Shown piece after piece: positions 1 through 64,000 of a stretch of 64,000 nucleotides of DNA. The position numbers were made by a program, and so were the translations under genes. The stretch comes from Phyllobates terribilis. Lineage: Eukaryota. Location of the stretch: assembly GCF_046119375.1 (NCBI RefSeq), contig NW_027362765.1, positions 101,184,001 to 101,248,000 on the forward strand, given 5' to 3'. Below the pieces are notes generated by a model that saw nothing but the letters and a program-made list of their open reading frames with translations, was not told the origin of the DNA and ran no database searches. Each line of letters starts with the position of its first letter. Positions within the stretch are counted from its first letter, which is position 1.

Positions 1-230
1 ATTATTAATTTTAAATCTGGTGGAGCTTAGTATAGATGGCCTAATAGAATCAGTACTGCACACTGCTACAAAGCCCAAATTATTTTCCAGCCAAGATACA
101 GATAAACATGATTAGTAATTTTAAATCTGGTGGAGCTTAGTATAGATGGCCTAATAGAATCAGTACTGCACACTGCTACAAAGCCCAAATTATTTTCCAG
201 CCAAGATACAGATAAACATGATTAGTAATT
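1..230. repeat. 110-bp tandem repeat (2 units visible) on the 3' side of the hAT CDS
   Basis: Units start at 1, 111 and 221. The unit is homologous to that of the 2560-5503 array (GGTGGAG.TTAGTATAGATGG.CTAATAGA...CACACTGCTA.AA.GCCCAAAT). Confidence 0.85.
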
Positions 231-239
231 TGAAAGCTT

Positions 240-2460
240 TTACTCTCCCCAGGATGACACAGGGGTAGAAAAGTTGTTTCGGATCCATGATTTGTTCATC
301 TTTATGAACGTGAGTCTGTCTACATTATCAGTGGAGAGCCGTGTGCGCTTATCTGTCAGCACACCACCAACAGCGCTGAACACACGTTCAGACAGAACGC
401 TGGCTGCAGGGCATGACAAGATCTCCAAGGCTTAAGTGGCGAGCTCCGGCCATTTATCCAGATTGGAAGCCCAAAAAGAGCAAGGGTCCAGTGACACAGT
501 CATGGCTTCAATGTTTACTTGGAGATACTCCTGTACATCGTCTCTAGGCGTTGACTATGTGTCAGACTTCTTGTCTCCTGTGGCCTTGCAAAGGATGGGC
601 TAAAAAAGTGGTGAAATGATTCCGCAAAATTGATGTTACCAGCAGATACTGTGTTTCTGTTACGGTTTGAGTGCTGAACACTCGACGGTCCCACGGTTGG
701 CAAGTTGGAACTGTGAGATTCACTACGAGCACCACTGGTGTTTTGTGGAAAAGCACATGTAAGATTCTGCAACAGTCTCTGCTGATACTCCTGCATGCGT
801 GCATCCCTTTCTATGGCAGGAATAATTTCTGCAAATTTACTTTTGTACCGGGGATCTAACAGTGTGGCCACCCAGTAGTCAGGATTATTTCTAATTCTCA
901 CAATTCGAGGGTCATGTTGCAGGTAGTGCAGCAAGAAGGCACTCATGTGTCTTGCACTTCCAGGAGCACCAAGTCCCTGTTGTGTTGGTGGCGAGGTAAC
1001 AATCATGCTTCCTTCCTCTGTCCTCTCCCCCCAACCTCGCACAACAGAAATGTGATCAAGGTCTCCCTCATCTGATGAGTCTTCCATCAGTTCGTCCTCC
1101 ACTTCTTCCTGGGCTCCTGCACTTTCCTCACTAGTTTGGCTGCTACCTTGCGCCCTGGTAAAACCATCTCCCCCACCCTCACATGCCTGCCGCCTTGGTG
1201 CTGCCGACCGTCTGGACCTTGCAGATGTTAGCCCTTCCGCATACAACTCCTCCTCCTCTACTTCCTCCACCTCCTCTTGTGCCACCACCTGACTCCGAAT
1301 TCTGTTTAACATGTGCTCCAGCATGTAAATCAGCGGAATAGTCATGCTGATAATGGCATCGTCAGCACTAAACATCTTCGTCGCCATTTCAAAACTGTGC
1401 AGAAGGGTGCATAGGTCCCTGATCTGAGACCACTCCTCCAGCGTGATTTGCCCCACCTCTGGATCTCGTTGGCCCAGGCTATACGTCAGAACGTATTGCA
1501 CCAGGGCTTGTCGGTGCTGCCACAGTCGCTGCAACATGTGCAGAGTTGAATTCCACGGGTAGGCACATCGCATTTTAGCCGGTGAAGTGTAGAGATGTAA
1601 GTCGCTGAGCTGCGGGATGCGAAACGCGCGTAGGGTAAAGCAGGAAGTAGAGTCTCGTGTCCCTGCTGCAGTCATTGTAAGTATGTGATCTTACCTCATA
1701 GCACAAATGGCTGTGTATTTTCCCCATTACTTTATTGATTCATAGGTGAAGCAATTATCTATTTTTTAAGCATTTTTTGAGCTGCTACTCACATCTTTAA
1801 CCCTATGTAGCACAGATGGACTAATGCATCACCCAGTTATCGTTCCTAGGGACAAGTCTCCATACAGATGAATGAAGTGTTTATTTATAATACTCTAAGC
1901 ACAAGTCTCATATTGTTAAAAACGTGAATCATTCCTGTTGCCGCTTTATGATGGTTTTTTCCTTTACAATACATGTATAACTGTCATTTAGAGGATATCT
2001 GCTTCAATTTGCACCCAATTTGGGTCTTGATTATGCAGTCTTGATGATTCATGTGAGAAATATTCTCTATATATGATTCATGGATATGGGACTATTGATA
2101 ATATTGTCTCTACTTCCTAGCTTTTTCATTGATTTTAATTGTTTCTGAGCGATTCATGTGTGTTTTCCCTTTTTTCTATGCAAATAAAGAATTTATATTT
2201 TCATACATTTGGGACCTTGTCCGAAAGTTCTCTTTATTCTTGCTCTCATCTGGAATTTGTAGCGATTGGCGTGGCCGTAAGAAAGGGATCTTATCACATT
2301 GTCCGCTAAAAGAAGTAGACATTTTAGTTTGGCTGGAAGATGGTCTTTCTTCTGCAGATGTTACTGTTGCTTTAACACCTACCCCACGGACACAACCTTT
2401 TTTCCCCTTCCCAACACGCCTATTCCCCTTTCCACCAGCAGCAGGCCTTTTTCCACTCAT
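240..2460 (-). pseudogene. hAT transposase pseudogene (ZBED/Ac-like)
   Basis: The C-terminal dimerisation motif CPAASVLSERVFS..GGVLTDKRTRLS...LTFIKMN and the WVATLLDPRYK motif are present. There is a frameshift near 535 and an in-frame TAA near 430. The basic N-terminus (2176-2460) is separated from the core by unrelated AT-rich DNA (~1630-2190). Confidence 0.85.
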
Positions 2461-2559
2461 TTTGGTGGTTAACTAATTCACAACTCTGGAGTTGTTTGCA
2501 CAAAAAAACAATGGATGGGAACCGAGCAGAGCTGAGTGGCCAAACTGTGGTATTAGGCC

Positions 2560-5503
2560 AAAAGTATTGGCTGGGTTAGATGCAGATAAAAATGATATTG
2601 AATTTGCAACCTGGTGGAGGTTAGTATAGATGGACTAATAGACCAAGTCCCACACACTGCTAGAAGCCCAATTATTTTTTCAGAGCTAGATGCAGAAAAA
2701 AATTATATTGAATTTGCAACCTGATGGAGGTCAGTATAGATGGACTAATAGAGAATGTCCCACACACTGCTAGAAGGCCAAATATTTTTTCAGAGCTAGA
2801 TGCAGATAAAAATTATTTTTAATTTGCAACCTGGTGGAGGTTAGTATAGATGGACTAATAGACCAAGTCCCACACACTGCTAGAAGCCCAAATATTTTTT
2901 CAGAGCTAGATGCAGATAAAAATTATTTTTAATTTGCAACCTGGTGGAGGTTAGTATAGATGGACTAATAGACCAAGTCCCACACACTGCTAGAAGCCCA
3001 AATATTTTTTCAGAGCTAGATGCAGATAAAAATTATTTTTAATTTGCAACCTGATGGAGGTCAGTATAGATGGACTAATAGAACAAGTCCCACACACTGC
3101 TAGAAGCCGAAATATTTTTTCAGAGCTAGATGCAGAAAAAAATGATATTGAATTTGCAACCTGATGGAGGTCAGTATAGATGGACTAATAGAACAAGTCC
3201 CACACACAGCTGGAAGCCCAAATATTTTTTCAGAGCTAGATGCAGATAAAAATTATTTTTAATTTGCAACCTGGTGGAGGTTAGTATAGATGGACTAATA
3301 GACCAAGTCCCACACACTGCTAGAAGCCGAAATATTTTTTCAGAGCTAGATGCAGATAAAAATTATTTTTAATTTGCAACCTGATGGAGGTCAGTATAGA
3401 TGAACTAATAGAACAAGTCCCACACACTGCTAGAAGCCGAAATATTTTTTCAGAGCTAGATGCAGAAAAAAATTATATTGAATTTGCAACCTGATGGAGG
3501 TCAGTATAGATGGACTAATAGAACAAGTCCCACACACTGCTAGAAGCCGAAATATTTTTTCAGAGCTAGATGCAGAAAAAAATTATATTGAATTTGCAAC
3601 CTGATGGAGGTCAGTATAGATGGACTAATAGAACAAGTCCCACACACAGCTAGAAGCCCAAATATTTTTTCAGAGCTAGATGCAGATAAAAATTATTTTT
3701 AATTTGCAACCTGGTGGAGGTTAGTATAGATGGACTAATAGAACAAGTCCCACACACTGCTAGAAGCCCAAATATTTTTTCAGAGCTAGATGCAGATAAA
3801 AATTATTTTTAATTTGCAACCTGGTGGAGGTTAGTATAGATGGCCTAATAGAACAAGTCCCACACACTGCTAGAAGCCGAAATATTTTTTCAGAGCTAGA
3901 TGCAGAAAAAAATTATATTGAATTTGCAACCTGATGGAGGTCAGTATAGATGGACTAATAGAACAAGTCCCACACACTGCTAGAAGCCGAAATATTTTTT
4001 CAGAGCTAGATGCAGAAAAAAATTATATTGAATTTGCAACCTGATGGAGGTCAGTATAGATGGACTAATAGAACAAGTCCCACACACAGCTAGAAGCCCA
4101 AATATTTTTTCAGAGCTAGATGCAGAAAAAAATGATATTGAATTTGCAACCTGATGGAGGTCAGTATAGATGGACTAGTAGAACAAGTCCCACACACTGC
4201 TAGAAGCCAAAATATTTTTTCAGAGCTCGATGCAGAAAAATATTATATTGAATTTGCAACCTGATGGAGGTCAGTATAGATGGACTAATAGAACAAGTCC
4301 CACACACTGCTAGAAGCCGAAATATTTTTTCAGAGCTAGATGCAGAAAAAAATGATATTGAATTTGCAACCTGATGGAGGTCAGTATAGATGGACTAATA
4401 GAACAAGTCCCACACACAGCTAGAAGCCCAAATATTTTTTCAGAGCTAGATGCAGATAAAAATTATTTTTAATTTGCAACCTGGTGGAGGTTAGTATAGA
4501 TGGGCTAATAGACCAAGTCCCACACACTGCTAGAAGCCGAAATATTTTTTCAGAGCTAGATGCAGATAAAAATTATTTTTAATTTGCAACCTGATGGAGG
4601 TCAGTATAGATGGACTAATAGAACAAGTCCCACACACTGCTAGAAGCCGAAATATTTTTTCAGAGCTAGATGCAGAAAAAAATTATATTGAATTTGCAAC
4701 CTGATGGAGGTCAGTATAGATGGACTAATAGAACAAGTCCCACACACTGCTAGAAGCCGAAATATTATTTCAGAGCTAGATGCAGAAAAAAATTATATTG
4801 AATTTGCAACCTGATGGAGGTCAGTATAGATGGACTAATAGAACAAGTCCCACACACAGCTAGAAGCCCAAATATTTTTTCAGAGCTAGATGCAGATAAA
4901 AATTATTTTTAATTTGCAACCTGGTGGAGGTTAGTATAGATGGACTAATAGAACAAGTCCCACACACTGCTAGAAGCCCAAATATTTTTTCAGAGCTAGA
5001 TGCAGATAAAAATTATTTTTAATTTGCAACCTGGTGGAGGTTAGTATAGATGGCCTAATAGAACAAGTCCCACACACTGCTAGAAGCCGAAATATTTTTT
5101 CAGAGCTAGATGCAGAAAAAAATTATATTGAATTTGCAACCTGATGGAGGTCAGTATAGATGGACTAATAGAACAAGTCCCACACACTGCTAGAAGCCGA
5201 AATATTTTTTCAGAGCTAGATGCAGAAAAAAATTATATTGAATTTGTAACCTGATGGAGGTCAGTATAGATGGACTAATAGAACAAGTCCCACACACAGC
5301 TAGAAGCCCAAATATTTTTTCAGAGCTAGATGCAGAAAAAAATGATATTGAATTTGCAACCTGATGGAGGTCAGTATAGATGGACTAGTAGAACAAGTCC
5401 CACACACTGCTAGAAGCCGAAATATTTTTTCAGAGCTCGATGCAGAAAAATATTATATTGAATTTGCAACCTGATGGAGGTCAGTATAGATGGACTAATA
5501 GAA
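2560..5503. repeat. 110-bp satellite-like array, ~27 units, inside the hAT element
   Basis: TGCAGA(T/A)AAA recurs exactly every 110 bp from 2581 to 5441 with no indels. Confidence 0.97.
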
Positions 5504-6395
5504 TGATGCTATGCCCAAAAGGTTTTACTTCACTAGGTGAAGTAAAAAAATTGGTATTCTATACACAGGTGGTGTAGCTTGCAACACAGATAGGCTACTC
5601 CACTGACTAACACACTCTGCAATAGGCTAAAAAGGATTTGCTTTACTAGATTTAGCCAAATGCTGTGAAAAAAACTTGCACAGCACTGGCACAGACCTGC
5701 CTGGCAAAAACTGATAGGAACTGATGTAACTTAGTCCTGAAAAGGACTGCATTTACAATTAGTCTTTACTCCCAACCTATCTATTTAAGAGCACAGACCT
5801 GCCTGATAAAAGTCGTAGGAAATGATGTAACCTAGTCCTTAAAAGGACTGCAATCACAACTCTTCCCTACTCCCAAGCTATCTGCAGATTTGTGCGAAAA
5901 TTGGCTTTAAATTAACAGCGGTGCCGTCTAACACGCAGCTGCAGCAGTGAGAAAATGGTGGCGACGGGGAAAATGGCTGGGTCTTATAGGGCAAGGACAT
6001 GTGACATACACTGCCAATGACACATGCCCTTGCTTGTGTGAAAAAAAGCACTTCGCTCCGTGTGTGCGCTGCTGATAGGCTGACAGATTGCACCTCCCCA
6101 CTGTAAATGCGGGAAAGAGAAAAAAAAATGGAGATCTTCATTATTTCTGCAGAGATCCATCCCCTGCCCCTCCCCCCACCCCGCTGTACACTCAAACTGC
6201 GTATTAACATTAATTTTCATCATTACTGAGAAAAAATCCAGTTATGATTTTGGTGCACGAACAGTTATCGAACATAACCTCAAACAGCCGAATTTTTTTC
6301 AAATCGTTCGTGTTCGCCGAACGGCTCGAACACCGCCCAAAACAGCTCGAATTTGAGATTGACGAACAGTTCGAGTCGAACACCGCTCATCTCTA

Positions 6396-7402
6396 GTGGT
6401 AAACTCAGTTTTGTTATCAGATCTATGTGGTAAGCTCAGTTTTGTTATCGGATCTATGTAGTAAGCTCAGCTGTTATTGGATCTATGTAATAAGCTCAGT
6501 TTCATTATCAGATCTATGTAGTAAGCTCTGTTTTGTTATCAGATTTATGCAGTAATCTCAGTTTTTCATCAGATCTATGTAGTAAACTCTGTTTTGTTAT
6601 CAGATTTATGTAGTAATCTCAGTTTTTCATCAGATCTATGTAGTATGCTCAGTTTTGTTATCGAATCTATGTGTAAGCACAGTTTTATCGGTTCTATGTA
6701 GTAAGCACAGTTTTGTTATTGGATTCATGTAGCAAGCTCAATTTTGTTATCGGATCTATGCGGTAATCTCAGTTCTGTTATCAGATCTTTATAATAAACT
6801 CAGTTTTGCTATCTGTTCTATGTAGTAAGCTTGATTCTGTTATTGGATCTATGTAGTAAGCACGGTTCTGTTATCGGATCTTTGTAGTAAGCACAGTTCT
6901 GTTATCGGATCTATGTAGTAAGCTTGATTCTGTTATTGGATCTATGTAGTAAGCACGGTTCTGTTATTGGATCTTTGTAGTAAGCACGGTTCTGTTATCA
7001 GATCTATGTAGTAAGCTTGATTCTGTTATTGGATCTATGTAGTAAGCACGGTTCTGTTATCGGATCTTTGTAGTAAGCACGGTTCTGTTATCGGATCTTT
7101 GTAGTAAGCACAGTTCTGTTATCAGATCTATGTAGTAAGCTTGATTCTGTTATTGGATCTATGTAGTAAGCACGGTTCTGTTATCGGATCTTTGTAGTAA
7201 GCACGGTTCTGTTATCGGATCTTTGTAGTAAGCACAGTTCTGTTATCGGATCTATGTAGTAAGCTTGATTCTGTTATTGGATCTATGTAGTAAGCACGGT
7301 TCTGTTATTGGATCTTTGTAGTAAGCAAGGTTCTGTTATCGGATCTTTGTAGTAAGCACAGTTCTGTTATCGGATCTATGTAGTAAGTGTGGTTCTGTTA
7401 TC
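6396..7402. repeat. 31-bp minisatellite (~32 units)
   Basis: Consensus GGATCTATGTAGTAAGCACGGTTCTGTTATC. The 3' half is organised in 3- and 4-unit blocks. It directly abuts the hAT terminus. Confidence 0.95.
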
Positions 7403-8779
7403 ATGGGCAAGTGGTCCTCCCACCCAGGCATACATTTTACAGACAGTCTGGGGTGTCACTCTAGAGGCTACTCATTAAAATTTACCCCAACATAAAGAGG
7501 GGAGCACAGTTCTCATAAATGTTGTCAGATATCAGGAGTAGTATTTGGAAGTGAATGAAAAGACGGTGGATTCTCGTGTTACAGCCCGGCTCGTGTTTTT
7601 CTGCATTCTTCTTGCTGAAATCCTAACACATTGTGCAAGAAAACATGAACTTTTCTGGCAGAGAGGAATGTTTTCCAGATTTTTTTTGCTTTTTTTTTCT
7701 TGTCTTAGAATCTTTGGCTTTAAAAAGTGGAAATTATTAGTCGGTGAGTGTCTCATACCATCCACCACTTTTAGTCTGCTCTAAGGTCTGGGAGAAGTTG
7801 GAAGCCTCTGTAATGAGCAGAATCCCCTCGTGTCCCCCACCGGCTGCAGCCTGAACATTGGCAACTACATGTAAATCTTACAGTCATTGGAACTACTGAT
7901 CGACCCGCTCATTACTGAAAACAGCCAGACGCAGCCCCGAAACCTTCTGAATTATTCTACATTCTCCACATCTAAAACAACATTCAGGAATGTTGAACAG
8001 GAAGAAATGTAAATGGTTCTCACAGTAAAGACCAAAGTGGGGTTGTAACAACCTCTCAGACATGATATAGGGGCTGGTTGTCAGCAGTTGTAGATGCAAT
8101 AATTGCTCCTTTAATATAAGGTGTATGAATCTATTGTCTGATCATAAATAATTATATCACTATTATATTATATTCAGTAGTGTTGTTATTAATCGGGCGA
8201 GGTTGTGACAACCTCTCAGATATGATATAGAGGCCGGTTGTCAGTAAAGATGGGAGAATCGATTAGCAGGACTCCGGTCCATCAGCCAGCTCAGTAATCT
8301 GTGACCCCTGGATGAGAGCCCTGAGAATTAGTGATGGATCATTCGTAACCGATCCAAGACAAAGAACCGGCTCCTTGTCTGGAACGATGGGAGCCAGCAC
8401 CCCAGTGAGAGCCACTAAAGTCTCTGAATGGCTCTCACTGGGGGTAAAATGACGGTGTTCGGCTGATGAAATCTCGCCATACGTCATACACCATTGTCGT
8501 CATCATCAGCAGATTTCTCAGGATAACTAAAAAAGGGGTCGCCATGTGCGGCAGTGACTTTCTTTGTAGCTAATCTGTTTTCTTTTTGTCAGATTTTTTG
8601 ATTTGAGGTGAGTTAAAAACATGAGCTGAAATGAGAGACATTTAAAAAAAAAAAAAAAGTAAATCTTGTCGAGAGTCCAAGGGACTGGTGTTTGTACTGC
8701 TGCCTGTGAGTAACATCCCAGCTCTGCAGCCCTACACACCAGTGCCGGACTGTCCACACAGCAGACACAGCCGTCTGGG

Positions 8780-8833
8780 ATGATGCCAGGATGCCGGAGA
8801 ACGTTGGTGCTTCTGGCCTGCACGTTGTCTCAG
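8780..8833 (+). CDS. ccn5: CCN5/WISP2 coding exon 1 (signal peptide MMPGCRRTLVLLACTLSQ)
   Basis: ATG at 8780 has G at -3 and an upstream in-frame TAA at 8711. The peptide has a hydrophobic core and ends CAG|GTAAGA in phase 0, matching exon 2. It resembles the mammalian CCN5 leader ending LLCLLSK. Confidence 0.8.
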
Positions 8834-9290
8834 GTAAGATCACCTGGGCTGACATTCATGGAGAATACAGCATGCTAAAATCTCAGTCCAGTCATTTGCT
8901 GTGTCCTCTGCTTTTCTTTCATGTTCTGCATTTTAGGTTTGGGCTCATTTCATTAGGATTACACTGGTACGTTTGGAGTTGGTCTTCATTGGGTTCAGGT
9001 ATATCTGGTTGGGGTTTGTCTGATTTGGGTAATGCTGCCTACAGGATACACATAGTAATGGCCAACACAAGTTTTACATAATAATGGCTACTATATGACA
9101 AAAATTCTGGTGTGTCAGGTTGGATTTTTTGGGCCATTCTAGGCTGAAAATAAAATATATTGTATTGTTAGTAAAATTTGGATATCCTGACCTACCTGTC
9201 TGTGGTCAGATCATGCACACATATGACTCAATATGTAATTTTTTAATGTATCCCGAATAGTACTTATCTTATGTGTATAGACAGCTTTAA

Positions 9291-9791
9291 GGCCCCCATA
9301 CACATTAGACTAAAGTTGGCCAAACTCACTGAAAGTGACGGGATTGGCTAACAGACTAATGTGTATGGGAGCCTCCCAACTGCCCCCTGATAGATGATGT
9401 CGGGGGACAGAAAGATCTGGCATGTCTTATTTCAGAGTGCTGATATTTTTGTTTTCTAGAAATAAGCCACCGCCAGAAGAGTCAGGCAGCATCTCTTTCC
9501 TAGGGAACCCAGAAGCACTCGACAGTTTGAGCGCTCTTGTGTATGGGAGAGTTGGGGAAGATAACTGCTGGCGAATAATCAGCCGAACTATCAAATGGCC
9601 TACAGCTATCGAAGTGTGTGAGGGGCTTTGGTCTGTTTGGATTGGCGGTAGCTGGTTGGATTGGTGCGAGTTTGAGTTAGTTCTCCCACCTCTACCTTAT
9701 TCCAGCTGATCTGCACATATACATTAGATGTCTGCCAAACCCGCTAATTTATGAAGGACCTGCTGACCATCTAATATGCATAGGGGTGTCC
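9291..9791. mobile_element. PIF/Harbinger-type MITE (CCN5 intron 1)
   Basis: Imperfect TIR beginning GGCCCCCATACACATTAGA, flanked by TAA on both sides. Confidence 0.7.
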
Positions 9792-9869
9792 TAACCCTCT
9801 CCCTCTCAGATGTTGAGAGAAAGAAATGTTAGCAGTGTCATAGTTCAATATATCAAATCCTTTTTGTTA

Positions 9870-10072
9870 GGCCACGGCCCCACTATCAGTATTTGGTCAG
9901 TATTCGGTCAGTATTTTTTCTCAGGAGTGGGAGCCAAAACCAGATGAGGAACAATCAGAGAAAAGGTATAATAGAAACAAGTCACCAATTCTGCATTTAT
10001 CACCCACTCCTGGTTGTGGCTCCTACTCCTGAGAAAAAATAATAACCAAATACTGATAGTGGGGCCTTGGCC
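9870..10072. mobile_element. Harbinger-type MITE (~200 bp); same family recurs at 28021-28213 and ~56945-57139
   Basis: TIR GGCC..GGCCCCACTATCAGTATTTGGT. The internal AGAGAAAAGGTATAATAGAAACA..TCACCA.TTCTGCATTT segment is shared by the three copies. TWA flanks. Confidence 0.75.
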
Positions 10073-10189
10073 TTTGGGCGATAATCCTAAACCAGAGGTG
10101 TATAGCAGTGACTTATTCCTCTCTTCCTATTGAGAATACAAAGAAACTTGACCAAGAATGAATAGAAAGATAAGGAGGAATATCTGTTG

Positions 10190-11178
10190 GATGACAACAA
10201 CCTAAAGCGTATGGTCTGCTGAAGACCATCGAGACACAAGGTGATCATCTAGGCCAGAACTTCTCAATCATAGCAAGGCATGGGCCTCACCATTAGTCAT
10301 AGTCCATAGCAATCTTGTTAAACCTGAGATTGGTGCAACCATAGACAGTAGATATGAGTAATTTGATTAGCGCTAACCTTGTCTGGCATCTAATCTGGAC
10401 CAATATGGCAGCCGGTCTTCATGTCTATGACTGTTAAGAATGACCTGGCATCCTCACTGCCAGTAGACCTTATGCGAAGTTGTGATATCAAGAGCCTGAT
10501 AAGTACAAGAGGCACATAGGATGTTGGGCCGTGGATTGTTGGGTATAGAAATGAAGACTAGGTTGGATATCTGACCAGGTCAGTACAAATTGAATTTCTC
10601 ATCTCTAGTAGAAAGACCTGTGCACGATATAATCACTTCTGTGAAAACTGACTCCCCAGTTTCACTTCACTGATAACCGGGTGATCCTCACCAGTGTGAG
10701 ATACTGATGTAGACGGTATGAGAAGATGGAGCAGGGTGTAAGAGTTAGAGTTTGTGTTATGATAGGCTACAAGCACTAAGGAAAGACATGAGATCTGTCC
10801 CTACAATAGAACTAAGCTAGATCCCTACGATGTAACGGGGAACCTGATCCTGCGATCAGACCCGCTAAAGTCCTCAGCTAGTCTGAACGAAGACCTATAG
10901 ATGTGAGGGAGGGATCCCTAAAAGAACTAGGGACTGTGAGAAAGATGGACACCTCCTAGCAGAAATTGTAGCAGTAAAAAGACAAACACACAACATAGAA
11001 CATAAAGGTCAAAAGACCTAGCTAAACTGACTGAGAAAGGTTACAAAGCACCTGGCTAGCTTAAGATTAGAAATTACAATGGAGTCCCGCATGGCCAGAA
11101 GGGCGGAGCAGGATTAAATAGGCAAAAAAGGTCATGTGACCAGCAAAATAGAAAAAACTTAACAGGAGAGTTCTAACA
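10190..11178 (-). mobile_element. Highly degraded LTR-retrotransposon remnant (LTR 10755-11178 plus RT-like traces)
   Basis: A TGTTA...TAACA-bounded ~420-bp segment with TATA-like and GC-box motifs. The - strand of the adjacent DNA shows traces resembling RT motifs (RFNKIA, GLDDHLV). Confidence 0.4.
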
Positions 11179-11266
11179 GTTTGAGGTTTATATCCATACA
11201 ATCTAAGATCGATTGTGTTATGGAGGAAAATTGAATGCACTAATTTTGCTTTTTATTTTATTTCAG

Positions 11267-11483
11267 ATTTGCTCCCAGATATGCCGACTCCCATGTACCT
11301 GCCCCTGGATACCAGCCCAATGCCCTCCCAGCTCATCCCTAATTGTAGACGGCTGTGGGTGCTGCAAGATCTGTGCACGGCGCATTGGAGAACCTTGTGA
11401 CCAGATCAACCTGTGCGATCAGAGGCAGGAACTAATGTGCGATTATTCTACAAGCATCGACGGAAGAGGAGGAACCTGTAACT
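11267..11483 (+). CDS. ccn5: CCN5 exon 2, IGFBP domain
   Basis: tttcag acceptor and T|GTAAGA donor; 217 nt. Encodes ICSQICRLPCTCPWIPAQCPPSSSLIVDGCGCCKICARRIGEPCDQ, with the GCGCC motif and CCN5-type CTCPW / ARR.GEPCDQ. Confidence 0.95.
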
Positions 11484-12404
11484 GTAAGATGCCACCCACA
11501 CAGAACCCCACAGTCAGCATTGCTTGTTAGCTGTCGCCCAAACTCCACTTGTGTAATGCTGATTTCCCCAGGTTAACCATTTGCTGGTATGGCTCACTAT
11601 CCCCGCTTTTTTCCATTACTGAAATATGAGCATTTGAATCTATATGCAAATGAGGCTGAAGGGCTATGGTAGATCTGAAGCTTCTGTCACTCAAGCTCTA
11701 TTTTCCACCCAGCGCACCTCCTCCTCCTTCACTGAATGGTTCTATGGTGTTTGACTTCAGGTAAAGGAGCTGTCAGTCAAGCAGGAGGCGGCACTGGGAA
11801 CAGAATAGAGCTGGAGTGACATAGGCTTCATTTCTCAATAACGGAAGATCGGACTTGCTATGTAAAGGTATTGCTGTCCCCATACAGAATATTGTTGTCA
11901 GCAGCGCATGAATGTTTTACATAGGTAGCTGACAATGATATTTTTTAGGCCGGCATAATGAATCTGATCAGCTGATCAATGAGCTTTTTGCTCATTCAGA
12001 AGCTGATTGTTGACATGTTCATTATCAGGAACGATCTTTGATTGTTGATTCATGAAAATTGTCTTCAAAGGGAACCTGTCATGTCAATAAACTCTATTAA
12101 TCTTCAGATATGGGGTTAATCTGCAGGTTGATGTCGTTCTAGAGCCTTGCGGCTGCCGCACTGACAGCATGACTACCTGGAGGAAATTAACTTTATTCAT
12201 CAGTGCTGAGCCGGCTGTCAGTCAGTGCCGGAGTGTGGTTACAGTCGCCTGTCACCATGTACTGAGCGGTGACTGAAGCCGCGCCTCTGTGACTGAAAGC
12301 CGGAGGCTGATGGGACGAATAAAAGTCTTTTCCTACCGGTAGGAGGGCTTTTAGTGCAGTGGCCGCACAACTTTAGAACACTATTAACCTGCATATTAAC
12401 CCTA

Positions 12405-13943
12405 CAGTTGTGCTCAAAAGTTTACATACCCCACCAGATTTTTTCCTTTCTTGGCCTTATTTCCGAGAATATGAATGAAAAACATCCAAATGACCCTGAT
12501 AAAAAGTTCACATACCCCAGTTCTTAATACCGTGTATTGCCCCCTCTAACATCAATGACAGCTTGAAGTCTTTTGTGGTAGTTGTGAATGAGGTTCTTTA
12601 TTTTCTCAGATGGTAAAGCAGCCCATTCTTCTTGGCAAAAAGCCTCCAGTTCCTGTAAATTCCTGGTCTGTCTAGCATGAACTGCGCGCTTGAGATCTCC
12701 CAAGAGTGGCTCAATGATATTGAGGTCAGGAGACTGAGATGGCCACTCCTGAACCTTCACTCTACTGTAGCCAATGACAGGTCGACTTGGCCTTGTGTTT
12801 TGGATCATTGTCAGGTTGGAACGTCGAGGTACGTCCCATGCGCAGCTTCTGGGCTGATGAGTGCAAATTTGCCTCCAGTAATTGCTGATAACGTGCTGCA
12901 TTCATCTTTCCTTCAACTTTTACCAAGTTTCCTGTGCCTTTCTAGCTCACACATTCCCAAAACATCAGCGATCCACCTTCATGCTTTACGGAAGGAATGG
13001 TGTTCCTTTCATCATAGGCCTTGTTGACCTCTCTCCAAATGTAATGTTTATGGTTGTGGCCAAAAAGTTAAATTTTGGTCTCATCACTCCAAATTACCTT
13101 GTTCCAGGAGTTTTGAGGCTTGTCTCTGTGCTGTTTGGCTTATTGAAGGCGAGATACTTTGTGGCATTTGCGCAGTAATGGCTTTCTTCTGGGGACTCGA
13201 CCATGCAGCCCATTTTTCTTCAAGTGCCTCCTTATTGTGCATCTTGAAACAGCCACACCGCTAGTTTTCAGAGAGTCCTGAATTTCAGCTGATGTTATTT
13301 GTGGGTTTTTCTTTGCATCCCGAACAATTTTCCTGGCAGTTGTGGCCGAAATTTTTGTTAGTCTACCTGACCTTCTTTTGGTTTTTACAGAGCCCCTGAT
13401 TTTCCATTTGTTAATCACAGTTTGAACGCAGCTGACTGGCATTATTAATTCCTTGGATTTTTTTTGTATCCCTTTCCTGTGTTATACAGTTCAACTACCT
13501 TTTCCCATAGATCCGTTGACAATTCTTTTGCTTTTCCCATGACTCACAATCCAGAAACGTCAGTGGCTGGATGAAAGATGCAAGAGTCTGTCTGGATCCC
13601 AGAAATTTACTCAGCTTTTATGCACACACACTGATTACGAGCAAACAGGTCACAGGTGAGGATATTACCTTTAGTAGCCATTCAAACCCATTTCTGTCAA
13701 ATTCTGTGCATGTTATCAGGCCAAAATCACCAGGGTATGTGAACTTTTGATCAGGGTCATTTGGATGTTTTTGGTTGTCATTAAGATTTAAAAAGAGAAA
13801 ACACAGTAGTTTGACAATAAATGGCTTCACCCAACCAATAACCATGAGTGGAGAAAAAGTTTTTTGTTATCACTCATATTGTCTGAAACAAGGCCAAGAA
13901 AGGAAAAATTCTGCTGGGGTATGTAAACTTTTGAGCACAACTG
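12405..13943 (-). mobile_element. Tc1/mariner transposon with IR/DR-type long inverted repeats
   Basis: TA target duplication (12403-04, 13944-45). Identical termini CAGTTGTGCTCAAAAGTTTACATACCCC. Inner direct repeats AAAAGTTCACATACCC at both ends. Length 1539 bp. Confidence 0.95.
12524..13540 (-). pseudogene. Tc1 (DD34E) transposase pseudogene
   Basis: ATG at 13540 (MGKAKELSTDL). HTH region RSGR..KISATTARKIVRDAKKNP, GRVPRRKPLL, and catalytic WPSQSPDLNIIE. Broken by frameshifts and stops. Confidence 0.92.
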
Positions 13944-14230
13944 TATATCTGCAGGTCAATAGTGTTTTGGGACATGACAGTTTTTCTTTAAGGCAATTAT
14001 GGGATGGTTTAGACTAGAGAAACTGGAAGACGTCTGGAGTGCCCACCTCTGTTTTCAGCTACATTATCACAAATTGCACCTTTCTGTATCAGTTGTCAAT
14101 TCAACGACATAATAATACTGGACAAGATCTACATTTTTTTTACAATATTTGTGTTGTGTTCTCCGAAGGATTGTGCATAACATTCACAATCTAATATCTG
14201 CTGATATTCACGACATTGACTCTCCCCCAG

Positions 14231-14479
14231 ATAACCAGGATGGCAGCTGCAACGTTGATGGGAAAGTCTATGAAGATGGAGAAACATTTCAGCCCAGCTG
14301 TAAAGTCCAGTGCACATGTGTGGATGGTGGAGTAACCTGTATCCCTCTGTGCAGTGAGGACATCAGGCTTCCGAGCCCAACATGCCCCTTTCCTATCAAA
14401 GTGGATGTCCCAGGGAAGTGCTGCCATGAGTGGATATGTAATGGACAACATCCCAAGCTCCTTAATGGTGTGGAACAAG
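14231..14479 (+). CDS. ccn5: CCN5 exon 3, von Willebrand factor type C domain
   Basis: cccag acceptor and G|GTAAGT donor; phase 1 to 1. Encodes [65 protein letters not shown]. Confidence 0.95.
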
Positions 14480-14546
14480 GTAAGTGAAAAATAGTTGTGA
14501 ATACATTGACTATTTGACCTGACTGATGACTAAAATGTAACCTTAA

Positions 14547-14920
14547 AAGGATCGTGGACATTTTTTTTCTTGTTTAAATGAATGTGTTTTGGGCTAAAAA
14601 TTATTTTTGTAATTGAATTTTGCACTGATTGCTGTTACATCTTCTTAGGTTGCACCGTCAATTGTTTTCTGCAGAATGGGGTAACTGAGAAACCATCAGC
14701 GAGCTCATTGTGACAGTCCAATGGAAGAGTTTCTAACTTTTCAATCTGTAGTTTTCTGGGCTCCTCTCAGCTGATATATGATTACCGACTACAAAGAGCT
14801 TGTAAAAGCAAAGCTGAGCAAAATTTTTAATTACGTTAAATTGCAAAGTTGATTTTTAGCACAAAAATACATGCATTTAAAGAAAAAGAAAAAGTTTCTC
14901 CCCAGAGGTGGACAACCCCT
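14547..14920. mobile_element. T2-type MITE (CCN5 intron 3)
   Basis: TTAA flanks. The right TIR is GTGGACAACCCCT; the left TIR is degenerate. Confidence 0.55.
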
Positions 14921-15364
14921 TTAAGGCTATGTTCTCAAGGGACGTATTTACTGCGGACCTCTCGCACCCTTGATCACTTGAGATCATATGACCATGTCCA
15001 TCCATGTCAGTACCGCCCCGTGGTTGTATGTTTGAAGTCACAGGGAGAACGGGACTGTTGTATTATATGCTGAGTGTAAATAATGACACATAATATCCTG
15101 GATTTTTAAGGGACGGTTCACAGGAAGTCACTTCAAAGGAAACATTTAAGGTCAATTTTAGTTTTAAATTAGTATCACTAAACTCACAGTTTTGCTTTTA
15201 CTAGTAAAGTGAACGTCATCGACAAATCTATGAAATAACCTGACAGGTATGACAAGACGCGACTGTAAACTGAGATCTTCAGATCATTATCACTTTCCAT
15301 CTGGTGCTGAAGGGAGAGGTCACCTTAATCATGTTATAATAGGTAATTATATTCCCCTTTGTAC

Positions 15365-15625
15365 AGGGTGGAGATTCGCAGCCATGGTGACATTATGAGT
15401 GCATAATGAGTACCATTGGGGTCCTGCGTTCAAGTCCACCCAAACATAATGCCTGTGGAATCTGGGTTTTTGTGAGTTTCCTCTGGGTACTCCGTTTCTT
15501 TCATCAATTCTGTTACAATAATTGGAATTCATATAGAACTGACCATAGTAGTTGTCTGTTAGTGGGAAATTAGATTGTTAACTCCTGGGGAGAGGGATTG
15601 ATGTAAGTGATAACAGTCTCTACTT
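15365..15625 (+). mobile_element. Degenerate tRNA-derived V-SINE
   Basis: B-box GTTCAAGTCC followed by the V-domain-like GAGTTTCCTCTGGGTACTCCGTTTC and a 3' GGGAAATTAGATTGT segment. Confidence 0.6.
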
Positions 15626-15784
15626 TTGATTAAATACCACTTTACCGCATCTACGGTCTTTGGAGCAGGTCATGAATCCTCCCAAATCCTCCTCTTTAGT
15701 CATATTAGCAGTATGAATGTATGTTCAGTCAAGTTACAGTGCTGTCATCTTATCTTGCTGAGTTCAGTTGTACAACAGGTAGCA

Positions 15785-16125
15785 AATCACCTTAAAGAAC
15801 AACCGGATATCAAAATGTTTTCAAAAAAGATTTTAAATATACTTTATTATAAATTTTAAAAGGCATTTAAAATACATTGAAGTCCCACAGTCACACCAAC
15901 TACGGTATTACCCGATCCTCGGTTTCGCCTATCGGCTTCTTCTGGGGCAAGCTTGCTCTTGAAGATGGTGACAGGCGAAACCTTGGGTTGGGCGATAGCT
16001 GGCATGCTGCATGGGATTTTAATGTATATGGCATTTGAAATTTGGAATTGTATAAGTATAATTAAACACCCTTTGATACTTTTCTGGCTGTGCTGGCCTA
16101 TGTCTGGTTGTTCTTTAAGGTGATT
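15785..16125. mobile_element. Fold-back (head-to-head) Penelope-like pseudo-LTR pair with hammerhead-like motifs
   Basis: A ~340-bp imperfect palindrome centred on GCAAGCTTGC. Each arm, read outward, has a (C/T)NGAAGA..GCC/GGT-loop-GGCGAAAC core followed by an A(A/T)TAAA signal. Confidence 0.55.
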
Positions 16126-16559
16126 CATTACTTATGGTAGAACTGGATTTACATAGAAAAAGACAAGAGGTTCCAGCTTTTGGCCTGTGTCTCTTGCACC
16201 TTATTTTTTTATAAGGACTTTTAATCTAAAAAAGATGGACAGATCTCCAATAGTTTACCAAAAGCTGGAAACTCCTGTCTTTTTCTTTGAATATTGCCGC
16301 GTCTGGTCAGAACATTGTGTCCTGTATACTGGACCTATTCTTTCAGTGGTGAGCTGGCATTTTTTCAATTTTTTCTGTTTGTTACAACTGGATTTAGCAA
16401 GATAAGAGAATAGTACTGTTACTGGTCAGAACACACACCGATACTGTAAGTATAATGAAAGAGGAGGATTCGGGAGAAGTCCTGATCTCCTCAGAGGGCA
16501 ATAGATACAGTAAAGTGATATTTAATCTGATTTTTATGTATAAAGGTTTATATTGGACT

Positions 16560-17090
16560 GCTTTTCAGAATCACACAGGTGATATTAAAGAGTGAGGCAC
16601 TGAAAATGATGTAATTATATAATGGGTACACGTAGATGTTTGTGAGTAATTTATACAACATGATTTTATAATATAAAATACCCATGAAAGTATATACGAT
16701 AATCACAAGACAGATCAAGGACAAACCAAATGGTACTAATTCAACCGTATTAATAAAGGGTGCCGAGAGCTCAATAATAATAAATAGTAAAGCACCTTTA
16801 CATATATTATCCACTAATTAATTGAGTAACAATGCAAGAGCTTGTTATTAAATGGTGGTGAGGATATCTAACAAAGTGACTGTGCATAGAAGGTGCAACT
16901 GTGCATAATGAATAAAGAGCTCATGGGACCCTAACAATCATTGTCCAAAGTTGGAGCGGTATATCAAAGCATACTTGGAGTAGAAGAACCAAAGGTAGTA
17001 TGACAGAAGTGCTTACCGCCAAGATGATGATGCCCCACACACACGTTTCCCGACGCGCGTTTCGCCACTGCGGGCTTTGATGAGGGATCC
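16560..17090 (-). mobile_element. Probable Penelope-like pseudo-LTR remnant
   Basis: The - strand begins with a hammerhead-like TCCC...AGCC CGCAGT GGC GAAAC GCGC GTC GGGA, followed by AT-rich sequence. Confidence 0.4.
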
Positions 17091-17257
17091 CTGTTTGTTA
17101 ATTTTACAAAATAAAGTTGTTGGATCTGCTATTATTTGCTGTTGTGCAATCTATCTATAGGTTGTTAGATTACAGAGAGTGCCTGATTGCTATGTAATAT
17201 TTTTAGTCTCTGTACCTTGTTGCAGTATATGTTGGATATACATTTTCTTGTTGCCAG

Positions 17258-17427
17258 GGATGGTGGAGTCTAACTGCCCTGAGTGGAGCACAGAATGGGG
17301 ATCTTGTTCTGCTGACTGTGGCATTGGGATCTCTTTAAGAGTGACAAACCAGAATCTATTCTGCAGACTGGAAAGCCAGAGCCGCCTGTGTATAGTGAGA
17401 CCCTGTGGAGACCTCTCAGTTGGCACA
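17258..17427 (+). CDS. ccn5: CCN5 exon 4, thrombospondin type-1 domain
   Basis: ttgccag acceptor. Encodes [44 protein letters not shown]. Ends with a consensus phase-0 donor ACA|GTAAGT. Confidence 0.93.
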
Positions 17428-18622
17428 GTAAGTGTTAATGACCCTGATCGTGGCCATGTGCCATATCTCCACCCAAACTATGTGATGCAAAATGTTTCAC
17501 ACATGGTCTCAAGATGAAAACTGCAAATAGTTAGCTCTGTCTCAGTTCTAACCCACACCCCAATGACCATAGCAATTTATTAAACATAGGCTAACCCTAT
17601 ATTACCCCTGGTGCCACCAAACCAGCTGTGAACCCTTGAGGCATAGACTCCAGAAGGTCAATGAAGATGTCCTGTGGATATTAGCAGCAGACCCTATAAG
17701 TCCTGTAAGTTGTCTGGTGCACCCTCCATAGATAGGAATTGTTACTCCAGCGCATCCCAAAAGTGAGCGATTGGATTTAGATCTGTGGGTTTAGAAACAA
17801 GTTATCTCCTTGAACTCTTTGTTAAGTTACTCAAACCATCCTTGAGTAGTTTTTTGCGATACGAAAGGTGCAATACACTGTTGTAAGAGGCACTGCCATT
17901 AAAGAATTCTGCTGTCATGAAGGGGAGTACTTGGCTTTGTACTTTGGTCCATTGTTTATTTAGGTGGTACTTGTCACATCCACATGATCAAGGTTTTGCT
18001 TCCATACACTTGTATGGAGTGAGGCCACGCCCACTGGACAGGCTCTGGCCGGGAGTATGTATAACTCATACCTAACCTTCGGTCCCGGCTCAGAATCCGG
18101 CAAATCCCCGCAGCACACAGTGCATGCGCTGGGGGAATTCATAAGTCTCCAGTCACACAGAGTCACTGCAGACTTATCAATCTGGACCGGACAACAACTT
18201 AACCTAATGGTGAATATATACAAAGAGAGAGAGATACATGCTGTACATACCGTACATGTAATTAACCGATGTAGGGAGTCTGGCCCACAAAGGTCCTCAC
18301 ACTAGCACAATGTACATACTACACAACACCCTCATTATTTATAGATGGTATGACTGACCCTTACATTCTCCTTATCCTGCGCAGTGGGCGTCCTACACTG
18401 TGCAGCTGTCAGGTCACTTCATACTGTGAAGGAACATGTCACTTCATCCCGTCACTTGCAGATTATAGCTGGATTATTCGTATATCCATTGCTCCTATGA
18501 AAAGGGACAGGTGTCTGTAAGACTGTGGAGAACTTGTCCTTTCATTACATGAATATTCTCCATGGGGGTTTCACTGTTTTCATCGTGTACTTGACGTGTA
18601 CTAACACATCTTCTTCTTTCAG

Positions 18623-18844
18623 GCAGGAGCACCTTGTGTCCCCGTCCTGGAGGCTTCTCATCTGGTCAGGTTGGAGTTCCCTGGTTGTCTCAGTGTCCAC
18701 AGCTTCCTGCTCAGGTTTTGTGGCTCCTGCGGGATGAGGAAATGTGTCCCTCATCAGACATCAACAGAGATGGTGGAGTTTCAGTGTACAGAAGGACGTA
18801 GGAGGAGATTGATGATGTTCATCCTCTCATGTGTCTGCTACTAG
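18623..18844 (+). CDS. ccn5: CCN5 exon 5, C-terminal cystine-knot (CT) domain
   Basis: Pyrimidine-rich acceptor ttcttctttcag, phase 0. The open frame AGAPCVPVLEASHLVRLEFPGCLSVHSFLLRFCGSCGMRKCVPHQTSTEMVEFQCTEGRRRRLMMFILSCVCY-TAG aligns with the CCN2 CT module. The spliced CDS is 54+217+249+170+222 = 912 nt = 303 aa + stop. Confidence 0.88.
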   Translation, partial: AGAPCVPVLEASHLVRLEFPGCLSVHSFLLRFCGSCGMRKCVPHQTSTEMVEFQCTEGRRRRLMMFILSCVCY

Positions 18845-19319
18845 TAGAGGAGACGACCCCAGGAGCAACATATTGGAGGCCCAAATGTCCAAATCTTGCC
18901 TATTATGTGATTTGTCGAGACCCTGGACTTACAGAAGCACAATATGTCATGATATTAGTCAGATTTGTTTCTGCACAGATCCCACATAAATACGATGTGA
19001 CCCTACGGAGCCATATTTCTCATCTGTAGGACAATGGAGGCTGCAATACTCATTTCAGCATTTTGGCCTTCATTTCCTTATACGACATCACTCTGCCAAA
19101 ATGACTGCAAGAACAGACTTGATTGTAGATGATAACCCTGGACACACATGGTTTTGCATAGGAATAGTAGACATAAAACTGTCAGAGATTTATAATCAAG
19201 ACTATTTATAAAGCTATTATTTTGGATGAATTATTGTCTGGAAAAGTGGGGGTAGACTACAAATCTACACACTGGGAAAGCGTTAGTGAAAAAAGTCCCA
19301 TGTTGTTTCAATACCTTAT

Positions 19320-20047
19320 GGGGATTGTCCACTTGAATAAAATTATATTTTAATGTTAATTTATACAACTTAATAATATACTTGTATTAACAAAGGAGCC
19401 TCTATCTATAGATATCAGTACCGGTCAAGAGCAGCTCTACTCACAGTTTGTGCTGGACAAGAGAGCTTATTGTTTCCAATACTGTGTGTGTGAAAGGGGC
19501 TGGTTGACTGATTAATTTCAATAGGTAAACCAGACCCCTTCTCTGTCTATTTATTATTATGTTTTCTTATATAGCACCATAATTTATTGCAGTGCCTTAC
19601 ACATATTATTTATCCCTGTCCCCATTGGTCACAATACAAATTTCCTATCAATATATCTGGGAGGAAACCCACACAAACATAAGGAGAACATACAAACTCC
19701 TTGCAGATGTTGCCCTTGTTAGGATGTGAACCCAGGACTCCAGAGCCTCAAAGCAACAGTCCTAACCACTGAGCCACCGTGCTGCTCCTGTGAATTTGTC
19801 AAAACAGAAAAGGGGGGCTGGCTTATTGAATTGAGCCAGTCAACCAGCCCCCTTCACAAAAACACTGGTCCCATGACAGCACAGAAAAATCTTCCTCATG
19901 GCAAACAGAAGCCGGAGGTAGAACTTCCAGGACCAGTACTGATATGTGCAGATAGGGCAATTTTTTTAATACAAGTAAACTGGTAAGTTGTATATATTTA
20001 TATTTTACTCACATCTAACGATATATTTGTTAACAAGTGGACAACTC
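19320..20047. mobile_element. T2-type MITE containing a nested V-SINE
   Basis: TIR GGGGATTGTCCACTTG / CAAGTGGACAACTCT followed by TTAA. Internal inverted repeats flank the SINE. Confidence 0.65.
19550..19786 (-). mobile_element. tRNA-derived V-SINE
   Basis: The - strand reads GCAGCACGGTGGCTCAGTGGTTAG (A box), GGTTCACATCC (B box), GTGGGTTTCCTCCCA (V domain) and a (TAA)n-like tail. Confidence 0.8.
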
Positions 20048-20089
20048 TTTAATACATGGGAGTGACTGATGAAATGTTATTCTCTAAAG

Positions 20090-20245
20090 CAGTTTTCCCC
20101 AACTCCTGTCCTCAAGAGCCACCAACAGGTCATGTTTTCAGGATTTCCTTAGTATTGCACAGGAATTATCACCTGGTCAATACTAAGGAAATCCTAAAAC
20201 CATGATCTGTTGGTGGCTCTTGAGAACTCGAGTTGGCAAACACTG
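20090..20245. mobile_element. hAT MITE (156 bp)
   Basis: CAG...CTG termini with long TIRs and a perfect 8-bp TSD CTCTAAAG. Confidence 0.9.
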
Positions 20246-20917
20246 CTCTAAAGGAATGAAGGCAAAGCTGAAAAATTTGTGGAGAGGGATCTCAAGGTGA
20301 ACTGAGCTTAAAATATAGAAGCTTTAAAAATGAGCTAGATCTAAGGCGATATGAAATTTGAAAAATGACAGTGCTTTATCTCCCAAAACAGCACTACTCA
20401 TGTCAATATCTGCTTATTGCAATACCATGCACCACAATGGACAGGAGGGGCACTGTCACTGAAATGTAAAGCAAACCCATTAAACCCTTAGTCTACTTTT
20501 AAAGGAATACTCCATTTTGGAGGAGTTTTATTTTTATTTGGAAGAAAATGATGACTTGCATATGACAGAAAAATGACTGTCCTTTTTATAAAAAAATAAC
20601 ACTAAACAAAACAAGTAATATTGTTTAATGTGAAGAAAATTACATGATCATCTGTCCTCTTCTCTACGTCTATGCTATTGTTCATTTTTCCTCATTATCT
20701 GCCTGCTCCAACCAAAACGCTACCCAATAATGAATATTCAAAGCAACACAAGAGTATTTTAGTGGAGTGTGTTCTGATATTGGGGAATGCAATGCTTTTC
20801 ATTTCGGATGTAACATTAGACCTCCATCTGTTCATGTCGGTGAGGTTCAGACTTTATTATGGTGAGTCCTATGAACTATGGAACCATAATAATATCTGGA
20901 AGGACATGAAGGTCACA

Positions 20918-21336
20918 TCTACTATATAAATCGGCTTATCCCGTCTGTCTGTCCGTCCAGAAAATCCCGCGTCGCTGATTGGTCCGGCCTCGGCCAATCA
21001 GCGACGCGGGATTTCAGAACAAAATGGTGGCCGTTAGCGGCTCATCTGCCGCACGGAGGTCAGCGGCGATGCAGCCGGGAGATGACCGGCGGCCTAGGTG
21101 GCGCCACTCTCCGGTCCTCCCTTCACACTTGCCGCGTGGTCAGCGATGTTGTCACAAGCAGTATTGACAACATGACGTAATTACAAAATTCATTAGGGAC
21201 CCCGGGGGGATACATTGGGGGTTAATTTAAAGTAGTGCACAACCCATTTAAACACTGCTTCGCTGATTAGTCGCGCCCGGTCGGCCGCATACATATTCTA
21301 GAATACCCGATGCGTTAGAATCGGGCCACCATCTAG
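20918..21336 (+). mobile_element. Non-autonomous Helitron (419 bp)
   Basis: 5' TCTACTATATAA after an A and 3' CTAG before a T. Subterminal hairpin CCCGAT-GCGTTAGA-ATCGGG. An internal 21-bp perfect inverted repeat lies at 20962-21014. Confidence 0.85.
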
Positions 21337-22378
21337 TAGATTTATAGTAGTCTAGTAGATGTCCATAGTCTGCAGGCACGTGGCCATATGTCCCAGTAGG
21401 TGCCACGGTTTACCTCAAAATCTTTTTTTCCACCCCTGATTTCCTCCACTAGATGAATTGTGGCACCTGAAATGGGAGACATTTGTGTTCAAGGAGCTGG
21501 AGAAACTCCATGAATGGGAATAATATGGAGGTGGAGCATAAATATATCTTTGTATTGAGGACACACAGAGTAATAAACAAGGTTATTTATTACTGTCAGG
21601 AACGAGGTCATTTATTACTGTCATCAATGATTTACTCCAAGTAAGGTCTTATCAGAGGTTTAATAAATGATCCATAAAACATCTCAGAAATGATCAGGAG
21701 TTCTAACCAGAAAATCGCAGCAGATCTTGTCCTAAAAATCCTATGTCTCTGAATTATGGTGGAGGACGATCCTAGTGCAGTGATCATCCTAGGATCAGGA
21801 CCCAATGATGCTAAAAAGCCTGAGGCTGCACTACTGAGAACTGACATCTCTGCATGGTCATTGAGATCTTAAGTGGATCCAGATCACTATGGATAGTGCC
21901 AGTTTTATGTGAATTGGTCGGGATACCAACATAATTTATGATTTGGATCCAAACATGGTCTCCATGACTACCCTACTCCTTAGGGTGATGTGCTGCTCTC
22001 AGAATCTCTCAGTGGTACAGACTTAGGCTGTAGGCCTGTGACTACAAAACTTGGTAGAGGAGGAAGACAAAGAAGCAACTAACTAGTTCATGATTGCAAG
22101 GGATAATGTGACTACAGTGTACAATCAGATTAACACCAAAAGACCTAATATTAATGATAGGACTTAAAGGGTTATTTCCATTTTAGACATTTTTTACATA
22201 TCCATAGGATAAAAGGGCTCCACTGCTTGGACTTGTGCCCAGCTCTAGAACACAATGCCTATCTTGGGCTGCTGGGACTGGAGAGATGGCCATACATGTT
22301 TTTCCATTTTCTTCTGAGAAAAAAAAATCCAGGTTTGGAAATAATAAGTTTATAGATTATGACCCAACAGATCAGTAA

Positions 22379-22817
22379 GGCTATGTTCACATGGAGTTTT
22401 TTGAGGCGTTCAAAAATGATGAGTTTATCAAGTGAAATCTACTTCAGTAAACACTCCTTCTTGGGGGAGATATTGAAGTTTACTGAAGCGGTTTTGAAGA
22501 GGTTGGCAATTTTTTTCCTAACTTTTTTGTTATTATTTTTTGTTTTGCAACCATTTGATTTAACAGTGTCTAGTTTAGAGCCGATTTTTTTCAGGACCCT
22601 CTTCAAAGAAGTGAAATCTAGTTTTTTTTGTTGTTTTTTTTTTAGACCAGTCGTTTTTCAAAATCTCTTAAAGAAAGAAAATGCTTAAAAAAACTTTCCC
22701 ATAGGAATGAATAGGAAGAGCTTTCCAAGCATTTTTGCAGAGGTTTTTGAGGAGGAATTTGGATCAGATTCAGTAAAAAAAAAAAAACTCCTCAAAAAAC
22801 ACCATCTGAGCGAGGCC
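22379..22817. mobile_element. Harbinger-type MITE
   Basis: Termini GGCTATGTTCACATGG / CCATCTGAGCGAGGCC with TAA/TAA flanks and internal inverted repeats. Confidence 0.7.
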
Positions 22818-23885
22818 TAACAAGCAGCAAAAATGTATGGAAGATCATTTATGGCATGTAAGTCACCAGGGGCTATAGGCTTGGGTTCATATTGCTGAGG
22901 AGACTACTTGTCTTAATTCATTCTATGTATTTATTGATTTTGAAGCTGCCATCTTGTAGTTGATATAAAATCACCTTCTACATACTTTTCTCAATTCACG
23001 ATGAGATATGAAAGGACTTGAAAATGTGCAAAGTCGTACTGACCCATGAGAATACTAGATCCTTAGATAACGCCAGGCTCCGACACAATAATGGGTCCAA
23101 AAACAACAGGGTTCCTAAAGGTCCATCAGAAGACAGTCCCATTTTCAGGTGATATTTAAGCCAATCACTCTTCACTAAGGTATTCTTCTATAATTGGCCA
23201 ACAAACAATCATTAGTCGAATGAACAATCATTCATCAATGGCCCTACTCGAAGCGCAGACTACATTAGTGAATATTGGATTTTTTTCGGTTGATGATTTA
23301 TCCACTGCTGATTACCGGACAAAAAGAACTCAACAAGCTCAACTGGTGTTCTGAATCATTATGATTGTTCAATGATCCATCAGTCAACACAAACAGTCAT
23401 TCGTTTTACAGAATCAGCTGAGAATCTTCGTTATGGTCGTATCTCATGTGTATGGACTCCCTGCGTGATGCGTAATATTAAGTGACCGGCGACATGATTC
23501 CCAGTCAGTGGTCATTTAACAGACCACTGGCCCACCAGCCAGGCCCATCCGCTTTAGATGTGTACTGAACGATCAGTAATAAATCATTCTCTGCACATAG
23601 GCTGCCTTTGATCTCTGCAGCACAAGGTCTGTTTGCACAGTACAATGTGCTGTCGAGAATGATGATCTTTTGTGCAAACCAAAAGATCATTTCACACGGC
23701 GAAGATAAACAAGCGTTTTGCTCGTTCATTGGGTGATTGGCAACTTGTTTAGACTGCATGATGATCATGAAATGAGCGTTCCTAGGAGTGCTTGCTCACG
23801 ATTGCAGTGTGAATGGACCTTTAGACCTTAGTGATTACAACAAAGATTACAATCTATAAATAGACAAACACATATTGTATATAAT

Positions 23886-24868
23886 TGTAACGTGACACGG
23901 TGCAGTAGCCGTGGGCGAGGTACTCGTCTTTTATGCCCCGGCACGCTACATGAAGATGGGGGTCCTGGCTGGGTGTGTGGGCTTCGTCTTTGGGGCGCTA
24001 CAACTTTGCAGGCCACATAATGCCGGTGACTTAAGCTGGCCAGGACCGAATGTTAAACAGTTCAATGAGGGAGACCACCACTCAAAAATAAACAGTCTTT
24101 ACTAAACAGCAACTTAGTGGTAACTATTTACAATACAATAGCAGTGGGTGCAATACTTCACAAATGTGTCCTTTAACACACAGAACATCTTCACATACAT
24201 TCTTCCAGTCCTTCTCAGTATGACTCGGTTCTGCCTCACTCAGTCCTATATCTTCACCACAGCCCAGCTCAGTACTACAGTTCAGTAAGTAAAAGTCCTA
24301 TTCTCAACCGGCGGTTCCACATCCTCTTCCCTCTTAAGGGAACGAGCTTGCCAATATGGCCAGTACTTAGCTTCTCTGCTTCTAACACACTGGAACTCCC
24401 TCCCGGCTTTCTATCTTCGTCTCACGTTCTCTGTTCAGCCCTGGTCCGTTATAAAATTGGGACCACACTGCTAGGCATCTTGTCCCATGACCCATCTCCG
24501 GTTGATCCCTCTGTTCTTCAGTCACTTCTCTTTCTCTCTACTAAGGATCACGCTATCCACTGCCTTGGTCTCCAACGTCAGGGACACCCACGTCATGTGT
24601 CTCTGGTCACTAGTCAGACTGTAGGTCTGCTTTTACTGCACACTGGGCCCTATCTAAAGTCCTGACAGAAAACTCTCTGTCCCTTCACCTTACCCCCTGC
24701 CACTATGGGTTAGTCCCAAACATTATCTCTGTCTCTTCCTGCTAACTACCTGTTGCTGGGCAGAGCACAACCTTATCACTAACAAGACATGTCACAATAC
24801 AGATTATACACCTTAACAATACTATTTTCTTCAAGGGGAGACGTGGGCAGTATGTCCATCTCCATACA
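23886..24868 (-). mobile_element. Probable solo LTR
   Basis: A TGT...ACA-bounded ~980-bp segment. The - strand has TTTATAA and an AGTAAAG poly(A)-like signal, as in the other LTRs here. No clean TSD found. Confidence 0.45.
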
Positions 24869-25439
24869 TAGGTAGAAAGGGTCAAGAATCATTTCCTTTT
24901 CAAGGTCCAAACAATCCTCATTACACATTGTCAATTACCTTTTTTGTTTGTTTCTTTATTTTCTAATTTTTATCCCCTTTGAATTTAGGGATATGGGGAT
25001 TTAATATGCAGGATGCAGTTAGAAATTATCTGCCGAAAGCCTGAGGCTGCACTACTGACAGCTTCTAATGACAACAGGTCTTGTCCTCTCCAGTCAGGTG
25101 CAGGGATGTCATGAGTAATCTCTACTAACCTTTCTTCCAAAATAAGGGCTAATTCAGACTTCATTTTTTCGTGTACAGGTTCTATCAGCTTTTTTCATGG
25201 ATGGAACCAGTGCCGGACCCAGTTTTTTGTGGGCCCTGAGCGAAAGAGTCTCCGTGGGTCCCATTAACACATACACGATTCCTGATGCACAGATACGGCA
25301 GAGAAATATAGATATAGTACAGTGCCAAAGATTTGACTTACTTCTTACATTACTTGAGTGATATCTATTGTAAATAGCTCAGAAACCGGAGAATCCTCGC
25401 AGCGCACAGTGCAGACCGGACAATATAGTTCGCCATACA

Positions 25440-27260
25440 GTATTATGGGCACCACTTAATCCTCCATACAGAATTATGGGCCCCATGTATTGCTCCATGC
25501 AGAATAATGGACTCCATATAATGCTCCATACAGAATAATGGACCCCATATAATGCTCCATACAGGATACTGGCCCCCATAAAATGCTCCATGCAGAATAC
25601 TGGCCCCCATATAATGCTCCATACAGAATACTGGCCCCCATATAACGCTCCATACAGAATACTGGCCCCCTTGTAATGCTCCATACAGAATACTGGCCCC
25701 CATATAATGCTTCATACAGAATACTGGCCCCCATATAATGCTCCATACAGGATACTGGCCCCCATATAATGCATCATACAGAAAACTGGCCCCCATATAA
25801 TGCTCCATCAGAATACTGGCCCCCATATAATGCTCCATGCAGGCTGTGCCCCCATATAATGCCCCAAGCAGGCTGGGGCCGCATATAATGCCCCATGCTA
25901 GCTGGGCCTCCATATAATGCTGCATGCAGGCTGGGCCCCCATATAATGTCCCATGCAGGCTGTGCCCCCATATAATGCCCAATGCTGGCTGGGCCACCAT
26001 ATAATGCCGCATGGAGGCTGGGCCCCCATATAATGCTCTATGCAGGCTGGGCCCCCATATTATGCCCCACGCCGGCTGGGCACCCATATAATGCCCATGC
26101 TGGCTGGGTCCCCATATAATGCCCCATGCAGGCTGGGCCCCCATATAATGCCCCATGCAGGCTGGGCCCCCATATAATGCGCAATGCTGGCTGGGCCACC
26201 ATATAATGCCGCATGCAGGCTGGGCCCCCATATAATCATCCAAAAAAGAGAGAGAGAGATGTAATAGAAATTATGCTGATGTATAAAAGACATCACTCTC
26301 AATTAAATAATGGCCAAAGATATAGCTATTATTGCAAAATACTGTATCTTTATTATTCAAAGTACAACATGTGATATATAACAGTAAAAAACATACAGGA
26401 GTGACTGGGATGAGAGACCGGATAGGGGGTACGTTCGAAAATACCCCAAAGAGGGAGAAGAAAACCTTAACCCAACTGCAGATATATCCCCATATTATGT
26501 ACCCAGATGTTGACGAAGCCACTCTGGTGAAACGCGCGTCGAGGCGCGCTATTCATTCCCCTCTGCAGACTCTCCATACCTGGTCATCACTATGTCACAA
26601 GGTAATGTGTGGCTATTTTGATTACTATAAGCAGACCACTAAAGTTACGTTGATCTGCTTGCTGAGCTGCATGTCTAACTTTAGATCCACAGCCTGGGTG
26701 TCCTCCTAACAAGTCGGACACAGACCACATTGCCTGACTATACACAACATCTGGGTACATAATATGGGGATATATCTGCAGTTGGGTTAAGGTTTTCTTC
26801 TCCCTCTTTGGGGTATTTTCGAACGTACCCCCTGTCCGGTCTCTCATCCCAGTCACTCCTGTATGTTTTTTACTGTTATATATCACATGTTGTACTTTGT
26901 ATAATAAAGATACAGTATTTTGCAATAATAGCTATATCTTTGGCCATTATTTAATTGAGAGTGATGTCTTTTATACATCAGCATAATTTCTATTACATCT
27001 CTCTCTCTCTTTTTTGGATGTTTAGACTTTGATTGCGAGCTCTTTTTATAGGTTTATATGGGCCCCCATATAATGCCGCATGCAGGCTGGGCCCCCATAT
27101 AATGCCCCATGCTTCCTGGGCCCCCATATAATGCCGCATGCAGGCTGGGCCCCCATATAATGCCCCATGCAGGCTGGGCCCCCATATAATGCCCATGCTG
27201 GCTGGGCCCCCATGTAATGCCGCATGCAGGCTGGGTCCCCATATAATACCCCATGCCTTC
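25440..27260. repeat. 31-bp/29-bp minisatellite (GGCCCCCATATAATGC core), interrupted at 26237-27058
   Basis: 31-bp units (..TCCATACAGAATACT) switch to 29-bp units (..CCCATGCAGGCT) near 25830. The array resumes after 27058. Confidence 0.92.
26237..27058 (+). mobile_element. Penelope-like element end: pseudo-LTR with hammerhead-like motif plus inverted copy of its 3' part
   Basis: Two 276-bp inverted arms (26237-26512, 26745-27020) with 2 mismatches seen. The spacer begins with TGACGA AGCC ACTCT GGT GAAAC GCGC GTC GAGG. AATAAAG lies in the arm. Confidence 0.65.
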
Positions 27261-28513
27261 ATACATAAAAAAAAATTAAAAAAATCAAATACTCACCTCA
27301 CCTGCTGCTTCTGCTCTCATCGCTGCCGCTGGTCCGGACTCCTCAGCCGCGTCACCATCTTCCCGCTCTGGGCTGTGACGTCTCAGAAGAGAGCGCGGTG
27401 GAAAGACGTGATTGCGCCCTCTGATCTGAGACGTCACAGTGCAGCAACCATGAAAGATACAGGACCTGCTGCGGAGGCACGGGGAGAGGTAAGCATTGTG
27501 CCGGGGCCCTGAGCAAGCGGGGGGGGCGGGCGCTGGCACCGCTCTCCTCCGCTCACAGGTCCCATAGTGCGCCATGGTGCCCGATGGCGACTGGATCCCC
27601 CCCACCTGTTCAGGGCCACAGCACTTGCCCGGGTGCTGACGCCGGGCCTGGATGGAACCATACCTATTACAATCTATGGGGCTTTTTCACGTATCCACTT
27701 TTGCGAACTGAGCAGTCAGCACAAAATCACGGCTCAATCTCACCTCGGATCAGTTCCGCAAATGCAAGTCTTTGGGTCTGTGAAAAACTCAGACAGCATT
27801 CGGATGCTGTTGTGTGCTGTCCATTTTTCATGGACTGTTTGATAGGAGAAGCTTGAGAAACCTCCATCACATTTTTTTGTTTTTCATACAAAAAAAATGA
27901 TGAAAATCTGATGGTAAAATCTGACATATTGACCAAACTGATAAAAATTAGATTCAAAACACTAATGAAAATCGGACCATTTTTTGAGATGAGAAAAATT
28001 ACTGTATAACTGAGCCCTAAGGCCACATTCTCATGTTGAGTATTTGGTGGGTTTTTTACCTCAGTATTCGTAAGCCAAAACCAGGAGTGGGTAAAAAATA
28101 CAGAAGTGGTGACATGTTTCTATTATACTTTTCCTCTGATTGTTCCTCACCTGGTTTTGGCTTACACATACTGAGGTAAAATACTCACCAAATGCTCAAC
28201 GTGTGCACGTGGCTAAGAAGAGTCGCTGAGGAAGTAATGCTTGACCCAACGTAGACCTGAGGTCATGTTAGGACACGACTATGACAGGTGTGATGTAGGT
28301 AGCTCATGTTATATAGCTGTGAGCAGTGGGCAGCACCGAGACAGCCAGAGAGAGTCACTGTGTTTAGTGGAGGGAGGGGCAGTTCTCTGCTGTGAGATGT
28401 CAGATCGCTGCACTCCAGCAGAAGCACTGTGCTCTTCATGCATGCTGACAGCTGAAGGTCTCCATCTGCAGGCCCATGCCTGCTTCATCTAGAGCTCCCC
28501 TCCACACTCCATC

Positions 28514-29566
28514 ATGGAAGAGGATTTCTTTGAGTCGCCCATAACAGCCGGAATCCTTAATGTCAGCTCAGAATGCAACGTCAACAAGACTTTCACCTTT
28601 CGCTACTTATCTTCCGTTTACCTTATCGTCTTCATTGTAGGATCATTAGGCAATGGTTTGGGATTGTGGAATCTGTGCATGAACTGGAAGAAATGGACGT
28701 CACTGAACGTATTTGTGTTGAACCTTGGCATTGCTGACCTTCTCTATGTTGGAACGTTGCCATTTTTTGTGTCCTATTACCTTAGCGAAGGTGTTTGGAT
28801 GTTTGGTTATGGATTCTGCCGCCTCGCACGCATCATTTTCCATATGAACATGTATGCAAGTATCACCTTCCTCACCTGCATCAGCGTCCAACGCTACCTG
28901 GGAATAGTACATCCAATGAAAATGATGGGTCGTTTCCAGAACTTACGTCCTTCATTGTGCATCAGCATTATCATGTGGATATTGGTCGTTCTTCAGATCT
29001 TGCCAAACCTCCACTATACCAATGCCATAAAAAACGACACATACTGCCACGACTCGACAATCAATGAGCACCTGGAATCCTATGCGCCCTACACGCTGAG
29101 CATCACAATCACAGGTTTCTTAATTCCATTTATCATAATTTTAACTTGTTACACCCGGATCCTCACAGTTCTTACAAAAAACAAAAATGTGGACCCAGAC
29201 CTGAAGAGCAGAAGCATCAAACAAGTTTTTATCATCCTGACCCTGTTTGCTATCTGCTTCTTTCCATACTATACATTTCGAAACCTCAATTTGATTTCCA
29301 GAGTTTGGCAGCTCCAGGGAACCTGCACCGAAAGTCTAAAGAACGTTTATATATCCTATCAGGTGACCAGAGGACTGGCAGCCATGAACAGCGCCATTAA
29401 CCCTTTACTTTATTTAGTGACCAATGAAAACTTTGTTTCAAAATTTAGAAAGATCCAGAGGAGAGCCTGGTATGCCCTTGTCTATGTGGCCAGAAACCAT
29501 TCTCTCCCAGATATCCAGGCTATGTCTGTGAGTGGAAAGGAAGAAGAGATGTCTGAAGTAATGTGA
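28514..29566 (+). CDS. P2Y1-like purinergic-type GPCR (350 aa, single coding exon)
   Basis: Seven hydrophobic helices with motifs GN (TM1), LGIADLLY, CRLARIIFHMNMYASITFLTCISVQRYLGIVHP, CHDST (ECL2), FFPYYTFRN and YQVTRGLAAMNSAINPLLY. N-terminal and ECL3 cysteines could form the P2Y-type second disulfide. N-glycosylation sites NVS, NKT, NDT. A candidate AATAAA is at 30044. Confidence 0.93.
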   Translation: MEEDFFESPITAGILNVSSECNVNKTFTFRYLSSVYLIVFIVGSLGNGLGLWNLCMNWKKWTSLNVFVLNLGIADLLYVGTLPFFVSYYLSEGVWMFGYGFCRLARIIFHMNMYASITFLTCISVQRYLGIVHPMKMMGRFQNLRPSLCISIIMWILVVLQILPNLHYTNAIKNDTYCHDSTINEHLESYAPYTLSITITGFLIPFIIILTCYTRILTVLTKNKNVDPDLKSRSIKQVFIILTLFAICFFPYYTFRNLNLISRVWQLQGTCTESLKNVYISYQVTRGLAAMNSAINPLLYLVTNENFVSKFRKIQRRAWYALVYVARNHSLPDIQAMSVSGKEEEMSEVM

Positions 29567-30384
29567 TGGACAAGTGTCAGTACCAAGCTTGACTTGGGTC
29601 TCATTAGGCATTCATAATGCTGCAGAATTTCAGCATAAAGCTGACCTAAGGGCTATCTATATAGTCATTAACACCCAAAGACTCAGGATTCTGCCCCTTT
29701 TCCTTTGCTTCCTATTGTCATTGAACATCAAACCTACCCTATGAACACAATGGAGAAGATCATGGTTTTGGGTCATGATCCCATAGGAGATAATGTCAAT
29801 ACAGAAATACAACCTCCAAGAAATCGGGGTCAAGGTTGTTAAAACTTTATGGTCAGTGAACTCTAAACCATGGGATATTCAGAAATGTCATTATGTGAAT
29901 ACTAGGATTGTGTACATAGTATAGGTTGGCAGTAGGTTTGTTAATATTATAGTTCGTCCTGGTGTCAATGGATTTTTTCTCCTTACATCATCATGGGTCC
30001 TGCTTAGTAGAAATTAATTTCTTTTGTATTCCTGACACCATAGAATAAAGGCCATTTTTGTAATTATTTATTAGCGTAAAATACAGGACCATGAGGCTAA
30101 AGCTTCGTACTGCCACAAATATATCAAAGCTAAGATAGATATTTCATCACATTTAATATCGTCTATGGATTATTGTAGAACGTCAGGCCACAAAAAAAGC
30201 TATATACCTCTAAAACTTGGGGTTATCTTCAAGCACACTTTTTTCCATTGATTTTTTATGCTTACATCCATTTTTATAGAATTTTTTGCTGTGTTTCTGA
30301 AGATAACATGGTTTTAGTATCTGTATTTTAGTTGTATTTTTTATATCATTGTGTTTCTAACATTACAAATCATGTCATTCATAT

Positions 30385-30765
30385 TAGGGCTTGTGCAGAT
30401 GACCGTATAAATCGGACGAGTGCACTCGTCCCCATGTTATTATATGAGGCTGTGCACATGTCCGATTTTTTCCTCGAACCAAGTGGTCCAAGTAAAAAAT
30501 ATAACAGCAGGTATGATTTGCCTCAGAGAATCAGATGCCACTCTACCATTCAGGTCTACGTGTCCATGAAAAAAATTGGACCGCACTCAGATGATATCCA
30601 TTCTTACGGAGTGACAATGGAGAAGGTGGAGAAGCTTTTTTTCCCCTCTCCTCCGAGAAAATGGCATCCTACTCTGATTGAACTCTGATGAGTCTGGATA
30701 GCATAATCGGACCAATTTTCTCAGATGGAAAGAAAATGAGAAAATGGTAGTGTGACCCTACCCTT
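30385..30765. mobile_element. Harbinger-type MITE (degenerate)
   Basis: Termini GGGCTTGTGCAGAT / GTGTGACCCTACCC with TTA-like flanks and internal inverted segments. Confidence 0.5.
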
Positions 30766-32308
30766 AGAATCACAATGTTTAATATCAAAAATGCCCAAAA
30801 AACTCAAAAAATATGAACACATCCATTTTTAACAGAGCAGCAAAAAACATTGGAGGTCAGTTGGCCAAATTGTCGGAAAAAGATGCCACACCTATAGCTA
30901 GCTGTGATTTTGAGAAAAATCTACACTCTATTAATTCTTTTTTACTGACTCCTAGCAAAAAAAAAACACTAAAATGCTGCATTTTTACTAAAACATTGCT
31001 GTTACCCGCCAGAAGCATCCCCCCTCTCTATCTGTGGTCATATCTGCTATTGTAGTTTAGGTAAATCCAAGATATAGGAAAGACAACAGTCACAAAATTA
31101 TTGTAGCCCCCTCAATGAGAATTGGAAACTGGTGTCCTCAGGGGTACGGAAGCCAAATGCACCCCTGAAGACACCAATGTTTCGCTTGGGGAAGCTGGTA
31201 TTTTCTGCTGAGTTTAGCAGTCTCATAGTCATTATATGTATTCTGATAGACTGCCACTGCCAGAGAAGGTGTTTGACATGCCATTTGATGTACAAAGAAT
31301 GCCCTAGGTAGGGAGAACACAGGTTGCCCGGCCAAAGATCCCTATATGCCCCTGCACCATCGCATTATATTGCAGGTGGATGGTGTCATATTGCAACCTG
31401 CAAGGTTCTGTAGCAAGAAAGTCATGAAAAGATGGAACCATTTGGATTTTTAGCAACTTGCTTGTTGCAGTTCTTAGAAACTCACAGGTCATAAGTTGAC
31501 CACTTTCACCTGTATCACGCTGCGATGAAGCAGCAGCATAGAGCTTTGGCCACATGGCTTGTGTAGACACAGCCTTTATTAAATAGTAGACTCATATTTA
31601 GTTCCATTTACTGTATATATTGTACATTTTATACAAAGACACATTGTTATTAAAGTGAAGTGAATCAGTGACTACAAAGACTTTAACTTTCTCTGTATTA
31701 TTCCACTGCACAGATTTTGCTTTAATTAATAAAGATTATATTTATATATGAAATATGTTGCTTATTTCAAAGTAGGAATGTATTAGCAATAAGTAAGCTG
31801 TGAATATATTGACTTGTACTAATGTGTACCTGATTTACATTAATCTTGTCCTATAAAATATTCAAGTCATATATAATCTCCATGTTTTACGTAATTGTCA
31901 TGTCCTATATAATCCAGTCTAACACCTACCTCATCCTTATGACATTATGTCCACACCAATACCAGATCCACAAAAATATCACACTGTTACCAATGCCACT
32001 TATTCACACTACAGATTCTCCTACAGTTTTCCCCCATCCCGGGAGTGACATGAGAATAATGAGACTTATCCTAGAGAAGCATTGGGAAGTCTACATTCCA
32101 ACACTCTCGCTGCATTTAGAAGGAAATCCAGTCCTTACAGGATATTAACAAAGATTAGAAATGTTTCTTCTCAGTAATTGTTTCCTGGAGTAAAAGCAAA
32201 AACGCTTATATTCAACAAAGATGTTCATCCGATGCTCAGCACTGGGAAGTATACACCTCTGCGCTAGGGCTCGGAGCAGGAATGTCACTATAGTGGGTGC
32301 AGGGGTTA

Positions 32309-33300
32309 GGTTAAGTGCCCACGTAGCGTTTTTGTAGCGTTTTTACGGCCGCGAAAACGCTTGTAAAACAGTCTGCCATGCAAAGCAATGTGAATTCGGA
32401 TGTGCTGTGCACATGATGCGCTAATTAGCGCGCCAAATTCGCATTGTGTTGCAAAACGCAGCATGACCATTTCTACCGCGATTACGCTGCAAATTCTCGG
32501 CCATTGAGGAACATTGAAACGCAGCAAACCCGCAGGTATATGTGGATTTGCTGCGTTTCAATTAAATTCAATGGCCGCGAATTTGCAGCGCAATCGCGGT
32601 GCGTGTGGTACCTAGGATGAAGAGGAGACTACAACTCCTCTTCATCCCGGCTACAACACAGTGAAAAAAATAAATAAAAAAGTTAAAAATAAACAAAACC
32701 TGTATATTCACCTCTCCGGCGGCTCCCGGTCTGCTCTCCGGTCTCCTCCAGTCTGCTCCCGGCGGCGTCCTCTCTCTTCGTCGTCCCACAGTGTACTGTC
32801 AGGACCTGCGGTGATGTCATTTAGTCACCTGATGGTCACGCGACCGCTGACGTCGGCGGTCAGGTGATGGTCACGTGACCATCAGGTGACTAAATGATGT
32901 CACCGCAGGTCCTGACAGTACACTGTGGGACGACGAAGAGAGAGGACGCCGCCGGGAGCAGACTGGGGGCCGCCGGAGAGGTGAGTATACAGTTTTTTTT
33001 TTTATTTTTAACGTTTTAATTCTCTTTTCTTTTTACTATAGATGCTGCATTTAAAGCATCAGTTGTTCACACTATATAAATTCATGCCGGTTGCATGGAT
33101 TTATATTGTGTGACCAATTTGTCAAGCACTTTCCAAGTGATGCTCAAAATCGCTTGGAAAACTGCTTGAAAAAACGCATGTAAAAACGCTGAAAAAACGC
33201 TTCTCTCTGGCAGAAAAACGCATGTAAATCTGCATGCGTTTTTTCTGCCAGAGAGAGGCAAAAACGCTCTGCATCAAATCTGCTACGTGGGCACATAGCC
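32309..33300. mobile_element. Harbinger-type MITE (~1 kb) with a long GC-rich central palindrome; relative in opposite orientation at 52659-53560
   Basis: TIR GG.TA.GTGCCCACGTAGC / GCTACGTGGGCACATAGCC with TTA/TTA TSD. A near-perfect ~290-bp hairpin spans 32705-32990. Confidence 0.8.
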
Positions 33301-33656
33301 TTAGACACTGGGGCCAACGAGCTTCAAGTTACACCACCAGCTCGGAGAGTTGCAATAGAAATTTATTTAGCCATCATTACATATGCATCTACCTGAGCCT
33401 GGATGTAATTATTTCTTGTGGTTGTTGTAGCGGTTTGCTACAACAACAATAACCAGCCATACTGGTCTTCAGTCATTTCCATGGGAAGCCCGGAGAAGAC
33501 TCAGACAATAGCAAAATGTAAAAGAATGTGCAAATTTGTGGTTGTCACCGAGCATATTGTTGCACCAAACCAGTCACATTCTAGTGGGTCACATGTGACC
33601 CAGGAATCGGCTAGCCTACTTTCCAACAATGAGAACGCTAAATTTGGAACACTTAA

Positions 33657-34103
33657 AGGGGTTGTCCACTATTAGGACAACCCCTTCTCATCTCCCATGT
33701 TTGGCCCTGATAAAAGAAAAACACCTATACTCACCTCGCATGCCATTCCAGTGGTGTTGGCACTCGCTTTCCTGAGGCTCCCTTGCGGTAGTTGTGACAA
33801 GTGAGCCTGGTGCCCAATCAGCGCTGGCGTCATTGGGCCCTCCTTTGTACATATAAGTAATCAAGAGGAAGTCCGGGCTGCGCCTGGCTGCTCACTTCTT
33901 ATACTTCTTAAGATGGGGACAGTGATGCCAACGCTGATTGGGCGCCGAGCTCACGTCACAAAAGCTGCACGTGAGCCCCAGGAAAGCGAGTGCCGACACA
34001 ACTGGAATGGCATCGGCATGGGGGGGTTAGTATAAGCGATTTTATTTTATCGGAGCCAAACATGCGGAATAAGTAGGAGTTGTCCTAGTAGTGGACAACT
34101 CCT
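33657..34103. mobile_element. T2/Kolobok-type MITE
   Basis: TTAA TSD and TIR AGGGGTTGTCCACTA.TAGGACAAC / GTTGTCCTAGTAGTGGACAACTCCT. Confidence 0.9.
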
Positions 34104-34382
34104 TTAAGTCCCACAAAGGAATGTCTCCAAAGTGACACTTTTTGGTGTGGTTATGCTAAAGGACACACCTTTGTGGTCTGGTTCACAGGATTGTGCCATC
34201 AGAATCAGGACTATTGACAATTATGCCTAAAAGAAATTGCATCAAACAGTAAGAGGGGGTGATCTGAGCAGACTACAGCCACACAACCCCTTGAAGAAGA
34301 TGTATCCTTAAACTCTTCAAAGCTCGTAAAGTAAATGGCAATGAGAGTTACAATATCATGTTATGTTTTCCCACAAAATTAC

Positions 34383-34888
34383 ACCAAATTACACTTTGCA
34401 CTGATGAGGGGCCGTGCCCCAAAACACAGTGTCTGAAAATTGAGATTCTAGTTTTTATCCTAAGTCATGTGACAAGGCTTGTTAGAGAGTCGATATTGAC
34501 TTTTAGGATTGCTACTTCCTATAGAGTTATAATCCTCTTCCTCTCTGATGAGACAATTTGCATATTTCCCAGTGGAGCATTGTGGCTTAAAAGTCTCCTC
34601 ACCTTGGCATGCTTGATATGTCACTCTCCGCAAGGAGGAACGTTACCCCTTGGATCCCGGTCAGACGCCTCTCACCCAGCCAAACCAGATCTCACACTTT
34701 GCACTGATGAGGGGCAGTACCCTGAAACGCAGTGTCTGTAAATTGAGATTCTGGTTCTGGCTTTTTATCCTAAGTCATGTGTCAAGGCTCATTAGAGAGC
34801 CGATATTGACTTTTAGGATTGCTACTTCCTATAGGTGGCACTAGAGTTCTAGTCCTCTTCCTCTCTGAAGAGACAATTTGCATATTTA
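34383..34888 (+). mobile_element. Hammerhead-containing retrozyme / satellite-2-like repeat, 1.6 units of ~303 bp
   Basis: A ~190-bp direct repeat (34383-34568, 34684-34888). Each copy starts with a hammerhead motif, with CTGATGA at 34401 and 34704. Confidence 0.75.
34699..34741 (+). ncRNA. Type I hammerhead ribozyme (predicted cleavage after GUC at 34736)
   Basis: TTGCA-CTGATGA-GGGG(CAGTA)CCCT-GAAAC(GCAGT)GTC-TGTAA: intact core, 4-bp stem II, minimal stem III, and stem I TTGCA/TGTAA with one G-U pair. Confidence 0.8.
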
Positions 34889-35669
34889 ACAAACTGGCAT
34901 CCTTGTATAGAATTATTATCAAGGGCCGTTCTTTGAGTAATAGTGAGAAAGGCAGATGATTTATTATGTCTAATGTGCTCTTTAACCTTTTTGTTGCAAC
35001 AACATATTATGAATGTAGTTGGGTTGAATGCAAGCACTGTGCCCTTACCGGTGATATGTTATGTGTTGTTTGAAGGTTAACTGAGGTCACAGATCATATG
35101 TGAGGACACTAGAGCCATGTGCTGCACAGGTTTTGGTCCATGTGATGCCATTTTTATCAGAATAAAATGCTCTGTATGAGCAGCAATGTGAAGTATCCAC
35201 TCAACATCAATAATATGTGGATTTTAGAGTAGATTCTATTAAAATTCTATGTAAAAAAACTTAAAAGAGGTTAATTATGGTCAGTAGGAGTATTTCAGAG
35301 AGAAACACTCTGCTAAATTTGTAACACTTGGGTGAATACAGCCATGACCTAAAGTGAGCTACGGCTGTAGACCATGCCACCCTGCCTGTACTGCAACCAC
35401 CTGTGGTGCACAAAATGTGGCCTAAAAAGTGCTACTATGGATTAAGACAGTGAGGAGAATCTGTGCCCTGCATTGTTGAGTTGTGCTGTGACATTCATTG
35501 TTGAGGTCTACTGTGGCCTCCACTTGTGGTTAACATTGCAAACTCCTAGTAGTGAGAAAGTAACTGTAACCTGTACTAAATGTGATATAGTGAGTACTGT
35601 GGTGTCAGGCTGTATCCATTAATTGTGGCAACTACCTGCTGAGAAATACTCAGACTGCTGTTACTAGCT

Positions 35670-36420
35670 GTAAACACCAGGCTCTGTGCCTCCTTTCTCA
35701 TGTGTAACGATCAGGCTCTGTGCCTCCTTTCTCATGTGTAACTATCAGGCACTGTGCCTCATTTCTCATGTGTAACGATCAGGCTCTGTGCCTCCTTTCT
35801 CATGTGTAACTATCAGGCACTGTGCCTCATTTCTCATGTGTAACTGCAAGGCACTGTGCCTCAGTTTTAATGTGTAACCACCAAACTCTGTGTCTCGGTT
35901 CTAATGTGCAACCACCAAGCTCTATGTCTCAGTTGTAATGTGTAACCACTAAGCTCTGTGCCTCAGTTTTTATGTGTAACCACCAGGCTGTGTGCCTCAG
36001 TTTTCATCTGTAACTGCTAGGTTGTGTCCTTCAGTGCTCATGTGTAACCACCAAGCTCTATGTCTCAGTTGTAATGGGTAACCACTAAGCTCTGTGCCTC
36101 AGTTTTTATGTGTAACTACCAGGCAGTGTGCCTCAGTTTTCATCTGTAACTGCTAGGTTGTGTCCTTCAGTGCTCATGTGTAACCACCAAGCTCTGTGCC
36201 TCTGTTCTCATGTGTAACTGCCAGGCACTGTGCCTCATTTCTCATATGTAACTGCCAGGCACTGCGCCTCAGTTGTAATGTGTAACCACTAAGCTCTGTG
36301 CCTCAGTTTTTATGTGTAACTACCAGGCTGTGTGCCTCAGTTTTCATCTGTAACTGCTAGGTTGTGTCCTCCAGTGCTCATGTGTAACCGCTGAGCTCTG
36401 TGCATCAGTTCTCATGGCAG
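35670..36420. repeat. 34-bp minisatellite (~22 units)
   Basis: Consensus TGTGTAAC.(A/G).CAGGC(A/T)CTGTGCCTCA.TT.TCA, with TGTGTAAC at 35701, 35735 and onward. Confidence 0.9.
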
Positions 36421-36867
36421 GTTCTATCCTTTTGTTATGAAGTGTAACGACTACTGAGCTCTGTTCCTTAATCCTAAAGTGGCAAAATTCAATATATAAT
36501 TATCCAGTACTGTAACCACCAAGCTAAATTACCTGTAGTAAAATCTGTTTTACTTTAAATCTGCCATGTCTGTCACTGCCATCTTCGAGTATGGTACTGA
36601 GTCCTGAATAAAAGGTCACATGCATAGAAACTAACCTGCTAATAAGGCACCATCAATTATGGTACAGTATGATCTCAGAAGCAGATATCTGCACTTAAAG
36701 GGATATTCCCACAAACAAAAGTTCAACAAAAACAATGGCTCTGTCTGACTGCGTACCGAACACTGATCATACCATAGCTCCTGGGCAGGGGAGGAAGCAA
36801 AAGACAATACAGATATTACAGCAGGGGATCACAGAGGATTCATTTTGTGAGGTAAAATATTGTTTAA

Positions 36868-38437
36868 CCACTTAGTGACCACCAGACATTTACTTACTGA
36901 CCTGCCATATAAGAAATCAGCATTCCCCTACAGGTTACCATCCTATAGCTGTCACCTGTACACTATAGCTGACAACTTGCTGCATCAGCCACAATCAGTG
37001 ATGGCACCGACCATGGCCATTTAACCCCTTAGATTCTGCTATCAATAGTGACTACATCATCTAAATAATTAACACAGGGTGGAGACTCCCTATTTAACCC
37101 CATTGGCACCCTGAGATCTTGACCGTGTGGTCCTGATGTTCCCCATGGAAGTTCATGGCCAAATAGCGGCCTTAGAGTCTGCCGGCTATAGTGGCCTTTT
37201 CAGATGTTATCAAAATTTAGGTGGTAAAAATAACCACATTCTTGTCATGCCATTTTCCATTACTTCCTGAAAAGAACCAGAAGGGTTAATGAACTACCTG
37301 AAAGCAATTTTAAATACGCTGAGGGGTGCGGTTTTTAAAATGGCGTCACTTTGGGTGGTTTCCAACATATAGGAAACCCAAAATCACTTCAAAATTGATT
37401 AAGTCCCTATAAAAATAAGTTTTGTAAATTTCCTTGAAAAAAATGAAGAATTGCTGCTACATTTTTTCAAATTCAAGTTTTTTTTTATTTTTTGTGTTTG
37501 AAAAAGTACAAGAAAATACAATATACATAGTAAAAGGGGTAACGTAACTATAAATCTATGCATAACTACAGTACATTGGGGGGGTACAGGGAGGGTTCTC
37601 CATCAATATCCAGATCAAGCATGTATTTTTTCCATATGAAAGATAGAGAGAGAGGGAGCGGACCACGGCAGACCACCAATCAATAGAGTGTGATTATGAT
37701 CATTGTTGTGACGACATCACGGATAACTTTAGTTGGGGGCTAGATGGTAGGCGTCAGAGTTTTGGAAATCCATCCAATCCCTCCAAGTCACACAGTATCT
37801 ATCAACATCAGCCGGTGAGATGGCAATCAGATGCTCCATCCTATTAAGGAGGGAGATCTCCGCAAACCATTCCTCCACAGTGGGTGGGTCTCTGCTTTTC
37901 CAGTGTCGTGGAATGACATTCTTAGCCGCCTGTATTAGGTAGCCTATTGATGACCTTTTATAACTACTTTTACTTATTGGTAACATTGATAAAAGGAGGG
38001 CTTCTGGCGTATTAGGGATAGTCAAACCAGTTATTTTCTCAATCATGGGAACCACCTTTGCCCAAAATGCATTTATTGCTGCTACATTTTTAAACCTTCT
38101 AAAATGCTAAAAAAATAAAATAACACTTTACAAATGGTGCTGATGTAAAGCAGACATGAGGAAAATGTTATTTATTAATGTTTTTTTGTGTGGTATGACT
38201 ATCTGGATTAAAGGGCTTAAAGGGATAATCATTCAAAGTTTGAAAATTGCAATTTTTAAAACATTTTTAGTAAATTTCAGATATTTTTAGAATTAAACGC
38301 AAAGCATATCAACCTAAATTTACCATTATTATAAAGTATCATGTGTCACAAAAAAGGATAAAAAAAATCAGTCTCAAAATCAATGCGATATGTTGAAGCA
38401 TTCCAGATTTCCAAAAATTGGTTTGGTCACTAAGGGG
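36868..38437. mobile_element. Non-autonomous piggyBac element carrying an L1 insertion
   Basis: TTAA TSD and TIR CCACTTAGTGACC / GGTCACTAAGGGG. Colinear with 51691-52621. Confidence 0.88.
37467..38074 (-). mobile_element. 5'-truncated LINE-1 3' end
   Basis: ORF 37729-38055 has the L1 ORF2 C-terminal pattern YLIQAAKNVIPRHWKSRDPPTVEEW...W..W. A-rich tail with AATAAA on the - strand. 17-bp TSD ATTGCTGCTACATTTTT. Confidence 0.85.
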
Positions 38438-40093
38438 TTAAAAACAGGCAGTGAAATGTTTTCCCTCACAAAATGAGTCCTCTGCGATCCCCTGCTGTAA
38501 TATCTGGCTTTTGCTTCTTCCCCTGTCCAGGAGCTGTGGTATGTTCCATACACGTTCAGACAGAACCATTGATTTTAATGAACTTTTGTTCGTGGGAAAA
38601 CCCCTTTAAAGGAGTGCAGCTCTTGATACTGCTGGCAGCATTAATAGATATTCGCCAGGCATCATTCTCATCATTAATGAAGAGGGGCATTCATGGAAAA
38701 AGGTGCCGACCTTCTCTCATCATCACTGTTATGTATTTTTAACAGTTCTTGGGTCCTCAAGGAGACATTAAAGCTGAAGGTAGATCTCCTTCATAGGGGT
38801 GCACAAGACTTTCACGAGGATCACTATTTCGGAACAACTGACTGTAACATAGTCTTCTGACTGGAGAATGATTTATGACAGCCAATTTCTGGCCTCACAG
38901 AAGATCAGAGGAGACATTACATCAGTATATGCTATAGATCCACCTGAATTTTTCCATTTAAAGAAGAACTCCCATGAAAATGTTTATCCTCTTAGTATAG
39001 TGCAATCATCATATTATACAGCACTGTGTGCTTACAATTGCTTATTTTGTTTTTCTACTCATTTTGTCTATGACGTCACGTGATTAAAAACTGAGTAGCT
39101 GAATTCTTCTAAGCTCTATGTAGAAACAAGAGGTCAATTTTCCCTGTATGACTCCATCACTCACTGCAAAAGTACCTGGTAGGAGAAGGAGCGGAGCTGC
39201 TGGGTCAGTAGTTGAAGAGGGGAATGATTTTTGCTGGGAAAAGAGACTTCCTGTTTCTCCATAGAGCAGAGAAAAGCGAAGAATTTACTTGGTAGAAAGG
39301 CAAAATGAGCAATTGTAAGTACACAGTGTTATATATTAGGATGACTACAATATATGAAGAAGATTTAAACTTTAATGGGAGTAGAACTTCTTTAAGGTGG
39401 TTTGATATAGGAATGGGACAAGTGGTTGGGAGGTTGCTATATTTTCCCAAGATTCCTTTCATATGCATACTAGACTCCAGAAAGTATATTTCTCATCTAG
39501 GGTGAGATATAAGGAATCCATGAAGTCTGGAGGGTTTTAATTCCTGTTTTCAGCCTAGATTTTTATGGAATGAGAAGCAGGTTTGTTAGCGGGGCTTGAC
39601 TTTCCTTTTTTGACCTGGTGTTATCTATAGCCCTCAGTTAGTCTAGGTATTGGACTGATTCATTACTGGGTTTAGAACGGTGTGCACCTTAGTGGATAAA
39701 AATTGTCTGAAGAGTCAGAAGTGAAGTTGGTGCGAATCGATTCACATGTCCCGTTCCATCTGCCAAGACAATGGTTTGTGCCACTGCGTGAGAGAGGGAG
39801 TACAGCCTCATACCTGTTGATGTTCACAGCTGTTCTTTTGATTGGTTAGTTTGGCGAAACGCGACATTGTGCTAGGCCAGCTAATCAAGAGAAGAGCCGT
39901 GGACGTCAGCAGGTAACAGGCTGTACTCCTCTCATGCAGTGGTCACAGACCATTATCACGGGACTTCACTAATAAATTTGGGAATAAAAACTGGTGCATG
40001 TGGTCCGGAGGCCCACATGCACCAGTTAGATAATCGGCCAATTCTGATTGGGTGGCTTGTCCGATTTCAATCTAATATGTATGGTGGCCTTAA

Positions 40094-40551
40094 ATGGTTA
40101 CTCCCATCTTCCTAAATGGCTATTATTGGATAGTGCTCATAAATATAAGCAGTTTTACAATTTAATGCTTATTACAAATGTTAGCCATTATGAAATATTA
40201 AGACTTTTCATCTGTTTATAGCTTATTACCTTGGAGACCGACCACCTCTGCTAGACTGCAGAACATACATAGTGCTTACAAGCTTTTTTCAATTAAGCTC
40301 GTAAGCACTATTTAAAGGTGGCCCAGATTGTTGGAGAGCATTACTAACTCCTAATCCTGGCCAGGTTCAGCGCAGTGCTTACAAACTAAACAGCAGCGGT
40401 GGTCGGTCTCCTAGGCAATGAGCTGTAAGCAAAAGAAAAATGTAAATATCTTCAAAACGGCTGCAAATTTTAACAAGCAGCAAATTGCAAAAGTGCTTGT
40501 TTGTGCAAGCACTATCTTACAATAACCATCTATGAAGCTGGGAATAACTCT
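40094..40551. mobile_element. T2-type MITE
   Basis: TTAA flanks, TIR ..GTTACTCCCATCTTC / GAAGCTGGGAATAAC, and internal inverted repeats. Confidence 0.7.
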
Positions 40552-42591
40552 TTAACTTATAGGTTCAGAGAGCACCTATAATTTAACTTTATCAAAAGTT
40601 AATATTAAAACATTATTTTTTTTTTTCAAAAAAGATCTTATGCTAATTTTTCATCAATATACAATGCACTGAAGAGGAAACACAGAAAAGCTCAGAGGAA
40701 GTTGATATGGAGCCACAATGTGGGAGTTCAGCTCCTGACAACATATCAACCAAAACTGAACACCTTTATTTTTCCTGTTAGTGTACAAGGAAGCACATAC
40801 TAACCACAGCAACGAGACAAGCAAGTAAAATAATCACTGGGTTCCGGTGCAGGCGCTGGCATCCCCGCAGGATATAGGGTCAGCAATATCAGAAGGTCAT
40901 TCGACACATATATACAGCATAACAAATTTTAATTTCCTTTCTTTTTTTTTTTTACATGATTTTTTGGATGTCCGAGTGCGATTGGTTACTTTATCTATAT
41001 GTAATCTCGTACTATCGAAAGGGAAGAGTAAGAAACCACTAAGATGTTTACAGCACTATTTTCTTGTATCTGTGACATTAATCTTTGTGCTAAATTATAA
41101 AATCTGATCATCGGTTTCAGAAGTTCACCTCCTCTATCATCAACCTTTCACCTACCGCTCAGATAAAATGTTAAACTTGCAGATTTCACCAATTTGTAAC
41201 TTTTGCAGTAAAGGCGGCATTAACTGGAGTTTCCCTGACTCATGGGAGTTCTTACAACCCCTTTATACCCTAAAAGTGCCCCTGCATACCTCCAAAAGTC
41301 ATGTAATGCGCAGGCGCAGGCTTCACTTCTATGTCACCAGCTCTCTGGCTGTTCAACAGGGCAAAGTGATTCCAGCCTGCACAAGTCTCTGATTTCACTG
41401 CGTAGGTGCGAGACTTTGAGCTCTGTGTGGATGATGTAGAAGATGTCATGCATTTTCATCAGAGGCGGCGCTGAGCGCGCGCTCCGGATTCGCCCATCAG
41501 ACTGGACGGAGCAATTTTTCATGCAGTGCGGTACATGCATAAAAAACTTTTTCGGAGGTATGCAGCGGCACATATGAGGGTATAAAGGGGTTGTAGGAAC
41601 CCTGTTTACCTACTTTTAAAGGTAATGGTTATGATTTATAAGGTATAAAACTGGTCATGTGTTCCTTTCAGAATAACGTTTTGAAGACATAAATGTTGCC
41701 ATTAGACTGCTGTGAATTTCAGCTATCATTTGTCTGGAATTCTTCAGATATAAACTCAGGGCAGCGGCTCGAGTCTGATGTTGTTCTCACTATAAACACC
41801 ACTCAACATTTTTCTGATTTGCAAAATAACAACATCTATCGGCTTAAACTGTACTTCGAAGGAAAAATGAGACCTTCCCTGAGCTCTGCGATCCTCATGT
41901 GCCGAACTTCCATGAAACCTTTCCTTCCAGATCTCAGATGACGCAGACATTTGCCTTCTCCTAATTCACCAACAGGAAGAGGAAGCCATGTTACATATAT
42001 AGCGGAGCTGCAGTCCGGTCACCGGTCACTAGCTCATATCGCTCTTCCTCCTTTTCCTTATGTTTATGCTTTACCACTTTAAGTTCCAGAAATAAAAGGT
42101 GTACTAATTGTCCTACATCTTGGTTGAGACTAATAGAGTTAACAAACTGCTTCATAGTATCGGCACACTAGCAGTTTGTGGCTACTAGACTAGAGCCCGG
42201 TGAACCTCCTCCTACATGCTGGCGCCCCCGGAGCCTCTCCTAGTTATCAGGCCTGGCACTACATGATGTGTTCATCATGCCACAACAATGTCGTCACCCC
42301 AAACCTACTAATCAGAAGTTGCCGGGGATGCCAGCAGGTAGGAGAAGATTCACAGGGCTCTGATCCGTTGGCCAATGACTACTGATGTAGCCGCTAGACC
42401 AGGGTCCTGCAAATCATTTTTCTATGCTTTAGAGCACATGTGGCTCGCGGGACCATGATGTGTGGCTCGCGGATGACTGCCTGTTTGGTGCATTAGCACC
42501 AGGTCTAGCATACAGCTATAAAGAGCAGGTCTCCAGATGGTGACGTGTGTGAGTAGCCCCACTCAGAAAAGCAGAACTGGATGAGCATATA

Positions 42592-43006
42592 CCATGTTTT
42601 TCCCCAAAAATAAAACCTACCCTGAAAATAATCCCTAGCATGATTTTCCAGGCTTTTTGGAGTATGCTTGAAATATAAGTCCTAGTTATAGTCAGGGTCT
42701 GCGTTAAGAGGAGGGAGGGACTGGGCAGTTGTCTCCACTCTCTTAGGGGCCCCCAGCATTTCTATTCTGAGATTATCACCAAAGGTTCTTTAACTGCAGG
42801 AAATAGACTGGTATGTACCATATGTGCAGTGTGTGCAGTGTGTGTATATGCATGTGTGTGTGATGATGACATTTGTTTTTCATGAACAACAATCCACATT
42901 TATTCTTGAACAAAAAAAAATTAGACATCCCCCGAAAATAAGCCCTAACCCATTTTCAGAGCAGAAAAATAATATAAGACCCTGTCTTATTTTCAGGGAA
43001 ACACGG
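42592..43006. mobile_element. Tigger/pogo-type (Tc1/mariner) MITE
   Basis: Termini CCATGTTTTCCCCAAAAATAA / TTATTTTCAGGGAAACACGG with TA on the left flank. Confidence 0.65.
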
Positions 43007-43037
43007 TTCTGACCTTGCAGTTGGAGAGATAAATTAA

Positions 43038-46000
43038 CCCCTTTCTGACGTCGGGCGTAATAATACGTACCTGCACCCTGGGCCTATTCGACCAGGTATG
43101 TATTATTACGCCCTACCTTAATGCGGCACCGTGGTGATCGCATTAAATTTCCGGCGCTATCTTACCTTAGGGTAGATGGCGTCGTCATCCTGGGGGGGGG
43201 GTTCACTGCCCGCCCGCAACCACTATCGCTGTGATTGACTGTTCAATTTTGAACACTCAATCACAGCATTTCTCAGTGTTTCAGGCAATCAGATTGCCTG
43301 AAACACTGATGTGCAGCCTAGGATCGGTGCTCTAAGAACACCGACCCTAGGCTGGTGCCTGGCAATGCCAGGCCTGGCCTCAAACCCACTCTGATTGGTG
43401 CGATCGACGATGACATCAATTGCACTAATCAGAGCGCGTGACCGCGCCGTGACCGGGCAGTGACAGGCCTGTGACCTGGCTGTCACAGCTCTATGACCCA
43501 CCTGTGACTGCCGGCCTCGCCCCAGCCCGCTCAGATTGGTGCAAACGACGATGAGATCGATCGCACCAATCAAAAGGCGTGACCACGCTGTAACCTGGCG
43601 GTGACCGGCCTGTAACCTGGGACTCACAGTTGCTGAGGATTTGTGCAGGGCGGTCACACTGCTGATCTTCTCTGTGCTGGGCTTTGTGGTGCCACAGAAG
43701 CCTCTGTGACACCACAATACCTGCTCCTACTTGCCCCTGCTCCGGTCTGCTGCTGCTTCTTCAAAAAGAAGAGATACGACTTTGGTAAGTACACCTCTGA
43801 TCTTCTCATCCACCCCAATCCACCTCCCCCACCTCTTCTGCTGCAACAGAAAACATCAGACAGAAGAAGACAAGACAACTGTTCGTAGATTTTTTGATCC
43901 CTCCTCATCCACCCCAATCCCCCTCTCCCCCCTTCCTCCCTAGCCACCCCTCTGTTCTGCCACTGAGCGCTGATCAGTACTTGATCACTTGACTTTTTTT
44001 TTTCGTGCTTTCTGCATTGGCCGAGCGCTTATTAGTGACCGCAGATCACTGATCCGCACTCGTGCTCGTTGTTTTACACTTTTTTTCCATCCCTTTTTGT
44101 ATCACCTCCGTGCACACATCCACAAGCCGCCGAGCGTTGATCAGTGACGCAGTCCACTGATCCGCACTCGTGCTCGCTGTTTGCACCACCTCCAGCTGTT
44201 CCCTTTTTTTTTTTTTTTTTTGTCATTTTCTTTCAGGAAAAAAAAAAAAAAGTTTACACCAAGCACACTGACACACACACTTAATAAAGTACTGACACGC
44301 ACACACCACATACATAAATAAAAATGTTATCCCAAACCCGCTATTCAGTGGAGGACGCTTTTCTTGCTTCCAACACTGGCCTCCGACACTGACAGTGAGG
44401 GAGAGGATCCCACCTTTTTTATTTTTCTGACTCCTCGTCGTCGTCCTCCTCTTCCTCCTCAAGTGCTGCTGAACCACCACCATGCAGATGCCCCAGGACA
44501 GAAGATGAACCGGCACTCCCCATTACTGACCCCGTATGGACCTCGCCCCCGAAAATTATGAGCCTCTGATTCCTGATTTTGTAGAGAATTAGGAATCAAG
44601 TTTGACTCCACCGGCCTCACAGAAACAGACTTTTCAAAGTCTTTTTCTCTGAGGATTTTGTAAACCTCATGGTGGGCCAAACTAATTTGTACGCTCAACA
44701 ATTTTTGGCAGAAAACCACTCATTTTTTAACTGGTCTCCTGTAGAAGCAGTAGAAATTATAAAGTTTTGGGGCCTGGTCCTTCACATGGGGATCCTGAAG
44801 AAGCCAGAAGTTTGGCAATACTGGAGTGTTGACGTTTTATATAACACTCTAGTGTTTCGAATGGTCATGACCCGGACACGCTTTGAGGCCATCCACAAGT
44901 TCTTGCATTACATCAATAATGCATGATGTCCTGCATGTGATGACCCAAACTTTGATAGTCTTTTCAAAGTTTGGCCGGTCATCTAGCATTTCAACAACAA
45001 GTTTACTGAAGTGTACGTGCCCCTAAGGGACATCTGCGTAGATGAGTCCCTAATTCATTTTAAGGGGAGGCTTGGATTCCGGCAGTACCTGCCCAGTAAG
45101 AGGGCCTGGTACGGAATTAAGCTGTATAAACTGTGTGAGAGTATGTCAGGGTACACTCACAAGTGTAGAGTTTATGAAGGGAAGGACTGATTGAACCCCT
45201 TGAATGCCCTCCTGCTCTGGGAGTGAGTGTGAAAATTGTGTGGGATTTGGTGCACCCACTGCTGGATAAAGGATATCACCTCTACGTGGCTAACTTTTAT
45301 ACCAGCATCCCTCTCTTCAAGTCCCTCTCTGCGCAAGGTACCGCAGCCTGTGGTACTGTCCGCAAAAATCAGAGAGGCCTCCCGAAGACGCTAATTGGGC
45401 AGATGCTCAGAAGGGATGTCTTTCTTTTGACCACCATACATGGTGATGGCAGCACCCCATGCGCTGTACGAGGTTCCTCTACACAGGTCATCAGACCAGA
45501 CTGTGTAGTGGAGTACAACAAGTACATGGGGGGAGTTGATCTCTCTGGTCAAGTCCTCCAGCTGTACAGTGCTTTGAGAAAGGCTAAGGTGTGGTACAAG
45601 GAGCTGGCTGTGCACATCATACAGATGGCAATGCACAACACTTTTCTTCTATCACGATGTGTAGGCCAGACTTCTACGTCGTACCTTCAATTCCAGAAGG
45701 TAGTGATCAAGGCCCTGATATTTGGCAGTGCTGACAGAGCGGGCCCCAGTACTTCCAGAACTGAAGGACCTCAAATTGTACCAGGCCAGAATTTCCCGGG
45801 GGAGCTCCCTCAAAGCGGAAAAAAAGATAAGTCGCAAAAGAAGTGCCAAGTGTGTTACAAAAGGGGAATACGCAAGGACACCATTAATCAATGTGACTCC
45901 TGCCCCGACAAACCTGGCCTGTGCATGAAAGAATGCTTCAGAAGGTACCATACTTCCTTGCACGGCTAAATTAATTTCTGACGTATGACTACCTGACAAA

Positions 46001-47864
46001 CACTACACAACTGACTTATGACAACCTGACGAACACTAGACAACTGACGTAGGAAAAACCTGACGAGCACTACACCACTGATGTATGACACTATATTATA
46101 AAATTCACATATCAGAAATCAGTAAATCAGTTCCAAAAAGGGGGCACTTGTTGGGGCATTTTCACTGTTTAGGCACATCAGATTTTTAGGTCCACTTTCT
46201 CCTGTTACCCTTGTGGAAATATTTTTTTTTGGGCTAAAATAACATTTTTGTGGAAAAAATGTGATTTTTTTTTATTTTCACAAATCAACGTTATAATTTT
46301 CTATGAAGCACCTGGGGGTTCAAGGTGCTCACCACACATCTAGATAAATTCATTGGGGGGGGGGGTCTAGTTTCCAAAACGGGGGCACTTGTTGGGCATT
46401 TTCACTGTTTAGGCACATCAGGGGCTATGCAAACGCGACATGACGCCCACAGACCATTCCTTCAAAGTCTGCATTCCAAAGCGTCACTTCTACCCTTCTG
46501 AGCCCTGACGTGTGCCCAAACTCAGGAAAAATTGCACAACAACTTTTGGGGTCCAATTTCTCCTGTTACCGTTGTGAAAATAAAAAAAATTGCGGTTAAA
46601 AGATAGTTTTTGTGGGAAAAAAATTATATTTTATCTACGTTATAAACTTTTGCGAAACACTTGGGGATTCAAAGTGCTCACCACACATCTAAATAAGTTC
46701 CTTAAGGGGTCTAGTTTCCAAAATAGGGTCACTTGTGGGGGGTTTCCACTGTTTAGGCACATCAGGGGCTCTCCAAAAGCAACACGACGTCTGCTGTCAA
46801 TTCCAGCGAGTTTTGCGTTGCAAACGTCAAAGGGTGCTCCTTCCCTTCCGAGCCCTGCCATGCCCCCAAACAATGGCTTTCCCCCACATATGGGATATCA
46901 GCGTACTCAGGAGAAACTGCACAACAACTTTTGGGGTCCAATTTCTCCTGTTACCCTTGTGAAAATAAAAAAATTGCGGCTAAATGATTGATTTTGTGAA
47001 AAAAAAAAGTTTTGTTTTTTTCACGGCTCTACGTTATAAACTATTGCGAAACACTTGGGAGTTCAAAGTGCTCACCACACTAATAAATAAGTTCCTTAAG
47101 AGGTCTTTCCTCCACATATGGGATATTAGCGTACTCAGGAGAAATTGTACAACAACTTTTGGGGTCCAATTTCTCCTGTTACCTTTGTGAAAATGAAAAA
47201 ATTGGGGTCCAAAGTAAAATTTTAGTGAAAAAAAAATGTTCATTTTTTTCTTTCACATTCGATTAATTTCTGTGAAGCACCTGAAGGGTTAATAAACTTC
47301 TTGATTGTGGTTTTGAGCACCTTGAGGGGTGCAGTTTTTAGAATGGTGTCACTTTTGGGTATTTTCTGTCATAAAGACCCCTCAACGTGACTTTAAATAT
47401 GATATGGTCCCTAAAAAAAATGGTTGTAAATTTTGTTGTAAAAATGAGAAATCGCCGGTCAACTTTTAACCCTTAAAGCTCCCTAACAAAAAAAAAATTT
47501 GGTTCCAAAATTGTGCTGATGTAAAGTAGACATGTGGGAAATGTTATTGATTAACTATTTTGTGTGACATATCTCTCTGATTTAAGGGCATAAAAATTCA
47601 AAGTTTGAAAATTGCGAAATTTTTAAAATTTTCTCCAAATTTCCAATTTTTTCACAGATTAATGCAAGTGATATCGAAGAAATTTTACCACAATCATGAA
47701 GTGCAATATGTCACGAAAAAACAATCTCAGAATCAGTGGGATCTCAGAATCAGTGGGATCCGTTGAAGCGTTTCAGAGTAATTACTTCATAAAGTGACAC
47801 TGGTCAGAATTTGTAAAAATTGGCCAGGTCATGAAGGTGCAAACCACCCTCGGAGGTAAAGGGG
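43038..47864 (+). mobile_element. piggyBac DNA transposon (4.8 kb, defective)
   Basis: TTAA TSD, CCCCTTT / AAAGGGG termini, transposase remnants, and 3-4 imperfect internal direct repeats at 46130-47250. Confidence 0.9.
44324..45969 (+). pseudogene. piggyBac (PGBD4-like) transposase pseudogene
   Basis: Motifs SDTDSEGEDPTF, RTRFEAIHKFLH, DESLIHFKGR..RQYLPSKR..YGIKLYKLCES, YNKYMGGVD and the Cys-rich CQVC...CDSCPDKPGLCMKECFRRYH. Several stops and frameshifts. The second catalytic Asp reads GCT (YVANFY) at 45289. Confidence 0.92.
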
Positions 47865-47868
47865 TTAA

Positions 47869-48309
47869 AAAGAATCTCTCCCAACGTTTTTGCCACCTAA
47901 TCTGAGAGCAGCATAATGTAGACACAGGGACCCTGATTCGAGTGATGTGTCACTTACTTAGCCTCTTAGTGTAATTTTAATAAAATCACTGTTTTATCAG
48001 CAGGAGATTATCACTAGAGGAATAGAAAACCTGCAGCCAGATAGTCCTCCATATTCATGAGCTCTGTATAACCCTGATTGGCAGTTTTATGTCTACATTG
48101 TAAATGGGCAGAAAGCTGCCAATCAGTGGTGTGGGAAGGTTTATACAGAGCTCAACATTCAGAGAACTATTGAATCAAAGGCAGGTAAAATAATGAATAT
48201 CAAAATAACAGCAAGCAGCCCACTAAGTGATACCACTGGAATCAGGGTGTCTGCCCCTACATCATGCTGCTCTCAGATGAGATAGCAAAAAGCTGGTGAT
48301 AGTTTCCCT
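47869..48309. mobile_element. T2-type MITE abutting the piggyBac right end
   Basis: TTAA flanks. The inverted arms CTGAGAGCAGCATAATGTAG / CTACATCATGCTGCTCTCAG match. Confidence 0.75.
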
Positions 48310-48958
48310 TTAAGTGCTTGACATAGGATGATAGTGCCAGATAGAGGGGTGCTTGAAGCTGGATGTGATACTGATAATGATGATGAGGTGGTAGCCTGTG
48401 GATGCAAGTATACGGTCACAGTGTGTGTGATTTCTGTGGGGAAGCTTTGGATGTCATACTGAAAATGGGGGCTCTGGGTATATCTACAGTGGGGAGGTGG
48501 GAGCTGGATGTCACTATTCGAAGGGGTGGCAGTTCTGGATGTGGCTCATGAACCTCTTTCAAAAATAATTGTGGCTCTCAAAGTAAGAAAAGTTGGGACC
48601 GCTGCTCTAGAGACTAACTTATAAATAATAAAATATAAAGAACGTAGTACTAATACGCGTAGTACGAATGTACTTTTATAACTAATAAAAAATAAAGTCC
48701 TATTGTTCGTATGGGCTCTGTGTAATAGATAACACTTACGTTTTCCACTGAGGGCCTCATCTGATACTCTGTCCCTTTCTCAGAGGCAGGCACACAGTCA
48801 AGCTCAGAATCCGGATTCTTTCTTAACAAAACCATTTTTTTTACTGTAAACCGTCAGTTCAGTTTTTGGTCTCAGATACAGCACATTGGGTACAGCAGAC
48901 ACATTTTCAGCTTTCTTCAATACCCCTTCACTCTTAAATATTTGTTCCCCAGGTATGA

Positions 48959-49490
48959 TGTACCGCAGCTTTCCAGAACCAAGTTCTGCTTCCTATAGGG
49001 ATGTCCCCGTCCGTTTTCCCTTCTTGGGAAGTGAGTAAGGCTGGCTCCTCCATGCCTTCTCCGGGCCATAGACCCTGGATGTTTAGGGAAGTTTCCTTGC
49101 AGTTTACTGCTTCTTTTTCCATAGTGCTGCTTCTCTCTTTCTCTGCCTCTTGCTATATTACTGTCGACCTTCAGCCCACTGGCCCTGAACTTTTCCACTC
49201 CTCTCAGCTTTCCCTCCTGCACATACTTTAACGTTAGCCAACAACTACATCTCTGACTGACTGACTTAAAGTGAAAAAACATTGCTCTTCTCTGGCCAAA
49301 ACTCCTCCCCCTTTTGACTGGACCAATCACCAACTTTCCTTTGGTTGCTGTGCAAACTTCCCTGTTACTACCCCACTACAGTCACTAAACCTTCTATATC
49401 TAAGGTGCCCCCAACTAAATCTTCCCTTCCTAAATTAATCCCTAAGTCCTAGGCTTTACCTATGTCCTATACTTAACCTTATATGTTACA
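48959..49490 (-). mobile_element. Possible solo LTR
   Basis: TGT...ACA-bounded, with CCAAT and pyrimidine-rich composition like the other LTRs. No clear TSD. Confidence 0.3.
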
Positions 49491-50349
49491 CATAAAGAAT
49501 ATTATACATTAATCACATTAACTGTACAAATTAGTGCCTATAATATTCTATGGAGTTTCACATTTTACAATACTCATACAACACAATAAAATCATGTTCT
49601 AACACATATTCACACACAGTTACCACAATGACAGCTCCTGTCACACCCTTACACAGACACAAAGACAAGTTTCCATTCTCTGTTCAGGTAGGGATGCTTT
49701 TCACAGGCAACGACATTTCCCGTGAAAAGGTCTGATTGAAGATATAGGAAATCGTTTATTGCCCGTTTACTTTCACTTTTACGCAAAAATAATCAAAAGA
49801 TTGTGCAATCGTTGGCTTCTTCTCCTCTTGCACAGTTTACATTATTACAGCCCATTCCCTGTTTATCCACTATTATATGAGTACTGTACAGTAATAATGC
49901 ATTACTAGAACACTACATGGTAATATTATTTGCATAACGTCAGGGCCATATTTGCCACTAGGCACTGGAGGTCCTGTACCTAGGGCGGCAGACCAGTGTG
50001 AAAGAGAAATAACAACCCTGGTATCTTTGTGGAGGGGCTTGTTGGAGGTTTCCTTCATTCATTTGTATTCAAGCCTTTAAGACACAAATACAAATAAAGA
50101 TGCAAGAACGTTGTATCATCAGGGCGAGAGATGCACAAATCATCTAGTTGCCCCAATGTGCAGCGTCGTGATCGCGCTACTGATGTTGCTGCAGTGCAAT
50201 GAGGTCACCTTATCACACTGCTGATGTCGCTGCAGGTCTGCAAAGGCGGCGAAGACACGGGAGCCAGGAGATTCTAAGCTCTTTGTAGTGGGACTGAAGA
50301 TACAAGGAACTTTTACTATAGACGGGTGAGAGTGGGTTGTTCATTATTC

Positions 50350-51320
50350 AGTGTGAGGAACAGTGTGGGATCACAGTATGGGCGAGGGACAGTATACATA
50401 AGGAGGGATAGTGTGAGAATACTATATAGGAGGGGGACAGTATACAGAAGGAGGCATAGTAAACAGTACGTAGAGGGTGCAGCATGGGGAGACAGTGTGA
50501 AGAGGGCACAGTATGGAAAAGGGACAGTGTGGGATCACAGTATGGAAGGGTGGCAGTATACATAAGGAGGGATAGTGTGAGGGAACTATATAGGAGGGGA
50601 CAGTATAAAGAAGGAGGTATAGTATACGGTACAGAGAGGGTGCAGCATGGGGAGACAGTGTGAAGAGGGCACAGTATGGGATCACAGTATGGAAGGGGGG
50701 CAGTATACATAAGGAGGGATAGTGTGAGGACACTATATAGGAGGGGACAGTATACAGAAGGAGGTATAGTATACGGTACAGAGAGGGTGCAGCATGGGGG
50801 GACAGTGTGAAGAGGGCACAGTATGGAAAAGGGACAGTGTGGGATCAGAGTATGGAAGGGGGGCAGTATACATAAGGAGGGATAGTGTGAGGGTACTATA
50901 TAGGAAGGGGACAGTATACTGAAGGAGGCATAGTATACAGTACGTAGAGGGTGCAGCATGGGGAGACAGTGTGAAGAGGGCACAGTATGGAAAAGGGACA
51001 GTGTGGGATCACAGTATGGAAGGGGGGCAGTATATATAAGGAGGGATAGTGTGAGGGCACTATATAGGAGGGGACAGTATACAGAAGGAGGTATAGTATA
51101 CGGTACAGAGAGTGTGCAGCATGGGGGGACAGTGTGAAGAGGGCACAGTATGGAAAAGGGACAGTGTGGGATCAGAGTATGGAAGGGGGGCAGTATACAT
51201 AAGGAGGGATAGTGTGAGGGCACTATATAGGAGGGGACAGTATACAGAAGGAGGTATAGTATACGGTACAGAGAGGGTGCAGCATGGGGAGACAGTGTGA
51301 AGAGGGCACAGTATGGAAAA
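50350..51320. repeat. Purine-rich ~163-bp tandem repeat (~6 units) built from ~16-bp CAGT(A/G)T subunits
   Basis: GGGATCA(C/G)AGTATGG recurs at 50367, 50531, 50678, 50841, 51005 and 51168. Confidence 0.92.
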
Positions 51321-51690
51321 ACGGTTGTTATATGTATCTTTATGTATCTAAAAGCAGTATCACTGTGGGAAATATGTTATTATCACCTTATAAAGAGAGC
51401 ATTCACGTAGTGTATTTTGTTATTTACCATGAGTAAGAATGCTTTTTCTTCAAAACACGTTGGTTTCCCTTTCGTTTTCAATCTCTTTTTACGTATATTT
51501 TTATATAATAAAGAAGGAATTACCGTACCTTTTATCTGGAGTGCTGGACTACCTGCAGTTTATCTGCATGACCTGTTTGTGGGAAGCCAGCCCTTGGTTA
51601 TACACCAAGGATCATAAAGATATTGATTGTTTCCTTTGCCGGAAGCCATGGTGAGCCTTCCTTTTTTTCTTTTTGTAGTCAATACTTTAA

Positions 51691-52621
51691 CCCCTTAGTT
51701 ACCACTAGACGTCTTTGTACTGACCTGCGATATAAGAGACTAGCGTTCCCCGCCAGGTGACAAACCTGTAACTGTCACCTGTACACTATAGCTGACAACT
51801 TTCTGCATCAGCCATGATCAGTGTTGGCACCGACCATGGATGTTTAACCCCTTAGATTCTGCTGTCAATAGTGACTACAGAATCTAAATAGTTAACAGTG
51901 TGTGTGGGGGGGCTCAATCTTTAACCTCATCGGCATCCTGAGATCTTGACCATGTGGTCCTGATGTTCTCCATGGCAGTCCATGGCCAAATAACGGCCTT
52001 AGAGTCTGCTGGCTATAGCGGCCTGTTCAGAAGTTATCAAAATTTAGGTGATAAAAATATAATTTTTCATTGTTATGCCACTTTCTATTACTTCCTGAAC
52101 TACCTGAAAGCAATTTTAAATACGTTGAGGTGTGCGGTTTTTAAAATGGTGTCACTTTTGGGTGGTTTCCAACACGTAAGACCCCCAAAGACACTTCAAA
52201 ACTATCCCTATAAAAATAAGTTTTGTACATTTCCTTGAAAAAATGAAAAATTACTGTTACATTTTTAAACCTTTTAAAATGCTGACAAAATAAAACAAAA
52301 CTTTACAAATGGTGCTGATGTCAATCAGACATGTGGGAAATGCTATTTATTAATGTTTTTGTGTGGTATGACTATTGGGATTAAAGGGATAGTCATTCAA
52401 AGTTTGAAAATTGCAATTTTTAAAACATTTTTGTTAAATTTGTGATATTTTTATGCATAAACGCAAAATATATCAACCTAAATTTACCATTATTATAAAG
52501 TATCATGTGTCACAAAAAAAACAATCTCAAAATCAATGGGATATGTTGAAGCACTCCAGAGTTATTACTACATGAAGTGACACTGGTCAGATTTCCAAAA
52601 ATTGGTCCAGTCACTAAGGTG
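51691..52621. mobile_element. Non-autonomous piggyBac element
   Basis: TTAA TSD and termini CCCCTTAGTTACC / GTCACTAAGGTG. Homologous to 36868-38437 without the L1. Confidence 0.85.
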
Positions 52622-52658
52622 TTAAAGAATAAGACCGTGTGGAGGCCATGTATCATAA

Positions 52659-53560
52659 GGCTAAGTGTCCACGATGCAGAAATGCTGCATATTTTTTCCG
52701 CTTCTCCCTGGCAGGAAAAGCGCATGCGTTTTTTACATGCGTTTTTCCCGCCAGGTAGAAGTGTTTGTCAAGCGTTTTTGCATGCATTTCTTCATGCGGG
52801 TTATCAAGCGCTTTTCCAAGCGATTTTAACATGACTTGGAAAAGTGCTTGACAACTTCGTCACACTATATAAATCCATGCAACCGGCAGGGATTTATAGT
52901 AGTGTGACCAAGTTAGTTAAAAAAAAAAAGAATAAGAATGGTAAAAAAATAAAGATTATACTCACCCTCCGATGTCCTCCCGGTGTTCTCTCCGCTGCGT
53001 CCGGTCTCTTGGGCGGCTCGCGGTGTTGTGAAGGACCTGCGGTGACGTCATTGAGTCATGTGTCAGGTCACATGATTCAATGACGTCATGGCAGGTCCTT
53101 CACAACACCGCGACCCATACAGCAGACCAGATGGAGCAGAGAAAACACCGGGAGGACATCGGAAGGTAAGTATAATCTTTATTTTTTATTTGAAATTCTT
53201 TTTTTTTACAGTTTCTATGGTACCCAGGTCTGAATGAGAGTCTCCTCTCCTCCAGACCTGGGTACCATCCGCACATTGAACCGTGTGATATCCGCTTGTG
53301 CAGATGCAGTGAGGGCGGATGTCACGCGGTCCAATGCAAGTCAATGGCGGCAATTACACTGCGTTTCCGCAAAATTAATGGACATGCTGCGGATTTTTCC
53401 GCAATGATAATCCGCAGCGGAAATTTCCGCAGCATGTGCACAGCACATGTGGATTATCATTGGGGACCATGGGGCACGTATTACCAAGCGGTTTTTAAGC
53501 GTTTTCGCTGCGGAAATTCCACGGCAAAACGCTTGAAAAACGCATAGTGGGCACACAGCC
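52659..53560. mobile_element. Harbinger-type MITE (family of 32309-33300)
   Basis: Termini GGCTAAGTGTCCACG / GTGGGCACACAGCC, TWA flanks and a central palindrome. Confidence 0.75.
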
Positions 53561-54137
53561 TTAGACGGACAGTGTAGAGGTTATTTTTTGTGCATGGAGC
53601 AGAGTGAGGAACAATTGTTTTTCAGGGGCTCAGAATAGGACTTAGTTAGGCCACAACGTTGGTGGATATTGCTAGATGGGGTGCCCCATAATGACACTTA
53701 TTTTTAAAGGCACTGTGTCGGGATGTGTTGCAGAAGGCCGGAGAAGAGGGAGGTTTGCAGAGGCGAACTCTGGATGGGAAAGGTCACCCTGGCATCAAAA
53801 CCAGGTGAAGAAGAAAAGAAAGAAAGTGACTCAAATCAGAGAAGATGTCACCTATAAGGTAACTGGATCTAAGAGTGCATTTACGCAATTATGGCCCTTT
53901 AAACAACCAGCGAACGTTTATATGAAGCTGATCAGCGGTCGTTTAATAGCCTTTTTAGACAAGCTGACCACACTTTCATGGTTAGCATATGGTGCCGAGA
54001 ACAATTATACTGAATATAGGCAAACTTAAAAATAATTTCAGTCTCCGAGCAAACGTTTTTCTCATGCCTCAAGTAATTGTCAGCGAGTGTAAATGCTCCT
54101 TAATGAGTAACTAAACTTTTGGGAGATATTCTCTTAA

Positions 54138-56129
54138 CTCCTTCACACCGTGGCCAATTTTTGTTTTTGTGTTTCCGTTTTTTCCTCCCCTTCGTACCAG
54201 AGCCATTACTCTTTTATTTTTCTGTCCACATAGACATATGAGGGCTTGTTTTTTGTGGAACGAATTGACATATGGCTATGTGTCATTCTAAAGTATGTTT
54301 TACCACATAGTGTACTGGAAAATGGGAAAAAAAATTCCAAGCGCGATGCAATTGTGAAAAAAACCAATTCTGACTGTTTTTTGGGAATTGTTTTTACAAT
54401 GTACATTTTGTGGAAAAAATTACCTTGCAATATGATACTCCTCATCGATACGATTACACTGATACCCAAAATGTCCTTTTTTTTTATTATCTTAGTGATG
54501 AAAAAAATAATCAGAAGTTTGCAAAAAAAAATTTTTGTGGTTGTGTCGCCATTTTCCGAGACCTGTAACATTTTTATTTTTTGTCTGATGAAGCAGTGTG
54601 CTGGCTTATTTTTTGAGAAGTGAGACAACATTTTTATTTATACTATTTTGGGATGGATGTGAGCTTGTTATAGCCTTTCTTGTAGAATTGCGGCAACCAA
54701 AAAAATTTTATTTTGTCGTTCTTGAATTTTTTTCGTTTACGTTGTTTACTGATCGATTTAGTTGTTTTATATTTTGATATATTGAACTTTTCTGAACGCG
54801 GTGATACCAAATAGGTGTAGATTTTTTTAAACAATATCGTTTCTTTCAATGGGAGAAAACTCTCCCTCTTCTGGTTGGTTCCACAGGGTCTGGTTTGGAC
54901 AGTAGATGGCATTCTTCTTGCACAAAAGCCACAGGGCGCTGGGGATTTTTGTCTCTTACCGTATTTTTCGAACTATAAGACACACTTTTTTCCCCTCAAA
55001 TTTTGGGGGAAAATTGGGGTGCGTCTTATAGACCGAATGTAGCTTACAGGGGAAGGCGGCGGCAGGAGTCGGGCGATGCTGCGGGTCCTGCGCTTGGAGG
55101 AGGGGGAAGTCTGGAGGTGCGATGCTGCATGTCACAGGGTGGTAAGCGGGGGTGTTGGACGGCGCATGGCGGTTCGGGGGCTCCCCCGACATTTTGTGAA
55201 AGTCCGGAGCCCCCGCACTTCCATGTTCTCTATGCAGTGGACTCTGGGAAAATGGCCGCCAGAGGCCGTGCATGCGCAGATTTTGATCTCGGGAGCTGAG
55301 ATCTCAGTGCCGAGATCTCAATCTGAGCAGGCGCCGCATCCGGCGGCCATTTTCCTAGAGTCCACCGCATATAGGATATGGAAGTGCGGGGGCTCCGGAC
55401 TTTCACAAAATGTCGGCGAAGCCCCTGCACCGCCGAGGACCGTTCAACACCCCCTCTTTCCACCCTGAGACATGCAGCGTCGGACCTCCAGACATCCCCT
55501 CCTCCAAGCGCAGGACCCACAGTATCGCCCGACTCCTGCTGCCGAGCACCGCTGAGCAGCCCCTTCTTCCAGCCTGGGATGGGACTCCCAGCATCACCCC
55601 GCAGCATCGCACCTCTGCACACCTCCTGTGTCCCCACTCCACCACCGCCGCCGCCCCTCGCCGGTAAGCTGAATTCGGACTGTAAGACGGACCCCCATTT
55701 GACACATTACATTTTTTCCCCTATTTTCCCCCTGAAAATTTGGGGTGCGTCTTAGTCCGAAAAATTTGGTATGTCTCACCTTCTTACAGGAGCTCGGTAA
55801 TGACAGGCACGAGGGTCATCAGCTGACCCCCGGCTGTCATGACAACCTATTTGCGACCCACGATTATGTCACAGGTGTGCCAATGGGCGGAGAGATTGAT
55901 GCACGCATGTCGGCGCGTGTTAAATGCATCTGTCAGAGAGTGACAGTGACATTTAATAGGTTAACAATTGTGGGCGGAGCACCACTCCAACAAGCATTAT
56001 TAGCGGCAGGTCCTGGCTCTAATACACAGCCACCACCTACCAGGTATGGGACGGGCTCGCTGCAGGAGCCCGCGCCATACACTCGTTTCCGACATGCTCT
56101 GTACATGTACGGCGGATGTGATGAAGGGG
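54138..56129. mobile_element. Non-autonomous piggyBac element (different family) with nested MITE
   Basis: TTAA TSD and termini CTCCTTCAC / GATGAAGGGG. Confidence 0.75.
54959..55769. mobile_element. Tigger/pogo-type MITE with GC-rich interior
   Basis: TA TSD and TIR CCGTATTTTTCG.ACTATAAGAC.CAC / GTGCGTCTTAGTCCGAAAAATTTGG. Confidence 0.85.
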
Positions 56130-57287
56130 TTAATATATTTTCATCTCTTTAATACTGAGCTGATGAGTGAGGGTCTGAATCACCCAAAAAGTAGAGTTAG
56201 TCCAACAATCCTGACCCAGGCTCCAACTGCTCAGAGTTGAAGAACCTAAAACATTAAAACTATCTCTTAAAAGTTAAATGTTTAATAGTGCTACTACATG
56301 TGTCTAATCAATACTTTATTCCAGTATGGCCGTTGTCCAATGGTGTTTGGTAACAATAACTCCCAGCATCTCCTTACCATTGTTAAATACATACTTGGAG
56401 TTGCAGGTTAATGTAATACTATTGTATATGCTGCACTAAACTTGATGCTGTATTCCTGTACTGAGAATTATTCTGGTGATGTATTCACATACTGATGGTG
56501 GTTCTGGTGCTGTATTCATGTACTAATAGTGATTTTGGTAATGTATTCATGTAAAGATAGTTCATGATGATAGTTCTGATGTACAGTGTATTGATGTACT
56601 AATGATAGTTCTTGTGACATATTCATGTACTGACGGTGGTTCTGGTGTTATATTTTTTTACAATGGTGGTTCTAATGTAGCAATCCTTAAAGGGGTGGTC
56701 TGAAATATAAACTAATTTTCATCCTATATCCCTATCTATTTAATGCCATAATCAGAACTATTTTCTAATAAAAATTCTCTATCCTTCCCTAACTACAATA
56801 ACTGTTTTTTTTCCTACTTCCTTTTTTACCTTCATTTCAGGGGCTGGCAAGTCCCTGTGTGATGTACACGGTATGACGTGCACACTGACAGTAAACTCTC
56901 ACAGTGGGTTCTTTTTTCCCACACCAAAACCCCCATTTTATCATGTCTTCAGCAAAAAAAAGTCAGTATTTTTTCTCAGGAGTGGAAGACAAAACCAGGT
57001 AAGGAACTATCAGAGAAAAGGTATAATAGAAACAAGTGCACCAATTCTGCATTTATCACCAACTCCTGGTTTTGGCTCCCACTGCTGAGAAAAAATACTG
57101 ACCGAATACTGACCAAATACTGATAGTGGGGCAATTGCCTAAAAGTGACTATAGCAGCATAAACTCTACATACTGCCTTGCATGTTGTATAGAGGTATCT
57201 TTTACACAATGACAGATAGTATTGTGTAGGCCATGTATGGCAGTAATCTGGTAGCAAGTATATAGGTGGGGTTGTGTTACATGCATA

Positions 57288-58512
57288 TGTGGCGCCCCTG
57301 AAGGTTCGGTCGCCACAGAGGTACTGCATCTCAGCCAGAGATGTGGCATCTCACTCTCAGGTAACGAAGGAGTACAGCTCAGGACGCTAACACCTGCATC
57401 CAACACACACCACTCCAGCAGGAGGGGCAAGATGTCTCCCACGTACTTGCTGAGCCCCTTTCCTGGCTGGAGTGGGGGAAACCTAGCTGGTAAGGGGAAC
57501 CACATAGTGGGTGTGGGTGGAGGAAGTTGTTAAGGGTAGCACATAGAGGAAGATATAAGTAGAGAAGCCATCTTAGAAAGACAGATTAGTCAGAGGAGAA
57601 GTGAAGGAGCAGAGGCTCTGCAGGAGCTCTGCTCCAGAGGCGGGCCCAGTCAGTGAGGCCTAAGTCTGAGAGGAAGGAGAGAAAAGATAGGAGAGGGAGC
57701 AGGAAGGCTCCAGGAACCAGAAGAAAGGACCCTAGGGGTACGGGTCATGCAGAAGGCCACCCGTACGCCCGCATCTATCGGGAGGTGGAGGGGTCAGGCT
57801 GCATAAAGGGAACCGGGTCCCTCAGCTAGCAGAAGACTGTACATCTTAACTAGAAACCGGAGGCTGCAGTATTTCATGTCCTGTAGCCAACAGTCCATAT
57901 CAGTCTCTCCAGGAAGGTAGCTATATAGGACCCAGGGGATGGAACAGACGTCGCCCGCCAAGGCCCGCAGGTACTGGACTGGGACACTTGGTATGAGGTT
58001 CAGGGAGACAGCCAGAGAGAAGACACAGAAGGGGGTCCTGCTACGTAGTCCGGAGCTACCTGGGGGTGGACTGAGCCCCTCACTGAGTAAACGCAGCTCT
58101 GCACGGGAAGTTACTTTGACGTCTGTAACTTGGACTGCAATAACCATTAGTAAAGACCCTGAGGACTGCATTTCCTTGCCTCTGTGTTTCTTGCTGCGCC
58201 ATCAACCCCTGCACTACATCGCCCAGCACAACCAACATCATCCACACTGCCCTGGAGCTCGCTCTTCCTGTGGAGAGCCACACCATCCCTGTTGCAGTAA
58301 CATCAGCTTCAGAGGACTGCTCCGCAGCGGCGGCTCCCTTTAGCCGCATTCCACAGGTGGCGTCACAAACTCTATAAAAACTCTATAAATCCCCTAGACA
58401 TAACCCCTTTTATCGGCTGCCCTGGGTCACGGACCGGGTCACCGCCACTGTGACATTTCCCCAGCATCCACCGGCCCGGCATCGGGCACCCCACGGCCCA
58501 GGGGGCGCGTCA
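57288..58512 (+). mobile_element. Solo LTR of a Gypsy-type element
   Basis: Termini TGTGGCGCCCC / GGGGGCGCGTCA with an AGTAAAG poly(A)-like signal. The 3' part is related to the LTR at 60416-61489. Flanks CATA/TATA. Confidence 0.8.
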
Positions 58513-58999
58513 TATACAATGACAGAGAGGGAACCTTATCTTTACATGGGACCCCATTTTCTCCTAAACTATCCCAGCTACACCCCTTTTAATTACTGGG
58601 AGCCATTATCTGACCAATTCCATCATGTTACTATTCTCTGAATGGTTAATGGAGTGTTGCGCACATAACTGGATTCTCATTCATTTCTCGGCTCTTGGAA
58701 TCCTGGCTATAAACACAGGAACGGGAATGTTGTCTGGATCCAGTCACGGCTCCGGAGCTGGAATCTCTCACTGCATTCACCAAGTTCATTCCTCCTCCTG
58801 ACACCAAATCACAAGAGTATGAGAAAGACGACAAGTAAATGAGAAATATCCACTGCTAATGCACAAACTGACGAAGTGACTGTAAGCTCCATGGACGAGC
58901 CTCTTCCGTACGTGTCCAAGAGCATCCAAACACTTTACACCAGTGCGATGGGGAATGTGGTGCAGAACTCCAATGTGTGAAAGTAAAAATAGGTACAGA

Positions 59000-60415
59000 A
59001 GCTCAGCACACAGTATCACAAAATAGGATTAGATACAGGGGCTCAGCAGACATCACGTGATAGGATTAGATACAGGGGCTCAGCACACAGTATCACAAAA
59101 TAGGATTAGATACAGAGGCTCAGCAGACATCACGTGATAGGATTAGATACATTGGCTCAGCAGAAATCACGTGATAGGATTAGATACAGGGGCTCAGCAG
59201 ACATCACGTGTTAGGATTAGATACAGAGGCTCAGCACACAGTATCACAAAATAGGATTAGATACAGAGGCTCAGCAGAAATCACGTGATAGGATTAGATA
59301 CAGGGGCTCAGCAGACATCACGTGTTAGGATTAGATACAGAGGCTCAGCACACAGTATCACAAAATAGGATTAGATACAGAGGCTCAGCAGACATCACGT
59401 GATAGGATTAGATACAGAGGCTCAGCAGACATCACGTGATAGGATTAGATACAGGGGCTCAGCAGACATCACGTGATAGGATTAGATACAGAGGCTCAGT
59501 AGAAATCACGTGATAGGATTAGATACAGAGGCTCAGCAGACATAACGTGATAGGATTAGATACAGGGGCTCAGCAGACATCACGTGATAGGATTAGATAC
59601 AGGGGCTCAGCAGCCATCATGTGATAGGATTAGATACAGGGGCTCAGCAGCCATCACGTGATAGGATTAGATACCGAGGCTCAGCAGACATCACGTGATA
59701 GGATTAGATACCGAGGCTCAGCAGACATCACGTGATAGGATTAGATACAGGGGCTCAGCAGACATCACGTGATAGGATTAGATACAGGGGCTCAGCAGAC
59801 ATCACGTGATAGGATTAGATACAGGGGCTCAGCACACAGTATCACAAAATAGGATTAGATACAGAGGCTCAGCAGACATCACGTGATAGGATTAGATACA
59901 TTGGCTCAGCAGAAATCACGTGATAGGATTAGATACAGGGGCTCAGCAGACATCACGTGTTAGGATTAGATACAGAGGCTCAGCACACAGTATCACAAAA
60001 TAGGATTAGATACAGAGGCTCAGCAGACATCACGTGATAGGATTAGATACAGAGGCTCAGCAGACATCACATGATAGGATTAGATACAGGGGCTCAGCAG
60101 ACATCACGTGATAGGATTAGATACAGAGGCTCAGTAGAAATTACGTGATAGGATTAGATACAGAGGCTCAGCAGACATAACGTGATAGGATTAGATACAG
60201 GGGCTCAGCAGCCATCACGTGATAGGATTAGATACAGGGGCTCAGCAGCCATCATGTGATAGGATTAGATACAGGGGCTCAGCAGCCATCACGTGATAGG
60301 ATTAGATACCGAGGCTCAGCAGACATCACGTGATAGGATTAGATACCGAGGCTCAGCAGACATCACGTGATAGGATTAGATACAGGGGCTCAGCAGACAT
60401 CACGTGATAGGATTA
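59000..60415. repeat. 37-bp minisatellite (some 41-bp variants), ~38 units
   Basis: Consensus CACGTGATAGGATTAGATACAG(A/G)GGCTCAGCAGACAT. The array is cut on the right by the Gypsy LTR. Confidence 0.97.
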
Positions 60416-61489
60416 TGTGGCACCCCAGGGGTCTGGTTGCCACAGTGATAGAAATATCATGTCTGAGAGCAAGTGGGAGTTTCCTGGACAGGAGCCCTTA
60501 AACATGCAACACCTCCTGTCCCAGACCAGATAGGGGAGGAACCTGCCCTATATAAACTGGGTCTGGGGCGGGGTTAGCGGAGAGAGAACAGAGAGAGAAC
60601 AGAGAGAGAACAGAGAGAGAACAGAGAGAGAACAGAGATAGAGTTCAGAGAGAGTGAAGTTCCAGACACAGGGAAAGCAATAGCTAGGAGCTCTGTAGGA
60701 GCAGGAGCTGAGTGCCAGGGACTGGAAGCAGATATTGCTCGTCCTGGCTGAAGACACTACGACCAGACAACGGAGTCCGAGGCTGTGGGGATCTCTAAGT
60801 CCAGCAGCAGAAACCAGCCGGCAGGGGACTCCAGGTCCTCTGGCCATAGAAGCCCGGAGGCTCAGTCACGAGCAAGGGACCAGCACCGCCATCGAAGAGC
60901 GGAGGCTATCAGAAGGCCCCAGGTCACCAGCCATACGGGTGAGCACCACACGGTATACTCAGGGACGTGGGCTACTTCCACTCGCTTACAGCAAGGTAGC
61001 CAGGAAGAGTGCAGACAGATGGGGAGGCCTACAACTCCACCTGGCCAGGGGAACTCCTGTTTGTTCACAGACTGACCATGCCTCTTATGCTAGCCAGTAC
61101 TCCCGGGAGGGTCTGCCTTATCATCATCAGTAAAGACCCTGAACTGCACTGCAAAGACTCTGAGTCGTTCCTGCTTCACCCGTGCACCATCACTCCCATC
61201 ATCCACACTCACTGCCCTGAGGCTATACTCCTCCCGTGGGGAGTTGTCCCATCCTCTGCTGCGCACACAACACCAGCCTCAGCGGTCTGCCTCGCAGCGG
61301 CGGTACACCCTGACCGCAATCCACGGGTGGCGTAGTTGGACATTAAATCATAAAAACCTTATAAAAGACTGCCACTGGTTTGACCACCCTGAGCCACGGG
61401 ACCGGGTCGCCGCCACGGAGACTACAACCCCCAGAGACCCGGCTCCGGGTAACCCACACGCGTGCACACACGGCCGAGGGGGTGCGTCA
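60416..61489 (+). repeat. 5' LTR (1074 bp)
   Basis: Termini TGTGGCACCCC / GGGGGTGCGTCA. TATATAAA near 60549 and AGTAAAG near 61129. Confidence 0.88.
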
Positions 61490-61493
61490 ACTT

Positions 61494-61511
61494 TGGCGTA
61501 GTCGGCAGGAT
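61494..61511 (+). other. Primer-binding site complementary to tRNA-Ser
   Basis: TGGCGTAGTCGGCAGGAT is the 18-nt complement of the 3' end (..ATCCTGCCGACTACG-CCA) of vertebrate tRNA-Ser(AGA/TGA). It lies 4 nt after the LTR. Confidence 0.9.
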
Positions 61512-61870
61512 ATTGACCAACCCGCCACAAACGGGTATTGCGCGCCTGAAAAGACTGTACACATACCTCAAAAGTCATTTCCCGCCATCTTCAGTCGTTT
61601 CCCGCCGTCTTCAGCCGTTTTCCCGCCAGCGGACGTCATCTGCGGGACGCCACGCGGGAAGAAGAGGGGCGTGGACGTCCAAACCGCGCGAGACTTGAAG
61701 CCCCGCCTCACGCACGGACGCTGCGCAAGGTCCTGAAAGGAGCCGAGCGGACGCTGACGTCACCAGGACGCGACGCAAGGTCCTCCACCCTGACGATCGC
61801 CTGCGGAGCCGCGGCCTACGGAGAAGAAGCAACAGAAGGTAGGCCACGGTCGACTGGGGGGGGGAGGAGG

Positions 61871-62865
61871 ATGTTGGAAGCGGAGGGGACTGCCACCGCC
61901 AGCGCGGCCGCTGCCGCAGTAATGCCATTCACAATGCCTTACATCCCCGGAGCGGCCTGGCTGCCCCAATACTCAGGGGAGTCGCATACCCTAAGCGACT
62001 TTAAAGAGAAACTGTACAGCCTATTTAAAGTTTTCCCCCCTTGACGGAGGGACAAAAAGTGAGCATATTGATAGGCCAGCTAACCGGCGCAGCCCAACGT
62101 GAAGTAAAGTCCTGGTCAGTCCAGGACAAGGAGACCGTGAAGGAGATCTTAGCCCGTCTGAAGGACACTTTTGATACCCGTACCTCAGCAGAGATCAAAA
62201 TGAGATTTTATGGGTGCAAGCCGCGGGCCCAAGACAGTATAAGAGACTATGCTTTGAATTTGCAGGAGGCCCTGGGAGCCATTAAACAGGCAGACCCTGA
62301 CAGTGTGCGGAATGCAGATGAACTATTGACTGAGAAATTCATTGAGGGTCTGCTGTCCAACGCCCACCGAACCCAGTTCCGTGCAATGGCCTTGCAGAAC
62401 CCTGGGTTAGACTTTGCAAAGTTCAAAGACAGGGCCATCCGGGTGCTCCGAAAACCGGCACCGGGTAGTGCTGTAACCCACCGGTGCCCTGCTATTACCT
62501 ATCACCAGGAGGCGGCGTCCTTGTCTGTAGAGCCTGTGGGAGCTGGTGCGCAGGCTTTGGATAAAGACCCGGCTGCAGACCTGCACCATCAGGTCCAAGA
62601 ACTGACCAAAAGCGTTGCCGCATTAACCAGGACTGTGCAGTCGTTACAGGTATCCTCTCCAGGAAGGATCAAGCTGGCCACCAGTCCGGAGTCGTCCCGT
62701 GGCGCCGACAGAGGAGGATCCCATCGTCCAGAGGAAGACCCAGCGACCGCTACAATGAAGACGGACAGTCCATCTGCCGCCGCTGCAACCAACCAGGACA
62801 TATGGCAAGGTACTGTAATTTAAAACGAGTCCAACCTGGGGCAAAGGGCCAACCCCCAGGCGTAA
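61871..62865 (+). pseudogene. Gypsy gag (PNMA-like capsid plus CCHC zinc knuckle), frameshifted
   Basis: MPYIPGAAWLPQYSG..., GQLTGAAQREV, IRDYALNLQEAL and CRRCNQPGHMARYC. Frameshifts at the C6 run (~62035-40) and near 62691. Confidence 0.88.
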
Positions 62866-64000
62866 GATCATCAGGGGGACGACCGGTCTTGCCTGTGGTA
62901 CTGGATGGCATTCCCATGAGTGCACTGTTGGACACCGGGTCGCAGGTAACCACCATCCCCTATGTACTTTTCAAGCAATACTGGGATGACACGGATATTA
63001 CCCGTTACCCAGATAATGACTTGAGCATCATCGCCAGTAATGGTCAGCCCGTGCCGCAGATCGGGTTCAAGGAGGTGACCATAAAAATTGGTAAAGTTGA
63101 ACTGCCGGCGCAGGGACTGATTATTGTGGACATTAACCGTCGTGAAAGTCACCCTAAAATAACCTTGGGTACTAACGTTATTGAGAATTGCCTTTCAGAA
63201 GTAATTGCCATCTTACAGCAGGTTGCGTTGAACGCCAGCTCCGGCCAGCAGCGTGTCCTACAAAAGGAGATCCGGGCACTGATGAAACGGCAACAGGTAG
63301 AACTGTCGGATGGTGAGATTGGTAGCGTTAGGATGAGTGACCCGTTCCCTATCGCCATGCCCCCAAAGAGTGAGATGATGATCTGGTGTCGGGCAGCTAT
63401 TGGTCTGAGGGGTAGAGACTACCAAGCTATGGTAGAACCCATTTACTCAGACAGTAGGCCCACCATTTTGACGGCACGGGGGGTGGTTGATGTTCGCCAT
63501 GGGAGGGTACCTGTCCGCATCCTAAACATTGGGGAAAGAGAAGTATACTTGCCCCGGTATGCCACGCCAGCCAAATTGTTCACCATTAACCAGAACTCTG
63601 TAAAGGCCGTGGAACCCTTGCCTCCACCTCCCCCAGAGGAAGGTAACGGCTCCAAGAAACAAATGGAGGACGTGTGCCAGAAGCTGCACTTGGGCACTGG
63701 CTCCACTCCCCCACACCAGAAACAGGGAGTCTACCGGGTGGTTCAGGAGTACGAAAGGGTCTTTAGCAAACACCCGCTAGACTTTGGGCAAGTAAAGGGG
63801 GTAGAACATCAAATCCCCACAGGAGACCATCCACCCATAAAAGAGAGATACCGGCCTGTACCCCCTGTACACTATCAGAATGCCAAGGGAATGTTGCGAG
63901 AAATGAAGGAGGCTGGGGTAATCAGGGATAGCTGTAGCTCCTGGGCAGCTCCACTAGTTCTTGTGAAAAAGAAAGATGGCACTATGAGGATGTGTGTAGA
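62775..64000 (+). CDS. Gypsy pol (protease, linker, start of RT); open to the window end
   Basis: Translated by hand with no stop from the CCHC to 64000: ALLDTGSQVT (aspartic protease), EHQIPTGDHPPIKERYRP, SCSSWAAPLVLVKKKDGTMRMCV (RT N-terminus). Absent from the ORF track because it has no stop in the window. Confidence 0.9.

What the first reader, a model, noticed from the sequence alone, without database searches (positions are those of the whole stretch)
18623..18844. This CCN5 keeps a cystine-knot exon that mammalian CCN5 lacks
Seen: exon 4 ends in a consensus phase-0 donor (ACA|GTAAGT). 1.2 kb downstream, a good acceptor opens a 73-codon frame with CCN-type CT motifs (GC.S...F...FCG.C, PHQTST..VEFQC..G, MMFI..C.C). 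The ORF track misses it. Established: mammalian CCN5/WISP2 is defined by absence of the CT module, which is linked to its anti-proliferative, CCN2-antagonist behaviour; four-module Ccn5 is, as far as I recall, described in teleost fish. Inference: this amphibian protein is a four-domain CCN5, placing CT loss later on the lineage to mammals, and it may not behave as a natural dominant-negative.
Basis: partly seen in the sequence, partly recalled or inferred. Interest (0 to 1): 0.75.

Follow-up and report, generated by a model that had tools for sequence, protein, structure and literature searches.

The report
Frog CCN5 keeps a shortened cystine-knot
This frog's CCN5 (WISP2) gene has a real, spliced fifth exon encoding a trimmed cystine-knot module that all amphibians keep under selection but amniotes have lost, so the textbook "three-module CCN5" holds for amniotes only.

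Summary
Exon 4 ends at 17427 (ACA|GTAAGT, phase 0). Assembled transcript contigs from 4 runs in 3 studies join it exactly to 18623.

The five exons give a 303-aa protein identical to the RefSeq model "CCN family member 5-like" of Phyllobates terribilis, so the exon is already annotated.

A tree of the first three modules places the gene in the CCN5 clade, and neighbouring genes are conserved.

Exon 5 encodes a genuine but reduced C-terminal cystine-knot (CT) module:
- It scores 24.1 bits against Pfam Cys_knot (cut-off 24).
- The AlphaFold2 model has pLDDT 94 and best matches sclerostin, VWF CTCK and Norrin.
- It has 8 of the 10 CT cysteines. One of the adjacent CC pair (CCN2 C292 by alignment), C329 and the whole tail after the knot are missing.

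The same short form occurs in 26 amphibian species of all three orders. It is under purifying selection: omega 0.21, and neutrality is rejected at p about 1e-21.

Coelacanth, ray-finned fish and sharks have the full CT. Amniote CCN5 has none.

Turtle and gharial still splice to a 7-codon fifth exon whose +1 frame holds a CT relic.

The literature says CCN5 lacks the CT, and one paper says so explicitly for Xenopus. How the module changes protein function was not tested.

The parts
8780..8833 (+). CCN5 exon 1: start codon and signal peptide (MMPGCRRTLVLLACTLSQ), phase-0 donor gtaaga
   Evidence: Sequence read. Spliced CDS of 912 nt. RNA contigs carry up to 73 nt 5' of exon 2. The whole protein is identical to a RefSeq model.
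11267..11483 (+). CCN5 exon 2: IGFBP-like module
   Evidence: Pfam IGFBP E 5.1e-09. The loose end of the RNA contigs before exon 3 equals the last 30 nt of this exon.
14231..14479 (+). CCN5 exon 3: VWC module
   Evidence: Pfam VWC E 1.6e-09. Joint 14479^17258 seen in 4 runs.
17258..17427 (+). CCN5 exon 4: TSP1 module, ends in phase 0 at ACA|GTAAGT
   Evidence: Pfam TSP1_CCN E 2.1e-18. Joint 17427^18623 seen in 4 runs.
17428..18622 (+). Intron 4 (1195 nt, GT..AG)
   Evidence: Skipped in the RNA contigs of all 4 runs; depth is zero except over a short repeat near 18000-18040.
18623..18844 (+). CCN5 exon 5, coding part: 73 codons plus TAG. It encodes the short cystine-knot (CT) module. Its cysteines are protein residues 235, 252, 263, 266, 271, 285, 300 and 302.
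18845..19500 (+). 3' UTR. AATAAA lies at 19336-19341. One run's contig ends at 19388; the other three run past 19500.
28514..29566 (+). Neighbouring single-exon rhodopsin-type GPCR gene (350 aa), a synteny marker downstream of CCN5
   Evidence: Pfam 7tm_1 E 9.2e-50. Bufo has a 7tm_1 gene 10 kb downstream of CCN5, and its flank matches window 28330-28578. Gharial has 7tm_1 plus Ion_trans_2 downstream.

Best explanation
The window carries the CCN5 (WISP2) orthologue of a poison frog; the protein is identical to the Phyllobates terribilis RefSeq model. The gene has five coding exons, one per protein part: signal peptide, IGFBP, VWC, TSP1 and CT.

Shown here:
- Exon 5 (18623-18844) is a constitutively spliced coding exon.
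- Its 73 residues fold, by prediction, as a CTCK/DAN-type cystine knot.
- It descends from the CT module that fish CCN5 still has in full.

Inferred:
- The eight retained cysteines correspond to CCN2 C256-C293, C284-C323 and C287-C325 (the knot) and C273-C307 (the finger tips).
- The module has lost one cysteine of the adjacent CC pair (C292 by alignment), its modelled partner C329, and the whole wrist, helix and tail after the C-x-C motif.
- The mature protein therefore has an even 36 cysteines and no orphan thiol.
- Because C292 is the residue proposed to stabilise CT dimers, the amphibian module most likely works as a compact, non-covalently associating or monomeric knot. It would add a binding surface next to the TSP1 module rather than acting as a disulfide-linked dimeriser.

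This short form arose no later than the common ancestor of living amphibians and has been kept by purifying selection. The tetrapod ancestor still had a coding exon 5. Sauropsids disabled it by a frame change that stops translation after seven codons. Mammals end the protein inside exon 4.
For: - **Splicing:** identical 3-exon joints appear in one contig in each of 4 runs from 3 studies.
- **Gene model:** the 912-nt CDS gives 303 aa, 100% identical to XP_073538728.1.
- **Domains:** IGFBP, VWC, TSP1_CCN and Cys_knot all hit in Pfam.
- **Orthology:** the CCN5 clade has support 95/97, amphibians 96/84, and the window is sister to Dendrobates at 99/89. A CT-only tree puts the amphibian CT (100/99) inside the CCN5-CT clade (93/89), apart from CCN2 and CCN3.
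- **Conservation:** the 8 cysteines, G34, P43 and F53 are invariant across 39 CT sequences. The same CC-to-one-C change with a one-residue deletion, and the same truncation after C-x-C, occur in frogs, salamanders and caecilians.
- **Gene structure:** the phase-0 fifth exon is the same in 7 frogs.
- **Selection:** exon 5 omega is 0.213 against 0.217 for exons 2-4. Omega=1 is rejected with LRT 91.2, p 1.3e-21. Unsaturated pairwise dN/dS values are 0.17-0.36.
- **Fold:** AlphaFold2 gives pLDDT 94.1, all-beta. The best structural matches are sclerostin (Z 7.7, rmsd 1.9 A over 68 of 73 residues), VWF CTCK (Z 7.0), Norrin, NBL1 and PRDC.
- **Disulfide map:** the CCN2 CT map and the C292-C329 pair come from PMC10326224.
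- **Amniote state:**
Against: - Pfam passes its cut-off by only 0.1 bit. SMART missed the module in Xenopus (PMC6610741), and precomputed Pfam lists no PF00007 for any amphibian CCN5.
- The runs are labelled 'RNA?' by guess. They are assembled contigs, so they give no expression level or isoform ratio, and rare CT-less isoforms would be dropped. Hyla sarda has a predicted 255-aa isoform without the module.
- Which cysteine of the CC pair was lost is ambiguous, because the alignment has a one-residue gap beside it.
- Disulfide pairing is inferred from a review of AlphaFold models and partial mass spectrometry of CCN2. It was not measured, and I could not read model coordinates.
- No solved CCN CT structure exists by sequence search.
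- Monomer versus dimer, and any biological activity, are untested.
Confidence: 0.9

Rival explanations
1. Exon 5 is a transcribed but decaying leftover of the CT exon, on its way to the loss seen in amniotes, with no function of its own.
For: Two of the ten CT cysteines and the tail are gone. Pfam barely detects the module. Exon 5 is the least conserved part of the protein between distant amphibians: 38-62% identity against 51-68% for exons 1-4.
Against: Omega is 0.21, equal to the rest of the gene, and neutrality is rejected at p 1e-21. All 8 cysteines, the frame and the stop position are kept in 26 species of three orders. A truly disabled copy looks quite different: the turtle and gharial relic has a frame change, an internal stop and lost cysteines.
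Confidence: 0.03
2. The gene is not CCN5 but another four-module CCN paralogue (CCN2- or CCN3-like) that amniotes lost, so nothing is learned about CCN5.
For: Shark and paddlefish relatives are named 'CCN family member 2-like' or '3-like' in their records.
Against: In the domain 1-3 tree, amniote CCN5 (99/96) is sister to amphibian CCN5 within a clade that mirrors the species tree and excludes CCN2, CCN3 and CCN4. ADA lies head-to-head upstream in Xenopus and gharial, as reported for human, mouse and zebrafish (PMC3133677). Sauropsid CCN5 carries the relic of the same exon.
Confidence: 0.02
3. The module is a full-function, fish-type fourth CCN domain, so amphibian CCN5 behaves like any four-module CCN.
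For: The knot motifs and finger-tip cysteines are intact, and the predicted fold is confident. The module is orthologous to the fish CCN5 CT.
Against: It lacks the CC doublet, C329 and the whole 10- to 30-residue tail that every full CT in the alignment has, including the coelacanth's. The basic KGKKC-type start seen in CCN2 and CCN3 is absent (AGAPC). The missing cysteine is the one proposed to stabilise dimers (PMC10326224).
Confidence: 0.05

Closest known systems
Teleost, coelacanth and shark CCN5 (for example zebrafish wisp2, Fernando et al. 2010, PMC3133677)
   Same: It is the orthologous gene with the same five-exon, four-module layout. The CT exon is orthologous.
   Different: Fish CT has 10 cysteines (C..C..CxGxC..CC..C..CxC...C) and a tail of 4 to 30 residues after the last cysteine. 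The amphibian CT has 8 cysteines, a one-residue deletion beside the former CC, and stops 0-1 residue after C-x-C (11 residues without a cysteine in Gastrophryne).
Mammalian and sauropsid CCN5/WISP2
   Same: It is the orthologue. The IGFBP, VWC and TSP1 modules are 51-60% identical to the frog's, and the neighbouring genes are the same.
   Different: Amniote proteins are 240-255 aa with no CT. Sauropsids splice to a 7-codon exon 5 (RGRGxRL-stop) followed by a frame-shifted relic. The one mammal checked (Oryx) ends translation inside exon 4.
CT (CTCK) module of CCN1-3, Pfam PF00007 / SMART CT
   Same: It has the same knot motifs and predicted fold and is homologous by profile.
   Different: It has no C292-C329-equivalent pair, no wrist or C-terminal helix, and no basic N-terminal stretch.
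Sclerostin, the DAN family, Norrin and VWF CTCK (solved cystine-knot structures)
   Same: These are the best structural matches to the model: Z 6.2-7.7, rmsd 1.9-4.0 A over 66-71 of 73 residues.
   Different: Sequence identity is only 19-26% and these are different protein families. The match shows the fold, not membership or shared partners.

Membership tests
CCN5 / WISP2 orthologue group | Signal peptide followed by IGFBP, VWC and TSP1_CCN modules, one exon each | tested here: met
   Pfam hits. Exon structure and splice phases.
CCN5 / WISP2 orthologue group | Groups with CCN5 of other vertebrates rather than with CCN1-4 or CCN6 | tested here: met
   CCN5 clade 95/97, amphibians sister to amniote CCN5. 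No CCN1 or CCN6 sequence with a source name was in the tree, only unnamed outgroups.
CCN5 / WISP2 orthologue group | Conserved neighbours (ADA upstream, KCNK15 side downstream) | tested here: inconclusive
   The window itself holds no ADA match; only 8.7 kb lies upstream of exon 1. The downstream 7tm_1 gene is shared with Bufo and gharial. ADA is upstream in Xenopus and gharial, and Ion_trans_2 is downstream in gharial.
CCN5 / WISP2 orthologue group | Absence of the CT module (the textbook mammalian definition) | tested here: not met
   Exon 5 encodes a CT-type knot. This feature defines amniote CCN5, not the orthologue group; fish CCN5 also has a CT (PMC3133677).
CTCK / CT cystine-knot module (PF00007) | Profile match at the curated threshold | tested here: met
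   24.1 bits against a cut-off of 24, E 4.6e-05. 36 of 39 CT pieces match at E<=0.01. This is a marginal pass.
CTCK / CT cystine-knot module (PF00007) | Ring motifs C-x-G-x-C and C-x-C plus the threading pair | tested here: met
   FCGSC and SCVC are present. C5, C22, C33, C36, C41, C55, C70 and C72 of the exon are invariant in 39 sequences.
CTCK / CT cystine-knot module (PF00007) | Cystine-knot growth-factor-like fold | tested here: met
   Predicted model only: pLDDT 94.1. Top matches are sclerostin, VWF CTCK, Norrin, NBL1 and PRDC at Z 6.2-7.7.
CCN-type CT (as in CCN1-4, CCN6 and fish CCN5) | Ten conserved cysteines, including the CC doublet and a last cysteine after C-x-C | tested here: not met
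   Eight cysteines. One of the CC pair and the last cysteine are absent in all amphibians.
CCN-type CT (as in CCN1-4, CCN6 and fish CCN5) | Actual disulfide connectivity and dimerisation | not testable with these tools
   Model coordinates are not readable here and no solved CCN CT was found. Pairing is taken from PMC10326224.

The most novel reading that the evidence does not exclude
CCN5 shed its cystine knot stepwise and repeatedly. Amphibians fixed a minimal 8-cysteine knot without the dimer cysteine more than 250 million years ago. Sauropsids disabled the exon by a frame change while still splicing to it. Mammals dropped the exon altogether, and lungfish may have lost it on their own.

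If so, amphibian CCN5 is a natural 'half-way' protein. Its short knot would change how the TSP1 effector module signals, for example making it CCN2-like rather than CCN2-antagonistic. Xenopus would then be a ready system to test what the CT module does in the CCN family.
Probability: 0.3. Interest if true: 0.65.

Novelty: new variant of a known kind. Interest (0 to 1): 0.5.

Why it matters
CCN5 is singled out in the CCN literature as the member without the C-terminal knot. Its anti-fibrotic, CCN2-opposing behaviour is attributed to that absence, and grafting the CCN2 CT onto CCN5 is reported to reverse its effect (PMC4579636).

A comparative paper states that all vertebrate CCN5s lack the CT and lists the 312-aa Xenopus tropicalis protein without one (PMC6610741).

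The data here show three things:
- The absence is an amniote trait.
- Amphibians keep a selected, trimmed knot that domain tools overlook.
- Sauropsid genes still show how the module was disabled.

This gives a natural minimal CT for structure-function work in Xenopus, a tractable model. It is also a caution against reading "no SMART/Pfam domain" as "no domain".

Tried and rejected
- **Length limit of the word search.** It cannot reach full-length relatives from single exons. A first alignment (A1) weighted towards teleosts returned only fish. An alignment of one paddlefish scaffold plus the window's exon pieces (A2) then recovered the amphibians.
- **Solved structures.** A sequence search of the PDB with the CT profile found nothing at E<=0.01.
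- **Missing loci.** The look-up of encoding contigs had no record for Anomaloglossus, Pelobates or Protopterus isoform X2. So there was no caecilian or salamander DNA for codon tests, and no lungfish locus.
- **Weak first test of the turtle relic.** hmmsearch on stop-to-stop ORF pieces of the turtle locus gave only E 0.14-0.28. Sliding windows with X at stops, and shuffle tests, were needed.
- **Gharial and Oryx.** The gharial relic is not the top HMM window of its locus (9.7 against 9.9 bits). No relic above background was found downstream of Oryx CCN5 (7.3 bits).
- **ADA.** ADA exons from Xenopus and gharial found no match in the window.
- **Rejected readings:** a retrocopy in DNA as the source of the joined contigs (the introns have no depth); capture of a CT exon from CCN2 or CCN3; and use of the second AG at 18625-18626, which would shift the frame and is not the joint seen.
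- **Earlier scan notes.** The two notes on this window (a retrozyme at 34383-34888) do not bear on this finding.

Full report
**1. What is in the sequence**

On the + strand lie five exons with canonical splice sites:
- 8780-8833: ATG and signal peptide, donor gtaaga.
- 11267-11483.
- 14231-14479.
- 17258-17427: ends ACA|gtaagt in phase 0.
- 18623-18844: acceptor tcttctttcag|G, then 73 codons and TAG.

Joined, they give 912 nt and 303 residues.

Pfam calls one module per exon:

| Exon | Pfam family | E-value |
|---|---|---|
| 2 | IGFBP | 5.1e-09 |
| 3 | VWC | 1.6e-09 |
| 4 | TSP1_CCN | 2.1e-18 |
| 5 | Cys_knot | 4.6e-05 (24.1 bits, cut-off 24) |

**2. Is exon 5 used?**

The exon-5-plus-3'UTR stretch is held in full by nine runs. 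I laid four of them, from three studies, on 13900-19500. Each run contains one contig of 1440-1799 nt that joins 14231-14479, 17258-17427 and 18623 onward, with GT..AG introns removed.

The unaligned letters of each contig just before position 14231 are the last 30 nt of exon 2. The introns have no depth apart from repeat fragments. That excludes genomic DNA or a retrocopy as the source.

The runs are contigs and their RNA label is a guess. They therefore show that the spliced form exists. They say nothing about its level, and they cannot exclude rarer isoforms.

The 3' UTR has AATAAA at 19336-19341. One contig ends at 19388 and three run past 19500.

**3. Which gene?**

The 303-aa protein is identical, residue for residue, to XP_073538728.1, "CCN family member 5-like", of Phyllobates terribilis. 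The window is therefore most likely from that species, and the exon is already in a public gene model.

A maximum-likelihood tree of the IGFBP-VWC-TSP1 columns covered 56 proteins and 212 columns:
- It recovers a CCN5 clade with support 95/97.
- The branching order follows the species tree: sharks, ray-finned fish, coelacanth, lungfish, then amniotes (99/96) beside amphibians (96/84).
- The window is sister to Dendrobates (99/89).
- CCN2, CCN3 and a lamprey CCN4 fall outside.

Neighbouring genes agree:
- A single-exon 7tm_1 receptor lies about 10 kb downstream in the window (28514-29566) and in Bufo. The Bufo flank matches window 28330-28578.
- Gharial has ADA head-to-head upstream and a 7tm_1/Ion_trans_2 model downstream.
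- Xenopus tropicalis has ADA upstream.
- ADA itself is not within the window.

**4. What exon 5 encodes**

A search of 1.84 billion representatives with the 73 residues gave 74 hits at E<=1e-3. The best are only 49% identical. Every hit whose cluster name was looked up, or that aligned to the window protein, is a CCN-family protein matching over its C-terminal module.

Aligned with 38 other CT modules, eight cysteines plus G34, P43 and F53 are invariant.

Compared with the full CT of coelacanth, ray-finned fish, sharks, CCN2, CCN3 and CCN4, the amphibian module differs in three ways:
- It has one cysteine where the others have CC.
- It has a one-residue deletion next to that position.
- It stops right after the C-x-C motif, so the tenth cysteine and the whole tail are missing.

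A review of CCN structure (PMC10326224) gives the human CCN2 pattern:
- The knot is C256-C293, C284-C323 and C287-C325.
- C273-C307 links the finger tips; this pair is confirmed by mass spectrometry.
- C292-C329 is paired in the AlphaFold model. C292 is the residue suspected to stabilise dimers.

The two cysteines absent in amphibians are therefore one of the C292/C293 doublet (C292 by alignment; the gap makes this ambiguous) and C329. A whole disulfide has gone and the knot remains.

The cysteine census fits. Exons 2-5 hold 13, 10, 6 and 8 cysteines. That gives 36 in the mature protein if, as I infer, C20 is removed with the signal peptide.

**5. Fold**

AlphaFold2 with the 39-sequence alignment gives mean pLDDT 94.1 and pTM 0.73, with long beta hairpins.

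Foldseek's top hits are all cystine-knot proteins: sclerostin, VWF CTCK, PRDC, gremlin, NBL1 and Norrin. Their probability is 1.00, but the E-values are only 3e-3 to 5e-2 for this small domain.

VIA-align gives the following:
- Z 7.7, rmsd 1.9 A over 68 residues, for sclerostin in 6l6r.
- Z 7.0 for the VWF CK domain.
- Z 6.2-6.8 for Norrin, NBL1 and PRDC.

No CCN CT has been solved, judging by a sequence search of the PDB.

**6. Is it maintained?**

The same short module is present in 22 frog, 2 salamander and 2 caecilian species. The only length variant is an 11-residue, cysteine-free extension in Gastrophryne.

Seven frog loci share the phase-0 fifth exon.

A codon model (GY+F3X4, fixed species tree, 7 frogs) gives these estimates:

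| Region | omega | Test of omega=1 |
|---|---|---|
| Exon 5 | 0.213 | LRT 91.2, p 1.3e-21 |
| Exons 2-4 | 0.217 | LRT 238.6, p 7.8e-54 |

Pairwise Nei-Gojobori ratios among hyloid frogs, where dS is unsaturated, are 0.17-0.36.

A CT-only tree places the amphibian CT (100/99) inside the CCN5-CT clade (93/89). The exon was therefore inherited, not captured from a paralogue.

**7. When was the CT lost?**

All amniote CCN5 proteins retrieved are about 240-255 aa and lack the module. They include tuatara, turtles, gharial, lizards, snakes, birds, platypus, a marsupial and placentals. The longer bird entries among the amniote hits carry no Cys_knot hit in the precomputed Pfam list; two whose C-termini were read (emu, kiwi) end in unrelated sequence.

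Sauropsid proteins end in a shared seven-residue tail, R-[GAR]-[RK]-[GR]-x-[RQ]-[LF]. Some bird, turtle, lizard and tuatara entries end differently.

In painted turtle and gharial this tail is a separate fifth exon behind a ctctgtctttccag acceptor. The +1 frame of that exon reads a degraded CT. In the turtle it is ..VVCSP..GCSRNGCSTPNEAREELTDFSCKGG-stop-RIWNKIPAPCSCP.

Tests of the relic:
- The turtle relic is the best CT-profile window of its 30-kb locus in six frames: 13.4 bits against 7.0 for the next.
- It beats all 2000 composition-preserving shuffles against caecilian and salamander CTs. The z-scores are 9.1 and 6.9 for turtle, and 7.0 and 9.4 for gharial.
- It is weak by plain hmmsearch (E 0.14).
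- In gharial it is not the top window of the locus.

In Oryx the coding sequence ends inside exon 4 and no relic stands out.

The annotated lungfish CCN5 isoforms (263 and 261 aa) also lack the CT. This may be a separate loss or an incomplete gene model.

The tetrapod ancestor therefore still had a coding exon 5. Whether it was the full or the short form is open. The spacing in the turtle relic hints at the full CC form, but relics accumulate indels.

**8. Literature**

- Fernando et al. [quoted passage not shown]
- A 2019 comparative study lists Xenopus tropicalis CCN5 (NP_001011237) at 312 aa, with TSP1 at 190-234 and no CT by SMART. It states that all vertebrate CCN5s lack the CT, although its own table gives zebrafish CCN5 a CT at 265-334 (PMC6610741).
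- Reviews repeat that CCN5 lacks the module.
- I found no paper in the searchable library that describes an amphibian CCN5 CT. Subscription journals are not covered.

**9. Verdict**

Two corrections apply: the module is a trimmed, 8-cysteine knot rather than a full fourth domain, and the exon is already annotated.

What appears new:
- Recognising the overlooked tail as a conserved, selected, reduced CT common to all amphibians.
- The frame-shifted relic in sauropsids.

Function is inferred, not shown.

Noticed in passing
L007:19825-20040 (Chrysemys picta) and L008:19439-19665 (Gavialis gangeticus): Sauropsid CCN5 still has a fifth coding exon of 7 codons (RARRGRL / RGRGSRL, then stop). The +1 frame of the same exon holds a degraded cystine-knot relic with an internal stop and lost cysteines. 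The seven-residue tail is shared by many turtles, gharial, birds and squamates.
   Followed up: partly
L009:19068-19286 (Oryx dammah): In this mammal the CCN5 coding sequence ends inside exon 4 (...GPCPPARGHSPRGRAF, then stop), with no fifth exon and no detectable relic. This is a different end state from sauropsids.
   Followed up: partly
P0350 / P0320 (Protopterus annectens CCN5 isoforms X1 and X2, 263 and 261 aa): The annotated lungfish CCN5 lacks the CT although coelacanth and amphibians have it. This is either an independent loss or a missed exon in a very long intron. The locus could not be fetched.
   Followed up: partly
P0243 versus P0351 (Hyla sarda CCN5-like X2, 255 aa, and X1, 304 aa): A frog has a predicted alternative isoform that ends in an unrelated 26-residue tail without the CT. 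This hints at regulated CT-plus and CT-minus forms. No such form was seen in the window's contigs.
   Followed up: no
window 28514-29566 (+): An intact single-exon rhodopsin-type GPCR gene (350 aa, 7tm_1 E 9e-50) lies 10 kb downstream of CCN5. It is conserved in position in Bufo and gharial. Human has no GPCR between WISP2 and KCNK15, as far as I recall. Its identity was not determined.
   Followed up: partly
window 2577-5503 (also 1-235) and 6392-7402: A 110-bp satellite of 26.6 copies at 95% identity, with a related 2-copy array at the window start, and a 31-bp minisatellite of 33 copies. Both lie upstream of CCN5.
   Followed up: partly
window 12527-13442 (-), 44669-45966 (+), 62041-62820 (+), 518-1675 (-): Transposon remnants: a Tc1/mariner transposase in CCN5 intron 2 (HTH_Tnp_Tc3_2 and DDE_3), a piggyBac-like transposase (DDE_Tnp_1_7 and zf-Tnp_2), a gag/PNMA-like ORF, and a 386-aa ORF with no Pfam hit.
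   Followed up: partly
window 25379-27262 (-): Long ORFs made of a degenerate repeat (..YMGAQPAWGIIWGPSLHGALYGGPA..), probably a tandem repeat read as protein. Not examined.
   Followed up: no

What the first reader, a model, noticed from the sequence alone, without database searches (positions are those of the whole stretch)
34383..34888. Retrozyme / satellite-2-like element with a canonical hammerhead ribozyme
Seen: a terminally redundant 1.6-mer of a ~303-bp unit with hammerhead motifs at the same position in each repeat. The second (34699-34741) has a perfect CUGAUGA/GAAA core, GUC site and three stems. The first has GAAA changed to AAAA (predicted dead). There is no coding capacity. Established: newt satellite 2 and metazoan non-LTR retrozymes are 150-400-bp tandem units whose transcripts self-cleave into monomers and circles, and minimal-stem-III hammerheads often act as dimers. 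Inference: a dispersed copy of a frog retrozyme family that may produce circular RNA and be mobilised in trans by an autonomous RT, possibly the Penelope-like elements whose relics are also in this window.
Basis: partly seen in the sequence, partly recalled or inferred. Interest (0 to 1): 0.8.

Follow-up and report, generated by a model that had tools for sequence, protein, structure and literature searches.

The report
Decayed copy of amphibian retrozyme family
This is one worn-out copy of a small self-cutting RNA jumping element found thousands of times in this genome, a known kind of element, but the ends of its copies record how Penelope-type enzymes probably paste it in and it seems to carry its own snRNA-type promoter.

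Summary
The hammerheads are real: the copy at 34698-34742 has an intact type I core, the one at 34395-34439 has lost G12. The true period is 320 bp; 303 reflects two deletions in this copy. It belongs to a dispersed non-coding family (2,662 intact-core matches genome-wide, control 0) with a second 332-bp subfamily. The subfamilies share the catalytic core and differ by two compensatory stem pairs. Copies end at two fixed 3' sites (about +146 and +238 after cleavage), are 5'-truncated, and often carry an inverted 5' piece and 9-15-bp target duplications, as Penelope-like insertions do. Repeats within one insertion share private variants, as rolling-circle copying predicts. An octamer and a PSE-like motif resembling this genome's U6 promoters suggest a newt-satellite-2-type promoter. 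This locus is 7% decayed and probably cannot release a circle. I found no parent Penelope element and no Penelope relic in the window. Cleavage and expression are untested. It is a new member of the known non-LTR retrozymes; the scan's earlier notes held no look-alike.

The parts
34391..34887 (+). Whole insertion, about 1.6 periods; 5' edge uncertain (34383-34391); 3' end is +151 after the cleavage site, in the family's main 3'-end cluster; no convincing target duplication
   Evidence: best duplication 6 of 7, chance level
34391..34567 (+). Partial first unit, with 7-bp and 10-bp deletions relative to unit 2
34395..34439 (+). Hammerhead 1: G12 lost (AAAA at 34421-34424), mismatch in stem I; site GTC 34431-34433; predicted inactive core
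34556..34563 (+). Octamer motif; the 12-mer 34556-34567 is identical to the distal element upstream of this genome's U6 array
   Evidence: octamer in 3 of 200 shuffles; unchanged between subfamilies
34566..34584 (+). SPH-like motif next to the octamer (weak; consensus recalled, not scored)
   Evidence: visual likeness to the motif after the octamer-like site of U6 locus L286
34568..34887 (+). One full 320-bp period; differs from the family majority at 22 of 320 positions
34619..34633 (+). PSE-like motif; no TATA box at the U6 spacing (34660-34666)
   Evidence: window unit 12 of 15 to U6 locus L285 (6 of 200 shuffles), subfamily 2 14 of 15 (1 of 200); not significant against U1 or L286
34646..34658 (+). 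Position equivalent to the family's second 3'-end cluster (+230 to +242)
34685..34687 (+). Predicted transcription start (inference from U1/U6 PSE spacing), about 50 nt before the cleavage site
   Evidence: not shown experimentally
34678..34762 (+). Extended stem I with internal loop around hammerhead 2 (34683-34694 pairs with 34744-34756)
   Evidence: compensatory C-G/U-A pair between subfamilies
34698..34742 (+). Hammerhead 2, type I, intact core, weak stem III with self-complementary loop; predicted cleavage after 34736
34876..34883 (+). Second octamer copy, coinciding with the main 3'-end cluster

Best explanation
The locus is a passively decaying insertion of a non-autonomous, non-LTR retrozyme family. 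Proposed cycle: (1, inferred) an internal octamer/PSE snRNA-type promoter fires about 50 nt upstream of a hammerhead in source loci with two or more intact units; (2, inferred from known families) tandem type I hammerheads cut the transcript into 320-332-nt monomers that a host ligase circularises; (3, inferred from insertion ends) a Penelope-like RT/GIY-YIG protein supplied in trans nicks DNA and starts target-primed reverse transcription at one of two internal sites, about +146 or +238 after the cleavage site; (4, inferred) it copies round the monomer through the junction and stops at random, sometimes with a second inverted priming. Shown in sequence: fixed 3' ends, variable 5' ends, partial tandems, inversions, target duplications, covariation. 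This copy has a dead first core, deletions, and its promoter lies between the two hammerheads, so it probably cannot release a full monomer.
For: Thousands of dispersed copies, controls 0. 3' ends: 24 of 30 hammerhead-selected loci in two windows; in a second set 51 of 81 at +142-155 and 20 of the 30 that run past +155 at +230-242 (p 7e-21). Duplications with 10 or more matches: 16 of 82 against a mean of 0.17 in shuffled pairings. Inverted 5' piece in 30 of 83, 12 of them starting in the two clusters. These match PLE features in PMC8557442 (passages) and PMC11167929 (results). Subfamily majorities differ at 60 of 332 positions, none in the catalytic core or octamer; two family-level compensatory pairs. 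13 of 152 locus-private non-CpG variants are shared by repeats of one insertion, in 9 of 26 loci, against a 1.6% per-site background; variants shared by all units in longer arrays. No excess of 5' ends at the cleavage site, 3 against 3.3 expected with 66 crossings. Promoter motifs resemble this genome's U6 promoters. Neptune-type PLEs exist in the genome.
Against: No cleavage, circle or transcription data. No PLE with a homologous terminal repeat among the loci sampled. The two 3' ends lie 90-100 bp apart, not the 30-40 bp of the classical PLE tail. Shared variants could come from gene conversion or local duplication, and crossing of the junction fits uncleaved multimers equally well. Only 1 of 9 Xenopus retrozyme dimers cleaved in vitro (bioRxiv 10.64898/2026.07.22.740005), and hammerhead cleavage was dispensable for PLE insertion in vitro (PMC11167929). 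Inserted copies show no protection of the core (25 of 69 intact; core divergence 0.116 against 0.089 overall). The PSE match is not significant against U1 or one of three U6 loci, and borderline for the window copy. Rfam does not recognise the motif.
Confidence: 0.8

Rival explanations
1. Same family and same PLE-type enzyme, but the template is an uncleaved linear multimer or a template-jumping linear monomer; circles are by-products or absent.
For: RT crosses the cleavage site without a stop; hammerhead mutants still insert in the Anolis PLE system (PMC11167929); most Xenopus dimers did not cleave; in L132 all three hammerheads share a core-breaking change.
Against: Linear copying alone cannot spread a variant to every repeat of an insertion; junctions are mostly precise, 52 of 57 without indel; core and stems are conserved between subfamilies.
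Confidence: 0.3
2. The copies are 5'-truncated ends (pseudo-LTR plus tail) of an autonomous Penelope-like element, not an independent retrozyme.
For: Insertion ends are PLE-like; 24 of 57 Xenopus retrozyme families matched known TEs, nearly all PLE termini; L032 lies 170 bp upstream of a Neptune-type frame.
Against: Upstream of the 3' end the sequence continues into another unit, up to about 20 units. No flank shared in fixed register with coding sequence among 188 loci. L089 has its own 12-bp duplication; none of the 19 other Neptune loci related to L032 carries the unit. The Neptune hammerheads seen differ in sequence.
Confidence: 0.1
3. A LINE-mobilised SINE or a DNA rolling-circle (Helitron-like) repeat that happens to contain a hammerhead-like word.
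For: Fixed 3' ends, 5' truncation and inversions also occur with L1; tandem copies with fixed ends occur with Helitron-like elements (own knowledge).
Against: No poly(A) or simple-repeat tail seen at the printed 3' ends; two alternative 3' ends inside a tandem unit; long target duplications, which Helitrons lack (own knowledge); covarying hammerhead.
Confidence: 0.05
4. An LTR pair of a small LTR element (TRIM or plant-type LTR retrozyme).
For: This copy looks terminally redundant.
Against: The 'internal' part is simply the rest of the period; copies run from 36 bp to about 20 units with variable 5' ends; the hammerhead is type I; duplications are longer than 4 bp.
Confidence: 0.01

Closest known systems
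Metazoan non-LTR retrozymes (Cervera and de la Pena 2020, PMC7229834, passages read; Li, Clavereau and Pollet 2026, bioRxiv 10.64898/2026.07.22.740005, main text read)
   Same: Non-coding unit of 150-450 bp with one type I hammerhead, tandem and dispersed copies, target duplications longer than 4 bp, co-occurrence with PLEs; the amphibian mean unit length given there is 316 bp.
   Different: The two fixed 3' ends, inverted 5' pieces and within-insertion variant sharing were not described in the text I read. No homologous PLE terminal repeat was found here. The preprint's supplements were closed, so this family may be in its catalogue.
Newt satellite 2 / axolotl HHR_Amex1 retrozyme
   Same: About 330-bp unit; weak stem III with self-complementary loop suited to dimer cleavage; internally looped stem I extension (PMC6155905, passages); snRNA-type internal promoter reported for the newt (cited in PMC2220036, passage; the primary paper was not held).
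   Different: Mostly short dispersed insertions rather than satellite arrays; the loop III palindrome is 5 nt with an unpaired centre rather than a tetraloop; sequence homology to satellite 2 was not tested.
Penelope-like elements (Neptune, Poseidon) and their pseudo-LTR/tail (PMC8557442 passages; PMC11167929 results; PMC4209133 first part and passage)
   Same: 5' truncation, partial tandems, inverted 5' copy, two alternative 3' ends downstream of a hammerhead.
   Different: No ORF; canonical rather than minimal hammerhead; ends 90-100 bp apart rather than 30-40 bp.

Membership tests
Metazoan non-LTR retrozyme | Type I hammerhead with conserved core in each repeat | tested here: met
   Family level. 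In the window only hammerhead 2 is intact.
Metazoan non-LTR retrozyme | Tandem unit of 150-450 bp | tested here: met
   320 bp and 332 bp periods
Metazoan non-LTR retrozyme | Non-coding, no LTR architecture | tested here: met
   PBS and PPT were not searched separately
Metazoan non-LTR retrozyme | Target duplications longer than 4 bp when present | tested here: met
   16 of 82 with 10 or more matches against 0.17 in controls; none convincing at this copy
Metazoan non-LTR retrozyme | 'Active' locus: two consecutive units with complete hammerheads (Li et al. criterion) | tested here: not met
   Not met at this locus (first core broken); met at other loci such as L125 and L126
Metazoan non-LTR retrozyme | Self-cleavage in vitro | not testable with these tools
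   Needs a bench assay
Metazoan non-LTR retrozyme | Linear and circular monomer RNA in tissues | not testable with these tools
   Only assembled contigs of guessed-RNA runs were available
Newt satellite 2 | Extended hammerhead: internally looped stem I, weak stem III with palindromic loop | tested here: met
Newt satellite 2 | Internal snRNA-type promoter | tested here: inconclusive
   Octamer and PSE-like motifs resemble U6 promoters of this genome; mixed significance, function untested
Newt satellite 2 | Sequence homology to satellite 2 | not tested
   No satellite 2 sequence was available from a tool
Newt satellite 2 | Abundant long tandem arrays | tested here: not met
   Mean sense length 295 nt in 83 loci; one array of about 20 units among 40 scored candidates
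Penelope-like element (autonomous) | RT plus GIY-YIG ORF joined to the repeat | tested here: not met
Non-autonomous PLE derivative | 5' truncation, partial tandem, inverted 5' copy | tested here: met
Non-autonomous PLE derivative | Optional 30-40-bp tail (two 3' ends) | tested here: inconclusive
   Two ends present, but 90-100 bp apart
Non-autonomous PLE derivative | Homology to the terminal repeat of an autonomous PLE | tested here: inconclusive
   None in 30 + 20 + 20 PLE-associated stretches, but only 150 of 4,370 GIY-YIG candidates were scored
Plant-type LTR retrozyme / TRIM | Type III hammerhead in LTRs, 4-bp target duplication | tested here: not met
   Type I topology, longer duplications, variable ends

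The most novel reading that the evidence does not exclude
The family is a satellite-2-like RNA circle with its own snRNA-type promoter rather than a deleted PLE end. A PLE enzyme copies it by rolling-circle reverse transcription from two internal start sites that can be read from genomic copies, the first on the octamer. Insertions that end at the second site (20 of 81 and 10 of 30 sampled) leave a whole octamer-SPH-PSE cassette pointing into host DNA, seeding mobile snRNA-type promoters across the genome. This would be direct genomic evidence for the still unproven retrozyme mobilisation route.
Probability: 0.35. Interest if true: 0.7.

Novelty: new member of a known kind. Interest (0 to 1): 0.45.

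Why it matters
The class is known, a 2026 preprint finds it in all seven amphibian genomes sampled, and this copy is probably dead. The value lies in the family. Both key papers propose PLE mobilisation of retrozyme circles, and the preprint leaves the mechanism open. The mapped 3' ends give two exact predicted RT start sites, the shared variants give a test for circular templates, and the promoter motifs give a predicted start site. Each can be tested with standard assays. The PLE-type end signature and the promoter in a retrozyme of this kind did not turn up in my searches, but the library lacks most subscription papers and the preprint's supplements were closed.

Tried and rejected
Rfam: no match at gathering score, no hammerhead at E up to 10. 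RNA evidence: no RNA holder listed; contigs of four guessed-RNA runs cannot show expression, strand or ends. Pattern scans of metagenome and viral contigs: 0 matches each. Excess of 5' ends at the cleavage site as a fossil of cleaved linear templates: suggested by L042 and L135, not supported, 3 against 3.3 expected. L032 as a terminal-repeat-to-ORF junction: rejected, 19 related Neptune loci lack the unit. L089 as a PLE repeat: rejected, it has its own 12-bp duplication. Parent PLE: not found. PLE relics in the window: not found; one isolated RT-like motif near 15229 on the minus strand had no context. Target duplication at this copy: chance level. U1 PSE match: not significant; U2 promoters were not obtained. 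Alignment A2 was discarded because one row was on the wrong strand (redone). The primary paper on the satellite 2 promoter was not available. Earlier scan notes: nothing by sequence or place, one unrelated PLE pseudoknot note by words.

Full report
Observation. The window holds two copies of a hammerhead-bearing repeat. Clear homology runs from 34391 to 34887. The stretch 34568-34887 is one 320-bp period, and 34391-34567 is a partial copy lacking 7 and 10 bp, which is why the hammerheads lie 303 bp apart. Hammerhead 2 (34698-34742) has a full type I core with predicted cleavage after 34736. Hammerhead 1 has AAAA for GAAA and a stem I mismatch. Rfam does not detect either. The minimum-energy fold pairs loop III with the start of the core and is not the active fold; an intact family copy behaves the same way. 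A 148-aa stop-to-stop frame across the element has no Pfam match.

Family. The window lies in a 10.57-Gb genome. A search with most of the unit gave 4,481 candidates; 40 were scored and gave 93 matches on 10 contigs. Exact patterns gave 610, 2,194 and 2,662 matches, each with 0 for the reversed control. A second subfamily, 78% identical with a 332-bp period, was found by chance in a GIY-YIG locus. Segments in the 3'-selected loci diverge 8.9% from their majority and the window period 22 of 320. Subfamily 2 segments diverge 2.1%, but these were top hits and so are biased young. Most insertions are short (mean sense length 295 nt in 83 loci); one array of about 20 units was seen among 40 scored candidates. 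Contigs from four runs of four other coded organisms also hold the family (1,492, 744, 283 and 296 records laid), with loose ends at 34883-34889 in all four. This shows presence, not expression.

Ribozyme conservation. Subfamily majorities differ at 60 of 332 positions, none in the catalytic core or the octamer. Hammerhead, stem I and promoter motifs together change less than the rest (14 of 128 against 46 of 204, p 0.008; regions chosen after seeing the data). In 20 hand-picked hammerheads 94.6% of cells pair, and two pairs change on both sides between subfamilies: G-C/C-G in stem II and C-G/U-A in the stem I extension. Each may be a single evolutionary event. Loop III is self-complementary in both subfamilies and gives an 8-bp dimer helix of about -8 kcal/mol. 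Four of four circular sense units plus the window period fold better than shuffles (z -2.3 to -3.9, antisense -0.9 to -2.2; 40 shuffles). Inserted copies decay without protection: 25 of 69 cores were intact in loci chosen on another part of the unit (small indels counted as broken).

Insertion ends. In 30 loci chosen only on the hammerhead, 14 3' ends fell at +141-155 and 10 at +227-247 after the cleavage site (windows set after viewing). A second set came from the first 100 listed places, all on contig C1: 29 of its 30 loci (one duplicate dropped) plus 54 fetched. Of 81 counted (2 dropped: one with a further downstream piece, one running off the stretch), 51 ended at +142-155, 20 at +230-242 and 10 elsewhere. 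The anchor ends at +142, so the stronger test is that 20 of the 30 that ran past +155 stopped at +230-242 (p 7e-21). One locus is shared with the first set, and two look like a segmental duplicate pair. 5' ends were scattered. 30 of 83 had an inverted 5' piece, 12 starting in the two clusters. Duplications of 10 or more matches flanked 16 of 82 against 0.17 in shuffled pairings. No poly(A) tail was seen in the printed ends. PLE insertions are described as 5'-truncated partial tandems with an inverted 5' copy and an optional 30-40-bp tail (PMC8557442, passages). In the Anolis PLE the tail ends equal two internal RT start sites (PMC11167929, results read). The signature here is the same, with a longer interval. 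The window copy ends at +151 and has no convincing duplication.

Template. 5' ends show no excess at the cleavage site (3 against 3.3 expected, 66 crossings), so the template is not a simple cleaved linear monomer. In subfamily 2, 13 of 152 locus-private non-CpG variants were carried by two or more repeats of the same insertion, in 9 of 26 loci, against 1.6% per site. Longer arrays have variants in every unit, and one shows an alternating two-unit pattern. 52 of 57 junctions had no indel. This fits rolling-circle copying as proposed in PMC7229834 (passages). Gene conversion, local duplication or template jumping are not excluded, and all three hammerheads of L132 share a core-breaking change.

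Promoter. The unit carries an octamer (34556-34563) whose 12-mer context is identical to the distal element of this genome's U6 array, a weak SPH-like motif, and a PSE-like motif at 34619-34633. Subfamily 2 matches one U6 PSE at 14 of 15 (1 of 200 shuffles) and another at 12 of 15 (6 of 200). The window unit matches the first at 12 of 15 (6 of 200) and the second not significantly. Matches to U1 and to a third U6 locus were not significant. There is no TATA box at the U6 spacing. Newt satellite 2 is reported to use an snRNA-type polymerase II promoter (citing passage in PMC2220036; primary paper not seen). U1 spacing predicts a start near 34685-34687.

This copy. The putative promoter lies between the two hammerheads, so its own transcript would contain only hammerhead 2 and run into the flank. 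In a read-through dimer, core 2 would cut site 1 and the dead core 1 could not cut 34736 (inference from the double-hammerhead geometry, PMC4209133 first part). Monomer cleavage through the extended stem I remains possible (PMC6155905, passage), but three G-U changes weaken it. The locus fails the two-intact-units criterion of the 2026 preprint.

Partner. Neptune-type PLEs are present, some with long open frames and their own different hammerheads. The unit matched none of their flanks except as separate insertions, and 188 element loci shared no flank with coding sequence in fixed register. Only 150 of 4,370 GIY-YIG candidates were scored, so a parent may exist. No PLE coding relic was found in the window; Poseidon-type queries were not tried.

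Comparison and verdict. It works like, and at family level meets the testable sequence criteria of, metazoan non-LTR retrozymes (PMC7229834; bioRxiv 10.64898/2026.07.22.740005, parts 1-3 of 5 read, which cover the main text; supplements closed). Cleavage and circles are untested, and only 1 of 9 Xenopus dimers cleaved in that preprint. It resembles newt satellite 2 in anatomy, but homology was not tested. The class is known and this copy is decayed, so I rate it a new member of a known kind. The end map, variant sharing and promoter make the open mobilisation question testable, hence interest 0.45. The scan's notes held no look-alike.

Noticed in passing
window 28493-29566 (+): Intronless class A G-protein-coupled receptor frame, 357 aa (Pfam 7tm_1, E 1e-49), about 4.8 kb upstream of the element.
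   Followed up: no
window 14116-14487 and 17161-17517 (+): Exons of a CCN-family gene (VWC and TSP1_CCN domains).
   Followed up: no
window 33651-34109: Nested inverted repeat, MITE-like, about 280 bp upstream of the element.
   Followed up: no
window 12524-13481 (-), 45178-45969 (+), 62029-62823 (+): Tc1-type and piggyBac-type transposase fragments, and a PNMA/gag-like frame.
   Followed up: no
L039, L043, L060: Three of 30 hammerhead-selected copies sit at nearly the same site of one common repeat, and more loci have that repeat in their flanks; possible target preference.
   Followed up: partly
L291 873-2299 (reverse strand): A 4.3-unit insertion with a target duplication and alternating unit variants, as a dimer template or a dimer duplication would give.
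   Followed up: no
window 34737-34745 and 34874-34882: The first bases after the cleavage site are complementary to the octamer region at the main 3'-end cluster in the family majority; this could be an alternative fold that competes with stem I.
   Followed up: no
L103 360-3294 (reverse strand): Neptune-type PLE with an open frame of at least 923 aa and its own hammerhead with a palindromic loop; the same matched stretch occurs on three unplaced contigs.
   Followed up: partly
L287 (G000:C7:126179669-126186250): Longest array seen, about 20 units with higher-order deletions, still ending at the main 3'-end cluster.
   Followed up: partly
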